Source: Verrucomicrobiota bacterium (GTDB lineage Bacteria > Verrucomicrobiota > Verrucomicrobiia > Verrucomicrobiales > Verrucomicrobiaceae). Taken from it: 64,000 nt of DNA. The notes beneath the pieces were generated by a model, which saw nothing but the letters and a program-made list of their open reading frames with translations, searched no databases and was not told where the DNA came from. Positions within the stretch are counted from its first letter, which is position 1. Each line of letters opens with the position of its first letter. The stretch covers positions 1,289-65,288 of the forward strand of contig VFKE01000091.1 in the NCBI GenBank assembly GCA_009885695.1. The letters are read 5' to 3'. This document shows positions 1 through 64,000 of this stretch, in pieces. Both the position numbers and the translations under genes were made by a program.

Positions 1-1556
1 TGTGACAGCGGGGATGCTTCGATGTAGACGTTATTATGCTCGGGAGAAAAACGATGCAGCTCACGCTCCATTTCCCTGCCGGTCAGCAACCGTAAATAAG
101 ACGCCTCGTCAACATAGGGCACCAGTTCCGGCTGGGTCTCGAGAATGGCATCTGCCGTGGTCAGCAGGTCTTCCGTCAGTCCCATGGCTTTTTGGAGACG
201 ATAGGAGCGTCGCAAGACCTCCTGGTGCATGATCTGGTTCGAGGGCGGGAAATTAATCAGGGCCTGGAGCGCCAAGTGAAAACGTTCCAGCCGTTCCGCC
301 TGATCGGCCACGCGAACCAGTCCGAAGGGGTCCTTCTTGTTCCGTACGTAGGTCAGCGCGACCGCCAGATGGCTGTCAATTTCCTCAAGTGGATCACCCA
401 TGCCATTGGCGCATATGGCCTTCATCAGGGCGGCTTCTTCGATTCCAACTGGCAGCGAGTGCCGCATCAGCAGTGTGGAAAAGGAGTTCCAGTCTTTTTT
501 GATGATCAGAGCATCGCCAAATGCCAGAAACAGATCGCGTGACTTGAGTACCTCGGCCTTGGGTTCCACTGTCGTCAATATCGGTTCACCTTTTTCACGT
601 GAACCGTCTGTCTTCGTGTTTCCATTTTCACTCAAGCCCTGCAGAATTCTATCCGCCTGACCCATGTCGGCCAGCCAGGTAAAATATTCCGTGCAATCCT
701 CAGGACGTTTGCCTGCAATGCGCTGCGATTCTTCCATGACCAGTTCATCAGCCAGCGCGGGCTGCTGTCTTGCGCATGCTGCCAGGATGGCAAGCCGGTC
801 GGTGCTTTTAATGCCGGAATTTGATGAAATGATTGCCCGGGCTTCCATTATTTCGGAGCCAGACAAGGGCTGGGTTGACAGTGCCAGCATGGCCTTCGAG
901 GCCATTTTGCCGCCACCGCGGCTTAGTTCCCAGAGTGTGCGCCGGGCCTCCTGGCGAATCTCGTTGAAGATTGAATTCAGCTGCATTTTGGCGAGCCTGG
1001 TTCTGGCCTTTGGATCATCAGGCGATTTTTCCAGCGCGAACCTCAAGAGTTCTTCTGATTCTTGTTCACGACCTTCGATCATTAGCAGGTCGGCTTCGAT
1101 TTCGAGGCTCCCCGGACGCTGCCGCACATCGGCGGGGAGACTCTCCAGCACATGGCGCGCCGCCGACGCATTGGCCGTTTTCACCAGTGCCGCCGCGAGT
1201 TTGACGCTGTCTTCCGCCGTGGCCGATGGATGGTTGGCGACTTTCCGCCAGAGTACGGCTGCATCAGAAGCCCGTGCTGGAAGTTCATCCAGTCTTTGCG
1301 CGATCTCACGCAAGATGCCAGGCTCCTCCGGAGCCATCTGCCAGGCTTTTAGCAGCAACGCGATGCCCTGATCGGTCTGTCCGTTGTCCAGCAAACGACT
1401 GGCCTCCACGCAATAACTCCGGGCCTGTCCCAGGGTCCACCAGGCGGCAATCCCCCGCGCCGCCTTCACGATCACCAGCAGCGCGATGACCAGCAGGATG
1501 CCCAGCAAGGCCGTCTTGGCCCAGCGGGCGGCCCGTCTCGATATCTTTCGAGGCAT
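1..1556 (-). CDS. membrane-anchored TPR-like alpha-helical repeat protein; C-terminus runs off the left window edge
   Basis: Absent from the ORF track because no stop codon lies in the window. Manual minus-strand translation from the ATG at 1556..1554 gives MPRKISRRAARWAKTALLGILLVIALLVIVKAARG..., a basic N-terminus plus one TM helix. A helix-rich frame (LLKAWQMAPEEPGILREIAQRLDEL...) then stays open to the edge. The + strand ORFs here are low-complexity shadow frames. Confidence 0.65.
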   Translation of the reverse strand, partial: MPRKISRRAARWAKTALLGILLVIALLVIVKAARGIAAWWTLGQARSYCVEASRLLDNGQTDQGIALLLKAWQMAPEEPGILREIAQRLDELPARASDAAVLWRKVANHPSATAEDSVKLAAALVKTANASAARHVLESLPADVRQRPGSLEIEADLLMIEGREQESEELLRFALEKSPDDPKARTRLAKMQLNSIFNEIRQEARRTLWELSRGGGKMASKAMLALSTQPLSGSEIMEARAIISSNSGIKSTDRLAILAACARQQPALADELVMEESQRIAGKRPEDCTEYFTWLADMGQADRILQGLSENGNTKTDGSREKGEPILTTVEPKAEVLKSRDLFLAFGDALIIKKDWNSFSTLLMRHSLPVGIEEAALMKAICANGMGDPLEEIDSHLAVALTYVRNKKDPFGLVRVADQAERLERFHLALQALINFPPSNQIMHQEVLRRSYRLQKAMGLTEDLLTTADAILETQPELVPYVDEASYLRLLTGREMERELHRFSPEHNNVYIEASPLS

Positions 1557-1588
1557 GATGTTTGTTTCGGAGGCCATGAATGCGCTGG

Positions 1589-3259
1589 TTATGGATTGAT
1601 CGAATTGTCTCCCTCAAGTTCCAGGACAAGTCTGAACCCGACATCTGGAAACGCGTTGCCGTCTTCGACACGTTCTTCGGAATCCACCCGCAGCTTGCTG
1701 AGGTCCGTGGATTTCCAAGATCCGCCGAGATAAATCCGGTGGCTACCGAGATCACCGCCGATATCGGCGCACCATTCGGCGGCATTCCCGGCGAGCTCGT
1801 AAAAGCCGAGCGCATTGGACGGGAAGCTCTTCACCGCCATTCTTTCCGGCTGGGCAGATCCGGGCAGCAGGCTGAGGTTGATGTTGATTCGATTTGGCGG
1901 GGGTGGCCAGTCGGATCCCCACGGGTATGCCCGCTGTTTCCCCGCCGGATCATTTTCCGAAGCTGCGCGCACCCACTCTGATTTGAATGGCAGCCGATAG
2001 GCGGCACTTTGGGGAAGTGTCCCTTGCGTCCGTTCCCGCTGGGTCAGCCAGCGGCAGAAGACAACCGCATCGACCCACGAAACACCGACGTAGGGATGTT
2101 CCAAGTCCGATCGTAATTGAGGGTCCAGTGTTGATAAATCTCCGGCCGAAAAGACAAAAGCCTTGTAATCCTTTGCCCGAACTTCGTGTTCTCCCATGAG
2201 CACCTTGGTCCCCGGAAGCGGCAGCAGTTTCAAGCCCAGAGAATTGACAAAGGCCCGCCCTGGCGCGGCCACCGACGTTTCACCTTTGTCCTGGGTGCCC
2301 TGCAAACGCCGTTCCATCATGGCTTGCTTTACTTCATCCTGGGAGACCACCGCCTTGCTCATGAGACGATCCCGCTCTTCTTTTTTCTCAGCGGTTATGT
2401 TGCTTTCAAACTCGGACTTCGTGTCACTGTCCTCCAGAACACAGCGGAAGCCGATGCCGGGCACCCGGGTCTCCGCCTCGACCGTCAACCGGTAGGCCGG
2501 ATTCATGCTGTCTTTGCGCCAATACATCCAGGAAGAACCCCGCAGCGTTCCCGACAATACTTCGCCCGCCGCAGGATCGTACGTCCACTCCCATGCGTTC
2601 CCGCCGAGATCATAAATGCCGTCCACGGTTGGCTTGAAGCGACCGACCGGCGCCGTGAATTCGAAACCGTCGCCTTGAGAACCCTCAATCCGCGCCCGGT
2701 TGTAATTTCCCGCGTCTGATGGCGGCGGCCAGGCGGTTCCCCAAAAAAATGGCTGCGGAACCGTGGCCGCAGCCTGCGTCGGCTTATTGCCTGTGTCCAC
2801 GAGAACGGCCGCCGCATCCCATTCCGCGTTCGTGGGAAGACGATAGCTTTGCGTGTCCTTGAGCAGCCCTGATTCGCGCTCCTTCTCCGTCAGCCAGTCG
2901 CAGAAGTCCATCGCATCCTCCAGCATCACATTCACAACCGGATGCGAGCCATCCTGGGGAAAGTCCGGCCGGTGCTCCCATTTCACATTGGCGGAAGTGA
3001 GAAGGGCGTTCCAATCCGACACCCTGGTTTCCCATACGGAGAACCGGACATCCGTTCCTTTGACACTGTGAAACACCATGCCCAGGCTGTTGCGAAATTC
3101 ATCAGCAGCCGCTCCGCCGGGAGTCGCGCTGAGAAGAACGGCCCCGATCATCCCGCAAGCGATCCTCCGCCAGAGTAAACCGAGGCGCTGGCTGGGGTGG
3201 CGTGGGCAAGGAATCATTAAAGGACTCGACAGGGATGTTTTCGTCACATTCACTTTCAT
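1589..3259 (-). CDS. secreted protein with two tandem FGE-sulfatase (SUMF1/EgtB/PvdO family) domains
   Basis: 556-aa ORF with a hydrophobic N-terminal signal-like segment. It has two copies of the FGE-type signature: NSLGM.F..V, W....YC.WL, YRLPT..EW, GN..EW, GGSW, GFRCV/GFRLV. It starts 11 nt after the TpsA stop. Confidence 0.8.
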   Translation of the reverse strand: MKVNVTKTSLSSPLMIPCPRHPSQRLGLLWRRIACGMIGAVLLSATPGGAAADEFRNSLGMVFHSVKGTDVRFSVWETRVSDWNALLTSANVKWEHRPDFPQDGSHPVVNVMLEDAMDFCDWLTEKERESGLLKDTQSYRLPTNAEWDAAAVLVDTGNKPTQAAATVPQPFFWGTAWPPPSDAGNYNRARIEGSQGDGFEFTAPVGRFKPTVDGIYDLGGNAWEWTYDPAAGEVLSGTLRGSSWMYWRKDSMNPAYRLTVEAETRVPGIGFRCVLEDSDTKSEFESNITAEKKEERDRLMSKAVVSQDEVKQAMMERRLQGTQDKGETSVAAPGRAFVNSLGLKLLPLPGTKVLMGEHEVRAKDYKAFVFSAGDLSTLDPQLRSDLEHPYVGVSWVDAVVFCRWLTQRERTQGTLPQSAAYRLPFKSEWVRAASENDPAGKQRAYPWGSDWPPPPNRININLSLLPGSAQPERMAVKSFPSNALGFYELAGNAAEWCADIGGDLGSHRIYLGGSWKSTDLSKLRVDSEERVEDGNAFPDVGFRLVLELEGDNSINP

Positions 3260-3270
3260 TCCGATGGCGT

Positions 3271-6200
3271 TCAGAGTTGCTTGCGACGTTTTTTCTCTTC
3301 GTCATTTTCATCGGCAGGATCACTTCCGCCATAACCGAGCACTTCGACGGTGATCATCGACGGAGTCTCCGCGGGCGTCTCAGCAGTTGTGGGGGTGCTT
3401 TGTTTCATGGCATCCGCCGCAGCACTGGTGCTGGCACCAGCGGCGTTGCCGGCTGCCGTCAGTCCACCGATGTTCGGCGCGCTGACCACGGGTGCCGTAG
3501 GCGTGCCACTGCTGGCGCCGCTGACGGCGATATTACTGGCGTTGAGCACGGCGGTGGCGGCGATGTTCAGGTTCCCAGTGGCGCGAATGCCGGCATCGCC
3601 GGCGTCAACGACGCCAGTCGGGGCGATCAGATCGACGTTGCCTGGCTCCACGCCGGCCACGGTGGCCAGGACGCCGATGCCACCTCCGGTGGCCAGACCC
3701 GCCAAGTCGGTTTTCACATCGGCGCTTTGGGGATCAATCAAAACGCGGGTGGGCGGCGCGGACGCCACGGTTTTTGAGGATGCACCCGCAGCGATGTCGC
3801 CCGCCGACGACCAGATCACAATGTCACCTCCCCGCAGCGTGAAGATACGGGAGATGCCGAGGTTCACGCTGTCGTTCGTGAAAATGTTGATGCTGCCACC
3901 GGATTCGGTGATGATGCCAGGCGGAGCCAGCGAGCTTCCAGTGTCGGTGGTCTGAAGCGTGAGTCCACCGCCAGGCGCCAGGAGGTTGATGCTTCCGCCG
4001 CTCCTGGTGCGGATGTCGCGCGACTGGGTGACGATGTTTCCCTGGCCCGGATTCGGGAAGAGGGTGGCGATGGCGGCGAAGCCTGTCTCGTAGCCCCCGA
4101 TGCCGGTGGTTTGATTGCGACCCGCATCCCGCAGCACCAGATAAAAGACTTCGAGCGCGATGCGATGTTGCTCATCCTCCGGGAGAGACGCAAAGGAAGA
4201 CGTGGTCAGACCGGGATAAGTCTTAGCGAGCTCTGTTAGATAAGCCGCTCCTTGCGGTCCGCTCACATATTGCGTGATGAAGCTGTCAAAATCAAAGGCC
4301 CCACCATCCAGCCCGCCTGCGCCGCCCAAGCCAGCCCCGGCGATGATGGCCGCCCCCTCGAACGGCAGATAGGGATTGCGACCGTTGCCGATGCTGGTGA
4401 TGCCTACGCCGGTGCCGTCGGCATTGCCCGCCAGCGCGCCCAGATCGAGGTTTCGGCCCGCGAGAACTTCGAGCGTGCCGGGCCCGTTGATCTGGATGTC
4501 GCCGGCATTGATCGTGTCCGATCCGCTCAGGACGTTGCCCGGCGCGCGGGCGGCGACGCGCAAGGGCGAGTTGGAATTGGAGGCGATGATATCTCGGCCG
4601 GATGCTACGACAGTCACATCATCCTCCGCCACGTTTTGCAGGTAGAACTCGATGTCGGTGATGTCGTTCCCGCTGATGATTCGCGATTCTTTTCCGGAGA
4701 ACAAGGTGAGGCCTGAAATGTCACCGCTGCCGGCATAGATGCGCAGCGGCTCGGTGTCGCCGGCATGGAGCAGCCCTTGGGTATGGAGCGCCTGTTTCGT
4801 TTGAATGACCGCCGCGCTTCCGGTGGTGGAGCCGGTTTCGGCGAACAGGCTGTCGATGCGCGAGAGGAAGGTTAAGCCGAGCGAGCTGGTTGAGGACGAT
4901 CTCGCCGCCAGGGAAACCCCGACGAGCGACTGATAGGCGAAGGGCGATGTGATGCCTGAAACTGCGGACGGGCTGGCATCAGAGAGGTTGATTCTTCCTG
5001 ATATCCACACATTGACGGTCGAACTGTTGATGGTGGCGGTGCCGTTGTGCTGAAGCGCGTTGAAGGCACCTGCCGCAAGGAGATCGGCGGTGCCGGTGGG
5101 TGACGGTGAGAGATTGATACTGCCCACGAGATTGATATCGCCCGAGAAAGCCGTGGCGCGCAAGGTCGCCGGCATCAGTGTGGCCACCGTGTTGAATGCC
5201 GTGAGATTGTCTTCGGACAGCCGCAGCCAGGGCTGGGAGTTGGAGGCCGTCACGTTCGCGCCGGAAGTCACAAGAAGATGCTCCCGCTGCATGAATGCCA
5301 GCAGGGTCGGGGTGGTAACACCGCTGCTGTTCGTTGCCGGCAGGGTGACGCTCTCCCGGAACGTCACTGAGCCGCCCAGGGATGAGACGTTGACGAAGCT
5401 TGTTGGCGCGTAGGTGGAGAAATAAGTCTTGTACCAATAGGTGTTGCTGTAACCTTGTGGCAGCAGGAAGGGATTGGCCACCGGCCCCAGCAGCAGATCG
5501 CCCCGGGCGCTGACGTTGAAGCCACCTTTGCCCAAGAACAAGGTCGTGGGCAGCCAGGTCTCTGGCGCGAGCGGCGCACTGCTATTCAAGATTGTCAGGG
5601 ATGGTGAGCGTGTGGAGTTGGTGGTGATGCTGCCACCTGCATTCAGAGTGCCGGTGCCGCGTTCCACGTAATAGACGCCGCCATCAATGTTCCGGCCTGC
5701 CTGCACGGTGAGATCGCCCCCTCCAAATTCAACCAGGTTGGCCGCGTCAGGGGCGATGGCCGTGACTCCGCTCCTCCCGGTCATGCGGGCGTTGGTGGGC
5801 ACCAGTCCGTCAATGTTGGTCACATCTCGGCCGGCAATGAGCGTGACATTGCCGCCGCCCAGAGCACCGACGCCTTCAAAGAAATTGCTGAAATCCACCC
5901 ACCAGGATGTCGAGGCGACCTCTCCGAAACGCGATCTGCCGAACAGTCCGGTGACCGGATCCACATAGCCTCGCCGGTAAAGCCAGTTCATAGGCAGCTC
6001 CCGTTCGGAGTCGGCGATGAGGTTGTTGGAGATATCGCGCGTCTGGCGCAAGAGGTCAGCCCCGGCCGTGATGGATACGTTGCCGCCACCGAAGGTGTAT
6101 TGCGCGGAATAAGGTGGCAACTGCTGGTTCGCGCCGAGATTGCCCACGCTGGAGCCGGACATGCTCGGAACCGGCCGGTCGAAGGTCGAGCGCATCGTCA

Positions 6201-9200
6201 GATCGGGAACCTGGACTCCGACGGTGTAGATCGAGGCGAACTGGTTGAGCAGCTGCAAGTTTCGCCCCGCAGAAATATCGATGTCACCCGTGCCGGTGCG
6301 GATCACCTGGAAACGCCCGGTGCCGGCGTTGACTGCGGACGTGGTTGTCGCATTCGCGCCCGGAGAGCTTGCCGAATTCAAGCCGCCGTTCTTGCCAATG
6401 AGAAGGGATCCCTTGTTCGGGAAAGAGGTATTGAGAGCAGTGAGTGATTGGACACCGTGGATGTCCGCGGCCGTGAAATCGGCGCCGGTGGCGAAGCGGT
6501 AGGACCATGACTGAACGTTGACAGGCAGCGCGGCATTCGCAGTCAGCAGGCTTGAGTTGTAGGCGCTGGTGGTGAAGCCGTCGCTGATGGCGTTGAACAG
6601 GACAATGTCACCTCCCGCGCGCATCGTCAGCACGCCGGGCACGCTGTTGGCTCCGTAGCGGAATGTGGCCAGATTCCAGTCCACGGAGGCGGCCGAGCTT
6701 GAAGTGCCCAGCGTGAGGTCGCCCGTGCGGTTGATGACCTCGGCACCGGGCAGGACCACAGTAATGGGTGTCAGCGACAGCACGCTGGCATTCGCTGCCA
6801 GAAGGCTGTTGCGCAACGTGATGGCGTTGTTGCCGAAAGTGGTGAGCGAGGTGTTGATCGAGCTTTGGATAGCGGTCGTGATGTTGCCGCCCGCCGGGGT
6901 GAAAATCCGGTATCCCTCGACAGTGATCGCGGATGCCCCCGTAATGGTGCCGTTGATCGGGTTCACGGACAAGTTGGTGCCCGCCACGTTTTGCGGTGCG
7001 CGCAGGCGGAGCGTTCCGGTGAACTCGCCGGAAGCGGCGCTGCCGCCAAACGTGATGGTGCCTGCGCTGTTGAGCGTGACGGACTGGCCTTGCACAACGC
7101 CACTCACCACGTTGGCGGCCAAAGGAATGGTCCTCCCATCGACCAGCGTGATGGTGCCGGAACTGGTGGCTATGATCGTGTTGAAGCCGTTGGCGGTGGC
7201 CGGGAAGCTGATGCTGGTGCTGGCAGCGGCGGCGATTGTGCTGGCCGGGATGTTGCTGGCCACAGATAGATCGACGGCGGAACCTGACCGGATGTCGAGT
7301 ACCGCTCCCGGGCCGGCGCCGTAGGTGCCTCCGCTGAAGACGCTTGATCCGACCTCGAGGAACACCACGCCTCCTTTGCCGGCGTTGTTGAAATCCTGGG
7401 CGGCCACCGTGACCAGTGATCCGCTCTGGAGCACCACGTTCCTCCAGGCCACCAGGCTGATCTTGCCGCCCGTCGCGCCCGAGGCATTGATCTCGCCGGC
7501 CACATTGATGGAACCCTGGTCGGTGGAGAGGCTGAAGATCCGCGCAATCGTGGCGTTGGCCCCCGTGCCGGTCACGGTCACATCTCCGCTGCGCACGCGC
7601 AGGGTGCGCGATTGGGAGAATGACGCAGCGTTAAGCGTGTTGTTGAGTGTCGTGTAATCCGGGAGGCTGCCGACATCCAGCGAGAAGCTTCCATCCAAAC
7701 CTCCCGCACCGCCGCTGCCAGCCATGGTACCCGCAAGGTTGAAGGCGCCGGCTGAGGCATTGATCGTGATCCGGCCCGCGTTGCCGCCACCCGGCTGCGC
7801 GGCGACATTGAGGAAGCCGCCTGCGGCCACATCGACGTTGCCAGTGAGCGATGCCAGGGTGATCTGGCCGCCTTCGGTGTAACGCACCTGATCGAAGAAA
7901 GTTTGTGCCGTGCCTCCAGCGTTCAAAGTGCCTGAAACCGCAACACCGCCCGTGGCGCGCACGGTGAGGATGCCGCTCGGCAGCAGGATGTCACTGCTGA
8001 TGTTGATCGTGGTTCCGCTCAAGTCGATGCTGGCACCCAAGCCGCCGCTGACGGATGCCACGGTGCCCGGGGGTTTGAGAAGATTGAGCGCTCCTCCGGC
8101 GGTCAATGACTGGGTCGCGCCTTTTGCTCCCGTGAGCATTGGCGTGTTCGCCGTGAGTGCATTTTGTGCGGCCAATCCGCCCGCACCTTGCATGAGGATG
8201 CCGCCCGAGGCGTTGAGGATGACGGTGCTGAACTGGTCGATGTTGAGCTGGCCCTTGCCGATGGTGATGGTGCTGGCGTCGAAGACAAGCGTTCCCGAGG
8301 CTGCGATGACAGGGCCGGGCGAAGGCCGTCCCGGGCTGTTGTCGAGCAGGATGGTTGGCGCAGCCAACGTGACCGTGCCGCCGCCGTTGTTGAATCCGCG
8401 TATTTCGGCTGCGTGCAGCGCAAGGCTGCCGGTGGTGCTGAATCCTCCGGTGCCGTAAATATCAAAGGCGGAATAGCTCAGCAACGACAGTGATTGTGCG
8501 GACTGCAGGCCCGAGAGGACGTTACCCGTGAGGACGAGGCCGGGATCGGCCTGCAGGGATCCAGGGCTGGTGAGCTGCATGGAAATACGTCCGGCATCGA
8601 GCGTGATGGCCTGACCTATAAGGGCCGCCGTGGGGTCAATGGACATCCGCGCGGTGGAGTCGAGAATCAGACTGGCACCAGAGAGCGTCACGCCGGCACC
8701 GACACTCAGATTCGGCACGTTGGAGGAAGTGATGCCGGAGCGGACGATCTGCGCCGCTGGATCACTGCTGACGCGCAAGAGGACACCGTTCCCGCTGCCG
8801 GGCAGAGCAGCGTCCCCCAGCAGGAGTGTGTCCGCAGCATCGGACAGCGACCCGGTCTGCAGGACGGATGCGCCGGTGGCAAAGATGAGTTCCTGTGCGG
8901 ACACGAGGATGATTTCCGGTCCGGAGAGCGAGGTGCCTGCGTTATCGACGGTGATTTTGTTGGTGCGCACGTTGACGGTCGTGCTGTCGGTTCCGAAGCT
9001 GCGGGAACCGCCGATGAGCAGGCTGTCCGCGCCATAGCTGTTGAGCAGGTCGGAATCGAGCGTGAGCACCCCGGCACCACCGCTGGCACCGTTGCTGGAG
9101 ATCAAGATTTCAATCGGAGTGCTGATGTCGATATTGCCGCCGCGCCCGCTGCTTGCTCCCCGGGCCAGCACAGATCCCTGCACCGCCATGGCCTGGGTGG

Positions 9201-12200
9201 CTGAAAGCAGCAAATACCCCGCATCGACCGGCAGGCGCGGCGCTTTCTGGTCCAGCTTGATCGCGCTCTCACGCAGGAATGAATTGGCAAAGTAGTCCGC
9301 ATATTGCGAGCGTTGACGCACCACGGTGGAGGATGCGACCTCGAAGCGCGAGTAGATGGAGGGCACGGAGCGGGAGTTGTTGAGATCGTTGTAGCGGTAG
9401 CCGTTCACGAGCGATGAACCATCGGGCAGGTTGAAGGTGCCGATGGGAGAACCAGTCTGGGGCGTGACGAGAACCGCGTTGGGCAGCAGCGCGTAGCGCG
9501 CCGGCAGCAGGGTGTAAGTGCCGGCGGGCAGTCCCTGGCTGGCGTTGAGGAACACCCGGTCACCCACGGACAGACTGCTGTTCACATAGCCGCTGTCTCC
9601 GTCAAGATTTGTCGCCCCGGTCGTAGTGATGCTGAAGGGTGCGTAGGGCATGTAGTTAAATCCATATCCGGGAATCACCGCGAAGCTGGTTGATGAATCC
9701 AGGATGTCCTGGCTCCCGCCGTTGCCTCTGATCCACTGGTAGGCGTAGAGGTCGCCGCCGCCGCTGATATCGATGACCGAACCGGCTTCTGTCGTCAGCT
9801 TCTGCGCGGAGATGGTCACGGTCTTGGAGGGGCCGCCGCCTGCGGTAATGTCCAGACCCGTGGGGTCGATCCAAGCCTCGCCCGTGGGATTGATGCCATA
9901 GGGAATGATGATGCCCTGACCGGTGCGCGGATCCACTCCGGAGACGGAAGTGACGCTGCCGGCGGTGAGCGTGAGCTGCTTGGTCACGGGGACATTCTGC
10001 CCCGTGATTATATCCTTGGGCGCGGTGCCAGTGCCGTCCCAGCCGAGATTGATGCCGCCAAAGGGCGCGCGCAGCGTGCCGCCCTGCGTGATGAGTGAGC
10101 TGTAGATGTTGAGTGTGCCGCCGGCGGAAAGGGGAAGCGGCCGGACGCCGGATCCTTCGATGATGACAGAACCGGAGACCGTTCCTCCGCCCGGGTTGTA
10201 GTCATGGGCCACGATGGTGAATGGTGATGCGGTGACCGGATAAATCTGGCCAGCCCGCAGCAGCAAACTTCCGGCCACATCAAACGTGCCCTGCCCGCGG
10301 ATGTCACCCCCGTTGGCGATGAGCACCGTGACGCCGATGTTTTGCAATGAGAGATTGCCGACATCGATCAAGTCCGCCGTGACTGTCAGCCGGCCCGGGC
10401 CGAAAGTCGGGAGGAAATTGAACGGGTCGCTCAGCCCGTCGATGTAGGGTGGGGAATTCTGCAGCTCCAGGGGTTGCACTGGAGGTTCGAACGGCTTGCC
10501 CAGTGCGACGTAGGGCGCGGTGAGCTGGACATTGGAGTCCGCATAGATCACACCCCCGTCGATGGAACTGCTCGATGAAGGAACTCCGGCAACGATCGTG
10601 CGCCTGGCGTTGATGGTGACCGGCCCCTTGAATTCGAGCGTGCCGCCCAGCAGAAGGGAGTCGAAGCCGCCGCGCGAGAAATCATTGACGGCGAACTGGC
10701 CTCCACCCAGGATCGGCCCGCCCGTGGTATCGAGCACCGGCAGACCGATGCCGCTGCTGCCGGATGTGAAGCCGGGATCGCTCTGCGTGACCCGCAACGT
10801 GACGTCCGTCGGCTTCCTGTCCTGCGGTTGTGAAAGGAGGGGATAAAAACGGCCGGAGGAGATGGAAAGATTTCCGCCCAGTGCGGTGGGACCGCCTGCA
10901 TTTCCCAGGAGCGTGGCCGCCGTGAACAGTTGCTGCCCGCCCTTGAGGGTGATGGTGCCACCGCTGCTGTCCACGCGCAGCGGGACTGTGAACGCGGCAT
11001 AGAGCGGCAAGTTCACCCCGCTGGTCACGGGCACCAGGGTGGAGCCCAGCAGCGGAGCATTCATCGGCACGTTCAGGCCGAGGTAGGCCGGCGGCAGATC
11101 CAGAATACCGCTGGCACCCGAGACATCGAGTTTGGCACCGGATTCGGCGTAGATGTTTCCTGAGACGCTGATGGTGCCGCCGGGCAGGACATAACCTGTG
11201 CGGTGACCCCAGCGGTCGGGCAGCAGGACGACCTTGCCAGCCGTGGATAACAGGCTGCCGGCCGCGAGATGGACCGTGGTCAAGGCCCGGAGTTCCGCTT
11301 CCGGCCGGCTGGCAAACGTGGACAGCGAGTTCGATGACCCGGAGATGGAGATCGCACCGCCGGGCGCGATGATGGAGCCGAACACCGCCACCGTGTGCCC
11401 GCCCAAGGTCACGCTGCCGAGCGCATCCGTCTGGATGCGCGAGCCTGCGCCGATGATGATATCACCGCGCACCGTGAGCAGGCCGGTGAAATCATTTTGA
11501 ACGCCCGGTGCGCTGAGCGTGAGGCTCAACGGCGAGCGCAGACCCTCGGGCTTCAGCACCGGAACCATGACCACCCCGCCTGATTCCCATTCATGGGGCA
11601 GCGCGAGATAACTTTTCACTTCGGGTGCAATCACGGTTCCGGCAGCGACAGACACGCCGGGAATCATCTCATCGCTATTGCCGGTTGCTTCTCCCAGTCC
11701 GATCAGTGTGAAGCTGGCGAAGCCGCTTTCGCTGAAAAAGTCCGGCTTAAGCAGAAGCGCATTCACCGAGGGGGATGTTCCCCCGATCTGGATCACCGGG
11801 GCCTGCAAGGTGAGCGATCCGCCTTTGGCACCGGAGAAGCCGAGCAGCGTTCCGCCAAGTTTCAGGTGGCCTCCCAGCACGGATTTCAAATTCGGATCCT
11901 GTCCCGCCTTGATGCTGATGCTGCCCGCATCGCCGTAATTCATTTTCCCCGCTGTGCTCACTGCCACGCCGCCGGAAACATCAATGAGGCTGCCCTTGCT
12001 GAGATCGGCGTTGTAAGTGGTGATCGAGACCGCGCCTCCATTGGTCACCAGCGGGAGGCTGCCGGGTGATCGTGAGCTCATGCGGTCGTCGATGATGAGG
12101 CCCGCCGTGTTGATGGCACCTGATGAACCCAGGGCGAAGTTTCCCCGGTCGGCATTGGGCGGAGGCGTGACCGATCCGGCACTGGCCCTGAGTGAATCAG

Positions 12201-14907
12201 CGGTGGGAGGCGAGATGTTAAACACCGAAAGGTTCACCGTGCCGCCGGGCACGGTGATGCTGCCCTGCACGTCGATGTTGGCGCCGCTCATGGTGATCGA
12301 TCCCTTCGGCGTCACGATCAAGGCCGAGGAGCGCGGCACCTTGATGTCACCGTCGTAATTGGTCAGTGTAAAGATGCCAAAGCCCCGGACGCTGAACAGG
12401 TCGGGGTTTAAGATCACGTCCGCGATCCGGTCCGCGCGCAACGGCAAGGGGTTTCCCGCACCATCAAGGGCGAAGGGATCGGCGGGCGACAGACGCCCTT
12501 CCTCGAAGGAAACGGTTGGCGGTGTGGGGGAAAACTTGGGATAGGGCGTGGCTAGTTGCTGCGCTTCGAAGGCAATGGAGAGCGTTCCCGGATCGGGCGG
12601 ACTGCTGCGCTCGCGCGGACCCGCGACCGTGTTGCCAAAGAAATCGCCATCGAGGGCCATCGCACCCGCTTGCAGGTTGAGAATGCCGCCATCCGCGCCC
12701 TGCGTGTAGGGCTGCTCATAATGTTCGCCCAGCATCCACGGGATCTTGTAGGTATTGGTCACGCCCCAGCGCGGATGGCTTTCCGTGAAGGTGCCGGTGA
12801 AGATTCCCTGGTAGAGCCGGTTGGGCGTGGCATCGGCGATTTCGATGAGGTGGTTCGCGTAGAGCACGCGCGTTGTCGTCACATGGCCGCCTCCGAAGTT
12901 GATGAAGCCGCCGGAGACATCAACCAATGCGCCGGGCTGGAGCACGACCGAGTCGCCCGCGCTCAAGGTCACCGTGCCGCCGGCGGTGGTGAGTTCGCCG
13001 ACGGTGCGCTCGATCAGGCCGAGGTAGCCTGAGAGATCGGCCAGGGGCGTGCCATACCAGGTCCGGCCGTTGTAGGTTCCCGTTTTGCGGAGATCGACGG
13101 TGATGCTGGGGTTGCTGCCATCACCGGGACGAAAAATACTGGTGCGCTGCAAAGGTGAATCCGCGAATTCCGCACCGCGCAGCGTGACGCTGAGGATATA
13201 CTGCGAGAGCGGCGCGGCAATGTCGGTGGAGCCGGCCACATTGATCATGGCACCGCGGTCCAGATAAATCTGTCCGCCGGAATTCACAAAGGCGCTCCGT
13301 GCCGCGCTTGCTTCCTGCACATAATTCCAGACGCCCGCATTGGCCTTGAGTACCGCGCTCGGTGCCAGGATGACGGCGCCGGGGGCCAGGTAAATCGATT
13401 TACCCTGAAGATTGGCTTGCGAACGAAGGGATAATTGTGAGCCCACGGCCTTCTCGGTGCTGTCCCACTCAGGAAGAATCTGCGTCAGACTGGAAGGTCC
13501 GAGCATCACATCGCCCGCAGAGGTGTAATGAAACGGCGGCTCAGTGGATCTCACCGGGTCGTAAAAGACGTTGCGCAATGCACCGTAACTGGCGATCAGA
13601 TCGATGCGTCCGTTGAGAGATACCGAGGTGCTGCTGTTGATGGCGGCGAGCTGGTTGACGGTCTTGCCGGTGATCGTGACGTTGCCGCGCAAGGCTTCGA
13701 TGAGCCCGGTGTTCGTCGCCGTACCGGCATAGGGCGCGAGCACCGACGTGGGATCCGTCACCACGCCGACATAGACATCGAGTCCGCGCAAGCTCGGATC
13801 ACTTGAGCTATGGGCGTCAATTCCCACCTGCAAACCCGCTGCCAGAATGGTCTGGCCATCGAGCGTTGAAATGCTGCCGGCGTTCGTCACGTTGGCGCCC
13901 ACGAGCATGATTCTGCCGCCGACCTTGGCAGCAGACGTAGGTGCGGTCAGTTGTGCGCCGGGCTGGACAGTCACGTCGCCATAGCGTCCGCCGGGCGGTG
14001 GCGCAGGCGGAGTGAAAGCGGGCGTCGGGCCTTTCGATCCCGCCGGAATGGCCAGCGCGCTGAAGAGGAACTGCGCGTCCGGGTTGTTGAGCAGACCGCG
14101 GGTGATCAGGTTCTCGTTAAGGGGCAGGGACGAGGCCACCAGCGTGTGGGTGTTAACCTGGCTGCTGCCGCCGAAGATGATGCCGTTCTGGTTGATGACA
14201 TAGACCTGCCCGGAAGCCGTGATGGAACCGAGGATCTGCGAGGGCTGGCCGGAAGGATCGTTGACTTTATTGAAAGCCACCCACTGGCTAACATCTGCCC
14301 CGCCGTCGCTCTGATCAAATTTGAGGGTCGTGTTCTTGCCGATGTTGAACTTGCTCCAGTTGATCAGCGCCTGCTGGACGTTCTGCTTCACGGTCACCTG
14401 GGTTCCGCGGCCTCCGCTCCCTTGAGTGGGAGCGCTGGCTCCGGTGGCGCTGACAAACTGCAATCCACCCGGTGCCAGCCCGTCTGGCACATTGGGAAGT
14501 TGCAGTGCGGGATTGTTGGGATTGACGCCGAGGTTGTTGGCACCGGCCCGCGCCGCTGCTTGCGCGGCTGCCTGCATGGCCTTCACTGAATTGAGCGCCT
14601 GCGACGTGCGGGCCATGGCGTCCCTGGCATTGGACCGGGCTTGCGCGGCGGCGGCGGGATTGGTTCCGTATCCGGACGTGGGTCGTGCGACATTGGCCGG
14701 GGCGCCGCCCCGAAGGATGTCGCCTGCGCGGGATCCTGGCAGCAGGGCGCAAGCCAACAGAGCCGTTATGCCCGCGACCGCGGGCAATCGCGGCCACTTG
14801 GGCGGGAACGGCCTGCGATCCTGATGCGGGCTTATTTGATGGAAAAGCATCGGTATTGACCGAGAACTGGCGGCGGATTTTAGACGGGTTGGCCACCGGG
14901 AACACAA
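3271..14907 (-). CDS. giant two-partner-secretion exoprotein (TpsA, filamentous haemagglutinin family, PdtA-like), 3878 aa
   Basis: N-terminal TPS (haemagglutination activity) domain: ALINWSKFNIGKNTTLKFDQ...ILGSITASGQVYVINQNGIIFGGSSQVN. Thousands of residues of G/S/T/N/A-rich beta-helix-type repeats follow. The C-terminal module reads RGGDIVIWSSAGDIAAG...VDAGDAGIRATGNLNIAA...ITVEVLGYGG. An alternative start at 14850 (MLFHQ...) precedes the signal peptide LPAVAGITALLACALLPGSRA. Confidence 0.9.
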   Translation of the reverse strand: MCSRWPTRLKSAASSRSIPMLFHQISPHQDRRPFPPKWPRLPAVAGITALLACALLPGSRAGDILRGGAPANVARPTSGYGTNPAAAAQARSNARDAMARTSQALNSVKAMQAAAQAAARAGANNLGVNPNNPALQLPNVPDGLAPGGLQFVSATGASAPTQGSGGRGTQVTVKQNVQQALINWSKFNIGKNTTLKFDQSDGGADVSQWVAFNKVNDPSGQPSQILGSITASGQVYVINQNGIIFGGSSQVNTHTLVASSLPLNENLITRGLLNNPDAQFLFSALAIPAGSKGPTPAFTPPAPPPGGRYGDVTVQPGAQLTAPTSAAKVGGRIMLVGANVTNAGSISTLDGQTILAAGLQVGIDAHSSSDPSLRGLDVYVGVVTDPTSVLAPYAGTATNTGLIEALRGNVTITGKTVNQLAAINSSTSVSLNGRIDLIASYGALRNVFYDPVRSTEPPFHYTSAGDVMLGPSSLTQILPEWDSTEKAVGSQLSLRSQANLQGKSIYLAPGAVILAPSAVLKANAGVWNYVQEASAARSAFVNSGGQIYLDRGAMINVAGSTDIAAPLSQYILSVTLRGAEFADSPLQRTSIFRPGDGSNPSITVDLRKTGTYNGRTWYGTPLADLSGYLGLIERTVGELTTAGGTVTLSAGDSVVLQPGALVDVSGGFINFGGGHVTTTRVLYANHLIEIADATPNRLYQGIFTGTFTESHPRWGVTNTYKIPWMLGEHYEQPYTQGADGGILNLQAGAMALDGDFFGNTVAGPRERSSPPDPGTLSIAFEAQQLATPYPKFSPTPPTVSFEEGRLSPADPFALDGAGNPLPLRADRIADVILNPDLFSVRGFGIFTLTNYDGDIKVPRSSALIVTPKGSITMSGANIDVQGSITVPGGTVNLSVFNISPPTADSLRASAGSVTPPPNADRGNFALGSSGAINTAGLIIDDRMSSRSPGSLPLVTNGGAVSITTYNADLSKGSLIDVSGGVAVSTAGKMNYGDAGSISIKAGQDPNLKSVLGGHLKLGGTLLGFSGAKGGSLTLQAPVIQIGGTSPSVNALLLKPDFFSESGFASFTLIGLGEATGNSDEMIPGVSVAAGTVIAPEVKSYLALPHEWESGGVVMVPVLKPEGLRSPLSLTLSAPGVQNDFTGLLTVRGDIIIGAGSRIQTDALGSVTLGGHTVAVFGSIIAPGGAISISGSSNSLSTFASRPEAELRALTTVHLAAGSLLSTAGKVVLLPDRWGHRTGYVLPGGTISVSGNIYAESGAKLDVSGASGILDLPPAYLGLNVPMNAPLLGSTLVPVTSGVNLPLYAAFTVPLRVDSSGGTITLKGGQQLFTAATLLGNAGGPTALGGNLSISSGRFYPLLSQPQDRKPTDVTLRVTQSDPGFTSGSSGIGLPVLDTTGGPILGGGQFAVNDFSRGGFDSLLLGGTLEFKGPVTINARRTIVAGVPSSSSSIDGGVIYADSNVQLTAPYVALGKPFEPPVQPLELQNSPPYIDGLSDPFNFLPTFGPGRLTVTADLIDVGNLSLQNIGVTVLIANGGDIRGQGTFDVAGSLLLRAGQIYPVTASPFTIVAHDYNPGGGTVSGSVIIEGSGVRPLPLSAGGTLNIYSSLITQGGTLRAPFGGINLGWDGTGTAPKDIITGQNVPVTKQLTLTAGSVTSVSGVDPRTGQGIIIPYGINPTGEAWIDPTGLDITAGGGPSKTVTISAQKLTTEAGSVIDISGGGDLYAYQWIRGNGGSQDILDSSTSFAVIPGYGFNYMPYAPFSITTTGATNLDGDSGYVNSSLSVGDRVFLNASQGLPAGTYTLLPARYALLPNAVLVTPQTGSPIGTFNLPDGSSLVNGYRYNDLNNSRSVPSIYSRFEVASSTVVRQRSQYADYFANSFLRESAIKLDQKAPRLPVDAGYLLLSATQAMAVQGSVLARGASSGRGGNIDISTPIEILISSNGASGGAGVLTLDSDLLNSYGADSLLIGGSRSFGTDSTTVNVRTNKITVDNAGTSLSGPEIILVSAQELIFATGASVLQTGSLSDAADTLLLGDAALPGSGNGVLLRVSSDPAAQIVRSGITSSNVPNLSVGAGVTLSGASLILDSTARMSIDPTAALIGQAITLDAGRISMQLTSPGSLQADPGLVLTGNVLSGLQSAQSLSLLSYSAFDIYGTGGFSTTGSLALHAAEIRGFNNGGGTVTLAAPTILLDNSPGRPSPGPVIAASGTLVFDASTITIGKGQLNIDQFSTVILNASGGILMQGAGGLAAQNALTANTPMLTGAKGATQSLTAGGALNLLKPPGTVASVSGGLGASIDLSGTTINISSDILLPSGILTVRATGGVAVSGTLNAGGTAQTFFDQVRYTEGGQITLASLTGNVDVAAGGFLNVAAQPGGGNAGRITINASAGAFNLAGTMAGSGGAGGLDGSFSLDVGSLPDYTTLNNTLNAASFSQSRTLRVRSGDVTVTGTGANATIARIFSLSTDQGSINVAGEINASGATGGKISLVAWRNVVLQSGSLVTVAAQDFNNAGKGGVVFLEVGSSVFSGGTYGAGPGAVLDIRSGSAVDLSVASNIPASTIAAAASTSISFPATANGFNTIIATSSGTITLVDGRTIPLAANVVSGVVQGQSVTLNSAGTITFGGSAASGEFTGTLRLRAPQNVAGTNLSVNPINGTITGASAITVEGYRIFTPAGGNITTAIQSSINTSLTTFGNNAITLRNSLLAANASVLSLTPITVVLPGAEVINRTGDLTLGTSSSAASVDWNLATFRYGANSVPGVLTMRAGGDIVLFNAISDGFTTSAYNSSLLTANAALPVNVQSWSYRFATGADFTAADIHGVQSLTALNTSFPNKGSLLIGKNGGLNSASSPGANATTTSAVNAGTGRFQVIRTGTGDIDISAGRNLQLLNQFASIYTVGVQVPDLTMRSTFDRPVPSMSGSSVGNLGANQQLPPYSAQYTFGGGNVSITAGADLLRQTRDISNNLIADSERELPMNWLYRRGYVDPVTGLFGRSRFGEVASTSWWVDFSNFFEGVGALGGGNVTLIAGRDVTNIDGLVPTNARMTGRSGVTAIAPDAANLVEFGGGDLTVQAGRNIDGGVYYVERGTGTLNAGGSITTNSTRSPSLTILNSSAPLAPETWLPTTLFLGKGGFNVSARGDLLLGPVANPFLLPQGYSNTYWYKTYFSTYAPTSFVNVSSLGGSVTFRESVTLPATNSSGVTTPTLLAFMQREHLLVTSGANVTASNSQPWLRLSEDNLTAFNTVATLMPATLRATAFSGDINLVGSINLSPSPTGTADLLAAGAFNALQHNGTATINSSTVNVWISGRINLSDASPSAVSGITSPFAYQSLVGVSLAARSSSTSSLGLTFLSRIDSLFAETGSTTGSAAVIQTKQALHTQGLLHAGDTEPLRIYAGSGDISGLTLFSGKESRIISGNDITDIEFYLQNVAEDDVTVVASGRDIIASNSNSPLRVAARAPGNVLSGSDTINAGDIQINGPGTLEVLAGRNLDLGALAGNADGTGVGITSIGNGRNPYLPFEGAAIIAGAGLGGAGGLDGGAFDFDSFITQYVSGPQGAAYLTELAKTYPGLTTSSFASLPEDEQHRIALEVFYLVLRDAGRNQTTGIGGYETGFAAIATLFPNPGQGNIVTQSRDIRTRSGGSINLLAPGGGLTLQTTDTGSSLAPPGIITESGGSINIFTNDSVNLGISRIFTLRGGDIVIWSSAGDIAAGASSKTVASAPPTRVLIDPQSADVKTDLAGLATGGGIGVLATVAGVEPGNVDLIAPTGVVDAGDAGIRATGNLNIAATAVLNASNIAVSGASSGTPTAPVVSAPNIGGLTAAGNAAGASTSAAADAMKQSTPTTAETPAETPSMITVEVLGYGGSDPADENDEEKKRRKQL

Positions 14908-14943
14908 TCGAAAGGTGACGATTTCGACACACTATATTTTGTA

Positions 14944-15029
14944 GCAAGGGCGTGTTGCCCTTGCGATGCCGCCGGGGTAGAAGCGACGCCCTCGTCGCTT
15001 CGTCCGGTGCTGGCGACGCCCTCGTCGCC
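14944..15029. repeat. cluster of three GC-rich hairpins just upstream of the TpsA start
   Basis: GCAAGGGC-gtgtt-GCCCTTGC (14944..14964), AGCGACG-ccct-CGTCGCT (14982..14999) and GGCGACG-ccct-CGTCGCC (15012..15029). The GTAGCAAGGGC core recurs at 19142. Confidence 0.7.
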
Positions 15030-15129
15030 AGGCTCCCTGCCTGAGCTTGACGCGCTTTGAAACACCAGTTCAAGCGGCGTGGGTGCCGCTGCTACTTTTC
15101 AGTCTCGCACTTCACGTCAGGCACAGGCG

Positions 15130-15933
15130 CTACTTTGCTTGCTTCAACTGCTCCTCGTAGGCTTTCCGCGCGATTTCGTTGTGATAGGTCATGTAATAGG
15201 TTGCACCCATCAGGGATCTCATCATTTCGTCAGCATTGCGCTGGGCTCGGGTCCAGCGGGCGTGATACTGGGGATCCGTGGGATTCTGATGGGGACCGCC
15301 GATATCTTTGACGAAATTCTGGCTGATCTGGTTGATGGTCTGTTCTTGGGCCGGGGTCGGCGGTGGCAGAGGGCTGCGGGCATTGCTCACGGCGCGGCCT
15401 TTGCCGCCGGGTGGCGTAGCGGCCGGATTCTGAAACACCAGCGGATATTGGATGCGCACCTGCTTGGCCCTTGCTGCCAGGCTGCCGGGAACCGTGGCTT
15501 CTGAGATTTGGTTCTTCTTCGGATCTTGCAACAGGCCCGCCAGCACCGTGCTCTGTTCCTGTTCGAGCTTTCGGATTTCCGAGGGCAGCGGATTATGTCC
15601 TGCGCTCGACCGCAACTGGCGCTGTTTGTCGGCATACAATTCGCTGACCTCGCCCTGAACGATCTGGCGGATGGTCGGCTCCGGGCAGCCGATGCTGCGG
15701 AGGTTGGTGATGAAGGTGGCGTAATCGTCCGCCTCCATCTGGTTCCAATGGAAAGGGGTGGCCTTGGGTGATTCGGGGCGCGCGGGCGCGGCAGCTGCCG
15801 GGGAAATCTTGGATGCCGCAACGGTTGGCGCACTGACCGGGCGATTCTGTGCAGGCCGGAAAATTACCAAGCCAGCTACGAGAGCAAGGAGTACTCCATT
15901 CAGGGCCAAAGATGCGGTGAGCTGTTTTTTCAT
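15130..15933 (-). CDS. hypothetical membrane-anchored, Pro-rich protein
   Basis: 267-aa ORF with an N-terminal TM/signal segment (MKKQLTASLALNGVLLALVAGLVIF) and protein-like composition. I recognise no domain. Confidence 0.6.
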   Translation of the reverse strand: MKKQLTASLALNGVLLALVAGLVIFRPAQNRPVSAPTVAASKISPAAAAPARPESPKATPFHWNQMEADDYATFITNLRSIGCPEPTIRQIVQGEVSELYADKQRQLRSSAGHNPLPSEIRKLEQEQSTVLAGLLQDPKKNQISEATVPGSLAARAKQVRIQYPLVFQNPAATPPGGKGRAVSNARSPLPPPTPAQEQTINQISQNFVKDIGGPHQNPTDPQYHARWTRAQRNADEMMRSLMGATYYMTYHNEIARKAYEEQLKQAK

Positions 15934-16032
15934 GATGGGAGGCGGGTAGTTCTTATTATAAAGAAAAACTGGCGGGAGTCTTGCAACTCCCGCCAGTTCA
16001 CTTGGATAATCCTAAAACGAAGGGGATTCGAC

Positions 16033-17958
16033 TTAGTATTTCAGCGAGATGGGCTGACCCACTTCCGAGCGGGTAACGCGCGTATCTGCATCATCGGGCA
16101 GACCGGAGACAGCGCCAAGGTCGGTGCTGGAGCTGGTGATCCTCGCCACGAGGGCGCTTTTCACGGCAGTCTGGTCGGGGGTCAGGGTGCGGTATCCGAT
16201 GCGCGCGTAGGACCAGTAGGAATACTGGCCGCTGCGGGTTGTTGCTGGCAGGAACTGGGTGGCTGTGACCACGTTGTTCGTCAGTGTGCCCACGTTGGTG
16301 GTGACGGAGCTGAGGGTGATGGTGCTGGCGGTGAGGCCAGTCACCGTGGTGCCGGGAGCGATTCCCGTGCCCGCCATCAACTGGCCTACGATAACTCCAT
16401 CCGTGATCGGATTGGTGGCTGTGGTCAGCGTGGTGACGCCCGCGCCCTGGCTGGCGATGGTGTAGATTTTTTGAGCACCGCCTACGCAGCTGGCACCCTC
16501 ATAGGTGAGGTAGCGGCAGCCGACGTTGGTTCCACCAGAGATGCCGGAGCCGGTGCCGTTGACAGCCCGGTCTGCGTCCGAGAGACCCAGATAGGCCACT
16601 AAGCAGCTCTGGTCCGAGTAGTTGAAGGCAGCCTGGAGGCCGAAGGGGTCACTGGCGCCGTTGGTGACCGTGCGCAACTGGTCGGCAAGGGTGCCGCCGC
16701 TGGACTGACCGCCGTTGCCGGAATCCGGGCAGGAATAAAGGGCCGTCGCGACGCCACCGGAGACGTTGCCGATGGTGACGGTCGCGGAGCCATTTACGGT
16801 CACAGCATTGCTGATCTCGATCGTGGGGCCGGTCACGTTCGTCACCGCAGGGGTGGCGGTGAAGGTGAGAGAGCCAGTGGTCGCAGTCGCATTTTTGTCG
16901 ATTTCCAGCGTGGTACCGTTGGTGATGGACGCGATGGTGGTGTCGGCCGGAATATTGGTTCCGGAGAACGCCATGCCGGGAGCGAGACCTGCGGTGCTTG
17001 TCACGGTGACGGTCGTGGAAGCGATGGTGGTCGCGCCGCCTGCCAGGTTGCTGCCGCCAAAGGTGGTGCTGCCGGCTGGGATGCCGGTGCCGCTGATGCG
17101 CTTGCCAATCATGTTCGCGGAGATGCCGGCCTGATCGGCTGCATTAACCGCGAGTTCCATGGGGTTGTTGGGGGGAACCACGCTCGTGTTCGTGGTCACG
17201 CGGACGGAAGCGGTGGGCTGGAGCTGGACGACGAGGTTGTTAGCGCCGTAAGCCGTCTCCGAAAGGGCGCAGGTGCGGGTGCCCGAACCATTGTCACGAC
17301 CTGCTGCATAAACCACTATGCCGGTCGGGTTGTTGGATCCGTCGGCGTTGACCGGGGAGTCTGCCGGGTTGCCGGTGAAGGCGGAGGCTGAGAGGTAACC
17401 CGTGGCGAGTAACTGACGCGCATTCTGAGCGGTCATGTTAGTGAGCCCGGCCGGAGCGTTCCTGCTGGCTACCCAGACGAAGGGCAGAATGCCAACTCTC
17501 TCGTCAGTAATGGGATTGGCCTGGAAGGGCGTGAGCGCCTGGGAGTTGTCCATCATGATGCAGTCCGGCGCATTGCCGGATTCCGTGATGCCGCCTGTCT
17601 GGCTGGCAGCGCCCGCGAGAGTGGCACCGGTGGCATCCGCATAATAGACGGTGGTCGTCGTGCCGTTGGCCATGACTGAGATGCCGTTGGTGGAACCCGA
17701 CCATGTGCACTTGATGGTCACGACACCAAGGCCGGGCTGGCCGGAGATGGTGCCTCGGAACAAGGTGTTGGTGGACCCCGCGAGAGTCGAGCCGCTATAT
17801 TTATAGATGGGGGTGGTCAGCATGTCTCGCATGGCGAGGTGGGCTGCCGCACGCAAGGCGGTGGAGCCGGTGAAGCGCAACGTGACGTCGGCGGATGCCT
17901 GGCTGACCAGGGCAAGGGCGACCGAACCGGCCGCAAGGAGTGTTTTGAAGGATTTCAT
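16033..17958 (-). CDS. secreted periplasmic-binding-protein-like (PstS/PBP_like_2-type) protein with Thr/Gly-rich repeat insertions
   Basis: Signal peptide MKSFKTLLAAGSVALALVSQASA. PBP-type motifs occur in the expected order: FTGSTAL, WSGSTNG, MMDNSQ, LPFVWVASRN, LTNMTAQNARQLL, GRDNGSGTR, YSYWSYARIGY. They are interrupted by repeats of the form G(T/S)GIPxGTT / TNIPADTTI. Confidence 0.55.
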   Translation of the reverse strand: MKSFKTLLAAGSVALALVSQASADVTLRFTGSTALRAAAHLAMRDMLTTPIYKYSGSTLAGSTNTLFRGTISGQPGLGVVTIKCTWSGSTNGISVMANGTTTTVYYADATGATLAGAASQTGGITESGNAPDCIMMDNSQALTPFQANPITDERVGILPFVWVASRNAPAGLTNMTAQNARQLLATGYLSASAFTGNPADSPVNADGSNNPTGIVVYAAGRDNGSGTRTCALSETAYGANNLVVQLQPTASVRVTTNTSVVPPNNPMELAVNAADQAGISANMIGKRISGTGIPAGSTTFGGSNLAGGATTIASTTVTVTSTAGLAPGMAFSGTNIPADTTIASITNGTTLEIDKNATATTGSLTFTATPAVTNVTGPTIEISNAVTVNGSATVTIGNVSGGVATALYSCPDSGNGGQSSGGTLADQLRTVTNGASDPFGLQAAFNYSDQSCLVAYLGLSDADRAVNGTGSGISGGTNVGCRYLTYEGASCVGGAQKIYTIASQGAGVTTLTTATNPITDGVIVGQLMAGTGIAPGTTVTGLTASTITLSSVTTNVGTLTNNVVTATQFLPATTRSGQYSYWSYARIGYRTLTPDQTAVKSALVARITSSSTDLGAVSGLPDDADTRVTRSEVGQPISLKY

Positions 17959-18063
17959 ATTTTTATTAGTGATCGTGAGGTGTTTGAGTGTTCTTGATTT
18001 TGTCTAGGGGTGCCAGGCTGGTAAGGGCCTGACGGCAGGGTTTGGTTTATTGGGGATGAGGTT

Positions 18064-18897
18064 TCAGGCGGCACGGACTGGACGGCGGCGGCGCAGCAGC
18101 AGCGAGCCAAGGCCGAATGCGAGGAGCAGAGCGCGGCTGGGTTCAGGGACGGCGGCAGGACCGTTGTTGCCATAGCTGAGCACGCCCGTGTTGCTGATGG
18201 TGAAGGTGCCTTCGTAGGTGCCAGTGCCGGAGCCGGGTACCATGCGGAACAGATCCAGGGCGGCCGTAGCCAGACCGGCGTCAAGCGGGCCATCAAGAGG
18301 GCCTTGGAGACCGTTGAAGTAGCCGAAGCTCGTGCTGCCGGGATTCTGGGCTGCCCAGTTGATCGTGTTCCCGACGGTTGGCTGCCTGAGGACGTTGGTG
18401 TTTATACCGACCGTCGAGATTGTGGCGGAGTTATACTCAGCTCCCAAGGTCTGGATTAACGCCCCTGGGGTGCCTTGGGTTCCGCTGGCAGCCCGTGCAT
18501 AGCCTGTTCCGATCGTGTCAAAGACCGCTTCGGGTTTGCTGGCATAAAGCGTGTTGAGGATGTCGCCGTTTATGCCGAGGTTTTGGTTCACCCGGCCCAC
18601 AAGACCCCAATTTATTTGCGAGAGTTTCGTGGCGTTGGTGGCCCAGTCGCTGCCGAATACTGCCGAGAGATCCGCGTTGATGCTGCCGACGGACAATGAG
18701 AGGATATCGGACACCTGGTTCTTGAAGAACGCGGCAGAGCCGAGATTGACCACCATAGCGGTCGTGATGCTAGGATCGGTAGAGCGGAAGCCGAGGAGCA
18801 AGTCCCCGCCTGCGTAAGTAGCGGCCGCTGCCGGAGCAGCGGATATGGCGAGCGCAGCGAAAACTGCGGCCATCGATTTTTTGATTTGGTTTTTCAT
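18064..18897 (-). CDS. PEP-CTERM sorting-domain secreted protein
   Basis: C-terminus VPEPSRALLLAFGLGSLLLRRRRP is a PEP motif, TM helix and Arg cluster. The plausible start is MKNQIKKSMAAVFAALAISAAPAAA at 18897. The track ORF extends to 19206, but that extension covers hairpin repeats. Confidence 0.8.
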   Translation of the reverse strand: MKNQIKKSMAAVFAALAISAAPAAAATYAGGDLLLGFRSTDPSITTAMVVNLGSAAFFKNQVSDILSLSVGSINADLSAVFGSDWATNATKLSQINWGLVGRVNQNLGINGDILNTLYASKPEAVFDTIGTGYARAASGTQGTPGALIQTLGAEYNSATISTVGINTNVLRQPTVGNTINWAAQNPGSTSFGYFNGLQGPLDGPLDAGLATAALDLFRMVPGSGTGTYEGTFTISNTGVLSYGNNGPAAVPEPSRALLLAFGLGSLLLRRRRPVRAA

Positions 18898-19144
18898 GTG
18901 GTTTATTTGGGGTGGATGAGGTGGGGTTTTTGGGGATGCGGATCGGTTGACTTGTGAGGATGACTTTGTTTTTTGCTGTTGAATTGAAATCATCGGAGCA
19001 GTGATTCCGCTTCCGATGTGCATCATCCAAGCAGGCAGTCGTAATGAGGTCGAGTCGTTTGCGGTTACGTTATCGTCACTTACGCCAGCCTCCGGGACCG
19101 GCCCCAGCACGGGGCGACGTCCATGTTCTGCGGCAGCCATCGTA

Positions 19145-19196
19145 GCAAGGGCATCCTGCCCTTGTCCAGGTGACGGCAAGGGCATCCTGCCCTTGC
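19145..19196. repeat. two tandem GCAAGGGC-atcct-GCCCTTGC hairpins
   Basis: CAAGGGC/GCCCTTG stems at 19146..19164 and 19176..19196. Same family as the hairpin at 14944. Confidence 0.7.
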
Positions 19197-19254
19197 TGCT
19201 TTTCAAGCCGGTAACTCAGCCATCATGGCTTAGTTATTTTTCAACAGGATGCCA

Positions 19255-19442
19255 GAGCATTTTCAAAAAGACGCAGCCGCATCTCGTAAGAGTGCGGGAA
19301 GCAGCCACGGCAGCCAACGAAGTCTGCCTATTTCCCGCGTTTTCGCCTCGCGACTGCGGGGAGAGCTTCCATTTTTCCCGCGTTCTCACGAACGCGGCTG
19401 CGAACGCGGCTGCGAACGCGGCTGCGAAATTATTTAACCCGC
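19255..19442 (+). repeat. dispersed intergenic repeat element, copy A (REP/MITE-like, hairpin modules)
   Basis: Near-identical to 24599..24774 and, inverted, to 32574..32713. It contains CCGCATCTC-GTAA-GAGTGCGG and CCGCGTTC-tcac-GAACGCGG hairpins. It also carries the 11-mer GAACGCGGCTG three times in tandem. Confidence 0.85.
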
Positions 19443-19443
19443 T

Positions 19444-19917
19444 CTAGCGGATCACGTTTGTCTGATTCGGATCGATCCTTGGCGGCTGGGGGAGCCAGTT
19501 TTTCTCGTCGTCTTCCAGTTCTGCCAATTCCTCAGCGGCAGCCGATCCGAGCGCTGCGGCCACGAGCAGTTGCGCGTCGTTGAGGAAAGTCTGTGCTGCC
19601 CCGACGAGAAAGTCCGCCTCCTCTGGGCGAATATGGAGCACGATCAGCGTGCATTCACCCCGAAAAACGGCCAGCACATGAACGTCCATGAAGGCCATCC
19701 AAAGCGATTCAACACTACGCCCGCCATTGCTCTGGAAGTGGTCGCGGGCATCGTTCAGCGTATGCACAAGTTGTTCCACACGGAAGTTCTCGTAGGGCAT
19801 CAGGCTCACGAGGATCTGCCGGCGCCAAGCCAGGCAAATCCCGTTTACCGCGCCGGCATGTTTCAGGCGCTCAAGACTGGCACGGAGGGACGGTGTGATT
19901 GCCGAGGCCATGTTCAA
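19444..19917 (-). CDS. hypothetical protein, possibly Roadblock/LC7 (MglB-like) fold
   Basis: 157-aa ORF. The pattern LERLKHAGAVNGICLAWRRQILVSL...VHVLAVFRGECTLIVLHIR weakly resembles Roadblock domains. Not verified. Confidence 0.45.
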   Translation of the reverse strand: MNMASAITPSLRASLERLKHAGAVNGICLAWRRQILVSLMPYENFRVEQLVHTLNDARDHFQSNGGRSVESLWMAFMDVHVLAVFRGECTLIVLHIRPEEADFLVGAAQTFLNDAQLLVAAALGSAAAEELAELEDDEKNWLPQPPRIDPNQTNVIR

Positions 19918-19920
19918 GGA

Positions 19921-20334
19921 TTATCCGTTGCGCTGGTGGAGGGTCACCAGCAGTTCGTTGTTGGAAACGCTGCCGCCAATCATTGCGCCCGAGGCGTTGC
20001 TCGGCTGCGTGCCTGAATCCGGCGGAAGAAGATACATAAAAGTGAAGTCGGGCTCATGCAGTGAGGCGTAGAGTGACGCTCCCATCTCCAGCCCCGCACC
20101 CACGCGATCCGCAAAATGTCGCAGCCCCTGGAAATCAGCAGCGAAGTCGTCCGCATCTTTCTGCCCGGTATCACTGATGACGAGTCCGTTTCGGATGTCA
20201 AAGAGACGGAGCTCGGTGTGGGAGGGGGGCGTATCCATGATAAAAAAATAAATCCGCTCCTTCTTCGCAAAAAAGAGATCACGAGGCAAGAACAAACCAC
20301 TGAATACTGACGAAAAACGGTTTCTACTGAGCAT
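19921..20334 (-). CDS. hypothetical small protein (alternative start at 20238, MDTPPSH...)
   Basis: ORF ends 3 nt before the next gene starts and overlaps the rarA stop by 11 nt if the long start is used. No domain recognised. Confidence 0.4.
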   Translation of the reverse strand: MLSRNRFSSVFSGLFLPRDLFFAKKERIYFFIMDTPPSHTELRLFDIRNGLVISDTGQKDADDFAADFQGLRHFADRVGAGLEMGASLYASLHEPDFTFMYLLPPDSGTQPSNASGAMIGGSVSNNELLVTLHQRNG

Positions 20335-21718
20335 CCACCTTGTTCAGGGTCTGGTCTTCTTCGAATCGCTTTCGCCAGTAGTTCAGCCGCTCCCTGACTT
20401 TGACCTCCATTCCGTTGCTGGACGGTTCATAGTATATTTTGCCTTCCGGCAAATAAGCCTGCGGAATGTAGCCTTCCCCGGAGTCGTGGGCGTATTTGTA
20501 ATCCATCTCCGCTGCCGTGGTGCCGGAGGCGGCGGCGAGCTTTTTTCGCGTCTTCGTGCGCAGATGCGGCGGGACGGCGAGCGTGCGGCCTTGTTTTACA
20601 TCGTCGAGTGCTTTGTCGATGGCGAGATAAGCGCGCTTGCTCTTGGGCGCGGTGGCGAGGTAGATCGTGGCGTGAGCGAGGGGGATTCGCGCTTCCGGCA
20701 TGCCGATGAACTCGACGGCTTGCTGGGCGGCGACGGCCACGCGGAGCGCATTGGAGTCCGCCATGCCCACGTCTTCACTCGCGGAGATGACGATGCGACG
20801 CGCGATGAAACGGATGTCCTCGCCAGCGTAGAGCATCTTGGCAAGCCAGTAGATTGCCGCGTCGGGATCCGAGCCGCGCATGGATTTGATAAACGCACTG
20901 ATGGTATCGTAGTGCGCGTCGCCATCGCCATCGTAAACGACGGTTTTTTGCTGGGCGGATTCCTCGGCCACAGCGAGATTGATCACGATATTTTCTGCTG
21001 CATCCGGCGGCGTGGTCAGCGCGGCGAGTTCGAGCGCATTGAGGCATTTGCGGGCATCGCCGTCACTGATGGTGGCCAGATGGTGCTTTGCTTCTGGTGT
21101 CAGAACGATCTGCATGGTGCCGAGCCCGCGTTCCCGGTCCGCGACCGCGGTATCCATGAGTTTTCCCAGATCATCCATGCCCAGTGGCTCCAGCGTGAAA
21201 ATTTGCGAGCGACTGACCAGCGGGCTGTTGATATAGAAATAGGGATTGTGTGTCGTGGCGCCGATGAAGCGAAGTGTGCCGCGTTCCAGATGCGGCAGCA
21301 GCACATCCTGCTGCGCCTTGTTGAAGCGGTGGATTTCGTCCACGAAGAGGATGGTGGCCTGGCTGTTCATGCGCTGAAGCTTCTCCGCGGCATCAGCTGC
21401 GGCGCGGATGTCGGCCACATTGCTCTCCACACCGCTGAGCGTGACGAAGCGCGCCTTTGTCTCGCGGGAGATGATGTGAGCCAGTGTTGTCTTGCCGACA
21501 CCGGGAGGTCCGTAAAAGATGAGCGAAGAAAAGCGGTCAGCCTCGATGGCGCGGCGCAGGAGTCGGCCGGGGCCGAGGATGTGCTCTTGCCCGGAGTATT
21601 CCGTCAGTGTTCGCGGCCTCATGCGGGCGGCGAGTGGCGCACCTGTGTTCAGGTTGCGCCCTTTGTTCGCTGGCTCCGCCTGGGTGCTGGTGTCGAAGAG
21701 TTCCTCCATCACGCCCAT
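20324..21718 (-). CDS. rarA: replication-associated recombination protein A (AAA+ ATPase RarA/MgsA)
   Basis: Walker [13 protein letters not shown], Walker [24 protein letters not shown], and the MgsA C-terminal domain ([26 protein letters not shown]). Confidence 0.9.
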
Positions 21719-21758
21719 GGTAGCAGACTCTGAGGAAAGGCCAAGGCATCCAAACTTC

Positions 21759-21778
21759 CCGCATTCTCACGAATGCGG
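21759..21778. repeat. solitary hairpin module of the dispersed repeat family
   Basis: CCGCATTC-tcac-GAATGCGG lies downstream of the LysM gene stop. It could double as a terminator stem. Confidence 0.5.
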
Positions 21779-21804
21779 CTACAACCTCGCCTATTGTGGA
21801 TGCT

Positions 21805-22317
21805 TTACGGGATCTTGAGCTTCTGTCCGTCGCGGATGAGATCGGACGTGAGTGCGTTCGCGCTTTTAAGTTTGCTGACGGTTGTATGATATTTTTTGGC
21901 GATGCCCCAGAGGCTGTCCTTGGATTTCACCACATGGACAGTGCCGCTGCCGGTGGACTTGGTGGTGGCTTTTTTCGAGGTGGTGGCGCTCTTCTTTTTT
22001 GTGATTTTTTTGGAGGAGACACTGGAAGCTGTGGCATTGGAGGATGACGTGCCGGACGGTTTCGGTTTTGAAGTTGACCCCGTTGGGGGGGGTGGGGCTT
22101 CCGCGTATTCCTGATAGCGTGGCGTCGTGTTCTGCCCGTCAGCTGGGTAGGGGTTGTAGCGACCGTCAGCGGGGTAACTCGCGTAGGCACTGTTGTTGCC
22201 CGATGGCGCGGCGCTATTTTTTGGGGAACTGCATGAGCTGATGATAACGCAGCCAAGGGCGACCCCGATGAGGGGGAAAAGACGGGACTGGCTGCGGAGG
22301 GACATCAACTCATTCAT
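21805..22317 (-). CDS. LysM peptidoglycan-binding domain lipoprotein
   Basis: Lipobox-like LGCVIISSCSS and a low-complexity S/T/K linker. C-terminal LysM: HVVKSKDSLWGIAKKYHTTVSKLKSANALTSDLIRDGQKLKIP. Confidence 0.8.
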   Translation of the reverse strand: MNELMSLRSQSRLFPLIGVALGCVIISSCSSPKNSAAPSGNNSAYASYPADGRYNPYPADGQNTTPRYQEYAEAPPPPTGSTSKPKPSGTSSSNATASSVSSKKITKKKSATTSKKATTKSTGSGTVHVVKSKDSLWGIAKKYHTTVSKLKSANALTSDLIRDGQKLKIP

Positions 22318-22473
22318 GGCGGAAAATCGTGGGTTAGAGCTATCGGATCAATATTTAGGTTTCCCGTAATAATGCAATTCATTTCTCGACTCGCGCAGAA
22401 TGCTCGCAACGGTCGGTTCGATAAAATCATTATGCAGTTGCGAGCGGGCTGGGCGCTCCCTAATCTGACACCC

Positions 22474-23331
22474 ATGAAAATCGGATTCAATCTGCTCCTC
22501 TACACTGGTCACGTTACATCTGAGAACTTCGCTGTCTTTTCCAGGTTGAAAGAAACGGGTTACGATGGTGTCGAGATTCCAATCTTCGACACCAGCGATC
22601 CCTCGCATTTCAAGAAGATCGGCGCGGAGATCAAGAATAACGGTCTGCAAGGCACCGCTGTCACGATCCTGCCCGACGAAGCGCATAACGCAATCTCAGC
22701 GGATGCGAAGAACCGTCAGGGTGCGATCGATCACTTGAAGCGGGTGCTGGAATGCGCGCACAACGCGGGTGTGCAGACTTTGTGCGGTCCCTATTACCAG
22801 GTTTTAGGCCAGTTCACCGGCAAGTTCCCGGGCGAGGACGAACTGAACCGCGCCGCCGAGGTGCACCGCGCCATCGCGCCGATCGCGCAGGCGGCGGGCG
22901 TGAAGTGCGCCATCGAGGCGCTGAACCGCTTCGAGGCGCACCTGCTCAACACCATGGAACAAGCCGCCTCCTACGTGAAGCGGGTGAATCACCCAAACTT
23001 CGGCACCATGTATGACACGTTCCACGCGAACATTGAGGAAAAGGATCCGGTGGGCTGCATCGACACCGTCTTCGCCACTGGCAAGCTCAATCACGTTCAC
23101 ATATCCGAGAACGACCGTGGCACACCGGGTCGCGGGCACTGTCCGATCAAGCCAGTGATCGCGAAGCTCAAAAAAATCGGCTATGACGGTTGGCTCACCA
23201 TTGAAGCCTTCGGCAGTGCACTGCCGGATCTGGCCGCTGCCACCCGGGTCTGGCGCGACTTTTTTCCCTCGCGCGAACAGGTTTATCAGGAAGGCTATGC
23301 GCTCATTCGCAAGGCATGGGATGCGGCTTGA
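22474..23331 (+). CDS. sugar phosphate isomerase/epimerase (xylose-isomerase-like TIM barrel)
   Basis: MKIGFNLLLYTG...GYDGVEIP...HVHISENDRGTPGRGH...GYDGWLTIEAF is typical of the AP_endonuc_2/TIM-barrel family. The start at 22474 is preferred over the track start at 22372. Confidence 0.75.
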   Translation: MKIGFNLLLYTGHVTSENFAVFSRLKETGYDGVEIPIFDTSDPSHFKKIGAEIKNNGLQGTAVTILPDEAHNAISADAKNRQGAIDHLKRVLECAHNAGVQTLCGPYYQVLGQFTGKFPGEDELNRAAEVHRAIAPIAQAAGVKCAIEALNRFEAHLLNTMEQAASYVKRVNHPNFGTMYDTFHANIEEKDPVGCIDTVFATGKLNHVHISENDRGTPGRGHCPIKPVIAKLKKIGYDGWLTIEAFGSALPDLAAATRVWRDFFPSREQVYQEGYALIRKAWDAA

Positions 23332-23418
23332 ATGCATGTGCCATGAATTTGACGCTTTGTATTTGAGCCACTCCATGTGCATTCCATCTTGCCCTGCCAT
23401 GCTCGCGTGTGGTAGAAA

Positions 23419-24483
23419 GTGAGCCGACTCATGCCGCAAAACATCGACAGCATCCTCGACGCCGCGGAGCAGCACCAGGCTAGCGACGTTTTCCTGCAGG
23501 AAGACGAGGTGCCGCGGCTGAAGATCAATGAACAAATTCTCGTGCTCGGAGAGGAACCTTTAACGCTCGCGCACATGACCGCGCTTTGGCAGACATGCGG
23601 GGCCAATGTGCAGGGCGATACGGACCGGGACAGCGGACTCATTTCACACACGCACACGCGCTATCGCGTAAACTTGCACCGCACCATGGGCCGTCTCGGC
23701 GCGGTGCTGCGCCGCATCAAGACCACGGTGCCTGCGTTGAACACACTGGGGGTGCCCGACTGGCTTCTGACGCGGTGGGCGCAGCGCTCGTTCGGGTTGA
23801 TCCTCATCACCGGTCCCACCGGCACGGGAAAATCCACCACCATCGCCGCGTTGCTGCAATGGATGAATGAAAATCTCGCGCGTCACATCGTGACCATCGA
23901 AGACCCGGTGGAATACGTCTTTCACAACAAGAACTCTCATTTTACTCAGCGTGAAGTGGGCCGGGACACCCCCAGTTTCGCCAGCGGACTGCGCGGCGCG
24001 ATGCGGCAGGCGCCCGATGCCATTTTTGTGGGTGAAATTCGCGACTATGACACTGCGCAGATCGCGTTGCAAGCGTCCGAGACGGGTCATCTGGTGCTGG
24101 CCACACTGCACTCCGAGCGCGTCGCGGACACGATGGAACGGTTCCTTAATCTGTTTCCCAAGGAGAGAGCCGGTTCCGGCACTCACATGCTGGCGCATCA
24201 ACTGATCGGCGTTCAGTGTCAGAAGCTGGTGCCGCGTCTGGATGGCGGACTGCACCTGCTGGTCGAGCACATCGAGAACGGCGGTGCCATGAGAGACTGG
24301 ATCAAGGCGCGCGACGTGGGGCATATTGAAGATTACCTCCGGCGCGGCGTGGATCCGAATGCGGTTTCATTCCTGACGACCGTGGTCTCCGCCTGGCAGC
24401 AGGGGCTCATCAGTGAGGAGACAGCGATTGAATCCCTGGGCAGCGAGACGGATTTCCGCCGTGCCTCAAGGGGCATTCATTGA
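23419..24483 (+). CDS. PilT/PilU-family type IV pilus retraction-type hexameric ATPase
   Basis: Walker A GPTGTGKSTT, Asp box IVTIEDPVEY, Walker B AIFVGEIRD, His box GHLVLATLHS. Confidence 0.85.
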   Translation: MSRLMPQNIDSILDAAEQHQASDVFLQEDEVPRLKINEQILVLGEEPLTLAHMTALWQTCGANVQGDTDRDSGLISHTHTRYRVNLHRTMGRLGAVLRRIKTTVPALNTLGVPDWLLTRWAQRSFGLILITGPTGTGKSTTIAALLQWMNENLARHIVTIEDPVEYVFHNKNSHFTQREVGRDTPSFASGLRGAMRQAPDAIFVGEIRDYDTAQIALQASETGHLVLATLHSERVADTMERFLNLFPKERAGSGTHMLAHQLIGVQCQKLVPRLDGGLHLLVEHIENGGAMRDWIKARDVGHIEDYLRRGVDPNAVSFLTTVVSAWQQGLISEETAIESLGSETDFRRASRGIH

Positions 24484-24598
24484 CGCATCATCAGCAGCGC
24501 GCGCAGGTCCGGCCCAGCAACTTGGGAAGAATGCCAGCACGTCATCTTCGAATCCTTTCGAAATGCCCAGAATCATTTACAGACACGAATGGCGCTTA

Positions 24599-24774
24599 GA
24601 GCATTTTTAAAAACACGTAGCCGCATATCGCAAGAGTTCGGGAAGAAGCGACGGCAGCCAACGAAGCCTGCCTCTTTCCCGCGTTTTCGCTTCGCGGCTG
24701 CGGGGAGAGCTTCCATATTTCCCGCGTTCTTACGAACGCGGCTACGAACGCGGCTATGAAATTATTTATACCGC
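24599..24774 (+). repeat. dispersed intergenic repeat element, copy B
   Basis: Aligns by eye along its length with copy A (19255..19442). It has two copies of the tandem 11-mer. Confidence 0.85.
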
Positions 24775-25092
24775 GCTGGTTAAGGCGGTGTTTCTGAGTG
24801 TATGGCGGACAACATGTCCGCCTTACGGCTTAACTAATACCATGAACAATAGAAAACAGGTCAAAAATCTGTAAGCCGTCTGTGCCAGACGGCGAAGATA
24901 TGAATCACGGAAGCACCAGGCCGTTTGACACAAACAGGTTCGGTTTTCATCTGCTCATGGTATAAGTGCCATTCTTTAGAGACACCCTGTTGTGATTTTT
25001 GGATGCAACCCCAAGCACGCCAAACACACAAACACCACGTGACCTCATTCACACTGAGGGACATGACGGGAGCGTTGTGATTCCGGTTGAAA

Positions 25093-25112
25093 CGACGGTA
25101 CTTTTACCGTCG
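25093..25112 (-). terminator. candidate terminator hairpin downstream of the lipoprotein gene
   Basis: CGACGGTA-cttt-TACCGTCG, an 8-bp stem about 55 nt past the stop at 25167. It is followed on the minus strand by TTTCAA, a weak U tract. Confidence 0.35.
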
Positions 25113-25166
25113 CGGACATTGTCCTCATGTGCCGCCACTTTGGAGCTGCAACTGAGAAATGTGGGT

Positions 25167-25868
25167 TCAACTCTTGTTGAGCAACCGCTTCACATCGTCC
25201 TCGGTATAATCCGGCTTTTCCGGCTCAAGAATCACCGGCTTCTTGTTTTTCTCCATCTCCTTGGTGCCAGCCCGGTTCTCGTGTGTCACAAAAGTTTCAC
25301 TGCCATGGGTGAACGGCTTTTTGTCATCATGATTGGCCTTGGTGTCGAAGCGGTTGTCCGGTGTCCGGAACATTCGCGCGGCCAGTTTGTTCTGTGCTTC
25401 TGCTTCGCGCGTACTCTTGACCCTGGCGAAGTCTTTTTTGTCGGCACCGGAAAAATTCTTCGCGTGATCGGCGCTGTCAGCGCCGGAGAACCTCTTCATG
25501 CCGGCCATATCCTTGGCATGAAAGGCGGAGGCATTAAATGCCCTGTCGGTCGTGCTTTTCGGAATTTCCTTCTCAAACGAACTGCGCATGGCGGAATTAC
25601 TGTTTTTCATGGCCTTCTCCGTCGCGCTCATCCGCTCCACGTAAGTCGGACCAAACTCGCCGCGCTTCGTCGCCTTTGACGACGAACACGCCGACACGCT
25701 GATGGCAATAACCGGGCCTGTCACGCACCACAATCCACACATCAACTTTGAACACAAGGAGTGACGGAACCCGCCACGCGACTTTGCAACCTGCCGTCCC
25801 GTTGGCCTGATCATACGAGGAGACAAGAATCTCGACTTTCCATGGGTTAATATCTGATGCGCGGTCAT
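25167..25868 (-). CDS. putative lipoprotein, Lys/Phe/Asp-rich
   Basis: Lipobox VIAISVSAC (possible starts at 25868, 25814 or 25742). With the 25868 start, a 4-nt ATGA overlap with the upstream TPR gene suggests translational coupling. Confidence 0.6.
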   Translation of the reverse strand: MTAHQILTHGKSRFLSPRMIRPTGRQVAKSRGGFRHSLCSKLMCGLWCVTGPVIAISVSACSSSKATKRGEFGPTYVERMSATEKAMKNSNSAMRSSFEKEIPKSTTDRAFNASAFHAKDMAGMKRFSGADSADHAKNFSGADKKDFARVKSTREAEAQNKLAARMFRTPDNRFDTKANHDDKKPFTHGSETFVTHENRAGTKEMEKNKKPVILEPEKPDYTEDDVKRLLNKS

Positions 25869-28800
25869 TTCTGTTGCTTCGTTTCCTGAGCGACCAGGTA
25901 TTTTACTTCCTCAGCCACGCCACCGGGAAGCCGGAATTTTGCCAGCTCCACCCCGATCCGGTCAAGCCTGTTCCAGCCTCGATAAAGGTCCACTAGAATC
26001 TCCGCGAGACCCCGGGTGACTCCCTGGTGCTCGCGCAGCAGCATCGTCTCGGCCTCTTCAAGCCGGTGCAACTTGATGAGATGCGCCGCGTAAGATTTCA
26101 CGAGTTCCGGAAACATTCGGGCGGTTGCGTGCAGCCGTCCCAAGGCTAGCCCGTAGAGTTCCTCGGCGAGACCCTGGCGGCCACAAGCCGCAAAGGCCTC
26201 GGCATATTCCACGCTCTCGCGGCCTCCGGGAAAGCTCATCCGCACCACCCGGGCGAAAATTTCGCGCAGTCCGATTTCGTCGTTCAGTGCTCCCAGCACG
26301 CGCACCGCCAGCGGCGAAACCGGCTCGACGAGCTGGAGCGCCAGCGCCGGTTGGGCCCGATCAAGCAACGTCTCCGCTGCGAGCCGGAGCGCGGTTCCGG
26401 TCTTCAGTTTGTCCTTCGCAAAGTGCGCCGCCGCCGCCTTGTTCGCGCGTCCCGTCGCAGCCAGCGCCAGCGTCACGCTGGCCCGCGAAGGGCTTTCGTT
26501 GAGGAGCGCAAACCATGCGTCAGCGCGTCCCGTTTGAACTTCGCTCGAAACCCAGTCGCGCAGCTCTTTCAGAGCGATTTCATCACCGGTCTCGAGCCGC
26601 AGCATTGCCGCGATGCGCGCCGCCTCCCGCCGGGGGTCCCACGAAGGCTCCCTTGACGCCAGTTTGAGCTGCTCCAGTCGCAACCGGAAACGGTCACTGT
26701 CGTCCTTGACCGACCGCTCTCCGCGGACCAGAAGACTTTGCGCATCGGTGTCGCGTTGATGCTCCGAAAGCACCCGCGAAAGCGCGATGACGAGACCCGC
26801 GTGAACCGGACACGCGGCGACGGTGCCGGGCACGGTGGTGGTGGTCGCGAGATTCATGAGTTCGCGCATCTCATTCCAGTGCCCCATTTCCGCTACCAGC
26901 CGCGCCCGCAATTCCAGTCTTTTGCGCGTGGTTTCGTTCCAGATGTTTGTCGTGGGTATTTTTCTCAGCGCGTCGAGCGCGCGTTCGCGGTTGCCCTGGG
27001 CGGCAAGGAATTGCGCGCGGTGCAGCGCCGCGACCTCGTCCTCCGGCCAGCGGCTCGAGAGCTGTTCCCAGGCGGCGAGGGCGCCCGCGCTGTCACCCTT
27101 GCGCTCCAAAAGCAGAGCGAACTCCTTCAAATACGGGACCTGCTCCGGGATGCGTCCCACCTTGACCGCGGGACCGTCGCGGAATGCAAGCTGCCGCAGC
27201 GTGTTTTCGCCATGATGCATCGCGATAAACTTCGCGTGGTCGTCGCGCATGTCCTCTAAATTGATCGTGAGCGGCTTGAAAACGGGGTCCACGTTCGGAT
27301 CGAAAATGTGTTCGAGATACGGCAGCGCCGGCGCCACATCCCAGGACACTTCGCAGGCGAGAAGGAAAATCTTGGCGTATTCCCCATTGGACGGTGCGCG
27401 TGCGGTCAGTCGCTTGTAAATTTCGATGCACTCTCTCGCATAGCCCTGGGCTTCGAGCTGATTTCCAAGATCAACCAGCATATCCACCGAGTCGTCTGAC
27501 TCGAGATGCACACGTATCATCCGCTGTCGTTCCGGAAAATCCGCCCCACGCAACCGGCGCAGGAGCGAGTGCACCCGCCAGGCGTTGAACTCGGAGTTGG
27601 TCGTTGGACCCAATGGCACGCCGCCGTGGAGTTGCGCGATGCTGGCGTCCGCGACTCCCGCCATTCCGGTCAGTCCGTTCTGGGCCAGTGCCGCGCCCCA
27701 TTCGCGCAGTTCGTCCCAGTAGCCGCGCATGTGATTAACCTCGTCGATCCGCGGTCCCGGTGCCTGCATCCCGGGAGGGATCCGACCGAGCATGGGTTCC
27801 AGAAAAGATCGTGCGGTCACGAATCCACCGTTGAAGTAGTCGGCGAGCCGTGTCGCGCCAGCTTCTTCCGCGCCGGCCAACCCGAGCACCCGGGCTTCCC
27901 GCAGCGCCTTCTGGCCAGAGGGTGTCAATTGTTGCAGGCGCCGCCAGGATTCCATCACTAAATCTTCGCGCTCGACGGGTGTGCGCGCCAAGTCCAGCAG
28001 TCCCTCCAGCCCGGTGCAAAAGGCGTCCGCGGGCTGCGGCGGCGCGGCCTCGATTGAGCGTCCCAGACGCTCGTAATACCACAACAATTCCTGCTCCGGA
28101 TCGTGTCGTATGCCGCCCGGTCCTGTGCTGGTGAATCCCTTCGGCGTAGCCGACCCCATCGGCAAGCGCCAGAGTTCTTCGAGATAACGCCGCTGATCAT
28201 CCACGCGACCAGCCGATGCGGCGATGTTCGCCAGTGAATACAGCAGCACCTCGCCCGGCTGGGACATTTGCCGCAGCGCGGCCTCGCCCAGCACCAGCGC
28301 ATCATCGTGCTTGCGACGGCCCTCGAGCTTGCGCGCCACGTCGATCAACTCCGTGCTGCTAAACAGATTTGAGGCACCCAGCGTCTCCAGATCAGTCCGG
28401 CTGAATTCAAAACCGCCGCTTTCGGCCAGCACGTTGACCACCGCAATCAGCAGATTGTTGCGCGTCCGGCGCAGTTCTTCGCGCAAGCCTTCCGAGCGCA
28501 CCCAGACGACCGCGTCCGCCATGCCGTGCGAGCGCACCAAGAACCAGAGGTAGAGAAAGCGGGCCTCCTGCGTGATCGGCGCCCCGGAATTGTCATTCGG
28601 AAAACGTTGGACAATCAGCGCGCGGAATTCCGCGCCCGCACCCGAATGGAAAAACCACCAGGCCTGTTCCATCTGGGAAAAGCCGTGCAGGTCCGGTCGC
28701 CAGCCACCGAGGCGGGCCAGTTCTTCGATGGCGCGCAGCCGCACATGGCCCGGTTCATGGGGAATTTCGGCCATTTCGTCGCGAGGCAGGCTGAAGAAAA

Positions 28801-31800
28801 CACGCAACTGCTCGCGCTCTGTAGTTTCAAGTCCTGGCGCATTTTCAATTGCCGATAGCACCCCGGATGCGCGACTGGATCCTGGCTTGCATTCGTCCAG
28901 CAGCGGCCATGGCATTCTTTCCACTGCCGTCGTTGCTTCCTCAGGCGGAGCAGCGCCCCGCAATAACTTCGTGAGCGTCTCAACGGCTTTCGCCTTTTCT
29001 CCGAGATTTATTTCCATCAAGGCCAGTCGCAGGAGATTGCGCGACTCCCAGGGCCGCACCTGGGCGATCTGCGCGAACACCCGGCGCGCAGCATCCTCCT
29101 GCGCGGTGTCAGTATAATATTTTGCCAGCTCTTCGAGCGCTGCGAAATCCTGGGAGAACCGCGACTCCAGCCGCCGCCGCACCTGATCCGCTTCAGTCGT
29201 GCGAAAATCCTGTTCCAGCAGTTGCACCAGTTCGCGCCACTCTCCCGCGGACTCCTTCGCCGCGGCACCCGCTGCAATCTGTTTTTGGAAGTAGATCGCG
29301 CTCTTCATATCGCCCACCCGCAACGCGGAACCGCGCAACTGGTCGAGCGAAAACGGCGTGTCCGGCGCAGTGTAGTAGGCCTGTTTCATTTCAGCGAATG
29401 CCTTGGCGGCATCACCCTGGCGCTCGTAAATCTGCGCCAGTGCCTCGTGCCAATAGCCATCGAAGGGATGTCTCTGCGCCCGCTCCTTGAACGCCGCCGC
29501 CGCCAGATCAAGCCGCGTCTTGCGTTCTTCATCAGTGGTCTCACCCTGGCGGGAGTCAGCCCACATCAACTGTTCGATCGCGCGTTGGAATTTTTCCCGG
29601 CGCCTTTTAATGTCCGGCTCAACGTCCAGCAACCGCGTCTGGGCGGCGATGAACTCCGCGAACTTCCTCTGGGCGATCAGCGCCTCGGCCAGGCGTTCCA
29701 GCAGCGGCACGACATTGCCTCTGGCCTCGCGCACCGCCCTGTCCCAGAGCGCTATCACATCCTCGCGCCGGCCTTCGACCATGAAACACTGCGCCAGCGC
29801 GGAAAGCACGGCCTCGTTCTGCGGATCTTCCCTGGCCAATGCTTCGAGAATCCGCCGGGCTTCATTCAGCCCCGGATGGCTCGCACCATCGCCGCGCGCG
29901 ATCTCTTGCTCGGCCAGACGGAGTTGATAACCGGTGCGGCCTGCGGCATCACTCTGTGAAAGCAGGCGGAGTTGCCGCACCGCCAGCAGCGAGTTTTTCT
30001 CTGCCAGCGCAATATCGAGCCAGAGCTTTTGGGCTTCGAGCGGCGCACCAAGGCCCAGCTGGTTCAAAAGTTCGGAGGCTAGTTCAATCTGATCAGCCCT
30101 GAAACACCACCACGACGCGCGCACGATGCGTTCGGTCGTAGCCTGCGGCAGCCGGCTGGAAACAAGAGAAGCATTGTTCTCCACAACCTGTCGGATGAAT
30201 TCCGGCCACTCGCACATCAACCAAGAACCAAGAACCAAGAACCTCGAACGCTGCATCGCCCCCGCCTGTATCAGCGCATGGTCTCTCACGGCATCCGCCA
30301 CCGTCTTTCGCTTGCCGGACGCGGGTGCATCACTTCCTAAACCGTCACCGTTGAAAATCGCAGGCAGCTTGAATTCGGTGCTTGGAGTCTCGGGTGCGGA
30401 GGGCTTCGTCATCGAATCACCGGAGAGCAGCGCGAGGATGCGTTCATCGACGTCCGTGCGCTTTTCGGCGCTGTCACTCAGGCTCCACGCCCGCTCCAGC
30501 AACGGCAGCGCGGACTCATCCGGACCATTTTGCGTGAGCACATCCGCGAGCCGGAGCAACTCGTCCCGGCCACCCTTCGACGCAGATAAGGCAGCGCGCG
30601 CCGCCCTTTCCGCTGCGCGCTGATCTCCGCCGCCCGCCAGGAACGCCGCCACTTGATTGATCCGGCTGCGACTGTCTCCCGTGGTGACGCTGGCATAACG
30701 ATCCAGCACGCGCTGCATCTCCTCTGCGCGCTGCCGCGAGCGGTAGAACGCCGCCAGATCCATCACCGGCTCCGCCTTGTCTGGTTCACGCTCTGCTCGC
30801 GCCCGCAAGATTTCTTCAGTCACCCCGTCGAGCGGTTTCTGGCGCGCGAAAGCCAGCACTTGTTTTTCAATGTCGGGATCGGCGTTCTGTGCGGTAAATT
30901 CCTTCAGCCTTTGAGCAGCCTTTGCTTCATCGCCGCTGCGCAGGTCGGCCAGGCAGCGCATCAGCAACAGCGCGGGCGGATCCGATCCGTCATTCTTTAA
31001 GTGCTCGTCCAGAAGCACTCCAGCCTCCTGCCAGCCCTCGTGGTCGATCAGGATGCCCGCCAGTTGCCAGCGATAATCCATCGCCTCCGGAAAATGCTTC
31101 ACCAGCTCGCGCAGCCACTTGATGCACTCATCCGCTTCCACGGTCAGTTCCGTGAACTGCGCGAGGTCGGCCAGCGCTTTCTCCTGCGGCGGGTCACCGG
31201 CGGCATTGAGCAGTTCGCTTTTCAAAACATCGAGCTGGCCGAAACGCTCATGCAGTTTCACCAGCCGCAGGAAGAAGTGACGGTAACGGTAGTCGCGGAA
31301 ATGCAGCAGCGTCAGCCCCTCCCGCAAAGCGACTCCAGCCTCCTGAAAATGATCAAGCTTCTCCTCGATGCGCGAGAGATCATGGAGCGCGTCAAGCTTC
31401 TTTGCCGCGTCGCGCGATTTCGCCAGACCCCGATAAAGCGTCAGCGACTCGTCGAGAAAACCGGAGACCAGCAGCAGTTGCGCGACCTCCCGCATCAGCG
31501 CCGCGTTGTCCGGCTGGAGTTTGATCGCCCTCAGCCAAGCCGCGGCCGCATCGGCGGGGTTGTCGCCCTTGAGCGCAAGTCTGCCTTCTTCCAGCAAAAG
31601 CGGTGCCAGTTGCGGATCGCTTTCAGGCATGGTGGCGGCCAGCCGTTTCAAGTAGCCGAGCGCCGCCCCGCGCTTTGAATTCTCCGTCGCCAGATCAATC
31701 AGCGCGCGCAAGGCGATCGCATTCTTATCCTCGCTGCCAAGGATGGATTCATAGAGCGCCTGAGCTTCGTCGTCGCGGCCCGCCTTGCGCAGCAGATGCG

Positions 31801-32074
31801 CCTGCACCAGTGAGATGTTTGGATGCGGCTGTGCCTTGGCCTGGGCGGAGATCGAATCCAGCAGCAAGCGGGTGGACTGGTGTTTCTCGTAAAGTTGCCA
31901 GAGCAATTCCAGCACCCGCCCGTATTCCGGTTTCTCCACCAGCAGGCTCAAATATTCGGACGCCAGCCGGGTGTCCTTTTCCAGCCACTGGTGTGGTTCA
32001 GAAGCGTGCAGCGGAGCAATGCCCAGCAGCCAGCCGAGGCTGATGGCCTGCATCCACGCAAACGAGATCTTCAT
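25865..32074 (-). CDS. giant secreted TPR/alpha-solenoid repeat protein (2069 aa)
   Basis: Signal peptide MKISFAWMQAISLGWLLGIAPLHAS. Uninterrupted 6.2-kb ORF with recurrent TPR-like A/L/Y/E/R-rich 34-residue helical repeats. Confidence 0.85.
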   Translation of the reverse strand: MKISFAWMQAISLGWLLGIAPLHASEPHQWLEKDTRLASEYLSLLVEKPEYGRVLELLWQLYEKHQSTRLLLDSISAQAKAQPHPNISLVQAHLLRKAGRDDEAQALYESILGSEDKNAIALRALIDLATENSKRGAALGYLKRLAATMPESDPQLAPLLLEEGRLALKGDNPADAAAAWLRAIKLQPDNAALMREVAQLLLVSGFLDESLTLYRGLAKSRDAAKKLDALHDLSRIEEKLDHFQEAGVALREGLTLLHFRDYRYRHFFLRLVKLHERFGQLDVLKSELLNAAGDPPQEKALADLAQFTELTVEADECIKWLRELVKHFPEAMDYRWQLAGILIDHEGWQEAGVLLDEHLKNDGSDPPALLLMRCLADLRSGDEAKAAQRLKEFTAQNADPDIEKQVLAFARQKPLDGVTEEILRARAEREPDKAEPVMDLAAFYRSRQRAEEMQRVLDRYASVTTGDSRSRINQVAAFLAGGGDQRAAERAARAALSASKGGRDELLRLADVLTQNGPDESALPLLERAWSLSDSAEKRTDVDERILALLSGDSMTKPSAPETPSTEFKLPAIFNGDGLGSDAPASGKRKTVADAVRDHALIQAGAMQRSRFLVLGSWLMCEWPEFIRQVVENNASLVSSRLPQATTERIVRASWWCFRADQIELASELLNQLGLGAPLEAQKLWLDIALAEKNSLLAVRQLRLLSQSDAAGRTGYQLRLAEQEIARGDGASHPGLNEARRILEALAREDPQNEAVLSALAQCFMVEGRREDVIALWDRAVREARGNVVPLLERLAEALIAQRKFAEFIAAQTRLLDVEPDIKRRREKFQRAIEQLMWADSRQGETTDEERKTRLDLAAAAFKERAQRHPFDGYWHEALAQIYERQGDAAKAFAEMKQAYYTAPDTPFSLDQLRGSALRVGDMKSAIYFQKQIAAGAAAKESAGEWRELVQLLEQDFRTTEADQVRRRLESRFSQDFAALEELAKYYTDTAQEDAARRVFAQIAQVRPWESRNLLRLALMEINLGEKAKAVETLTKLLRGAAPPEEATTAVERMPWPLLDECKPGSSRASGVLSAIENAPGLETTEREQLRVFFSLPRDEMAEIPHEPGHVRLRAIEELARLGGWRPDLHGFSQMEQAWWFFHSGAGAEFRALIVQRFPNDNSGAPITQEARFLYLWFLVRSHGMADAVVWVRSEGLREELRRTRNNLLIAVVNVLAESGGFEFSRTDLETLGASNLFSSTELIDVARKLEGRRKHDDALVLGEAALRQMSQPGEVLLYSLANIAASAGRVDDQRRYLEELWRLPMGSATPKGFTSTGPGGIRHDPEQELLWYYERLGRSIEAAPPQPADAFCTGLEGLLDLARTPVEREDLVMESWRRLQQLTPSGQKALREARVLGLAGAEEAGATRLADYFNGGFVTARSFLEPMLGRIPPGMQAPGPRIDEVNHMRGYWDELREWGAALAQNGLTGMAGVADASIAQLHGGVPLGPTTNSEFNAWRVHSLLRRLRGADFPERQRMIRVHLESDDSVDMLVDLGNQLEAQGYARECIEIYKRLTARAPSNGEYAKIFLLACEVSWDVAPALPYLEHIFDPNVDPVFKPLTINLEDMRDDHAKFIAMHHGENTLRQLAFRDGPAVKVGRIPEQVPYLKEFALLLERKGDSAGALAAWEQLSSRWPEDEVAALHRAQFLAAQGNRERALDALRKIPTTNIWNETTRKRLELRARLVAEMGHWNEMRELMNLATTTTVPGTVAACPVHAGLVIALSRVLSEHQRDTDAQSLLVRGERSVKDDSDRFRLRLEQLKLASREPSWDPRREAARIAAMLRLETGDEIALKELRDWVSSEVQTGRADAWFALLNESPSRASVTLALAATGRANKAAAAHFAKDKLKTGTALRLAAETLLDRAQPALALQLVEPVSPLAVRVLGALNDEIGLREIFARVVRMSFPGGRESVEYAEAFAACGRQGLAEELYGLALGRLHATARMFPELVKSYAAHLIKLHRLEEAETMLLREHQGVTRGLAEILVDLYRGWNRLDRIGVELAKFRLPGGVAEEVKYLVAQETKQQK

Positions 32075-32102
32075 GACCGGGAGAATACGCTTAATTCACG
32101 GA

Positions 32103-32357
32103 TTATGCACCAACGGCATGGCGACTCTTCAAGCGGATCCATCCGGTGCTCGTCAGGGCACCGGCAGGCACCAGGTAATGGATGTGCGGATGATAGCGCA
32201 AGTCCCTTGTCCAGGTTTGCAGCACGCCCGTCATGCCTATCTGACCGCCGAGATGCCGGGGAGCAGCGGCGAAGGTGTGCAGCGCGGCGGCGCTCACGCG
32301 AAAGAACATGCGCGCAATGTGTTCCTTCGTGTACTCTTGGTGTATTACGTCAAGATT
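32103..32357 (-). pseudogene. remnant of an IS91-family (Y2 HUH, rolling-circle) transposase
   Basis: The translated fragment ...GQIGMTGVLQTWTRDLRYHPHIHYLVPAGAL... matches the conserved LHTWgq.L..HPHiHclVPgGgL block of IS91/ISCR transposases. It is only about 85 codons, bounded by stops, with no N-terminal Zn-finger or C-terminal Tyr region. Confidence 0.6.
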
Positions 32358-32573
32358 TTATGCCATCGGCATCGCAGCGTAGTAGCCGGAGGGTTGAGCG
32401 TGCGCCACCCCCGGTTACGAATGGCCATTTCCCGCATTCCGGAGGGATGCAAGCCATTGGCGGATTCGGGCAATTCATTCGCATCCACGCCGACTTCGAC
32501 CCCTGGCGGGGTCGGTTCAATTTTTTGCTTTTCCGGGGGTGTTCGCTGGTTTCTCGCTCGACCCCCGGCTAGA

Positions 32574-32713
32574 GCGGTTTAAATAATTTCGCAGCCGCGT
32601 GCGTGTTGCGCAGCCGCGAAGCTAAAACGCGGGAAATAGGCATGCTTCGTTGGCTGCCGTGGCTGCTTCCCGCACTCTTACGAGATGCGGCTACGTCTTT
32701 TTTAAAAATGCTC
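32574..32713 (-). repeat. dispersed intergenic repeat element, copy C (inverted, lacks the middle module)
   Basis: The reverse complement matches the ends of copies A and B: GAGCATTTTTAAAAAAGACGTAGCCGCATCTCGTAAGAGTGCGGGAAGCAGCCACGGCAGCCAACGAAG...GCGAAATTATTTAAACCGC. Confidence 0.8.
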
Positions 32714-32793
32714 CAAGTGACGGAATCGTCACTTAGCCCGTCTTGGCTCAGACTTCACCCAATGAGATAGGAGCGACTGCCACAGTCCCCTGA

Positions 32794-34449
32794 ATGATCA
32801 AGCCATGCAAACTCAAGCCACCAGTCCCGCGCCATTACGCGGGCTGCTTGCTTGTGCATCGATGCTGCAACATCGCCAGTCTGGCGCTCTTGTGTTTGTG
32901 CCTCTTGCAGGTGATGGCAACTTCAGCGGCATCAAGTGAAGTGCCACCGCCGGCTTCATCCCCAAGCTATTATTTGCGGGAGTATCGGGTGCTTGGGTCC
33001 AAGCATTTAAAGCCGGTCGAAGTTGAAAAAGCGGTCTATCCCTTTCTCGGACCGGAACGCACACAAGATGACATCGAGCAAGCCCGCGCCGCGCTGGAGA
33101 AAGCTTATCGTGACGCGGGCTATCAAACGGTGAGTGTTCAGGTGGTCGCACCGCCGACGGGCCGTGGCATTGTGGTGCTCCAAGTGGTCGAAGCTCCGAT
33201 CGGGCGACTCCGCGTCCGTGGTTCCCGTTATTATCTGCCCAGCGACATTAAGAAAAAAGCCGGCTCCATGAAGGAGGGCGGGGTGCCCAACTTCACTGAC
33301 GTGACGCGCGATGTCGTGGCACTCAACAAGCTGGCGGATCTGCGGGTGACTCCAGCCCTGCAGCCGGGCGTGGAACCCGGAACCGTGGACATTGACCTGA
33401 ATGTCAAAGACACCCTGCCGCTGCACGGCGCCTTGGAACTGAACAACCGCTACAGTGCAGACACCACGCCGCTCCGGCTCAACGGCTCGATCAGTTACAG
33501 CAACCTCTGGCAGTTGGGACACACGATCAATGCCAGCTTCCAGGTGGCGCCGGAACGGCCGGCGGATGCCACGGTCTATTCAGCATATTACTTCATGCCC
33601 TTTCCCGGCGTGGAGAACCTGAGCCTGATGTTTCAGGGAACCATTCAGGACAGCAACGTCTCCACCCTCGGCGGCGCGGCAGTGGCCGGTAAAGGCCAGG
33701 TGCTGGGAGTGCGCGCGGTATTCACGCTGCCGCAACGCGAGAACTTCTTTCATTCGCTTAGTCTTGGCTGGGATTACAAGCACTTCGACGAGGACGTCAC
33801 GCTGGGCGACGAGGTCACCTCCGCGCCGATTGACTACTATCCGTTCACCGTGGGCTATGGCGCGGGCTGGACAGGCAAAAAGACCTTCACCGAACTCAAC
33901 GCCTCGATGAACTGGAATGTGCGCGGCGTGGGAAGCGATACTGCGAATTTTGACTACAAGCGTTTCAACGCGGACGGCAGTTATCTCTATTTCCGGGGAG
34001 ACCTGTCGCATACCCACGATCTGCCCGGCGGATTTCAGGCTTTCGTCAAGGTGCAGGGCCAGGCCTCAAGCGCTCCCTTGATCAACAGCGAACAGTACGC
34101 CGGCGGGGGCCTGAGCACCGTGCGGGGCTACCTCGAAGCCACGGCCCTGGGTGACCATGGCATCTTCGGCACCGTGGAGTTGCGCAGTCCTTCGCTGCTC
34201 CAGAAGCTCGACAACAAGGAAAACGAATGGCGCGTGTATGCCTTCTACGACGGAGGCCGCCTGACGCTGAGCGATCCCCTGCCCGAGCAGATCGACAACT
34301 ACACGCTGCAAAGCATCGGGTTTGGAACGCGTCTGAAGCTGATGAACCACATCAATGCCTCGCTCGATGCAGGCATGCCGCTCGACAAACAGGCCAATGC
34401 AGAATTGGACCAGTTCTTCCTCACCTTCCGCGTCCAAGCAGAATTCTAG
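32794..34449 (+). CDS. TpsB outer-membrane transporter (ShlB/FhaC/HecB family, Omp85 superfamily)
   Basis: Signal peptide, then POTRA region YYLREYRVLGSKHLKPVEVEKAVYPFLG...IEQARAALEKAYRDAGYQTVSV...GIVVLQVVEAPIGRLRV.GSRYY. The beta-barrel region contains GGLSTVRGY and ends in a terminal F. Confidence 0.85.
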   Translation: MIKPCKLKPPVPRHYAGCLLVHRCCNIASLALLCLCLLQVMATSAASSEVPPPASSPSYYLREYRVLGSKHLKPVEVEKAVYPFLGPERTQDDIEQARAALEKAYRDAGYQTVSVQVVAPPTGRGIVVLQVVEAPIGRLRVRGSRYYLPSDIKKKAGSMKEGGVPNFTDVTRDVVALNKLADLRVTPALQPGVEPGTVDIDLNVKDTLPLHGALELNNRYSADTTPLRLNGSISYSNLWQLGHTINASFQVAPERPADATVYSAYYFMPFPGVENLSLMFQGTIQDSNVSTLGGAAVAGKGQVLGVRAVFTLPQRENFFHSLSLGWDYKHFDEDVTLGDEVTSAPIDYYPFTVGYGAGWTGKKTFTELNASMNWNVRGVGSDTANFDYKRFNADGSYLYFRGDLSHTHDLPGGFQAFVKVQGQASSAPLINSEQYAGGGLSTVRGYLEATALGDHGIFGTVELRSPSLLQKLDNKENEWRVYAFYDGGRLTLSDPLPEQIDNYTLQSIGFGTRLKLMNHINASLDAGMPLDKQANAELDQFFLTFRVQAEF

Positions 34450-34464
34450 TTCAATATTTTTCCA

Positions 34465-36336
34465 ATGATCAAACACCTGACACGATTCAAGTCCGGCCTC
34501 CTGGGCATCCTCTTCCTGGCGAGCATCGCCAGCCAGTCCGTTCACGCGGCCGAGGCTCCCTGGTGGGACAAGCAGTGGCCGCTGCGCAAGAATATCACCA
34601 TCGACACCTCTGACAAGGGCGTGGCCATCAGCGATGCCATTGGCGGCGCCGCGCTGCTGATCAAATTACACGACGGTACTTTTGATTTTGCCTCGGCCAA
34701 GGAGGACGGAAGCGACCTGCGATTCGTCGCTGATGACGGCAAAACCGTTCTCAAGCATCACATTGAGAAATGGGACACGCTTCTCAACGAAGGCTATGTC
34801 TGGGTCCGGGTGCCAGAAATCAAGCCCTCCGGTGCCACCGCCCTCTGGCTTTACTACGGCAATCAAGGTGAAGTTAAAAATGCCGGAGATGCGAAGGGAA
34901 CTTATGATGCGGACACCGCGCTGGTGTATCACTTTGCGGACATGGCCACCGTGGCTGCGGATTCCTCGGCCAGCGGCCTTGCGCTGCAAAACGCGATGCC
35001 TCCCGTGGCCGGTTCGCTGGCGGCGGGCGGCCAGCGCCTGCTGGGACAGACGGCTGTAACCATTCCCGAAGGGCCGGCGTCTGAGTGGCTGGCGGGATCG
35101 GCATTGACCTGGTCAGCATGGTTGAAGCCCGCAACGCTGGCACCGAATGCCGTGGTGTTCAGCCGGCGCGACGAAACGAATGCGCTGATTATCGGACTGG
35201 ACAGCGGCGTCCCGTTTGTCGAGTTCAACGGCAAGCGCTCCGCAAGCGGCGCGGCGGTAAGCGTCGGCGTCTGGCATCACCTGGCGTTGGTGGCCAAGGA
35301 AGGCAAGATGACAGTATTCCTCGATGGCGCGTCGTATGGCACGCTCGACGCGGCGTTGCCCGCGCTCAAAAGCCCTTCGCTCATCGGCAAGGACTCAGTG
35401 CCCGGCGCCGCCGGTTTTGTGGGTGAATTTGACGAACTGCAGGTGGCCCGAACCGCGCGTTCCGAAGGCTTCTTGAAACTCGCCGCAGTGAACCAGGGCA
35501 CGGGATCCAATGCGGCCAAGCTGGTCGTGCTGGGCAATGATGAAGCCTCGGGACACTCGGGCGGTGGCGAGATCATGAAGCATCTCTCGCTGTTCACGGA
35601 CATCTCGAAGAGCCTCACCTTTGACGGCTGGGTTGTGATCGTTCTCTGCGTCCTCCTGGCGGTGGTGGGCTGGGCCGTGGCCATCAAAAAGTTTCTATAC
35701 CTCAACAAGATCAGCAAGAGCAACGATGCCTTCCTCGAACGCTGGGAGAACGTCTCGTCCGATCTCACGGTTTTGGATATGGAAGATGAGAATACGATCA
35801 AGACGCTGGGCGGCACCGCGAGCGGCAAAGCGCAGAAAATGATGCGGCACTCGCCCTTGTATCATATTTATCACCTTGGCTCCGAGGAGGTGCAGAAGAG
35901 AGTGCAGAACGTCCGGCAGATCTCGCTGTCCTCGACACAGAAATTCACCAAAGGCCTGTCGGGCCGCTCCATCCAGGCGATCAAGGCCACGCTGCACGGC
36001 GGCATGGTGCGCGAAGTACAGAAGCTCAACGGCAACCTGGTATTCCTGACCATCGGGATCGCAGGCGGTCCTTATCTCGGACTGCTCGGCACTGTCATCG
36101 GGGTCATGATCACCTTCGCGGTCATCGCGAAATCCGGGCAGGTGGAGGTGAACTCCATCGCGCCCGGCATCGCGGGCGCGCTCCTGGCCACGGTCGCAGG
36201 CCTGGCGGTCGCGATCCCGGCGCTCTTCGCCTACAGCTATCTGGCCTCTCGCATCAAGGACGTGGTCAGCGGCATCGAGACGTTCATCGACGAGTTCATC
36301 GCCAAGATGGCCGAACACCACAAGGAATCCAACTGA
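34465..36336 (+). CDS. DUF2341 + LamG-like + MotA/TolQ/ExbB proton-channel fusion protein
   Basis: Signal peptide. DUF2341-like DLRFVADDGKTVLKHHIEKWDTLLNEGYVWVRVPEIKPSGATALWLYYGN. LamG/concanavalin-like block (WSAWLKP...VWHHLALV...VFLDG...FVGEFDELQVARTARS). C-terminal three-TM ExbB core (LGLLGTVIGVMITF...IAPGIAGALLATVAGLAVAIPALFAY). Confidence 0.8.
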   Translation: MIKHLTRFKSGLLGILFLASIASQSVHAAEAPWWDKQWPLRKNITIDTSDKGVAISDAIGGAALLIKLHDGTFDFASAKEDGSDLRFVADDGKTVLKHHIEKWDTLLNEGYVWVRVPEIKPSGATALWLYYGNQGEVKNAGDAKGTYDADTALVYHFADMATVAADSSASGLALQNAMPPVAGSLAAGGQRLLGQTAVTIPEGPASEWLAGSALTWSAWLKPATLAPNAVVFSRRDETNALIIGLDSGVPFVEFNGKRSASGAAVSVGVWHHLALVAKEGKMTVFLDGASYGTLDAALPALKSPSLIGKDSVPGAAGFVGEFDELQVARTARSEGFLKLAAVNQGTGSNAAKLVVLGNDEASGHSGGGEIMKHLSLFTDISKSLTFDGWVVIVLCVLLAVVGWAVAIKKFLYLNKISKSNDAFLERWENVSSDLTVLDMEDENTIKTLGGTASGKAQKMMRHSPLYHIYHLGSEEVQKRVQNVRQISLSSTQKFTKGLSGRSIQAIKATLHGGMVREVQKLNGNLVFLTIGIAGGPYLGLLGTVIGVMITFAVIAKSGQVEVNSIAPGIAGALLATVAGLAVAIPALFAYSYLASRIKDVVSGIETFIDEFIAKMAEHHKESN

Positions 36337-36338
36337 CC

Positions 36339-36746
36339 ATGCAGGCAGACAACAAGTCATACGACGACATCAACGTCACACCGATGGTGGATCTCTACCT
36401 GGTGCTGTTGTTGATCTTCATCATCATGACCACGGCCGGCGTCCAGGGCGTGAAGGTGAACCTGCCCAAGGCCAGTGCTGCGTCCGCCAAGAAGATGGAC
36501 GCGCCGAAGATCCAAGCGATCACCGTGGACAACCAGGGCACCATCAAGCTCAACGCCACGCAGGTATCCTCGCTGTCGGACCTGGAGCAGAAGCTGGCCG
36601 CCGTGAAAGCCTCGACCCCTGATTTCCCGGCAGTCGTGCGCGGCGACAGCCAGACCCAATACCAGGTCATCATGGATGTCCTCGATGTGCTCGGCCGTGT
36701 CGGCATCACGCAAGTCGGCCTGGCAACCAAGCCAGCCGGCAAATAA
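36339..36746 (+). CDS. exbD: ExbD/TolR-family biopolymer transport protein
   Basis: 135 aa. INVTPMVDLYLVLLLIFIIMT TM segment with the conserved Asp, then a periplasmic domain (VRGDSQTQYQVIMDVLDVL). It starts 2 nt after the ExbB-like stop. Confidence 0.85.
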   Translation: MQADNKSYDDINVTPMVDLYLVLLLIFIIMTTAGVQGVKVNLPKASAASAKKMDAPKIQAITVDNQGTIKLNATQVSSLSDLEQKLAAVKASTPDFPAVVRGDSQTQYQVIMDVLDVLGRVGITQVGLATKPAGK

Positions 36747-36775
36747 TATTTTACAACCCGCAACCCACTCAGGCC

Positions 36776-37498
36776 ATGAGCAAGCACCGCTACCCCGATG
36801 AGGAATTTGACGATGATACCATCTTCAAGAGGCATCGCTGGCTGCTGCCCCTGATCATAATCGTTGCCGTCGGCGGCATCGGTTATGCGGCTTCAAAGAT
36901 CAAAGTCGAACCCTCGGCTCCCCCGCGGCCGATGGAGCGGATGATGACAATCACTCTGCCTCCTCCGCCACCGATAGTGCAACCGCCGCCGCCGCCGAAA
37001 GTGGAGCCACCGCCGGAAGACAAGAAGGAGGAGATGCTCGAACAGGAGGAAGTGAAACCGGATGAAGTCAAAGAACCGGAACCCAAACCTTCGGATGACC
37101 CCCCGCCCATCGGCACCAACAACGTGGGCAGCGGACCTCCCGACGGGTTCGGACTCGGTGCCTACAAAGGCGGCGCCGGCGGCAGTGGCGGAGGCTCGGG
37201 TCGCAGCGGACGCGGCGGCAGCAAGTTCGGCTGGTATGCCGGACAAGTGCAGACCCGCATCGCCGACGCGCTGCGAAGCAACGGTCGCACCCGCAATGCG
37301 AGCCTCTCGCTGCAAGTTCGCATCTGGGCTGACAGCAGCGGGCGCATCACCCGCGCAAGTCTGGTGGGATCCAGCGGCGACAACTCAATGGACAGCGCCA
37401 TCGCCAACGAAATCCTCACGGGCTTGCAACTTCAAGAAGCGCCGCCAGCCGACATGCCGATGCCGATCAATCTGCGCATCACAGCCCGCAAATCCTAA
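36776..37498 (+). CDS. TonB-like energy transducer
   Basis: N-terminal TM anchor, Pro/Glu/Lys-rich spacer (PPPPPIVQPPPPPKVEPPPEDKKEE...), a Gly-rich segment, and a C-terminal TonB-type domain (FGWYAGQVQTRIADAL...VRIWADSSGRITRASLVGSSGD..MDSAI). Confidence 0.7.
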   Translation: MSKHRYPDEEFDDDTIFKRHRWLLPLIIIVAVGGIGYAASKIKVEPSAPPRPMERMMTITLPPPPPIVQPPPPPKVEPPPEDKKEEMLEQEEVKPDEVKEPEPKPSDDPPPIGTNNVGSGPPDGFGLGAYKGGAGGSGGGSGRSGRGGSKFGWYAGQVQTRIADALRSNGRTRNASLSLQVRIWADSSGRITRASLVGSSGDNSMDSAIANEILTGLQLQEAPPADMPMPINLRITARKS

Positions 37499-37516
37499 TC
37501 AATAATTTTTACTGCC

Positions 37517-39448
37517 ATGTTGAATTGGAAAACATCCACCACCCTCCTGCTATTCTGCCTCGGCGGAGTTTCATTCCTGCATGGAGCAGACACACCGTTG
37601 CTCAATCTTCCAGGCGCGGGTGATCCTCCCTTGATCGCACAGGCCGGAAACGACGGACCTTCGCCGCTGCTGTTCGACAACGCCCCGCCCAATCCCGTGG
37701 CCCAGACAGCTCCGGCTGCTCCATCGCCCAACGCCACAATCAACCTGATCCGCATCCTCGTGAAGAAAAAAGTCCTTTCGGAAGCCGAGGCAGGCGAGAT
37801 GATCCAGCAGGCCGAGGAGGAGGCTGCGCTGGCCCAAGCCCAAGCCGCGGGTGTTCCCAGCCCTGACGCCGATGGCGCGGTGCGGGTGACTTATGTCCCG
37901 GAAATCGTCAAGGACCAAATTCGCGACGAGCTGAAAGCCGACGTACTATCCCAGGCGCGCCGGGAAGGCTGGGCCGCACCGAAGGAGGTTCCTGACTGGA
38001 CCAAGCGCATCAAACTCTTCGGCGACGTCCGCCTGCGCTATGACACCACTTACTTCCCAGCGGGGAATGACAATACAGGCGCCTTCCCCAACTTCAATTC
38101 GATCAACACCGGCTCGCCCTTCGATGTCAGTGGCACAAATTTTTCACCGCAACAAAATGTTGACCAGGAACGTCAGCGGCTGCGGTTGCGCGCGCGCCTG
38201 GGGGCGGATGCCAATCTGGAAAACGGCTGGTCCGCCGGCATCCGCATCGCTACCGGCGACAGCAACAGTCCCGTTTCCATGAACCAAACGCTCGGCCTGG
38301 CCGGCAACGCCCAGGGCGGCAACTTCAGCAAATACTCCCTGTGGCTTGACCGCGGATTCATCAATTATGAGATCGGCGGCGGCCAGCGCTATATGGAGAA
38401 AACCGAGCTGGAAGCGGACGGTAAAACCCTGCGCACCGTCATGGTTCCGCGTGAATCCCGCGGCCTGCTCTCGCTGTCTTTTGGCCGGTTTGACAATCCG
38501 TTTTTTACCACCAGCGAATTGATCTGGGATGAAGACCTGGGATTTGACGGCCTGGCCATCAAGGGCCGTTATCAAATCGCCAAAGGCGTGACTCCCTTCT
38601 TTGCTGCGGGACTCTTTCCGATCTTCAACACCGACTTCAACTTTGCCACCAACCAGCCCGCCAAGTTTGATAGCACGGACAAGTGGCTTTATGCCGCACA
38701 GATCGGTGTTGATCTGAAGTTCTCTCGGAATGTCGATGCCAAGGGCGCCGTGGCTTACTACGACTTCCAGGGTGTTGCGGGTGAACTGTCCGATCCCTTC
38801 ATTCCATTCAGCTCCCAGGACCAGGGCAACACCGACGGCACCCGCCAGTCGTTTGCGCAACGGGGCAACACCTACCGCGCCATCCGCAACATCGTCCCAG
38901 ATGCGCTCAACAACTTCGGCACCAGCAACCAGTTTCAATACTTCGGGCTGGCTTCTCCATTCGAGGTGCTGTCCTACAGCGGGCGCATTAATTTGAACCA
39001 CTTCGAGCCCATTCAGATTTCATTCCTCGGCGAATACGCCGAGAATCTGGCTTGGAACAAGGGCGACATCAACCAGGTGGCGGTCAACAATCGCGGCCCG
39101 TTGCCGGCAGATACAGACACCACCGCGCCAGCCCCGGTGGGTGAGTACGACGGTGGAGGCACCGCGTGGAACCTCGCCATCATTGTCGGCAAGCCGGTGT
39201 TCGAAAAAGCGGGCGACTGGAGCATGACCTTTGGCTACCGTTATGTGGAGTCCGATGCCATTGTTGATGCCTTTTCGGATTCGGATTTCGGCGCAGGCGG
39301 CACCAACATCGAAGGTTACACGGTGGGCGGCTCCGTCGCGCTTTCTCCGAAAGTGAAATTTGGCGTGCGCTGGATGGGCGCCAATCAAATTGCCGGCCCG
39401 CCATTGAAAAGCGACGTCCTCCTTCTCGACCTCACCGCCAAATTCTAG
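37517..39448 (+). CDS. putative outer-membrane beta-barrel (porin-like) protein with an N-terminal helical extension
   Basis: Signal peptide, then helical LIRILVKKKVLSEAEAGEMIQQAEEEAALAQAQAAG. Alternating amphipathic beta-strand pattern rich in aromatic/Gly residues, with the terminal signature LLLDLTAKF. Confidence 0.6.
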   Translation: MLNWKTSTTLLLFCLGGVSFLHGADTPLLNLPGAGDPPLIAQAGNDGPSPLLFDNAPPNPVAQTAPAAPSPNATINLIRILVKKKVLSEAEAGEMIQQAEEEAALAQAQAAGVPSPDADGAVRVTYVPEIVKDQIRDELKADVLSQARREGWAAPKEVPDWTKRIKLFGDVRLRYDTTYFPAGNDNTGAFPNFNSINTGSPFDVSGTNFSPQQNVDQERQRLRLRARLGADANLENGWSAGIRIATGDSNSPVSMNQTLGLAGNAQGGNFSKYSLWLDRGFINYEIGGGQRYMEKTELEADGKTLRTVMVPRESRGLLSLSFGRFDNPFFTTSELIWDEDLGFDGLAIKGRYQIAKGVTPFFAAGLFPIFNTDFNFATNQPAKFDSTDKWLYAAQIGVDLKFSRNVDAKGAVAYYDFQGVAGELSDPFIPFSSQDQGNTDGTRQSFAQRGNTYRAIRNIVPDALNNFGTSNQFQYFGLASPFEVLSYSGRINLNHFEPIQISFLGEYAENLAWNKGDINQVAVNNRGPLPADTDTTAPAPVGEYDGGGTAWNLAIIVGKPVFEKAGDWSMTFGYRYVESDAIVDAFSDSDFGAGGTNIEGYTVGGSVALSPKVKFGVRWMGANQIAGPPLKSDVLLLDLTAKF

Positions 39449-39450
39449 CC

Positions 39451-40212
39451 ATGATTCATCACTCCCTGCTCATCATTCCCCTGACGCTGGCCGCTGCCGC
39501 AAGCTTTGCCTCCAGCGCTGCCGATCCTGCCGTCGAGGCCAACAAAAAGCTGCGCGAATCCTTGCGCAACACCATGATCCAGCTCCGCACCGTGGAAATG
39601 GATAAAGCCACCCTGCAGGCGGCACAAATGGAACTGGAACTGAAGAACAAGGACCAGGGAGATAAAATCAAGGGGCTGGAAAAAAAAGTTTCCGATCTCA
39701 TCAAACAAAGCAGTGCTGACAAGGCCGAGGCGGAGAAGAAGGCGGCTGATCAGGCCTCCTCCATCGTGACCCGCGACTTGGAAATCTCGCGGCAGAACGA
39801 ATCACTTCAGAAATGGAAAGACTATCAGGTGAAGGCCGAGGGTCTCGTCAAGAAACTCAGCGCCGAACGTGCCAGCAAGACCTCGGAGGCCATCGTGCTG
39901 CAGCGCCGGGTGGATGACCAGCAGCGAAGAAACGCCGAGATGTATAAAATCGGAACTGAGGTTCTCAGCCGGCTGGAGAACTTTGGACTGGGCACCGCGT
40001 TCACGGCACGGGAGCCTTTTGTGGGCACCACGCGCGTGAAGCTGCAGAACCTGTTTCAAGATGCCGCAGACAAGCTGGCTGATGCCAGAATCAAGCCCGG
40101 CCAGCCTTCGATCGACAGCACTTCCCAGCCTGCGCCAGCTCAGAGCGAGGCACCCGCCAAAGATTCGAAAGCGGATCAAAAGAAAACACCGCCCATCGCC
40201 AGTAAATCCTAG
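39451..40212 (+). CDS. periplasmic coiled-coil protein (possibly DUF3450/TtpB-like)
   Basis: Signal peptide and about 200 aa of heptad-like K/E/Q/L-rich sequence. It starts 2 nt after the porin stop. The family assignment is unverified. Confidence 0.55.
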   Translation: MIHHSLLIIPLTLAAAASFASSAADPAVEANKKLRESLRNTMIQLRTVEMDKATLQAAQMELELKNKDQGDKIKGLEKKVSDLIKQSSADKAEAEKKAADQASSIVTRDLEISRQNESLQKWKDYQVKAEGLVKKLSAERASKTSEAIVLQRRVDDQQRRNAEMYKIGTEVLSRLENFGLGTAFTAREPFVGTTRVKLQNLFQDAADKLADARIKPGQPSIDSTSQPAPAQSEAPAKDSKADQKKTPPIASKS

Positions 40213-40374
40213 CAGCCTGTTGAAAAACGAGGTAACACGGGCTTCCAGCCTGTGATGTTGATCAGGCCTCTGGCCTGATGCGCAGGAAAAACGACAGGCT
40301 GGTGCGCAGCCGCGAAGCGAACCCTGTCGCACACTCAGCCAGGATGGCCGAGTTACTTTTTCAACAGGCTGCTA
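40210..40374. mobile_element. MITE-like element bounded by perfect 18-bp terminal inverted repeats
   Basis: TAGCAGCCTGTTGAAAAA (40210..40227) versus TTTTTCAACAGGCTGCTA (40357..40374). Nested internal inverted repeats are CCAGCCTGT/ACAGGCTGG and ATCAGGCC/GGCCTGAT. The TTTTTCAACAGG end also flanks repeat copy A at about 19238. Confidence 0.6.
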
Positions 40375-40658
40375 GGCCATCAGGTCTAACGACGACCGCC
40401 GTTTCCCTCTTTGAGTCCAGGCCCCCGTTCGTAGCGAAAAGCATTCCAAGAATCACCGGAACTCTATCAACGAGAATCGCGTTGACATGACGCCCCAAAC
40501 TTCGGCGGACTCTCTCGGCATCGAGCGCAGAAGGGGCGAGCAACAGCGCCTCAGCCGAGCCATAAAACAAAATACGCCCGCGTCGTGTAATTTTGACTTC
40601 TGGCAGTGGCGTAAATGCCTGTAGCAAGAGCGAGAATGCGGTCGTTTGCCAAGACCAA

Positions 40659-40690
40659 ACAAAAACGCCCTGCCTGTTATGGAAGGGCGC
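40659..40690 (-). terminator. rho-independent terminator downstream of rpoC
   Basis: Minus strand: CGCCCT-(12-nt loop)-AGGGCG followed by TTTTTGTTTGG, about 35 nt after the rpoC stop. Confidence 0.6.
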
Positions 40691-40723
40691 CTTTGGGATT
40701 GAATGATGATTCGATGAATCGAC

Positions 40724-44872
<4,149 letters not shown>

Positions 44873-44911
44873 GCTATTGGGATGGATGAGTTTGCGTTTT
44901 CGACGATCAGA

Positions 44912-47900
44912 TTACATGCCGGAGGCGGCGGGGAACATTTCAAGGCTTTCATGCTGGTTCATTTGGCTGGAGACTTTCACGTCGAGGCCGAGTGACTGCA
45001 TTTCCTTGATAAGCACGTTGAAGGATTCAGGCGTGCCAGCTTCGAGGGCGTTGTCGCCCTTGACGATACTTTCGTAGATGCGCGTGCGACCCTGCACGTC
45101 ATCGGATTTCACGGTGAGGAGTTCCTGCAGCGTGTAAGCCGCGCCGTAGGCCTCAAGGGCCCACACTTCCATTTCGCCGAAACGCTGGCCACCGTATTGG
45201 GCCTTACCACCAAGCGGCTGCTGGGTGACGAGGGAATAAGGTCCGACCGCGCGGGCGTGAATCTTGTCGGCAACAAGGTGTCCGAGCTTCAGCATGTAGA
45301 TGTAGCCGACGACGACCTCCTGGCCGAAGGTTTCTCCTGACCGGCCATCGGTGAGCGTGCTCTTGCCGTTGAGTCCGATCCATTCAAAACCAGGAACCTT
45401 CTTGGCGTCCTTGAGGAAGCCCATGATCTGCTTCTCGGGGATACCATCGAAGACAGGCGTGGCGATCTTCATTCCAAGTGCCCGTGCCGCGACGCCGAGG
45501 TGAGTCTCCAACACCTGGCCGACGTTCATACGGCTGGGAACGCCGAGAGGGTTGAGGCAGATGTCCACCGGCGTGCCGTCTTCGAGGAAGGGCATGTCTT
45601 CTTCTGGCACGATGATGGCGACAACACCCTTGTTGCCGTGGCGACCTGCCATTTTATCACCCACGCTGAGCTTGCGCTTGCTGGCGACAAAAACACGAAC
45701 CTCCTTGATAACGCCGCTATCCAGCTCGTCACCCTGTTCGATACGATCGAGTGAACGCTCGCGCTCCATGTCCGCCTCGCTGAACTTTGGCTCGAAGCTC
45801 TGGATGATGTCCATGATCTTGTGACGGATCGGTGACTGATCGATCTCGATGGAGCGGTGTGACTCGGCAAGGGTGCGGAGCAATGTCTTGGTGATCTTTT
45901 TGTTGGCCGGGATGATGACTTCGCCGGATTCGCCGTTGACCACGTCGAGGTTGATTTTCTCATTGAGCAGAATCTCGCAGAGCTTTTCGGTGAGTTGCTC
46001 AGTATACTGTTCAACCTTGGTCTTGTGCTCGTCGGTGATTGCCTTGAGTTGCTTCTTTTGTTCGCTGGGCGAGAGGTGCTCTTTTTCGGCGCCAGTGCGG
46101 GAGGATACGCGAACGTCCATCACGATGCCTGCGCAACCGGACGGAACCCTAAGGGATGAGTCCTTCACATCCGCGGCCTTTTCACCAAAGATGGCGCGCA
46201 AGAGGCGCTCTTCCGGAGCGAGTTCCGTTTCGCTTTTTGGGGTGATCTTGCCGACGAGGATGTCGCCGGGTTTCACTTCGGCACCGATGCGGACCACGCC
46301 GTCAGGACCGAGATTGCGGAGTGCTTCATCGCCGACGTTCGGGATGTCACGGGTGATTTCCTCGGGCCCGAGTTTGGTGTCCCGGGCGCCGATATCAAAG
46401 TCCTCGATGTGGATCGAGGTGTAGACGTCCTCCTTGACAACCCTGCGGCTGATGACGATGGCATCCTCGAAGTTGTATCCGTTCCATGGCATGAACGCGA
46501 CGAGCATGTTGCGTCCAAGCGCGAGTTCACCGTTGTCGGTGCAAGGACCGTCCGCGAGGATGTCGCCCTTTTTCACCTTCTGGCCGCGCTTGACGAGCGG
46601 TTGTTGGTTGATGCAGGTGCCGGCGTTGGAGCGCATGAACTTGCTCAGGCTGTAAACATAAACGCCCTTGTCGGGATCGGTCTTCACCTTGCCGGGTTCG
46701 GCGGCGAATGCCTTCTCGCTAATCGGAAGATCGCCGTCCTTGGTAACGATGATGCAGTCCGCCGTGGCGCTGGCCACGATGCCGTTGGCATCCGCGATAA
46801 TGACGGCTTGCGAATCGCGCGCCGTTTTGCCTTCCATGCCGGTGCCGACGAACGGCGCTTCCGACTCCAGAAGCGGCACACCCTGGCGCTGCATGTTCGA
46901 ACCCATCAACGCACGGTTGGCGTCATCGTGCTCGAGGAATGGAATGAGCGAGGCGGCGACGGAGACAAGCTGCTTGGGCGAGACATCCATGTAGGTGGCC
47001 TGCTCCGGTTCAACTTCGAGGAACTCGCCGCGATAGCGCACCGTAACCTTGGCCTCTTTGTAACGGCCGCGGTCATCGATCACATTACTCGCCTGGGCGA
47101 CAAAGTGATTCTCTTCCTGATCGGCAGTGAGGTAGTCGATCTTATCGGTGACACGTCCGCCATCCACCTTGCGGTAGGGGGTTTCAATAAAGCCAAACTC
47201 ATTGATACGCGCGTAACTGCACATCGAATTGATGAGGCCGATGTTCGGACCTTCCGGAGTTTCAATGGGGCAGATGCGACCGTAGTGCGATGGATGCACG
47301 TCGCGAACTTCAAAGCCAGCGCGATCACGGTTCAAGCCGCCAGGCCCGAGGGCGGAGAGACGACGCTTGTGGGTCAGCTCGGCCAGAGGATTCATCTGAT
47401 CCATGAACTGGCTCAACTGCGAGCGCGCGAAGAAATCACGCACCACAGCGCTGAGCGCCTTGGGATTGATGAGCTTCTGCGGCGTCATCACATCCATGTT
47501 CACGTCGAACAAGGTCATGCGCTCTTTCACGAGACGCTCGGTGCGGGCCAGGCCGACGCGGCACTGGTTGGCGAGAAGTTCGCCGACAGCCCGCACGCGG
47601 CGGCTGCCAAGGTGATCAATGTCATCGATCACGCCTTTGCCGGCACGCAGCTTGAAGAGGTAATGCATGGCGGAGATCACGTCCTCTGCGGTGAGGATGC
47701 GCTCGTTGGTGTCCACCTTGATGGAGAGTTTCTGATTGATCTTGTAGCGGCCGACCCGCGTGAGGTCATAGCGCTTCGGATCAAAGAACAGACGCTTCAC
47801 CAGAGCGCGCGCGTTGGGAACAGTCGGCGGATCTCCAGGGCGGAGACGGCGGTAGATTTCTTTCAGGGCCTCGTCTTCATCATGGGCCACGTCTTTGCGC

Positions 47901-48748
47901 AGGGATGCGATGAGGAGATCGTCCTGAGTGGCGCTAACCACCTTGGCGGATTTATGGCCGAGCTGAATAAGCTGGCGCACAATGCCCTGGGTGAGTGGCT
48001 CGTAGGCGCGCGCGATGATAAGTTCGCCGTCGAGGATGTCCTTGAAGATGACCTTGGAGAGAAGCTCCTCTTCGTTGAGGTTTTCCTTCAGCTTGAGATC
48101 CTCGATCGGATAGAAAAGCTTGAGGATATCCTCATCTGTGGGGAAGCCAATGACGCGCAGCAGCGTGGTCGCGAGGAATTTGCGGCGGCGACGGCGGCGG
48201 TCGAGATAGACATAGAGCAGATCGTTGGTGTCGAACTGAACTTCGAGCCAGGTGCCGCGGTCAGGAATGATGCGGAAGCCGAAGAGCCAGCGGCCGTTGA
48301 GGTGCTGATTGGTTTCAAAGCAGATGCCAGGCGAGCGGTGCAACTGGCTGACGACGACGCGCTCGGCGCCGTTGATAACGAAGGCGCCGCGGTTGGTCAT
48401 CATGGGCAGCTCGCCCATATAGACACGCTCCTGCTTGGCGCCAGCTTCGTCCTTGAGTTCGTAGGTGACGTAAAGCGGTGCGCTGAATGACTCCGCATCG
48501 CGAAGTGCTTCGACGGGGGACAGCTTCGGCTCGCCAATGTCATAGAGCGCGAAGTCGAGCGTCATTTTGCCATCGTAGCTTTCAATCGGGAAGACCTCGC
48601 GGAACACGGCTTGGAGGCCGGTATTTTTGCGTTGCGAGGGGGTGACATCCTTTTGGAGGAATTCCTCGTAGGATTTGATCTGAACCTCAATGAGGTTCGG
48701 CGGTTCGATTGGATCCTTGATCTTGCCAAAGTTAATGCGCTGGGACAT
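44912..48748 (-). CDS. rpoB: DNA-directed RNA polymerase subunit beta
   Basis: 1278 aa. [90 protein letters not shown]. Confidence 0.98.
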
Positions 48749-49028
48749 ACGACGTGGGGCTGGGTTTCGGCAACGGGGGTTGGTAGCGAGGCGGTGCCGG
48801 AGGCTGATCCGGCATTGGGTGGCACATGACGGAGGTGAATCCGTCGCGGGCCTATGTTAGTTGATGGAGACAAAAATGCCGGCCACCACAAAAGTGGCGG
48901 CGGCAATCAATTTCTGTCGAAACGCCAGCACCTGCCCCCATGCCGCGATGAGTCCCAAAGGACGGTTCGGCGGCAAGGTGAGGGGGCGGAGTGATGGCAT
49001 CTCGGAAATTTCTGGATTCTGGTAAGAT

Positions 49029-49059
49029 GGCGTTGCGCCACACGCGGTGGCACAACGCC
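49029..49059 (-). terminator. 13-bp-stem hairpin in the rplL-rpoB spacer (candidate attenuator)
   Basis: Minus strand GGCGTTGTGCCAC-cgcgt-GTGGCGCAACGCC begins 15 nt after the rplL stop. The U tract is weak (ATCTTACC). E. coli has a partial terminator at the equivalent position. Confidence 0.5.
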
Positions 49060-49073
49060 CAAATGAGTGAAGC

Positions 49074-49457
49074 TTATTTGATTTCGACTTTGGCACCGGC
49101 GGCCTCCATCTTCTTCTTGATCTCGTCGGCTTCTTCCTTGCTGACGCCCTGCTTGAGCGGCTGAGGAGCACTTTCAACGAGCTTCTTGGCATCGGCCAGG
49201 CCGAGTCCGGGAACCACGGTGCGCACTTCCTTGATGACGCCGATCTTGTTCGAGCCAGCGTCGGTGAGGACGACATCGAATTCGGTCTTGGCTTCAGCGG
49301 CGGGTGCGGCTGCGGCACCGCCACCACCAGCGGCGGCAACGGCAACGGGAGCGGCTGCGCTCACGCCCCACTTGGTTTCAAGGGTCTTCACAAGTTCAGC
49401 AACTTCCAAGACGGTAAGTCCGCTGAGTTCATCTACGATTTTATTGAGGTCTGCCAT
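49074..49457 (-). CDS. rplL: 50S ribosomal protein L7/L12
   Basis: [32 protein letters not shown]...KVEIK. Confidence 0.97.
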
Positions 49458-49665
49458 GTTATTTTTGTGGTATCGCCGTCAACCGGAGCTCCGGTGGTTT
49501 TCAGACTGTCGGCCGACAGTCCGGCGAGGAACCGTTTGGTGTTTTTAGTTCAGGCGGCTTGCACCGCCATCGGATCAAAGTGGGTAATAAGTTATTGGTT
49601 ATGAGTTATGGGTTGTTCCGGCAATTTCGTCATCTAACGACTAACTAATAACCCATGACCTGGAT

Positions 49666-50181
49666 TCACGCGGCCTTGTCGCCCTTGGCCTGAATGACGC
49701 GGGCGAGCGATGCAGCGGGTTCGTTGAGCAGGCGCACGAGCTGGCTCGCGGGCGCCTGAAGCACGCCGAGAAGCTGGGCGAGCAGCACTTCACGCGCAGG
49801 AAGGTCGGCAAGAACCTTGATGCCGTCGGCGGTGAGATACTTGCCATCGAGAACGCCGGCCTTCATCTTGGGCCGTTCGAACTCGCTGGAGAAGGTCTTC
49901 ATCACCTTGGCGGTGGCGCAAACGTCCTTCGCGCCAGTGACGATGGCGGTCTGGCCGGTGAGCACGGCGCTGAGTTCGGCGGGATACTTCGCGCGCTCGG
50001 TGGCTTTTTTTACCAGCGTGTTTTTATACACGTGCATTTCAGCACCAGCACCACGAAGGCGTTTGCGCAGCTCCTCAAATTTATCAACCGTCAGGCCGCC
50101 GTAATCCACGACGAACATGAAGGGCGAGGCGTTCACCTTCTGGAGAAGGTGGTCGATCATGATGTTTTTTTCTTCTTTCAT
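49666..50181 (-). CDS. rplJ: 50S ribosomal protein L10
   Basis: 171 aa. FMFVVDYGGLTVDKFEELRKRLR... in the conserved position between rplA and rplL. Confidence 0.95.
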   Translation of the reverse strand: MKEEKNIMIDHLLQKVNASPFMFVVDYGGLTVDKFEELRKRLRGAGAEMHVYKNTLVKKATERAKYPAELSAVLTGQTAIVTGAKDVCATAKVMKTFSSEFERPKMKAGVLDGKYLTADGIKVLADLPAREVLLAQLLGVLQAPASQLVRLLNEPAASLARVIQAKGDKAA

Positions 50182-50199
50182 CTGCGTGTTTCCTCGGGG

Positions 50200-50910
50200 T
50201 TAGGCCGCAACGGCAATTTTAATGTGCTTGGTCACGTCCACCTTGATGGGTGGCGACATGGTGGCCGCAAGCGTGATGTTCTCGATGAAGCGACCCTTGG
50301 CGGAAGCAGGACGGGCGCGCATGACGGCGTCGATCAATGCCTGGGCATTTTCGACGATGGCCTTCTGCTCAAAGCCGACTTTGCCAACGGGCGCGGCGCA
50401 ATTGCCGTTTTTGTCGAGCTTGAATTCGACACGGCCCGCCTTGACGGACTTCACGGCACCGGCGATGTCGTCGGTCACGGTGCCGGTTTTCGGATTGGGC
50501 ATCAGACCGCGTGGTCCGAGTTGTTTTCCGAGCTTGCGCACTTCGGCCATGGCCGCAGGAGTCGCGATGGCAACATCGAAATCAAGGAAGCCTTCTTTCA
50601 CTTTGGCGATCAAATCTTCGTAGCCGATGACTTCAGCGCCCGCAGTCTTGGCGGCGGTCGCGGCATCGCCCTGGGCGAAGACGGCGACCTTCACATTCTT
50701 GCCGGAACCGTGTGGAAGCGGGCAGGTGCCACGCACCATCTGATCAGACTGCTTGGGATCCGCAGTCAGGCGGAAAGACAGCGTGACGGTCTGATTGAAC
50801 TTGGTGGTTGGCAGTTTGCGGACAAGGTCAGCGGCCTCGTCAAGCGAGTGGAGCTTTCCTGCCGGGATCATTTCCACGGCTTTGCGATATCTTTTGCTTC
50901 TGTGTTTCAT
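50200..50910 (-). CDS. rplA: 50S ribosomal protein L1
   Basis: 236 aa. KFNQTVTLSFRL..DPKQSDQMVRGT..LPHGSGK, LGPRGLMPNPKTGTVT. Confidence 0.97.
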   Translation of the reverse strand: MKHRSKRYRKAVEMIPAGKLHSLDEAADLVRKLPTTKFNQTVTLSFRLTADPKQSDQMVRGTCPLPHGSGKNVKVAVFAQGDAATAAKTAGAEVIGYEDLIAKVKEGFLDFDVAIATPAAMAEVRKLGKQLGPRGLMPNPKTGTVTDDIAGAVKSVKAGRVEFKLDKNGNCAAPVGKVGFEQKAIVENAQALIDAVMRARPASAKGRFIENITLAATMSPPIKVDVTKHIKIAVAA

Positions 50911-50985
50911 ATTGGGGTGCAGTGCGAGCGAACCGGTTATTGATTCTCCTGCTTGTTGGTTTTCGGTTTCAGTTACGTGAAAAGA

Positions 50986-51411
50986 TTAGTCCGTGATCTC
51001 GATGCCCATCTGGCGGGCGGTGCCGGCCATGATCTTGCAGGCGGCGTCGAGATTGGTCGTATTGAGATCGGGCAATTTTAATTTTGTTGCTTCCAGAAGC
51101 TTGGCGCGGGTGATCTTCGCGACCTTCTTCTTGTTCGGCTCGCCAGAACCGGAGGCGATGTTGGCCACCTTCTTGAGCAAATTGGAAGCGGGCGGTTGCT
51201 TGGTGATGAAGGTGAAACTTTTGTCTTTGTAAACCGAGATCACGGTCGGCAGGACGTCGCCGCCGGCTTTTTGGGTGGCGGCATTGAACTCCTTGCAGAA
51301 GGCCATGATGTTCACGCCGGCCTGGCCGAGCGCAGGTCCGATGGGCGGCGCTGGATTGGCGGCACCGGCTTTGATCTGAAGTTTAATGACTTTGACGACT
51401 TCTTTTGCCAT
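50986..51411 (-). CDS. rplK: 50S ribosomal protein L11
   Basis: [44 protein letters not shown]. Confidence 0.97.
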
Positions 51412-51441
51412 TTTCTTGAGGAGTTGAGATGTGAAATTTTA

Positions 51442-52011
51442 CTAGGCTTTTTCGACCTGCCAATATTCGAGGTCCACAGGAGTGGAGCGTCCGAAGATGT
51501 TCACGGAGACGCGCAACAGGCCGCGCTCCTGATCGATTTCTTCAATGGTGCCCACCTGGCTTTCAAAGGGACCGTCTGCCACGCGAACGCTGTCGCCCGG
51601 CGTGAACTGAATTTTCGGCTTGGCACCGGATTCGCTTTCACGCATCTGCGCGCGCAGCGCCTCGATTTCCTTCGGACGGAGAGGGATGGGATGATCCTTG
51701 GCACCGGCGAAATTAAGGAAACCATCGGTTTCCTTCACGAAGTGCCAGGTTTTTACCATCGGCTTGTTGTGTTCGTCCAGGAGCCACATGTTGGCCAGGA
51801 TGTAGCCGGGAAATTTCTTGCGCACGGACTCCGATTTCTTGCCCTTCTTGACTTCGGATACGCGGTCGGTGGGGACGATGACTTCGTAGATATACTCCGC
51901 CATCTCCTCGCTCTCGATGCGTCGGATCATGTTCTCACGCACACGCTGCTCGAGGCCTGCGCGCACGTGCATGACATACCATTGATCTTTAGGTTCGGGG
52001 ATGGCTCCCAT
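51442..52011 (-). CDS. nusG: transcription termination/antitermination factor NusG
   Basis: WYVMHVRAGLEQRV NGN domain and C-terminal KOW (GDSVRVADGPFESQVGTIEEID). Confidence 0.95.
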   Translation of the reverse strand: MGAIPEPKDQWYVMHVRAGLEQRVRENMIRRIESEEMAEYIYEVIVPTDRVSEVKKGKKSESVRKKFPGYILANMWLLDEHNKPMVKTWHFVKETDGFLNFAGAKDHPIPLRPKEIEALRAQMRESESGAKPKIQFTPGDSVRVADGPFESQVGTIEEIDQERGLLRVSVNIFGRSTPVDLEYWQVEKA

Positions 52012-52052
52012 ATAATTGGTGTGGACTGGAGACGCGCCTGGCTGGCCGCGGC

Positions 52053-52262
52053 TTATTGAGTAAAGGCTTGAAAAAAGTTGCGCAAAACGAGATCAAAGAT
52101 TCCGGTGAAAGCCGCCAGCAGAAGCATGGCCACGAAAACCACTGCCGTGGCGTCAGTCAGCTCCTTGTAGCGGGCGAATCCCCTTTCTTTGGGATCCCAT
52201 GGCCACGTGGCTTTTCTCAACTCGGACCAGACTTCGGAAAGATAATTGGTTACGCGGTTCAT
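52053..52262 (-). CDS. secE: preprotein translocase subunit SecE
   Basis: MNRVTNYLSEVWSELRKATWPWDPKE...single TM. Conserved position upstream of nusG. The start at 52262 is preferred over the track start at 52313. Confidence 0.85.
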   Translation of the reverse strand: MNRVTNYLSEVWSELRKATWPWDPKERGFARYKELTDATAVVFVAMLLLAAFTGIFDLVLRNFFQAFTQ

Positions 52263-52378
52263 GGAGGAAGTTAATAGCTGAGAGTTGATGGCTGATAGCC
52301 TGAGTGGAAACAAATCAAATCGGAGCAGTAAGGGAGCGAGGGAAATTTTGACTATCAGCTATCGACTATCAGCTAATC

Positions 52379-52454
52379 TGGCACGCCGGGAGGGACTCGA
52401 ACCCCCAACCAATGGTTTTGGAGACCACTACTCTACCAATTGAGCTACCGGCGT
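52379..52454 (-). tRNA. trnW: tRNA-Trp (anticodon CCA)
   Basis: Minus strand ACGCCGGTAGCTCAATTGGTAGAGTAGTGGTCTCCAAAACCATTGGTTGGGGGTTCGAGTCCCTCCCGGCGTGCCA. Cloverleaf with 7-bp acceptor stem, CT-CCA-AA anticodon loop, TTCGAGT T-loop and encoded CCA. Confidence 0.9.
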
Positions 52455-52593
52455 ATATCGTCCTCGCGGACTGTCTCGTTTGGATCGTTGCGTTCAGGGT
52501 TTCGTTCAGGAAAAGCCGTCTGGGGACAAGTGCTCCGCGGATGCCTGTTTGCCACAAGCCCGCGGAGTCTGTGAACTCAGACGGCGCAGTGAA

Positions 52594-53778
<1,185 letters not shown>

Positions 53779-53840
53779 TGTCTTGGTTGGTTGGTCTACG
53801 CGTTTGGGTTGTGGGAGAATTCGCTGTTTCCGATGGCCGA

Positions 53841-53915
53841 TGGAGCTTGTGGAGGGGATTGAACCCTCGACCTCGTCCTTACCAAGGACGTGCTCTACCA
53901 CTGAGCTACACAAGC
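53841..53915 (-). tRNA. trnT: tRNA-Thr (anticodon GGT)
   Basis: Minus strand GCTTGTGTAGCTCAGTGGTAGAGCACGTCCTTGGTAAGGACGAGGTCGAGGGTTCAATCCCCTCCACAAGCTCCA. Standard cloverleaf, with the canonical tRNA-Thr position upstream of tuf. Confidence 0.9.
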
Positions 53916-53946
53916 GTTGCCACTGGCCGTGGAAACGCGGCACTTC

Positions 53947-54056
53947 TTAATAAAGAGAGGGGAATTCTGTCAAACGCCGCTTGGACGCACAGACAAAGCT
54001 CCCCCAACTTTGTCAAAAAGTGGTTGGCAAAGTAGATGCCTCTGCCACTCTGTCAA
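53947..54056 (-). promoter_or_regulatory. candidate promoter region for tRNA-Thr/tuf with three TTGACA boxes
   Basis: Minus-strand TTGACA at 53968..53973, 54011..54016 and 54051..54056. Possible -10 boxes are TATTAA (53947..53952, 15-nt spacer) and TACTTT (54029..54034, 16-nt spacer). Confidence 0.3.
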
Positions 54057-54122
54057 AAAATATTGAGAAAAAGTTTGCCCTGACACGGCCAAGCTGCTTG
54101 TCGGGGAATAAAATGGGCGAAT

Positions 54123-54881
54123 TCACAATACCAGTTTCACCGCCGCCACCAGCGCAAAGACGAACACCACCCGCTCAAACACGGTCTGCGACATCACCTT
54201 GACCGTCTTCCATCCGATCCCCACGCCCAGCACCACCGCTGGAAGCAGCAGCAGATTCGTCAGCAGCGAAGGCCCGTTGATCAACCCGATCTGCGCGCTG
54301 AACGGAACCTTGAACAAATTGATGACCAAAAAAAACCGGGTGGAAATGCCGAGGTAGTCGCCCTTGCCGAATCGATGCGCCAGCAGATAGACGGTCATCA
54401 CCGGACCCGCCGCATTGGCCAGCATGGTGGTCGTGCCCGCAGCAGCGCCGAGACTGCCGACAAATACCGGATGCTTGTGCAGCTCCGCGAATTTGTCCTT
54501 CTTCCAGTCGAGCAAAAGCTTCAATGCCAGCAGCGAGAGAATGACCCAGCCGATGACATGCTTTGCCAGATGATTGTCGAGCCGGTCCAGCAGCCACCAG
54601 CCGATGACCACACCCACGCAGGCCGACGGCACCAAAGGCCAGACCTGTCGCCATGATCCCCCACCCTTCCGCAGAAGGACGAATCCCATGATGTCCGCCG
54701 CGATCAAGAGCGGCAGCACCACGCCCGTCGAGTCTTTCGCGCCGAACGCATCAGCAAACAAAACCACCGCCGCCAGTCCGCAACCCGCCAGTCCGGCCTT
54801 GGCCATGCCGATCAACGCCGCGCCGACGAGCGCAAGCATCAGCGCACGCGAATCGTGAATCAGTGTGCTCTCGTAAATCAA
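54123..54881 (-). CDS. TauE/SafE-family sulfite/anion exporter membrane protein
   Basis: 252 aa, about 7-8 hydrophobic helices with Gly-rich motifs (GAALIGMAKAGLAGCG, GAAAGTTTMLANAAGP) typical of TauE/DUF81. Confidence 0.7.
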   Translation of the reverse strand: MIYESTLIHDSRALMLALVGAALIGMAKAGLAGCGLAAVVLFADAFGAKDSTGVVLPLLIAADIMGFVLLRKGGGSWRQVWPLVPSACVGVVIGWWLLDRLDNHLAKHVIGWVILSLLALKLLLDWKKDKFAELHKHPVFVGSLGAAAGTTTMLANAAGPVMTVYLLAHRFGKGDYLGISTRFFLVINLFKVPFSAQIGLINGPSLLTNLLLLPAVVLGVGIGWKTVKVMSQTVFERVVFVFALVAAVKLVL

Positions 54882-55279
54882 GGCGTAAGTATTTCCATGT
54901 CCGTCGCGACGTGAACAAAGTGGGACGGGTTTCGTGTCACGATTTGACGGGCCTTTTTCCGCCTCGCAAAAGTCGCGTGCAGCGAGTCATAGATGCCTCC
55001 GCCCATCACACCGCGACGCCGTGCTTCACCGATGCATTTTTGATAATCAGCCAGCGACAGGGCTTCAACAACAATGGAGTCCTCCAGACTCAGAACCAAC
55101 TCCGCTGCCGCTTCCACCGGCACCTTGTAAAATCCCGTGAGCGTGGAAAAGCATTCGGCCAGCGCATGTGCGTTGGTGAAGGGCCGCTCGCATTCCTCCA
55201 GCGCGGAGCGGCAGGCTGCGTGCTGCTCGTGGGAAGCCAGCAGTGCTCCGACGAGAATGCCGGTGTCGACAAAAGTCAT
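54878..55279 (-). CDS. vapC: PIN-domain ribonuclease toxin VapC
   Basis: 133 aa. N-terminal FVDTGILV (first acidic PIN residue) and downstream acidic residues. 4-nt overlap with the upstream antitoxin gene. Confidence 0.75.
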   Translation of the reverse strand: MTFVDTGILVGALLASHEQHAACRSALEECERPFTNAHALAECFSTLTGFYKVPVEAAAELVLSLEDSIVVEALSLADYQKCIGEARRRGVMGGGIYDSLHATFARRKKARQIVTRNPSHFVHVATDMEILTP

Positions 55280-55542
55280 CGCGTGTAATGGCGGGCTCGT
55301 TCCACGGCATCTTCAATCGGCGTGGCAGGCACTTTCCCCGTCCAGACCTTGAGTTTGCCGCGCCTGACCACCTTGCCCGTAACGCTTGCCGGAACCTCCA
55401 GCACAATCCGGCCGGGAGACACATGCGCCCGCAGCTTCTGCCGCTGCGGGATGCCCGCCGCCTTGCGCACCGCGCTGGTCAGCACCAGCCGGTTGCCTTT
55501 GTCCAGAGTCAATTCCGTCATCATGGCATGACCATGCCACAT
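55276..55542 (-). CDS. vapB: AbrB/MazE/SpoVT-family antitoxin (VapB)
   Basis: MMTELTLDKGNRLVLTSAVRKAAGIPQRQKLRAHVSPGRIVLEVP has a swapped-hairpin-type pattern. Alternative start at 55524. Confidence 0.7.
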   Translation of the reverse strand: MWHGHAMMTELTLDKGNRLVLTSAVRKAAGIPQRQKLRAHVSPGRIVLEVPASVTGKVVRRGKLKVWTGKVPATPIEDAVERARHYTR

Positions 55543-55713
55543 TCATGGCACAGATGCAAACTTGCCGGCGAAAAACGGTGAGCGCTGGTCAAGGGACTTT
55601 TGCCCGAAGCTCCTGTGGCACTTGAACAACGCAAATTCAAAGCGCTCTACCCCTGTGTCTTCTTGCCTTCCGCGAGATTCGTGATTCGTTGCGCGCCCCT
55701 TCCCCTCCCCGCC

Positions 55714-56961
55714 ATGCCCAAAAAGAAAATCGTTCTCGCTTACTCCGGTGGTCTCGACACCTCGGTGCTCCTCTCCTGGATCAAGGAAACCTATGACGCG
55801 GAGATGATCTGCTTCTGCGCCAATATCGGGCAGGAAGATGAATTGAAAGGTCTGAACAAAAAGGCGAAACAGACCGGCGCGTCTTCCATTTACATCGACG
55901 ACCTCCAGGACGAGTTCGCCGAGGACTTCATCTACCCGATGATGCAGGCCGGTGCGATCTATGAAGGCCAGTATTTCCTCGGCACCAGCATCGCACGGCC
56001 TTTGATCGCGAAACGCATGGTGGAAATCGCGAAAAAAGAAGGCGCCACCGCCATCGCGCACGGCGCGACAGGAAAAGGCAATGACCAGGTGCGCTTTGAA
56101 CTCACCGCCGCCGCGCTGGCGCCGGAAATTGAAATCATCGCCCCCTGGCGCGACGAGCGGTTCCGCAACGAATTCCCCGGCCGCCAGGAGATGATCGACT
56201 ACTGCGCGAAGCACAAAATCCCCGTGCAAGCCAGCGCCAAGAAGCCATTCTCAATGGACCGCAACCTCCTGCACATCAGCTATGAGGCCGGCATTCTGGA
56301 AGACCCATGGTTCGATGCGGGCGACAAAAAAAACCGCGACTACTTCACCGTGCTCTCGTGCTTCCCTGAGGACGCACCCGACAAGGCGGAATACGTCACA
56401 CTCGATTTTAAAAAGGGAAACTGCATCGCCGTGAACGGCAAGGCGCTCTCCCCGCTCGCCGTCATGAAACTGCTCAACAAGCTCGGTGGCAAACACGGCG
56501 TCGGTCGCGTGGACATGGTCGAGAACCGCTTCGTCGGCATGAAATCCCGCGGTGTCTATGAAACACCCGGCGGAGCCATCCTGCACTTCGCCCATCGCCA
56601 GATCGAAAGCCTGACAATGGACCGGGAGGTCATGCACCTGCGCGATTCACTCATCCCGAAATACGCCGAGCTCGTCTATAACGGCTTCTGGTATGCGCCC
56701 GAGCGCCTCGCGATTCAGGCCCTCGTCACCGAAAGCCAGAAAAATGTCGCCGGTACCGTGCGCGTGAAGCTCTACAAAGGCAGCATCCACGCCGCCGGCC
56801 GCAAGTCATCTGTCAGCCTCTACAATCCGCACATCGCCACCATGGAAGCCGATCCAACCAAGGCCTACAACCAGGACGACGCCACCGGATTCATCCGGCT
56901 CAATGGTCTGCGTCTGCGCGTGAACTCGACGGTGAACGGCGCTAAAAATTTAAAAGGTTGA
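55714..56961 (+). CDS. argG: argininosuccinate synthase
   Basis: [18 protein letters not shown] (ATP pyrophosphatase motif), [37 protein letters not shown]. The start at 55714 is preferred over 55600. Confidence 0.95.
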
Positions 56962-57002
56962 GTGGCACCCGCTGTCATGGATTTGAGCAAGTTCAATTGA
57001 GT

Positions 57003-57108
57003 CGTAGCCGCGCCTCGTAAGAACGAGGGAAGCTTCGATGTTTTGTAACCAGGCGTCTATATCCCGCACTCTTACGAGATGCGGCTACGTCTTTATTAAA
57101 AATACTGT
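57003..57108 (-). repeat. partial copy (D) of the dispersed repeat family
   Basis: The reverse complement begins AGTATTTTTAATAAAGACGTAGCCGCATCTCGTAAGAGTGCGGGA, like copies A-C, then diverges. A second hairpin is CCTCGT-aaga-ACGAGG. Confidence 0.65.
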
Positions 57109-57178
57109 AATGCGCGGTCCTGAAAAGAGGGGCGACGCGGCTATCTGATGTGAATGAGAAGATGAGACTCAACGCCAT

Positions 57179-59959
57179 TCAGATGGCCATCGTCTTCGCA
57201 AGACCGGGCTTGGCTGATTCTCCCGCCTCTTTCCCCTTCCCAGCCGCCACCTTTTCCACATCCACCGCGACCACTTTGTATTCGGGGCACATGGTGTCTT
57301 CATCGCACTCGCTGCTGGTGACGATGTTCACCAGCACCTCGGGGAAATGGAACGTGGTGTAAAGAATGCCGGGCTTCACTTCTTCGGAAACTTTTGCGAG
57401 CATCCGGATTTCTCCACGCGCAGAGAAGATGCGAACGGTGTCGCCGGTGATAATGCCTTTCTTCTTCGCGTCCACGGGATTGATCGCCAGTTCGTCCTTG
57501 GTGACGATCTCCACATTGCCGGTGCGGCGGGTCATGCTTCCGCAGTTGTAGTGCTCCAGCAGGCGGCCCGTCGTCAAGATGAGTGGGAACTCAGTGAGGT
57601 GCTGTACAATCTCCTTCGATTCCTTGAACTCGAAGAAATGGAACTTCCCGAGGCCGCGCTTGAAGGTGTCGGCGTGCAATATCTCGGTGCCCACATTGCC
57701 TTCGGCGATGGGCCACTGTTTGCCGTTGTCGCCCAGACCTTCCCAGGTCGCGCCCTTGAAGAATGGCACCACGCGCGCGATCTCCGCGAGCACGCCATCG
57801 GGCGTGTAGTCGGGCTGCGCAACGCCCATGCGGTTCATGATGTCGACGACGATCTGACCGTCGGTCTTGGTGCCGGCCAGTGGCGGGATGACGGCGTTGA
57901 CGCGTTGCACGCGACGCTCGCCATTCGTGAATGTGCCGCTCTTTTCAAAGAACGACGCCGCAGGCAACACGACGTTGGCGAACTCCGCAGTGGGCGTCAT
58001 GAACAACTCTTGCACGACGAGAAAATCCAGCGCGTTCAGTGCCTTCTTTACGTGCTCGGTGTTGGGATCAGTTTGAACCATGTCCTCACCCATGACCCAC
58101 AAGGCCTTAAACTTGCCCGCGAGCGCGGCGTCATACATCTGCGGAATCTTCAAGCCGATTTGATCGGACAAATTCGCGCCGTAGAAATCCTGATACATCC
58201 GGTGATTCGCCGGATCATTTACCTGCAAATAACCCGCACCCTGATGCGGCTGGCAGCCCATGTCGGCCGTGCCTTGGACGTTGTTCTGGCCGCGCAACGG
58301 ATTCACGCCCACGCCGCGCCGACCAATATTGCCGGTCATCATCGCGATGTCCGCGATGAGCATGATACTCTTCGAACCGTGGCTGTGCTCGGTGACGCCG
58401 AGGCCGTGGAAAGCCATCGCGTTTTCCGCATTCGCATACTCCAGCGCCGCGGCTTTCACTTGCTCGCGCGGAACACCGTGGATTTTTTCCAGTTCATCGA
58501 GATCAATCGAACGCAAACCGTTTTCAAACTCGGTCCAGTTCTCGCAGCGCTTCTCAATGAACTCTTTGTCCACCAATCCAGCTTCCCAGATGTAGTAGGC
58601 AAACATGTCGAGTATCGCGACGTTAGTGCCGGGACGAAGCTGCAGATGATGCTTGGCGTATTTCACGATCTCGATCTCGCGGGGATCGATCACGATGAGC
58701 GGCACGCCCTTCATCGCGCGCTGCTTGATTTTCGCTCCGGTGACCGGATGACCTTCGGTCGGATTAGCACCGATCACGAGCATGCAGTTTGTGTGCTGGA
58801 TGTCGATGACCGAGTTGGTGGCTGCGCCGGTGCCGAAGGCTTTCTGCATCCCCCAGGCCGTGGGCGAATGGCAGACGCGCGCGCAGGCGTCGATGTTGTT
58901 GGTGCCGAACACCACGCGAATGAACTTCTGCATCAGATAGTTCTCTTCGTTCGTGCAACGCGCCGATGAGATGCCGCCGACCGCATCGCCACCGTGCTCG
59001 TCTTTGATGCGCTGGAGGTTCTTCGCGATGTGATCGTAGGCTTCCTCCCAGGTCGCCTCCTGGAAATGGCCGTTGTAACGAATCAGCGGCGTGCGCAGAC
59101 GGTCGCGATGATTGTAAAACTTGAATGCGTAACGCCCCTTCAAACAGGTGTGCGCCATGTTCACCTCCGCATCCACCGGTGCTTGAATGGAAAGAATCTC
59201 ATTGCCTCGCGTAGAGACTTCGAGATTGCAACCCACACCGCAGTAGGTGCAGATGGTGCGGGTTTTCTTCGTGGCCTGAATCGCCTTCGACTGGAACACA
59301 TCGCTGATCGCTGAAGTCGGACAGGCTTGCGAACAGGCGCCGCACGACACGCAGGTGGAGTCGTTGAAGGAGCTGTCGAAGCCCTTGATGATGCGCGATT
59401 CAAAACCGCGACCGTGCATCGAGAGCACGAACTGCCCTTGGATTTCGTCACACGCACGCACGCAACGGGCGCAGTTGATGCACTTCGACAAATCCGAAGT
59501 CATGTAAGGATGCGAAAGATCCTTCTTGCGGTCGAGATGGTTCTTCCCGCCGGTGTATCGAATCTGCCGCACGCCAACTTTCGCGGCCACGGTCTGCAAT
59601 TCGCAGTTGCCATTGATCTCGCAAGTGAGGCATTCCGGCGGATGATCGGAGAGCACCAGTTCCAAAATATTCCGCCGCAGCTTCTGCACTTTCTGCGATT
59701 GCGTGAAGATATGAACGCCCGGCGTGATCGGCGTGTGGCACGAAGCCACCACGCGACGCGGCCCATCCGCCGCCTGCGCTACTTCAACAGAACAAACGCG
59801 GCAGGCACCGTAAGGCTCAAGCTGCGGCGCGTCGCACAAGGTCGGCACGAAGCCGCGACCGAGATGGCGATCAACGAATTTCAGCAACGTGTCGTCGCTC
59901 TTATATTCAAGCGGCTCGCCGTCGATGTAGGCGATGTTGGTTGGTGTGCGGGCGCTCAT
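57179..59959 (-). CDS. fdsA: NAD-dependent formate dehydrogenase alpha subunit (molybdopterin, Cys-type)
   Basis: 926 aa. N-terminal 2Fe-2S (LCDAPQLEPYGACRVCSVEV), 4Fe-4S ferredoxin motifs (CINCARCVRAC, CVSCGACSQACP), the MopB 4Fe-4S (CTYCGVGC) and active-site CARVCHSPT. Confidence 0.9.
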   Translation of the reverse strand: MSARTPTNIAYIDGEPLEYKSDDTLLKFVDRHLGRGFVPTLCDAPQLEPYGACRVCSVEVAQAADGPRRVVASCHTPITPGVHIFTQSQKVQKLRRNILELVLSDHPPECLTCEINGNCELQTVAAKVGVRQIRYTGGKNHLDRKKDLSHPYMTSDLSKCINCARCVRACDEIQGQFVLSMHGRGFESRIIKGFDSSFNDSTCVSCGACSQACPTSAISDVFQSKAIQATKKTRTICTYCGVGCNLEVSTRGNEILSIQAPVDAEVNMAHTCLKGRYAFKFYNHRDRLRTPLIRYNGHFQEATWEEAYDHIAKNLQRIKDEHGGDAVGGISSARCTNEENYLMQKFIRVVFGTNNIDACARVCHSPTAWGMQKAFGTGAATNSVIDIQHTNCMLVIGANPTEGHPVTGAKIKQRAMKGVPLIVIDPREIEIVKYAKHHLQLRPGTNVAILDMFAYYIWEAGLVDKEFIEKRCENWTEFENGLRSIDLDELEKIHGVPREQVKAAALEYANAENAMAFHGLGVTEHSHGSKSIMLIADIAMMTGNIGRRGVGVNPLRGQNNVQGTADMGCQPHQGAGYLQVNDPANHRMYQDFYGANLSDQIGLKIPQMYDAALAGKFKALWVMGEDMVQTDPNTEHVKKALNALDFLVVQELFMTPTAEFANVVLPAASFFEKSGTFTNGERRVQRVNAVIPPLAGTKTDGQIVVDIMNRMGVAQPDYTPDGVLAEIARVVPFFKGATWEGLGDNGKQWPIAEGNVGTEILHADTFKRGLGKFHFFEFKESKEIVQHLTEFPLILTTGRLLEHYNCGSMTRRTGNVEIVTKDELAINPVDAKKKGIITGDTVRIFSARGEIRMLAKVSEEVKPGILYTTFHFPEVLVNIVTSSECDEDTMCPEYKVVAVDVEKVAAGKGKEAGESAKPGLAKTMAI

Positions 59960-59976
59960 GGCTGGGTAATGATAAG

Positions 59977-60264
59977 TTATGGGAATGTCCCTTTAATGAT
60001 ACTGGTAAAGTCACTCCAATTCTCAATGCGGAAACCCCGAATGTCACGGACGGAGGCTGGCAGCCATGGAAGCGCTTTCAATGCAAGCAGCGCAGCAAAC
60101 AAGTTCGCCATGTCATCCTTTTCGGTTACGTAGACACTGCCTTGAATACGCTCGAATCCGAAACGCCGGAGCGTGCTCCCGATCTCCGCATAAGCGGCAG
60201 TGGCACCGCGCGGATTATTCCGCTCGGCATCAGCAACAATGAGATCGAACGCGATAGCGAACAT
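59977..60264 (-). CDS. vapD: VapD-family (Cas2-like) endoribonuclease toxin
   Basis: MFAIAFDL...AYAEIGSTLRRFGFERIQGSVY...DMANLFAALLALKALPWLPASVRDIRGFRIENWSDFT closely tracks the Haemophilus VapD pattern as I recall it (AIAFDL, GF.R.QGS.Y, DMANLF, SVRDIRAFRIE.WSDFT). Confidence 0.8.
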   Translation of the reverse strand: MFAIAFDLIVADAERNNPRGATAAYAEIGSTLRRFGFERIQGSVYVTEKDDMANLFAALLALKALPWLPASVRDIRGFRIENWSDFTSIIKGTFP

Positions 60265-60449
60265 TATTTTGCCTCCGGATCTGCTAGGGCGCGGTCGACC
60301 GCATAATCCAGTTCCTCTCCTGATTCGACAACCACGATGTGAACTTTAGACTCATCGACCTTGGCCTCAACTTGATACACTGGACCTTCGCTACCGAATG
60401 TTCGGTAGGTTCCAACCAGATCATTCACTATTGATGAATCAGGACTCAT
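60264..60449 (-). CDS. small acidic protein, putative cognate antitoxin of VapD (VapX-like role)
   Basis: 61-aa ORF. Its TAA overlaps the vapD ATG (TAATG on the minus strand). No family recognised. Confidence 0.5.
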   Translation of the reverse strand: MSPDSSIVNDLVGTYRTFGSEGPVYQVEAKVDESKVHIVVVESGEELDYAVDRALADPEAK

Positions 60450-60452
60450 GAC

Positions 60453-62159
60453 TCAGGCGAGGCTGGAATTAAAATACGGCTGAAGTTCGTCTTTGAAATA
60501 GCGAAGCGCATTCTTGATTGGCAGCGGCACGCCACCACCCAACGCGCACAGCGAAGTGATCTCCATGGTGTCGAGCAGGTCTGTCATCAACTCCGGATCA
60601 ATGCGATCACCGTTGCAGGTTCCGCTGCGAGCTTTGGCGACCAACTCCTGCCCTCGCGTGCTGCCGAGCCGGCACGGGAAACATTTGCCGCAGCTTTCAT
60701 CAGCGGTGAACTGGAAAAGGTGCTCGATGTACTCGATCATCGGAAACGACTCCGGAATGCTGACCACGCCCGCGTGACCAAGCAGAAAACCGGCATTCTT
60801 GAAGGATTCAAAATCCACTGTGAGTTCGCCAATCTTCGACACGGGCACGATGCCGCCGAGCGGGCCGCCAACCTGAATCGCCTTCACTGGAACCTTGAAA
60901 CCACCACCGAGTTCGTTGACCACTTTCGTCAGCGGCGTGCCCATTGCGACTTCATAGAGACCGGGCTTTTTGAAGTTGGAATCGAGTGACACCAGCTTCG
61001 GGCCGCTGCTCTGCTCGGTGCCGGTCTTCGCGTAAGTCTTTCCGCCAAGCGTGATGATGCTGTGCAGATTCGCGAAGGTCTCGACATTATTCACGATGGT
61101 GGGCTTGCGGAACAAGCCTTCCACGGTCGGGAACGGCGGACGCACCCGCACTTCGGGACGCTGACCTTCGATGCTGGCGAGCAGCGCAGTCTCCTCGCCG
61201 CAGATGTAAGCACCCGCGCCTTTGATGACTTTGAGATCGAAATCAAAACCGCTGCCGAAGATGTTCTTCCCAATGAAGCCGGCTTTTTTCAAATCAGCAA
61301 TCGCCTCGCTGATGATGCGCACTGAATCAGGATACTCCGCGCGGATATAAAGTACGCCCGTGGCTGCGCCTGCGAACCAGCCTGCCACAATCATGCCGAG
61401 CAACACCGAATGCGGGCGCTGCTCCATGAGATACTTGTCGATGTAAGCACCGGGATCACCTTCATCGGCGTTGCAGACGATGTATTTCACCGCACCGGGA
61501 ACTTCACGGCAGGACTGCCATTTGAAATGGAGCGGGAAGCCCGCGCCGCCCCGACCGCGCAATTTCGAGTCCTTCAATTCCACGAGCAATGCGTCCTGCC
61601 CCTTGGCGAACAACGCCTGCAACGACGCGTAGTATTTTTCGATGCCGGGGAATGGCGCAGTGAGCATCGGCTCAGGCAGGTTGCAGCCGATGGTGTAGCG
61701 ATCGGTCGGATCCGCAGGCCGGAGGCTCTGCGATACAGCAGAACTGGAGTTCTGCGCTACTGCCTGCAACTGCTCTTCGCTCTGACCGGAGTAATTTTTG
61801 CCGTCGTGTTGAAACGCACCGCCTTGATGGCAGCGGCCGAGACAGCAGATGTGGCCGATCTCATCTTCCTTGAAATGCTTCGTCAGATCACTGTGCAGCT
61901 TCTTCTGCGTTCCCGCGAGGAGGCAGGCAGAGCCGTTGCACACGAAGACTTTCTTGCCTGCATTTCCCTTCTTCAGAAAATCATAGAACGAAACCGCGCC
62001 CAGCGAGATGGCATCACCCACCAGATGATGCTCGGCGATGGCGTGAACTGCTTCCGGCGTTTCAGCCGTGCCGTCCGCCGCAGCGGCGTCCACCATGCGG
62101 TTGAAGACATTATTTTCGAGTCCCTTGCGGAACGAGAGTGCGCTGAGGTTTTTTGACAT
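60453..62159 (-). CDS. fdsB: formate dehydrogenase diaphorase subunit: fused NuoE-like (FdsG) + NuoF-like (FdsB)
   Basis: N-terminal thioredoxin-like 2Fe-2S (VCNGSACLLAG...CLGRCHQGGA). NuoF core GRGGAGFP, NADEGDPGAY, YICGEETAL. C-terminal 4Fe-4S ESCGKCFPCR. Confidence 0.9.
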   Translation of the reverse strand: MSKNLSALSFRKGLENNVFNRMVDAAAADGTAETPEAVHAIAEHHLVGDAISLGAVSFYDFLKKGNAGKKVFVCNGSACLLAGTQKKLHSDLTKHFKEDEIGHICCLGRCHQGGAFQHDGKNYSGQSEEQLQAVAQNSSSAVSQSLRPADPTDRYTIGCNLPEPMLTAPFPGIEKYYASLQALFAKGQDALLVELKDSKLRGRGGAGFPLHFKWQSCREVPGAVKYIVCNADEGDPGAYIDKYLMEQRPHSVLLGMIVAGWFAGAATGVLYIRAEYPDSVRIISEAIADLKKAGFIGKNIFGSGFDFDLKVIKGAGAYICGEETALLASIEGQRPEVRVRPPFPTVEGLFRKPTIVNNVETFANLHSIITLGGKTYAKTGTEQSSGPKLVSLDSNFKKPGLYEVAMGTPLTKVVNELGGGFKVPVKAIQVGGPLGGIVPVSKIGELTVDFESFKNAGFLLGHAGVVSIPESFPMIEYIEHLFQFTADESCGKCFPCRLGSTRGQELVAKARSGTCNGDRIDPELMTDLLDTMEITSLCALGGGVPLPIKNALRYFKDELQPYFNSSLA

Positions 62160-62301
62160 CGTGGGGTGGCGAAAATCTTAACTTTGAAGCAGGCTACCAT
62201 TCTAAACGCAGGCGGGACTGAAACCAATCAGAAATATAGGCTGACCGCATCGGACCCCTATAGTTTTTGACCGCTGCAGTTGGTGGATTAGTCTCTCGCC
62301 C

Positions 62302-64000
62302 ATGACTTGCCAGGAAAACGGTCCAGTCAAACAACCAGGCGGGGCTGCGTCCTTCTGGCGGAGGACACTGCCCTTGTTTCTGATTGGGCTGGCGGGTCTG
62401 CTGGCGTATGCCAACAGTTTTCAAGGGGAGTTTATTAATGATGATGATGTGAGATCCATCAGGGACAACCCAACGATCCGCCAATTGTTCCCCTTGGGAC
62501 GGGTTCTGTTCCCGGAGAATAATGCCACGATGTGGTGCGCTACGGTGCAGGGGCGGCCTTTGTTGAATCTGAGTTTTGCTCTTAACTATGCCGCGGGTGG
62601 ATTGGAAGTGTGGGGCTATCATGCGGTGAATTTACTCGTGCATGTGCTCGCGGGCTTGACCCTTTACGGGATTGTGCGCCGGACGATGCTCCGGGTCGAG
62701 TCGTCGGGGCGTTTGGGTTCCGGGTCTGCACCGTGGCTGGCTCTGGTGGTGGCGTTGCTCTGGGTGGTGCATCCGCTGCAAACGGAATCGGTGACCTACA
62801 TGGTGCAGCGCGCGGAATCGCTGGTGGGCTTGCTCTATCTGCTCACGCTGTATTGTTTCATTCGTGGAGTGGACGGGGGGCGCTGGTGGCGGGCGGCGGC
62901 GGTGGCGCTCTGCGCGCTGGGGATGACGGCCAAGGAAGTCATGGTGAGCGCCCCGCTCGTGGTCTTGTTTTACGACCGGGTCTTTGTGGCCGGTTCCATC
63001 CGGCAGGCCTGGCGGGAGCGGCGGGGATTTTATCTGGCGCTGTTCTCCACCTGGACGCTGCTGGCAGCGTTGCATCTGAGAACGGGCGGTGCGAACCTGG
63101 ACGTCTTGAAGATGATGTTTTCGCCGGCGGGCGCACAGGGGCCTGCGGCGGAGCTCTTTCGAGGAAAGAGCTGGCTGGATTACGCGCTGACGCAGTTTGG
63201 AACGGTGGTGCATTACTTGCGCCTGTGTGTCTGGCCGCATCCATTGATTTTAGATTACGGCTCGGAAATGGCTCAGGGTTTCTGGGAGATTGTGCCGGCG
63301 GCGCTGATGGTGGCGCTGTTGCTCGCCGCCACGGTGCTGGGTCTGTGGCGAAGGCACTGGGCGGGATTTGCCGGGGCGTGGTTTTTTTTGATTTTGGCGC
63401 CGACAACCAGCGTGGTGCCGACGACTCAGACAGCGTGCGAGCATCGGATGTATCTGCCACTAGCCGCAGTGCTGGTGTTGCTGGTGGCGGGAGGGCATGC
63501 TGGGTGGCGCAGGCTGCAGGAGCGGGTGGCACGGGGCGGGAGAATCTCTACCCTGGCAGGCGGGGCGGTGCCTGGGCTGGTGGTGACTCTGATCTTGCTG
63601 GGACTAAGTGGACTGACGCTGCGGCGCAACGGGGATTACCGGACGGACTACACGATATGGCAGGACACGGTTCTGAAACGACCCGCCAATGCCAGAGCGC
63701 ACTGCAATCTCGGTTATGCTCTTTATCGAAATGGTCAACTGGACGAGGCTTTTGCCAATTTCCAAAAAGGGCTGGAAATTTGTCCGGATTACGCGGCAGC
63801 CCACAATAACCTTGGCAATGCCCTGCTGCAAAATGGGCGGGTGGACGAGGCAATCACCCATTACCAGAAAGCCTTGAAACTCGAACCGGATGATGCAGAA
63901 GCCCACAGTAATTTCGGCAATGCTCTGCTTCAAAAGGGCCAGGTGGACGATGCTATTGTTCATTGCCAGAAAGCTCTGGAACTCAAACCGGATTTTGCTG
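62302..64000 (+). CDS. TMTC-like GT-C membrane protein (DUF1736-type) with C-terminal TPR repeats; runs off the right edge
   Basis: Not in the ORF track because it has no stop in the window. Manual translation from the ATG at 62302 gives MTCQENGPVKQPGGAASFWRRTLPLFLIGLAGLLAYANSFQGEFINDDDVRSIRDNPTI... Multiple TM helices follow, then TPR units (AHCNLGYALYRNGQLDEAFANFQKGLEICPDYAAAHNNLGNALLQNGRVDEAITHYQKALKLEPDDAEAHSNFGNALLQKGQVDDAIVHCQKALELKPDFA). Confidence 0.8.
   Translation, partial: MTCQENGPVKQPGGAASFWRRTLPLFLIGLAGLLAYANSFQGEFINDDDVRSIRDNPTIRQLFPLGRVLFPENNATMWCATVQGRPLLNLSFALNYAAGGLEVWGYHAVNLLVHVLAGLTLYGIVRRTMLRVESSGRLGSGSAPWLALVVALLWVVHPLQTESVTYMVQRAESLVGLLYLLTLYCFIRGVDGGRWWRAAAVALCALGMTAKEVMVSAPLVVLFYDRVFVAGSIRQAWRERRGFYLALFSTWTLLAALHLRTGGANLDVLKMMFSPAGAQGPAAELFRGKSWLDYALTQFGTVVHYLRLCVWPHPLILDYGSEMAQGFWEIVPAALMVALLLAATVLGLWRRHWAGFAGAWFFLILAPTTSVVPTTQTACEHRMYLPLAAVLVLLVAGGHAGWRRLQERVARGGRISTLAGGAVPGLVVTLILLGLSGLTLRRNGDYRTDYTIWQDTVLKRPANARAHCNLGYALYRNGQLDEAFANFQKGLEICPDYAAAHNNLGNALLQNGRVDEAITHYQKALKLEPDDAEAHSNFGNALLQKGQVDDAIVHCQKALELKPDFA

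Follow-up and report, generated by a model that had tools for sequence, protein, structure and literature searches.

The window analysed here, a stretch of 64,000 nucleotides from a Verrucomicrobiota bacterium (contig VFKE01000091.1), raises the question of why the gene of a giant TpsA-type exoprotein of two-partner secretion (TPS) is followed by genes for a double FGE-fold protein and a membrane-anchored TPR protein, and whether these two proteins serve secretion. A first-pass annotation had proposed that they are accessories of TpsA found instead of a TpsB or an immunity gene, the FGE-like protein modifying or chaperoning the exoprotein in the periplasm or binding its target. The genes concerned and their upstream neighbours are the following:

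1..1577, minus strand: inner-membrane-anchored TPR-like solenoid protein (P0241), 600 aa, its C-terminal ~75 aa lying past the window start
1589..3259, minus strand: double FGE-sulfatase-fold protein, periplasmic or secreted, 556 aa (542 aa in the public call P0001)
3271..14907, minus strand: giant TpsA-type exoprotein, 3878 aa from TTG, with TPS domain and DUF3739
15130..15933, minus strand: 267-aa signal-anchored protein (u267), directly upstream of TpsA and recurring near TpsA in other loci
15966..15999, minus strand: strong intrinsic-terminator-like hairpin (15-bp stem and T-run), after the 641-aa gene
16033..17958, minus strand: 641-aa secreted Thr/Gly/Ala-rich protein with no family assigned, a TpsA neighbour
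18064..19206, minus strand: PEP-CTERM sorting-signal protein, a conserved TpsA neighbour, real start probably near 18897

The TpsA transcription unit

Three minus-strand ORFs lie in a row in the order TpsA, FGE-like, TPR, with gaps of 11 nt and 11-32 nt; the ORFs, their domains and their spacing were re-derived and agree with the first-pass annotation. In brief, the FGE-like ORF begins 11 nt past the TpsA stop codon (the public call P0001 begins 14 codons later than the 556-aa ORF), and the TPR ORF begins either at 1556, leaving a gap of 32 nt, or at 1577 as in the public call P0241, leaving 11 nt. A scan of the TpsA/FGE and FGE/TPR junctions found no terminator-like site between the three genes. 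The sole strong terminator-like site on the strand of the trio, 15999..15966, is located upstream of the 267-aa gene preceding TpsA and is likely the upstream limit of a u267-TpsA-FGE-TPR transcription unit. Another terminator-like hairpin, 2774..2751, inside the FGE ORF, was rejected as a real terminator and is attributed to chance, because the total number of such sites equals the shuffle expectation. Since the spacing is small and terminators are lacking between the genes, the trio is predicted to be contiguous and very probably co-transcribed, as first proposed, and no transcription stop of the kind then named as counter-evidence is predicted behind TpsA. The window sequence was found in DNA runs of freshwater-sediment metagenomes only, and in no RNA runs.

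The TpsA protein, which probably starts at the ATG at 14850, 19 codons into the ORF, has a leader with a hydrophobic stretch at aa ~40-60, followed by a TPS domain (PF05860, aa 166-430, E 8.9e-15, 55.7 bits against a cut-off of 33.5; TIGR01901, 65 bits against 29.1), and ends in a DUF3739 domain (aa 3693-3804, E 2e-30). These two domains are its only Pfam matches; the long Gly/Ala/Ser/Thr-rich body between them, which is assumed to be a beta-helical fibre, resembles the long repetitive bodies of the giant type Vb exoproteins. In contrast to type Vb systems, the C-terminus, which includes the DUF3739 region, is a conserved part of the protein and not a variable effector: the C-terminal 479 aa share 53-70% identity across Verrucomicrobiota. 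CdiB-CdiA-CdiI loci likewise combine a giant TpsA-type protein with downstream genes on the same strand at small gaps, but the downstream genes of the window encode periplasmic proteins of 556 and 600 aa and not a small cytoplasmic immunity protein. A CDI toxin/immunity reading was therefore rejected, given the conserved C-terminus, a Pfam search without any toxin domain and downstream genes for large envelope proteins.

The TpsB gene and its cluster

The accessory genes do not replace a TpsB, as the first-pass annotation had supposed. Indeed, a TpsB is encoded in the window, at 32794-34449, together with the following genes:

32794..34449, plus strand: TpsB, Omp85-type, with POTRA_2 and ShlB barrel (PF03865, 70 bits, cut-off 22.7; PF08479, 48 bits, cut-off 24)
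34465..36336, plus strand: ExbB/MotA-type proton-channel protein with N-terminal DUF2341 and Laminin_G_3 extension, 88-89% identical in the loci L005 and L006 of relatives
36339..36746, plus strand: ExbD
36776..37498, plus strand: TonB-like protein with TonB_2 C-terminal domain
37517..39448, plus strand: Porin_5 family outer-membrane protein
39451..40212, plus strand: u253, a 253-aa protein, directly followed in relatives by TpsA or by the FGE-TPR pair

The window thus encodes both partners of a two-partner system, namely an exoprotein with an N-terminal TPS domain behind a Sec leader and an Omp85-type TpsB with POTRA and ShlB-type barrel, and this combination is shared with the type Vb systems FHA/FhaC, ShlA/ShlB and HxuA/HxuB(/HxuC). 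The genes of the two partners form one cluster in relatives, whereas in the window TpsB is 18 kb from TpsA and on the opposite strand. In the closest relative, L005, the TPR gene and TpsB share a strand, with TpsB 1.6 kb further downstream; in L006, TpsB is the gene immediately after TpsA, in one same-strand cluster. The window TpsB is 85% identical to that of L005, which itself belongs to a one-strand cluster with TpsA-FGE-TPR. It is probably the partner of TpsA, and TpsB-dependent secretion is predicted. One inversion, seen in a blastn comparison of L005 with the window, would explain the separation of TpsA and TpsB in the window.

TpsB, ExbB (DUF2341/LamG), ExbD, TonB, Porin_5, u253 and TpsA form a conserved Verrucomicrobial cluster, usually with PEP-CTERM neighbours. 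The usual picture of type Vb secretion is that of two components forming a minimal pathway, which has neither dedicated periplasmic factors nor a source of energy at the outer membrane. The locus suggests otherwise for one phylum, as its TPS pair is embedded with a Ton-like motor and a porin. Unlike in type Vb systems, the window TpsB is in an operon with ExbB(DUF2341/LamG)-ExbD-TonB-Porin_5, and HxuCBA provides a precedent for a TPS pair that works with a TonB-dependent component. The accessory genes, coding for a pseudo-FGE and a TM-TPR protein, are a further difference from type Vb systems. No pseudo-FGE or TM-TPR accessory for TPS is described in the literature searched, and the searches on TPS together with FGE, on DUF3739 and on Verrucomicrobia together with filamentous hemagglutinin returned no relevant report; the view of the first-pass annotation that no known TPS accessory has an FGE-like fold agrees with this.

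The FGE-like and TPR proteins

As initially described, the FGE-like protein has two tandem FGE-sulfatase stretches (PF03781, E 8e-51) behind a Sec-type leader. The domains, at aa ~52-277 and ~335-548, are connected by a helical linker (aa 278-320), and the AF2 model (pLDDT 80.7) comprises the two FGE-like domains and this linker. Neither a lipobox before the hydrophobic core nor a membrane anchor was found. The catalytic Cu(I)-binding cysteine pair of FGE, C336/C341 in the human enzyme, lies between the GGS[YW] and GFRC motifs. Between the GGSW and GFR motifs of the window protein, no cysteine is present in either domain; in 28 family members, the same stretch holds 0-1 Cys in domain 1 and none in domain 2 in 27 of the 28. 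The protein would make no formylglycine, because the catalytic pair is missing in both domains, and for the same reason it would have no Cu(I) site; it is thus predicted to be a pseudo-enzyme that cannot be formylglycine-generating. The first-pass annotation had called for a check on the catalytic pair and the copper-binding residues: the pair is retained in neither domain of the window protein nor in the family, which speaks against an enzymatic role and leaves its other option, a fold used for binding rather than oxidation, as the one favoured by the data.

Furthermore, the other substrate side of such a reaction is missing. The only cysteines of TpsA are in its leader (C2, C53), mature TpsA has none, no C/SxPxR motif (C.P.R or S.P.R) was found in the protein, and a regular-expression scan found no sulfatase-signature ORF in the window. 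With cysteine confined to the leader and no C/SxPxR motif, the predicted TpsA cannot be a formylglycine substrate. A sulfoxide synthase of the EgtB/OvoA type was ruled out as well: the iron site of EgtB/OvoA is carried by a DinB domain, the FGE-like protein has no such domain, and the models for EgtB, OvoA and SenA fall well short of their cut-offs.

Among solved structures, the best sequence match of the FGE-like protein is the Cys-less paralogue pFGE/SUMF2, and the best match of its family profile is PorK/GldK (E 1e-22). Foldseek matches the model to FGE structures at E ~1e-10, the C336S and C341S mutants among them, but the scores are alike for FGE, pFGE, CarF, PorK and PvdO and do not discriminate between them. 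GldK is also the best NCBIfam match; membership in PorK/GldK was nevertheless rejected (TIGR03525, 99.6 bits against a cut-off of 350), as was membership in PvdO (NF051459, 62.7 bits against 500; no pyoverdine genes in the window). Like the window protein, pFGE/SUMF2, PvdO and CarF have the same fold, have lost the catalytic cysteines and reside in a secretory or periplasmic compartment, but each consists of one domain in ~270-300 aa, has other partners and is linked neither to a TM-TPR protein nor to a TPS locus. PorK has an FGE fold without the two catalytic cysteines and is a docking hub in the type IX secretion ring; its periplasmic assembly belongs to a secretion machine for which a MotAB/ExbBD-like motor supplies the drive (PMC12421860). 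With PorK/GldK (and GldJ) the window protein has in common the FGE fold and the lost catalytic cysteines; it differs from PorK in having two FGE domains in tandem and neither a lipoprotein signal nor the PorK insertion domains. No PorN, PorL, PorM, Sov or other Por or Gld genes are present near the window FGE gene, and the phylum differs. A structural use of the fold in the window protein is thus suggested by analogy with PorK.

A single TM helix at the N-terminus of the TPR protein, strongly basic on its N-side (N-in), is followed by an all-alpha TPR solenoid, for which the basis is a Pfam TPR_19 match and an AF2 model of pLDDT 84. The first-pass description of the third gene product as a TM-anchored TPR-like protein is thereby borne out, and the solenoid is predicted to be held at the inner membrane by one helix and to face the periplasm. 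An exhaustive representative search, in sequences without genomic context, delimited a discrete family of 153 clusters at 50% identity (E<=1e-30), nearly all of 570-600 aa; a word-indexed homologue search returned 4 proteins only, probably because repetitive words filled the candidates. Foldseek matched the model to generic TPR superhelices only (APC/C, IFT, others). The best NCBIfam match is PrsT (TIGR02917, 23.4 bits against a cut-off of 312), below equivalog level.

Conservation of the pair and competing explanations

In 11 of the 13 distinct loci compared, the gene after FGE is a TPR gene, most often with a spacing between a 4-nt overlap and a 22-nt gap, which points to a tightly coupled pair of the FGE-like gene and the ~600-aa TPR gene. 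In subfamily A, six of nine loci are at most 10 kb from TpsA, from TpsB or at least from Porin_5 and u253 (P0014), in five different arrangements in which the place of the pair in or beside the cluster varies: the pair directly follows TpsA in the window and in L005, follows TpsA and three genes in L170, follows Porin_5-u253 in L006 and at the P0014 locus, and lies opposite TpsB behind a T2SS-like block in L007. Every deep branch of the subfamily tree includes such cluster-linked loci (41-50% identity). The TpsA-FGE-TPR order is syntenic with the window in L005, where the FGE-like proteins are 76-77% identical, and the position of the pair differs in other lineages. Five of the 11 pairs (L002, L003, L171, L172, L173) have no TPS genes within 10 kb, and the genome of L005 (GCA_031400955.1) encodes two pairs, one linked to TpsA and one unlinked, so that a dedicated TpsA accessory, as first proposed, is not supported. 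In subfamily B, a ~490-aa upstream partner is present instead and the TPS link is absent. What is kept is the pairing of FGE with TPR, together with the loose association of the pair with a larger cluster of TpsA/TpsB/ExbBD/TonB/Porin_5; the shared ancestry of related Verrucomicrobiaceae could partly account for this conservation. A contig scan with the FGE family alignment, whose patterns were generic FGE motifs, gave 80 loci, mostly unrelated FGE-domain genes of other phyla, with L010 and L011 as the only family members.

Seen from TpsA, none of 80 independent TpsA-centred loci has an FGE-domain gene within 10 kb, so most TpsA orthologues presumably work without FGE, and direct TpsA-FGE adjacency is, on this survey, lineage-specific. 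Informative TpsA loci, for which at least 2 kb downstream is covered, number 62, and in five of them the gene next after TpsA encodes a full-length TPR homologue (E 3e-33), with no FGE gene; at a sixth TpsA locus, L111, a weaker, convergently oriented TPR match adjoins TpsA. In 30 of the 62, TpsA is flanked by the PEP-CTERM gene and the 641-aa/267-aa genes.

Our preferred explanation, offered tentatively and as somewhat short of probable, is that the FGE-TPR pair is a periplasmic non-enzymatic scaffold that serves the TPS cluster, comparable to the repurposed fold of PorK. It is to be weighed against an unlikely though serious contender, in which the pair works on its own in the periplasm, for a client or ligand other than TPS, and a local rearrangement has put it behind TpsA in one lineage, its co-transcription with TpsA having no functional meaning for TPS. 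The empty survey of 80 TpsA loci, the unlinked pairs, including the second pair in the L005 genome, and a rearrangement-prone region (the inversion; IS elements adjoining L171) would fit a coincidental neighbour. However, a supercluster that offers only a ~25-kb target in multi-megabase genomes has the pair within 10 kb in six of nine subfamily-A loci, in five arrangements and at 41-50% identity, and in five further lineages the gene right behind TpsA is that of the TPR homologue alone, with the weaker convergent match in a sixth. Oxidative modification of TpsA in the periplasm by the FGE-like protein, to formylglycine or similar, could be suspected from the FGE-sulfatase fold and from the adjacent, co-transcribed TpsA; it is very improbable and largely refuted by sequence, as neither domain has a cysteine pair or a Cu(I) site, the nearest resemblance is to non-FGE members of the pFGE, PorK and PvdO type, mature TpsA has neither Cys nor C/SxPxR, and both a sulfatase signature in the window and a DinB domain are absent.

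Two other roles would tie the pair to the cell surface, and both are improbable. The pair could serve PEP-CTERM/exosortase-related surface biogenesis, with a PrsT-like TPR protein and FGE domains that bind polysaccharide, and would then travel with TpsA only since TpsA sits beside PEP-CTERM genes. A PEP-CTERM protein is indeed a conserved TpsA neighbour (18064-19206 in the window; 30 of 62 loci), PrsT is the best NCBIfam match, and an exosortase EpsH/EpsI gene is convergent to the TPR gene in L173; but the PrsT match reaches 23 bits against 312, the exosortase adjacency was seen once, in subfamily B, and in L006 and at the P0014 locus the pair follows Porin_5-u253 with no PEP-CTERM gene beside it. 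Alternatively, the double FGE-fold protein could itself reach the surface or the medium and work with the TpsA fibre there, as a lectin-like co-adhesin or a target-binding partner, the TPR protein helping to export it. This has little probability: the Sec leader, the lack of a membrane anchor and a C-type-lectin-like fold that is used by surface lipoproteins, e.g. variable protein 1 of T. denticola (2y3c), are compatible with it, but outer-membrane translocation of the protein is unsupported, a lipobox is absent, and a periplasmic site is suggested by its tight coupling to a TPR protein that is anchored in the inner membrane and faces the periplasm.

In the preferred scaffold explanation, the pair may have landed directly behind TpsA in the lineage of the window, where it became co-transcribed with it, and the single inversion would then have shifted the TpsA-FGE-TPR block ~18 kb from TpsB. 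The TPR protein and the double FGE-fold protein docked to it would together form a periplasmic scaffold or holder that binds, during export or anchoring of TpsA, either the unfolded or periplasm-retained part of this 3.9k-residue protein or the TpsB/Ton-like apparatus. As in PorK, the FGE fold would be reused as a docking hub, and formylglycine would not be generated. In one family the TPS cluster would be joined by a dedicated pair of periplasmic proteins, namely the TM-TPR protein and the tandem FGE-fold protein, the latter predicted to be catalytically dead. Should the pair help to export or anchor the giant TpsA, TPS would gain its first specific periplasmic accessory of this kind, and the FGE fold its second use, after PorK, as scaffolding of a secretion machine.

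A bolder version, which we regard as a long shot, is that Verrucomicrobia run a proton-motive-force-coupled TPS or anchoring machine, to which Verrucomicrobiaceae add a TPR/pseudo-FGE adaptor. The ExbB(DUF2341/LamG)-ExbD-TonB motor, Porin_5 and TpsB would deal with a fibre of ~3,800 residues whose DUF3739 C-terminus is conserved, and the membrane-anchored TPR solenoid carrying the tandem pseudo-FGE would act as an adaptor in the periplasm, connecting the motor at the inner membrane with the translocon at the outer membrane. If so, the PorLM-PorKN logic of type IX secretion would have been invented a second time, independently, with the same repurposed FGE fold.

Finally, the labels 'Formylglycine-generating enzyme' or 'SUMF1/EgtB/PvdO nonheme iron enzyme' carried by Verrucomicrobial proteins of ~550 aa are almost certainly functionally wrong.

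Organisation of the TpsA locus

Open reading frames and domain searches confirmed the three contiguous minus-strand genes with TPS, double FGE and membrane-anchored TPR features described in the first-pass annotation, which had taken them to stand instead of a TpsB; that last point was wrong, as the window, from a freshwater-sediment metagenome, encodes a canonical TpsB.

Principal features of the locus
3271..14907, minus: TpsA, 3878 aa counted from TTG
1589..3259, minus: FGE protein, 556 aa, 11 nt downstream of TpsA
start at 1556 (32-nt gap) or, in the public call P0241, 1577 (11-nt gap), minus: TPR gene, running off the window start
32794..34449, plus: TpsB, with ShlB barrel and POTRA_2 (domain search)
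following TpsB, plus: ExbB (with an N-terminal DUF2341 and Laminin_G_3 extension), ExbD, a TonB_2 protein, a Porin_5 protein and u253 (253 aa)

The TPS domain of TpsA exceeds the curated cut-offs of both Pfam and NCBIfam, the C-terminal domain is DUF3739, and an ATG at 14850, 19 codons inside the ORF, is the more likely start. Two ORFs overlapping the 5' end (14315-15073, minus, 252 aa; 14426-14824, plus, 132 aa) have Arg/Pro/Ser-rich translations and look like spurious high-GC ORFs. The FGE protein consists of a Sec-type leader and two FGE-sulfatase stretches (E 8e-51), modelled by AF2 (pLDDT 80.7) as two FGE-like domains with a connecting helical linker. The complete TPR product (P0241, 600 aa) has a basic N-terminus, a single transmembrane helix and an all-alpha TPR solenoid. 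The scan found no terminator-like sites between the three genes, and a strong hairpin (15999..15966) ends the upstream 641-aa gene, which points to u267-TpsA-FGE-TPR, beginning with a 267-aa protein gene, as the likely transcription unit. A terminator-like hairpin within the FGE ORF (2751-2774, minus; domain 1 loop region; 8-bp GC-rich stem and T7 run) is probably due to chance, because the count of such sites equals the shuffle expectation.

In the closest relative found (L005, GCA_031400955.1; FGE identity 76-77%), the order on one strand is TpsA (3904 aa)-FGE-TPR-248aa-TpsB-ExbB-ExbD-TonB-Porin_5. Blastn gave two colinear blocks of mutually opposite orientation (L005 1-13136 to window 12829-28; L005 14944-21574 to window 32716-39291), so a single inversion parts TpsA-FGE-TPR from TpsB in the window. 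A gene for a 2069-aa multi-TPR protein with signal peptide (25865-32074, minus), divergent from TpsB, has no counterpart in the L005 interval from TPR to TpsB; its position in the window is an outcome of this inversion. The TpsB-to-u253 cluster (32794-40212, plus) shares 79-95% protein identity with L005 and L006, against only 43% for the L006 FGE. The region 40724-62159 encodes housekeeping proteins (rpoC, rpoB, EF-Tu, argininosuccinate synthase, a NuoG/formate-dehydrogenase-like molybdopterin oxidoreductase and a NuoF-like subunit), confirming a chromosomal context and not a mobile element.

By its defining domains the locus can be assigned to the TPS (type Vb) systems. It differs from them in that the TpsB operon also holds ExbB(DUF2341/LamG)-ExbD-TonB-Porin_5, that TpsA ends in a conserved non-toxin DUF3739 C-terminus, and that a pseudo-FGE/TM-TPR accessory pair is present. 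A TPS transporter that shares an operon with a Ton-like motor and porin of its own seems to be undescribed, and no report linking TPS to FGE-fold proteins was found in the literature searched. DUF2341-ExbB proteins are recorded only as uncharacterised (PMC12505986).

Catalytic residues of the FGE-like domains

True FGEs carry both catalytic copper-binding cysteines between the GGS[YW] and GFRC motifs. Domain 1 of the window protein reads MYWRKDSMNPAYRLTVEAETRVPGI over this stretch and domain 2 reads KSTDLSKLRVDSEERVEDGNAFPDV; no cysteine occurs in either, so the catalytic, copper-binding Cys pair is absent from both domains. In the 28 family members compared, this stretch contains at most one cysteine in domain 1 and, in 27/28, none in domain 2. 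The closest solved structure is pFGE/SUMF2, a Cys-less paralogue, by sequence, and PorK/GldK (E 1e-22) by family profile; the human FGE mutants C336S and C341S are among the structural matches. The NCBIfam equivalogs GldK, PvdO, OvoA, SenA and EgtB all scored far under their cut-offs. The FGE-like protein is, on these residues, a pseudo-enzyme.

Oxidative modification of TpsA by this protein is effectively refuted: besides the missing Cys pair, TpsA is unfit as a substrate, its only cysteines (C2, C53) lying within the leader and no C/SxPxR motif being found in it. No sulfatase signature was found in the window. Of the earlier suggestion that the fold is either oxidative or binding, the second half remains, as a putative binding or scaffolding role. 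The T9SS ring offers a precedent, as the FGE fold of PorK lacks the catalytic cysteines and serves there as a docking hub (PMC12421860).

Distribution of the FGE-TPR pair and of TpsA

The double-FGE proteins form a large Verrucomicrobiaceae family (1478 matches at E<=1e-10). In thirteen distinct loci sampled for FGE-side synteny, the TPR gene follows FGE in 11, with gaps from a 4-nt overlap (L170, L171, P0014 locus) up to 22 nt in most loci; FGE-TPR is a conserved, tightly coupled pair. The TPR proteins make up a discrete family of 153 50%-identity clusters at E<=1e-30, with lengths nearly always of 570-600 aa.

In a distance tree the double-FGE family fell into two subfamilies. Subfamily B (L001, L002, L173; 37-41% identity to the window protein) has a common ~490-aa upstream partner, and no TPS link was found in these loci. 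This partner, encoded directly before the FGE gene (~460-500 aa; L001 8277-9785, L002 7008-8387, L173 7449-8924), shows 38-46% identity among the three loci and no Pfam domains; the TPR gene of L173 faces an exosortase EpsH/EpsI gene in convergent orientation. Within subfamily A (at least 41% identity), 6/9 loci lie at most 10 kb from TpsA or TpsB, or from the cluster genes Porin_5-u253, in five distinct arrangements. These TPS-linked loci occur on all deep branches, with the unlinked L003, L171 (IS481 transposase nearby) and L172 interspersed.

Arrangements of TPS-linked subfamily-A loci
window and L005: FGE-TPR directly after TpsA
L170: TpsA, PEP-CTERM-like gene, u641-like (641-aa) gene, 264-aa gene, then FGE-TPR
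L006: TpsA-TpsB-ExbB-ExbD-TonB-Porin_5-u253-FGE-TPR
P0014 locus: Porin_5-u253-FGE-TPR
L007: FGE-TPR at the end of a T2SS-like E/F/G block that is divergent from TpsB

The L007 block (1109-7260, one strand) comprises T2SS/T4P-like genes (MshEN/T2SSE, T2SSF, T2SSG, two N_methyl pseudopilins), FGE-TPR being last; a TpsB orthologue lies divergent to it. A PilT-like ATPase is also encoded in the window, at 23419-24483.

Seen from TpsA, its last 479 aa (3271-4710, minus; DUF3739 and flanks) are strikingly conserved, with 55-70% identity over Verrucomicrobiota, or 53-70% when the metagenome loci below are counted, and with one match labelled Rhodopila; this is unusual, the TpsA C-terminus usually being the variable end. 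DUF3739 in bacteria was not mentioned in the literature searched. A metagenome scan by alignment of this region gave 80 TpsA loci (53-66% identity), nearly all with TpsA products about 3,700-3,900 aa long, and tblastn and profile HMMs found an FGE-domain gene in none (0/80). Among the 62 informative loci (at least 2 kb downstream), 30 contain PEP-CTERM, 641-aa or 267-aa genes, which the window has upstream of TpsA, in five TpsA is immediately followed by a TPR-family gene of full length, and 26 have other content; a sixth, L111, has a weaker, convergent TPR match (E 1e-33). The L100 protein matches the L005 TPR end to end (E 3e-33). In the window the PEP-CTERM, 641-aa Thr/Gly-rich secreted and 267-aa proteins (15130-19206, minus) form a module that is TpsA-adjacent in these 30/62 loci in either orientation, a hint that the TPS fibre is linked to exosortase-sorted proteins. 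Furthermore, among the loci with visible upstream DNA, 7 (6 distinct) have u253 immediately before TpsA, from which we infer a common order TpsB-ExbB-ExbD-TonB-Porin_5-u253-TpsA.

The trio is syntenic in L005, and direct TpsA-FGE adjacency is specific to the window's lineage. The FGE-TPR pair, or TPR alone, recurs at varying positions in or around the conserved TPS/Ton-like/porin cluster.

Possible role of the pair

The FGE protein, given its Sec leader, and the TPR protein, given its N-in signal anchor (positive-inside rule), would both act in the periplasm. They could form a non-enzymatic scaffold or holder that assists the giant TpsA during export or anchoring, or that couples to the TpsB/Ton-like apparatus. 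A functional link to the TPS cluster, suggested by the recurrence around it, is an evenly balanced proposition, and a specific chaperone or dock mechanism is rather doubtful. The main rival, an independent envelope module whose nearness stems from ancestry and local shuffling, is itself tentative; the interspersed unlinked loci are consistent with it, and the occurrence of TPS-linked loci on all deep branches fits the functional link. A PEP-CTERM/exosortase role, for which there are one exosortase neighbour and a very weak PrsT match, and a secreted lectin-like co-adhesin are minor alternatives. With the striking enzymatic idea refuted, the interest of the locus lies in an accessory module that is conserved and undescribed, and in the Ton-linked TPS cluster; both can be tested.

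The FGE-TPR module is multi-copy, as the genome of L005 carries a second pair (L172; contig JANNQW010000303.1, 10001-13368), whose FGE is 43-44% identical to the TpsA-linked FGE and whose neighbours are ACP, ketosynthase, epimerase and nucleotidyl-transferase genes.

Follow-up and report, generated by a model that had tools for sequence, protein, structure and literature searches.

The six genes at positions 32794-40212 of the 64,000-nucleotide stretch of DNA analysed here (the window), which comes from a bacterium of the Verrucomicrobiaceae (Verrucomicrobiota), belong to a module that is conserved as a unit across phyla. With a probability of about one half, they are the orthologue in Verrucomicrobia of a proton-driven module that spans the envelope, is widespread and is dedicated to PdtA-type giant exoproteins of two-partner secretion (TPS). 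All six are forward-strand open reading frames separated by gaps of 15, 2, 29, 18 and 2 nt, as originally predicted, and Pfam and NCBIfam searches agree with the domain assignments that had been made for them. The first gene (32794-34449, 551 aa) predicts TpsB, a PdtB-type Omp85 transporter. It is followed by genes for a stator A subunit, in which DUF2341 and LamG are fused to a TolQ/ExbB domain (gene 2, 34465-36336, 623 aa), an ExbD/TolR-like stator B subunit (gene 3, 36339-36746, 135 aa) and a TonB/TolA-like force transducer (gene 4, 36776-37498, 240 aa). The last two genes predict a Porin_5 outer-membrane barrel of the PA0696 family (gene 5, 37517-39448, 643 aa) and a secreted coiled-coil protein of the PA0697 family (gene 6, 39451-40212, 253 aa). 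Terminator-like sites within the block are not above chance (13, compared with 9.7 ± 3.2 in shuffled sequences), which is compatible with a single transcript for the six genes. Rfam searches of the window at gathering thresholds returned two tRNAs and nothing else.

The same six-gene order appears in the published gene table of Pseudomonas aeruginosa, in which pdtB-exbB2-exbD2-tonB4-PA0696-PA0697 are PA0692-PA0697 (PMC7035377, PMC2729926), and the adjacency of pdtB with exbB2-exbD2 that the original prediction gave for this species is real. In more than 25 loci of Pseudomonas species each gene of the block can be aligned with its counterpart in the window, and the DUF2341-LamG-ExbB fusion, the Porin_5 barrel and a DUF3739 TpsA are common to other Pseudomonas species and the window. 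In the positions of PA0691 and PA0698-0701, Pseudomonas loci carry a PhdA/transposase-like gene and genes for YbjN, a PpiC rotamase and LysR. The likeness to the P. aeruginosa PA0690-PA0699 cluster (pdtA, phdA, pdtB to PA0699) covers the order from TpsB to the coiled-coil gene. However, the window is from a member of the Verrucomicrobiota, its tpsA lies about 18 kb from the six-gene block on the opposite strand, and a tandem FGE-fold gene is present instead of the PpiC, YbjN, LysR and Vre genes. No PpiC, YbjN, PstS-like or LysR gene was found elsewhere in the window, and no vreAIR-like genes were seen in it. The P. aeruginosa cluster is published as "still uncharacterized", as the original prediction had stated, and single mutants in PA0690, PA0692, PA0695 and PA0696 have no zebrafish virulence defect (PMC2729926). 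A literature search returned no functional study of exbB2, tonB4, PA0696, PA0697, DUF2341, DUF3739 or Porin_5.

Relatives of the gene 5 barrel are encoded in at least 591 species genomes. Neighbourhoods were compared at the 80 best-scoring loci, a non-random sample from a genome scan seeded with an alignment of 12 distant barrel members, which favours the proteobacterial branch. In 63 of the 67 loci with 5.2 kb or more of upstream sequence, the barrel is preceded by TpsB, the fusion ExbB and ExbD in the same order and orientation, and the conserved loci cover Alpha-, Beta- and Gammaproteobacteria as well as three orders of Verrucomicrobia. The proposed conservation across phyla is thus borne out, and because the same order and orientation recur in so many loci the arrangement is far above chance expectation. 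ORFs resembling gene 4 were found in about 55 loci and ORFs resembling gene 6 in about 48. TpsB stands first in the block throughout. Its linkage to the motor is closer than that to its cognate TpsA, which was found inside the flanks of only 29 of the 80 loci. The block is intact while its surroundings change, both in close relatives and in the window itself, and in the window genome it has been relocated as a unit away from tpsA by rearrangement. One variant without motor genes (locus L017) has the order TpsB-barrel-gene 6-PpiC-PstS-like-TpsA, and the motor may therefore be dispensable or provided in trans. The machine had been expected to be undescribed. This does not hold for the adjacency, as an association of tpsB, exbBD and PA0696 in several Proteobacteria was already noted by Llamas et al. 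2009, but the cross-phylum extent and the anatomy of the module are new here.

The gene 2 product begins with a cleavable-looking signal sequence, followed by a periplasmic head made up of DUF2341 (66 bits) and a LamG jelly roll (Laminin_G_3, 61 bits), and by a three-helix TolQ/ExbB channel domain (MotA_ExbB, 93 bits). AF2 models of the gene 2 fusion and the gene 5 barrel are of moderate confidence (pLDDT 72 and 68, respectively), with the head, at about residues 40-360 of gene 2, at pLDDT 85-93. In Foldseek searches the head matches AbnA carbohydrate-binding domain 4, BoNT Hcn and PTX3, and the C-terminal part matches TolQ (target TM 0.75). The best NCBIfam match of gene 2 is tolQ at 114 bits (cut-off 221), and that of gene 3, which matches Pfam ExbD at 93 bits and is 42-66% identical to its orthologues, is tolR at 99 bits (cut-off 127). 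The channel threonines T543 and T576 of gene 2 are invariant in 45 homologues, and gene 3 carries the ExbD-type transmembrane aspartate, D18 in 'VTPMVDLYLVLLLIF'. The MotA_ExbB channel, the transmembrane threonines and the partner transmembrane Asp of an ExbB/TolQ-ExbD/TolR proton motor are therefore all present, and the stator retains the residues required for proton flow.

Gene 4, originally predicted to be TonB-like, belongs by sequence to the TonB/TolA C-terminal-domain superfamily. It matches Pfam TonB_2 (29.8 bits, cut-off 22), TonB_2 was found in 22 and TonB_C in 8 of 25 orthologues, and the family profile matches HasB 2m2k (1.7e-4), TolA 6s3w and 1lr0 (2e-4) and TonB 9ddz (0.038). The protein consists of an N-terminal transmembrane anchor, a poly-proline spacer, a Gly-rich segment and a C-terminal domain of ∼90 aa, and by sequence it has a TonB/TolA architecture in which the anchor and proline-rich spacer are followed by a domain of the TonB_C/TolA-III type. 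No conserved copy of the SHLS/His motif for coupling to ExbB/ExbD was found in the anchor region of the 25 orthologues.

TpsB (Pfam ShlB 70 bits, POTRA_2 48 bits) is 35-56% identical to proteobacterial and verrucomicrobial orthologues and consists of a signal peptide, a short low-complexity spacer, two POTRA domains and a ShlB barrel. The two POTRA domains and Omp85/ShlB barrel of type Vb secretion, a barrel with 16 strands in that class, were detected by Pfam and by a match to the CdiB structure 6wim (E 1.5e-8), in which TpsB residue 46 is aligned to CdiB residue 41. These features, and the TPS/NPXG domain of TpsA, are shared with the classical FhaB/FhaC and CdiA/CdiB systems. However, the classical systems have no dedicated energy module, and the TpsB family also differs from them at the N-terminus. 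In the window and 16 orthologues from all clades, the signal peptide is 10-30 variable low-complexity residues away from POTRA1, leaving no space for a conserved H1 plug helix plus linker, and these elements appear to be absent from the family. As the usual H1 plug segment is missing, gating of TpsB may be different from that of FhaC and CdiB. A TonB box at the TpsB N-terminus was considered and rejected, since the orthologue alignment is not conserved there.

Gene 5 matches Porin_5 across the whole profile (632 bits), and the barrel family includes 463 clusters at E<=1e-30. The protein comprises a signal peptide, a disordered Pro-rich stretch, a periplasmic helical stalk, a conserved 'VRVTYVPEIV' strand and the barrel. 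The AF2 model (pLDDT 68, pTM 0.62) has ∼18 strands and the helical stalk, with no plug, and its best structural match in Foldseek is OmpM1 8bym (1e-14, target TM 0.70-0.73), with further matches to MOMP, OprB, chitoporin, AlgE and DcaP. The model points to a porin that has a stalk and about 18 strands but lacks a plug. There is no Pfam match to Plug or TonB_dep_Rec in gene 5, and its identification as a TonB-dependent transporter (22 strands, plug, TonB box) was rejected in view of the strand number, the stalk and the porin-like nearest folds. TonB-dependent uptake through the second barrel, one of the functions originally suggested, is thus not supported in its classical form, and with no plug and about 18 strands it could only be non-canonical. 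The 'VRVxYVPE' strand is not supported as a TonB box dedicated to the motor because barrels without an adjacent motor (loci L009, L011, L017, L019 and L020) retain it. In the gene 6 product a coiled coil comes after the signal peptide. Gene 6 belongs to no Pfam or NCBIfam family and has generic coiled-coil matches only in the PDB. Its orthologues from Verrucomicrobia, Pseudomonas, Burkholderia and Alphaproteobacteria can be aligned and share a conserved C-terminal motif, N..LY..G.E.L..YE....G....R[EQ]PF.G..RVK.E.L.Q. Genes 4, 5 and 6 have no direct sequence match to solved structures.

The cognate TpsA is a PdtA-type giant exoprotein of 3,878 aa encoded on the reverse strand (3271-14907). It has the N-terminal TPS/NPXG secretion domain of a type Vb TpsA (Pfam TPS 55.7 bits, NCBIfam adhes_NPXG 65 bits) and, as in PdtA-type partners, a C-terminal DUF3739 (Pfam). 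In alignments of ∼2,560-3,290 residues it shares 46-50% identity with the TpsA whose gene lies immediately downstream of the cassette at five other loci (L027, L028, L030, L031 and L060). The C-terminal 300 aa share 38-42% identity over their full length with the C-termini of TpsA proteins encoded upstream of TpsB in Pseudomonas and Paraburkholderia (40-42% for Pseudomonas), and 34% with that of Pigmentiphaga (L079). By these comparisons the TpsA C-terminus is conserved across phyla.

A gene located 11 nt downstream of tpsA (1589-3259, reverse strand) encodes a secreted tandem FGE-fold protein that matches Pfam FGE-sulfatase in two stretches. Its orthologues are found upstream of TpsB in a close relative (L081, 76% identity) and straight after gene 6 at another locus (L083, 43%), and it is a lineage-specific companion of the TPS system. 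The catalytic Cys pair is missing in both domains, as judged against the motif of human FGE. Three further reverse-strand ORFs at 15130-19206 (267 aa, 641 aa, and 380 aa with PEP-CTERM) have homologues directly upstream of TpsB in other Verrucomicrobia, with tblastn matches in L030 and L031 and BLASTP values of 4e-12 and 1e-40 against ORFs of L031. ORF 16033-17958 was considered as a divergent PstS-like phosphate-binding protein and rejected, with no BLASTP match, no Pfam match at E 10 and an hhalign probability of 2.7%.

The 719-nt gap upstream of TpsB contains a 68 aa remnant of an IS91-family (Y2) transposase (32103-32309, reverse strand; Pfam Y2_Tnp E 1.3e-11) and an intergenic repeat element (32568-32712, forward strand) found in a repeat search (families I1, I2, I4, D1 and D7). 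An inverted copy of the repeat is located at 19254-19448, upstream of ORF 18064, and more copies are at 24598-24760 and 57062-57106. In L081 just a 42-nt piece recurs, and the 81 nt adjoining the TpsB ATG are 83% conserved. With four copies in the window and no conservation in this 87%-identical relative, the repeat is unlikely to be a dedicated shared operator. A 2,069-aa TPR gene divergent from TpsB was also rejected as a conserved partner, having no homologue at any locus.

In the proposed machine, a TolQ/ExbB-like pentamer and an ExbD/TolR-like axle would turn proton flow into force. Every subunit of the pentamer would bear a periplasmic, lectin-like DUF2341-LamG head, and the proline-rich TonB/TolA-like protein would transmit the force across the periplasm. 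The predicted target is the periplasmic stalk of the Porin_5 barrel and/or the coiled-coil protein, both next to TpsB. The energy would go not into import via a classical TonB-dependent gate but into a step that is unnecessary for ordinary TpsA proteins. The most probable one is control of the conserved C-terminus of the giant TpsA once translocation is late or complete, such as its anchoring, release or retraction at the surface. A more specific proposal, which is doubtful, is that no type V (two-partner) system before this one had a PMF engine to itself, and that the motor, working via the stalked barrel, drives the secretion, release or retraction of a giant surface filament. In outline the proposed machine resembles the Myxococcus Agl-Glt system, which has a TolQ/TolR-type motor, the proline-rich TonB-like linkers GltG and GltJ, and outer-membrane barrels that control surface exposure of the adhesin CglB (PMC9946355, PMC11761067). 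However, homology is limited to the motor and transducer classes, and the predicted adhesin of the window is a giant exoprotein of type Vb that has an Omp85 transporter to itself.

The main rival explanation, which we regard as rather unlikely, is capture and import in the manner of Haemophilus influenzae HxuCBA. A surface TpsA would bind or release a scarce, probably phosphorus-containing nutrient, a Ton-like motor would energise its uptake through the Porin_5 barrel, and the LamG heads, together with PstS-like proteins where these occur, would receive it in the periplasm. HxuCBA is a precedent in that one operon combines a TpsA/TpsB pair with a barrel dependent on a Ton-type motor (PMC5422565, PMC4873976), but HxuC belongs to the classical 22-strand transporters with a plug and is served by the housekeeping TonB, whereas the window barrel is of a plug-less porin type and the operon has its own ExbB/ExbD/TonB-like set. 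A link to phosphate is suggested by the P. aeruginosa cluster, which belongs to the PhoB/sigma-VreI regulon and is induced by phosphate starvation, with PdtA, PA0696 and PA0698 ranking among the proteins whose levels phosphate limitation raises most (PMC7035377, PMC9769906). It is also suggested by large PstS-like (PBP_like_2) genes within the cluster at six alphaproteobacterial loci and a PhoD phosphatase gene upstream in one Chthoniobacterales genome; however, such neighbours are confined to a minority of loci and are absent from the window, where ORF 16033 is not supported as PstS-like. The barrel resembles the substrate-specific channels OprB, chitoporin and AlgE, and the ExbB head resembles carbohydrate-binding modules, but no known TonB gating mechanism applies to a barrel with no plug and about 18 strands. 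Other points that count for secretion over import are the lack of an inner-membrane importer conserved in the cluster among the 80 loci and a gene for a parvulin-type periplasmic PPIase (PpiC) that follows gene 6 in 33 loci, Prosthecobacter included, as this chaperone better suits export of an unfolded giant protein. As a counterpoint, TPS secretion by other systems has been reconstituted in vitro without energy (PMC5422565).

It is improbable that the module is instead a Tol-Pal-like tether, in which the TolQ/TolR/TolA-like proteins and the stalked barrel would form a proton-driven link between the inner and outer membranes, stabilising the envelope at the anchoring site of the giant filament without acting on TpsA or cargo. 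Genes 2 and 3 find their best family matches in TolQ and TolR, and the transducer profile matches TolA as strongly as TonB-type domains, but every TolQ/TolR score is under the NCBIfam cut-off, and the TolQ-like protein of the window, which is tied to a TPS transporter, bears a periplasmic head of ∼350 aa. OmpM1, to which the barrel is structurally closest, is a porin for outer-membrane attachment and has a stalk in the periplasm, and a periplasmic coiled-coil gene ends the operon, as does that for CpoB, the periplasmic coiled-coil protein closing the tol-pal operon of E. coli. However, no TolB or Pal homologue was found in the window block or the 80 loci, and a tether leaves both the position of TpsB at the head of the operon and the conservation of the TpsA C-terminus unexplained. 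Finally, a TPS transporter gene might merely lie beside an alternative Ton system. In work on P. aeruginosa, pdtAB and exbB2-exbD2-tonB4 are handled as separate entries (PMC7035377). However, in three classes of Proteobacteria and three orders of Verrucomicrobia the genes keep one order and one strand and are tightly spaced, and the block moves as a unit in rearrangements, which makes this very improbable.

Type V secretion is taught as self-sufficient, using neither ATP nor a membrane potential (PMC5422565), and the adjacency conserved across phyla questions the view of the two-partner route as energy-free. TpsB is tied to a full proton-motor set more closely than to the gene for its substrate in hundreds of species of two distant phyla, which implies that the machine is old, under selection and overlooked; the module is not treated in the 2017 TPS review or in two 2025 surveys of stator and force-transducer evolution (PMC12505986, PMC12204202). 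P. aeruginosa is amenable to genetics and carries the same module, with strong induction when phosphate is limiting and in infection, which makes a direct test possible, and the predicted anatomy (lectin-like stator heads, a plug-less stalked barrel, a TpsB without the plug helix and a conserved TpsA C-terminus) can guide experimenters. Should the phosphate-scavenging explanation be right, the module would represent a new energised import route through a non-TBDT barrel. If a dedicated secretion engine is correct, it would contradict the rule of type V secretion running without external energy, in a system widespread in Proteobacteria and Verrucomicrobiota, and would join Agl-Glt and the type IX system as a third type of adhesin machine powered by a motor.

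The six open reading frames at 32794-40212 all lie on the forward strand and are separated by 15, 2, 29, 18 and 2 nt, as in the original prediction, and the domains assigned to genes 1-5 were recovered in a Pfam profile search. Gene 1 (TpsB) matches ShlB and POTRA_2, gene 2 DUF2341, Laminin_G_3 and MotA_ExbB, gene 3 ExbD, gene 4 TonB_2 (29.8 bits against a cut-off of 22) and gene 5 Porin_5 (632 bits, entire profile covered). Gene 6 has no Pfam family match; its sequence begins with a signal peptide and continues as a long coiled coil. The nearest NCBIfam models for genes 2 and 3 are TolQ and TolR, with scores below the curated cut-offs. Terminator-like sites within the block show no excess over shuffled sequence. 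A divergent 2,069-aa TPR gene lies on one side of the block and rpoC/rpoB on the other. This position beside the housekeeping rpoC-rpoB cluster (40724-53943) is unusual compared with relatives; beyond it are tRNA-Trp, an ORF that is probably tuf by its position and length alone, and tRNA-Thr. A perfect 20-nt inverted repeat (40208-40227 and 40357-40376, arms 129 nt apart) begins within the gene 6 stop codon, and one arm recurs with two mismatches on the reverse strand at 19237-19255, adjoining a further repeat that starts at 19254. By chance, no such repeat or arm copy would be expected.

The block is the verrucomicrobial member of a gene cluster catalogued in Pseudomonas aeruginosa, where the published order is pdtA (PA0690), phdA, pdtB, exbB2, exbD2, tonB4, PA0696, PA0697, PA0698 and PA0699, confirming the pdtB/exbB2-exbD2 adjacency given in the original prediction (PMC7035377). 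In the same table PA0696 is a 'putative outer membrane porin', PA0697 has a signal peptide, PA0698 is YbjN and PA0699 PpiC, and the whole set from pdtA to PA0699 falls in the sigma-VreI/PhoB regulon (PMC7035377). Single mutants of P. aeruginosa showed no virulence phenotype (Llamas et al., PMC2729926), and under phosphate limitation PdtA, PA0696 and PA0698 rank with the most strongly induced proteins (PMC9769906). The machine had been expected to be undescribed. The P. aeruginosa cluster was in fact already known and the adjacency was noticed in Proteobacteria in 2009. What is new is how far the conservation reaches, with six genes and hundreds of species in two phyla, together with a TpsB-motor link tighter than that of TpsB with its substrate TpsA, and the anatomy of the parts.

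Clustered at 50% identity, the barrel family comprises 2,296 clusters with a threshold of E≤1e-3 and 463 when this is tightened to E≤1e-30. A scan in which each species was represented by a single genome detected a barrel relative in at least 591 genomes, and the best 80 loci, which were examined, belong to Alphaproteobacteria, Betaproteobacteria, Gammaproteobacteria and Verrucomicrobiota (Chthoniobacterales, Opitutaceae, Prosthecobacter), with two bins labelled Acidobacteria and Solirubrobacterales, labels that may reflect mis-binning. Window proteins were placed on the fetched loci by tblastn, and counts were made on the 67 loci whose sequence extends 5.2 kb or more upstream of the barrel. 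TpsB, the DUF2341/LamG part, the ExbB part and ExbD occur in the window order and orientation in 63 of these 67, so the conservation predicted between distant phyla does extend across Proteobacteria and Verrucomicrobiota. Genes 4 and 6 are poorly conserved, and ORFs of the expected size and architecture are present in ∼55 and ∼48 loci, respectively. TpsA lies inside the 10-kb flanks in only 29 of the 80 loci, and the motor and barrel are therefore more constant partners of TpsB than its own substrate gene. Proteobacterial clusters usually continue with genes for YbjN (18 loci), a PpiC-type rotamase (33 loci) and LysR (23 loci); the rotamase is also downstream of the cluster in Prosthecobacter.

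Four barrels stand apart from the module, one of them amid Tad-pilus genes. A Porin_5 subgroup lacking the cassette is found at L007, L009, L011 and L019; in L007, an Alphaproteobacteria MAG (6468-13865), the barrel has TadE/TadG-like pilus genes on one side and an OmpA-domain gene on the other. A motor-less variant in Rhizomicrobium (L017, 2507-9535) consists of TpsB, the Porin_5 barrel, a gene-6-like ORF, PpiC, a 572-aa PstS-like protein and TpsA. Retention of TpsB, barrel and gene-6-like ORF there suggests that this core can exist without a dedicated motor.

The AF2 model of gene 2 combines a confident periplasmic jelly-roll head with a three-helix channel domain. The head resembles carbohydrate-binding or lectin-type domains (AbnA domain 4, botulinum toxin Hcn domain, pentraxin) and the channel resembles TolQ (target TM ∼0.75). 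The channel threonines are invariant among homologues, the closest database relatives, from Verrucomicrobiaceae and Prosthecobacter, share the three-domain architecture, and gene 3 has the transmembrane aspartate of the ExbD/TolR type; judged by these residues, the proton stator is apparently functional. The TonB-like assignment of gene 4 also held: TonB_2 is matched by 22 of 25 orthologues, and the family profile matches HasB, TolA and TonB structures, making the transducer of the TonB/TolA type. Common to the orthologues are an anchor helix, a spacer of poly-proline, a segment rich in glycine and a ∼90-residue C-terminal domain; their alignment does not conserve the SHLS/His motif seen in canonical TonB and TolA anchors.

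In the model of gene 5, the start is disordered and rich in proline, three helices lie in the periplasm and the barrel has ∼18 strands; the nearest folds are the attachment porin OmpM1, MOMP, OprB, chitoporin, AlgE and DcaP. TonB-dependent uptake had been proposed for this second barrel, but a classical TonB-dependent transporter is ruled out on the model because the plug is absent, the strands number ∼18 and the nearest folds are porins. A highly conserved strand-helix segment, VRVTYVPEIVKDQIR, precedes the barrel; it is no specific evidence for a dedicated TonB box, because barrels with no adjacent motor also keep it. The TpsB family appears to lack the H1 helix and linker of FhaC and CdiB, since only a short variable spacer separates the signal peptide from POTRA1, and no conserved N-terminal motif was found in the family.

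The tpsA gene (3271-14907, reverse strand; 3,878 aa, with a TPS/NPXG domain and C-terminal DUF3739) is ∼18 kb from TpsB. Its product shares 46-50% identity over ∼2,560-3,290 aligned residues with the TpsA encoded directly after the cassette in Chthoniobacterales, Opitutaceae and Prosthecobacter, and the C-terminal 300 residues are 38-42% identical to those of Pseudomonas or Paraburkholderia. The longest ORF has a TTG start and its TPS domain does not begin before residue 166 (window 14410-14907), indicating either an extended leader or a real start further downstream. Three ORFs of unassigned function adjoin tpsA (15130-19206, reverse strand), one with a PEP-CTERM sorting signal. Their homologues are syntenic with the cassette in Prosthecobacter and Opitutaceae, immediately upstream of TpsB (L031 1439-4625; L030 1815-3993), and for this reason the six-gene block is taken to have parted from the rest of the locus in this genome as one unit, leaving the ORFs beside tpsA. 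The 719-nt gap between the TPR gene and TpsB contains an IS91-family (Y2_Tnp) transposase remnant (32103-32309, reverse strand; 68 aa, Pfam E 1.3e-11), likely a scar of the relocation. A repeat element of ∼100-190 nt has four copies in the window (19254-19448, 24598-24760, 32568-32712 and 57062-57106). Inverted copies, 93% identical over 99 nt, immediately precede ORF 18064 and TpsB, oriented alike with respect to the gene that follows. These copies, upstream of both halves of the locus, and the transposase remnant lie at the rearrangement junctions. The element includes a small hairpin followed by a T run, and may be an ordinary intergenic repeat through which the rearrangement took place, or else act as a shared leader; the relative with an 87%-identical barrel keeps only a 42-nt piece.

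In that genome (L081) and another with 79% barrel identity (L083), the block is again intact in different surroundings. In L083 (5274-9228) the TpsB gene is broken into several short calls and the channel part of ExbB is joined to ExbD, probably frameshift errors of long-read assembly, not true decay. A gene for a secreted tandem FGE-sulfatase-fold protein (1589-3259, reverse strand; L081 226-1800; L083 12767-14494) accompanies the system in all three Verrucomicrobiaceae genomes, at a different position in each. Judged against the human FGE motif, neither domain has the catalytic cysteine pair. GldK/PorK and GldJ, which are non-catalytic FGE-fold proteins, have structural roles in the motor-driven apparatus for type IX secretion and gliding, and the companion protein may be a parallel to them.

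The six genes form a conserved, envelope-spanning set, mobile as a unit and tied to PdtA-type TPS systems, and very probably constitute an orthologous, dedicated module. More tentatively, the motor would act on the stalked barrel or on the coiled-coil protein and so control the giant TpsA at a late stage, for example in the anchoring, release or retraction of its conserved C-terminal end. This is favoured because TpsB heads the operon, a parvulin chaperone recurs, the barrel has no plug and a conserved inner-membrane importer is absent. It is opposed by the motor-less variant and by TPS secretion proceeding without energy in vitro in other systems. For module and mechanism combined, we put the probability at roughly 0.5.

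The main rival is a phosphate-linked system of capture and import in the manner of HxuCBA, with which the Pho regulation in Pseudomonas, the PstS-like genes found at six loci in Alphaproteobacteria and the likeness between the barrel and substrate-specific channels are consistent. So is the presence, in one Chthoniobacterales genome (L027, 334-1284), of a gene for a PhoD-like alkaline phosphatase located ∼3.8 kb upstream from TpsB. The PhoD-like gene and the six PstS-like neighbours hint at a phosphate connection beyond Pseudomonas. However, such a system is at odds with the plug-less barrel and missing importer, and a search of the window found no PstS-like gene. A Tol-Pal-like tether, or mere coincidence of neighbours, is less likely.

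Current reviews of type V secretion or of force transducers do not cover the system. A 2017 TPS review describes type V secretion as driven by no energy source and mentions only HxuC as a TonB-related partner (PMC5422565). Of two 2025 surveys (PMC12505986, PMC12204202), one, on stators, enters DUF2341 appendages as of unknown function, and the other, on TolA/TonB-type force transducers, makes no mention of a TPS-linked clade. The hard-wiring of TpsB to a motor is notable to specialists, and is directly testable in P. aeruginosa.
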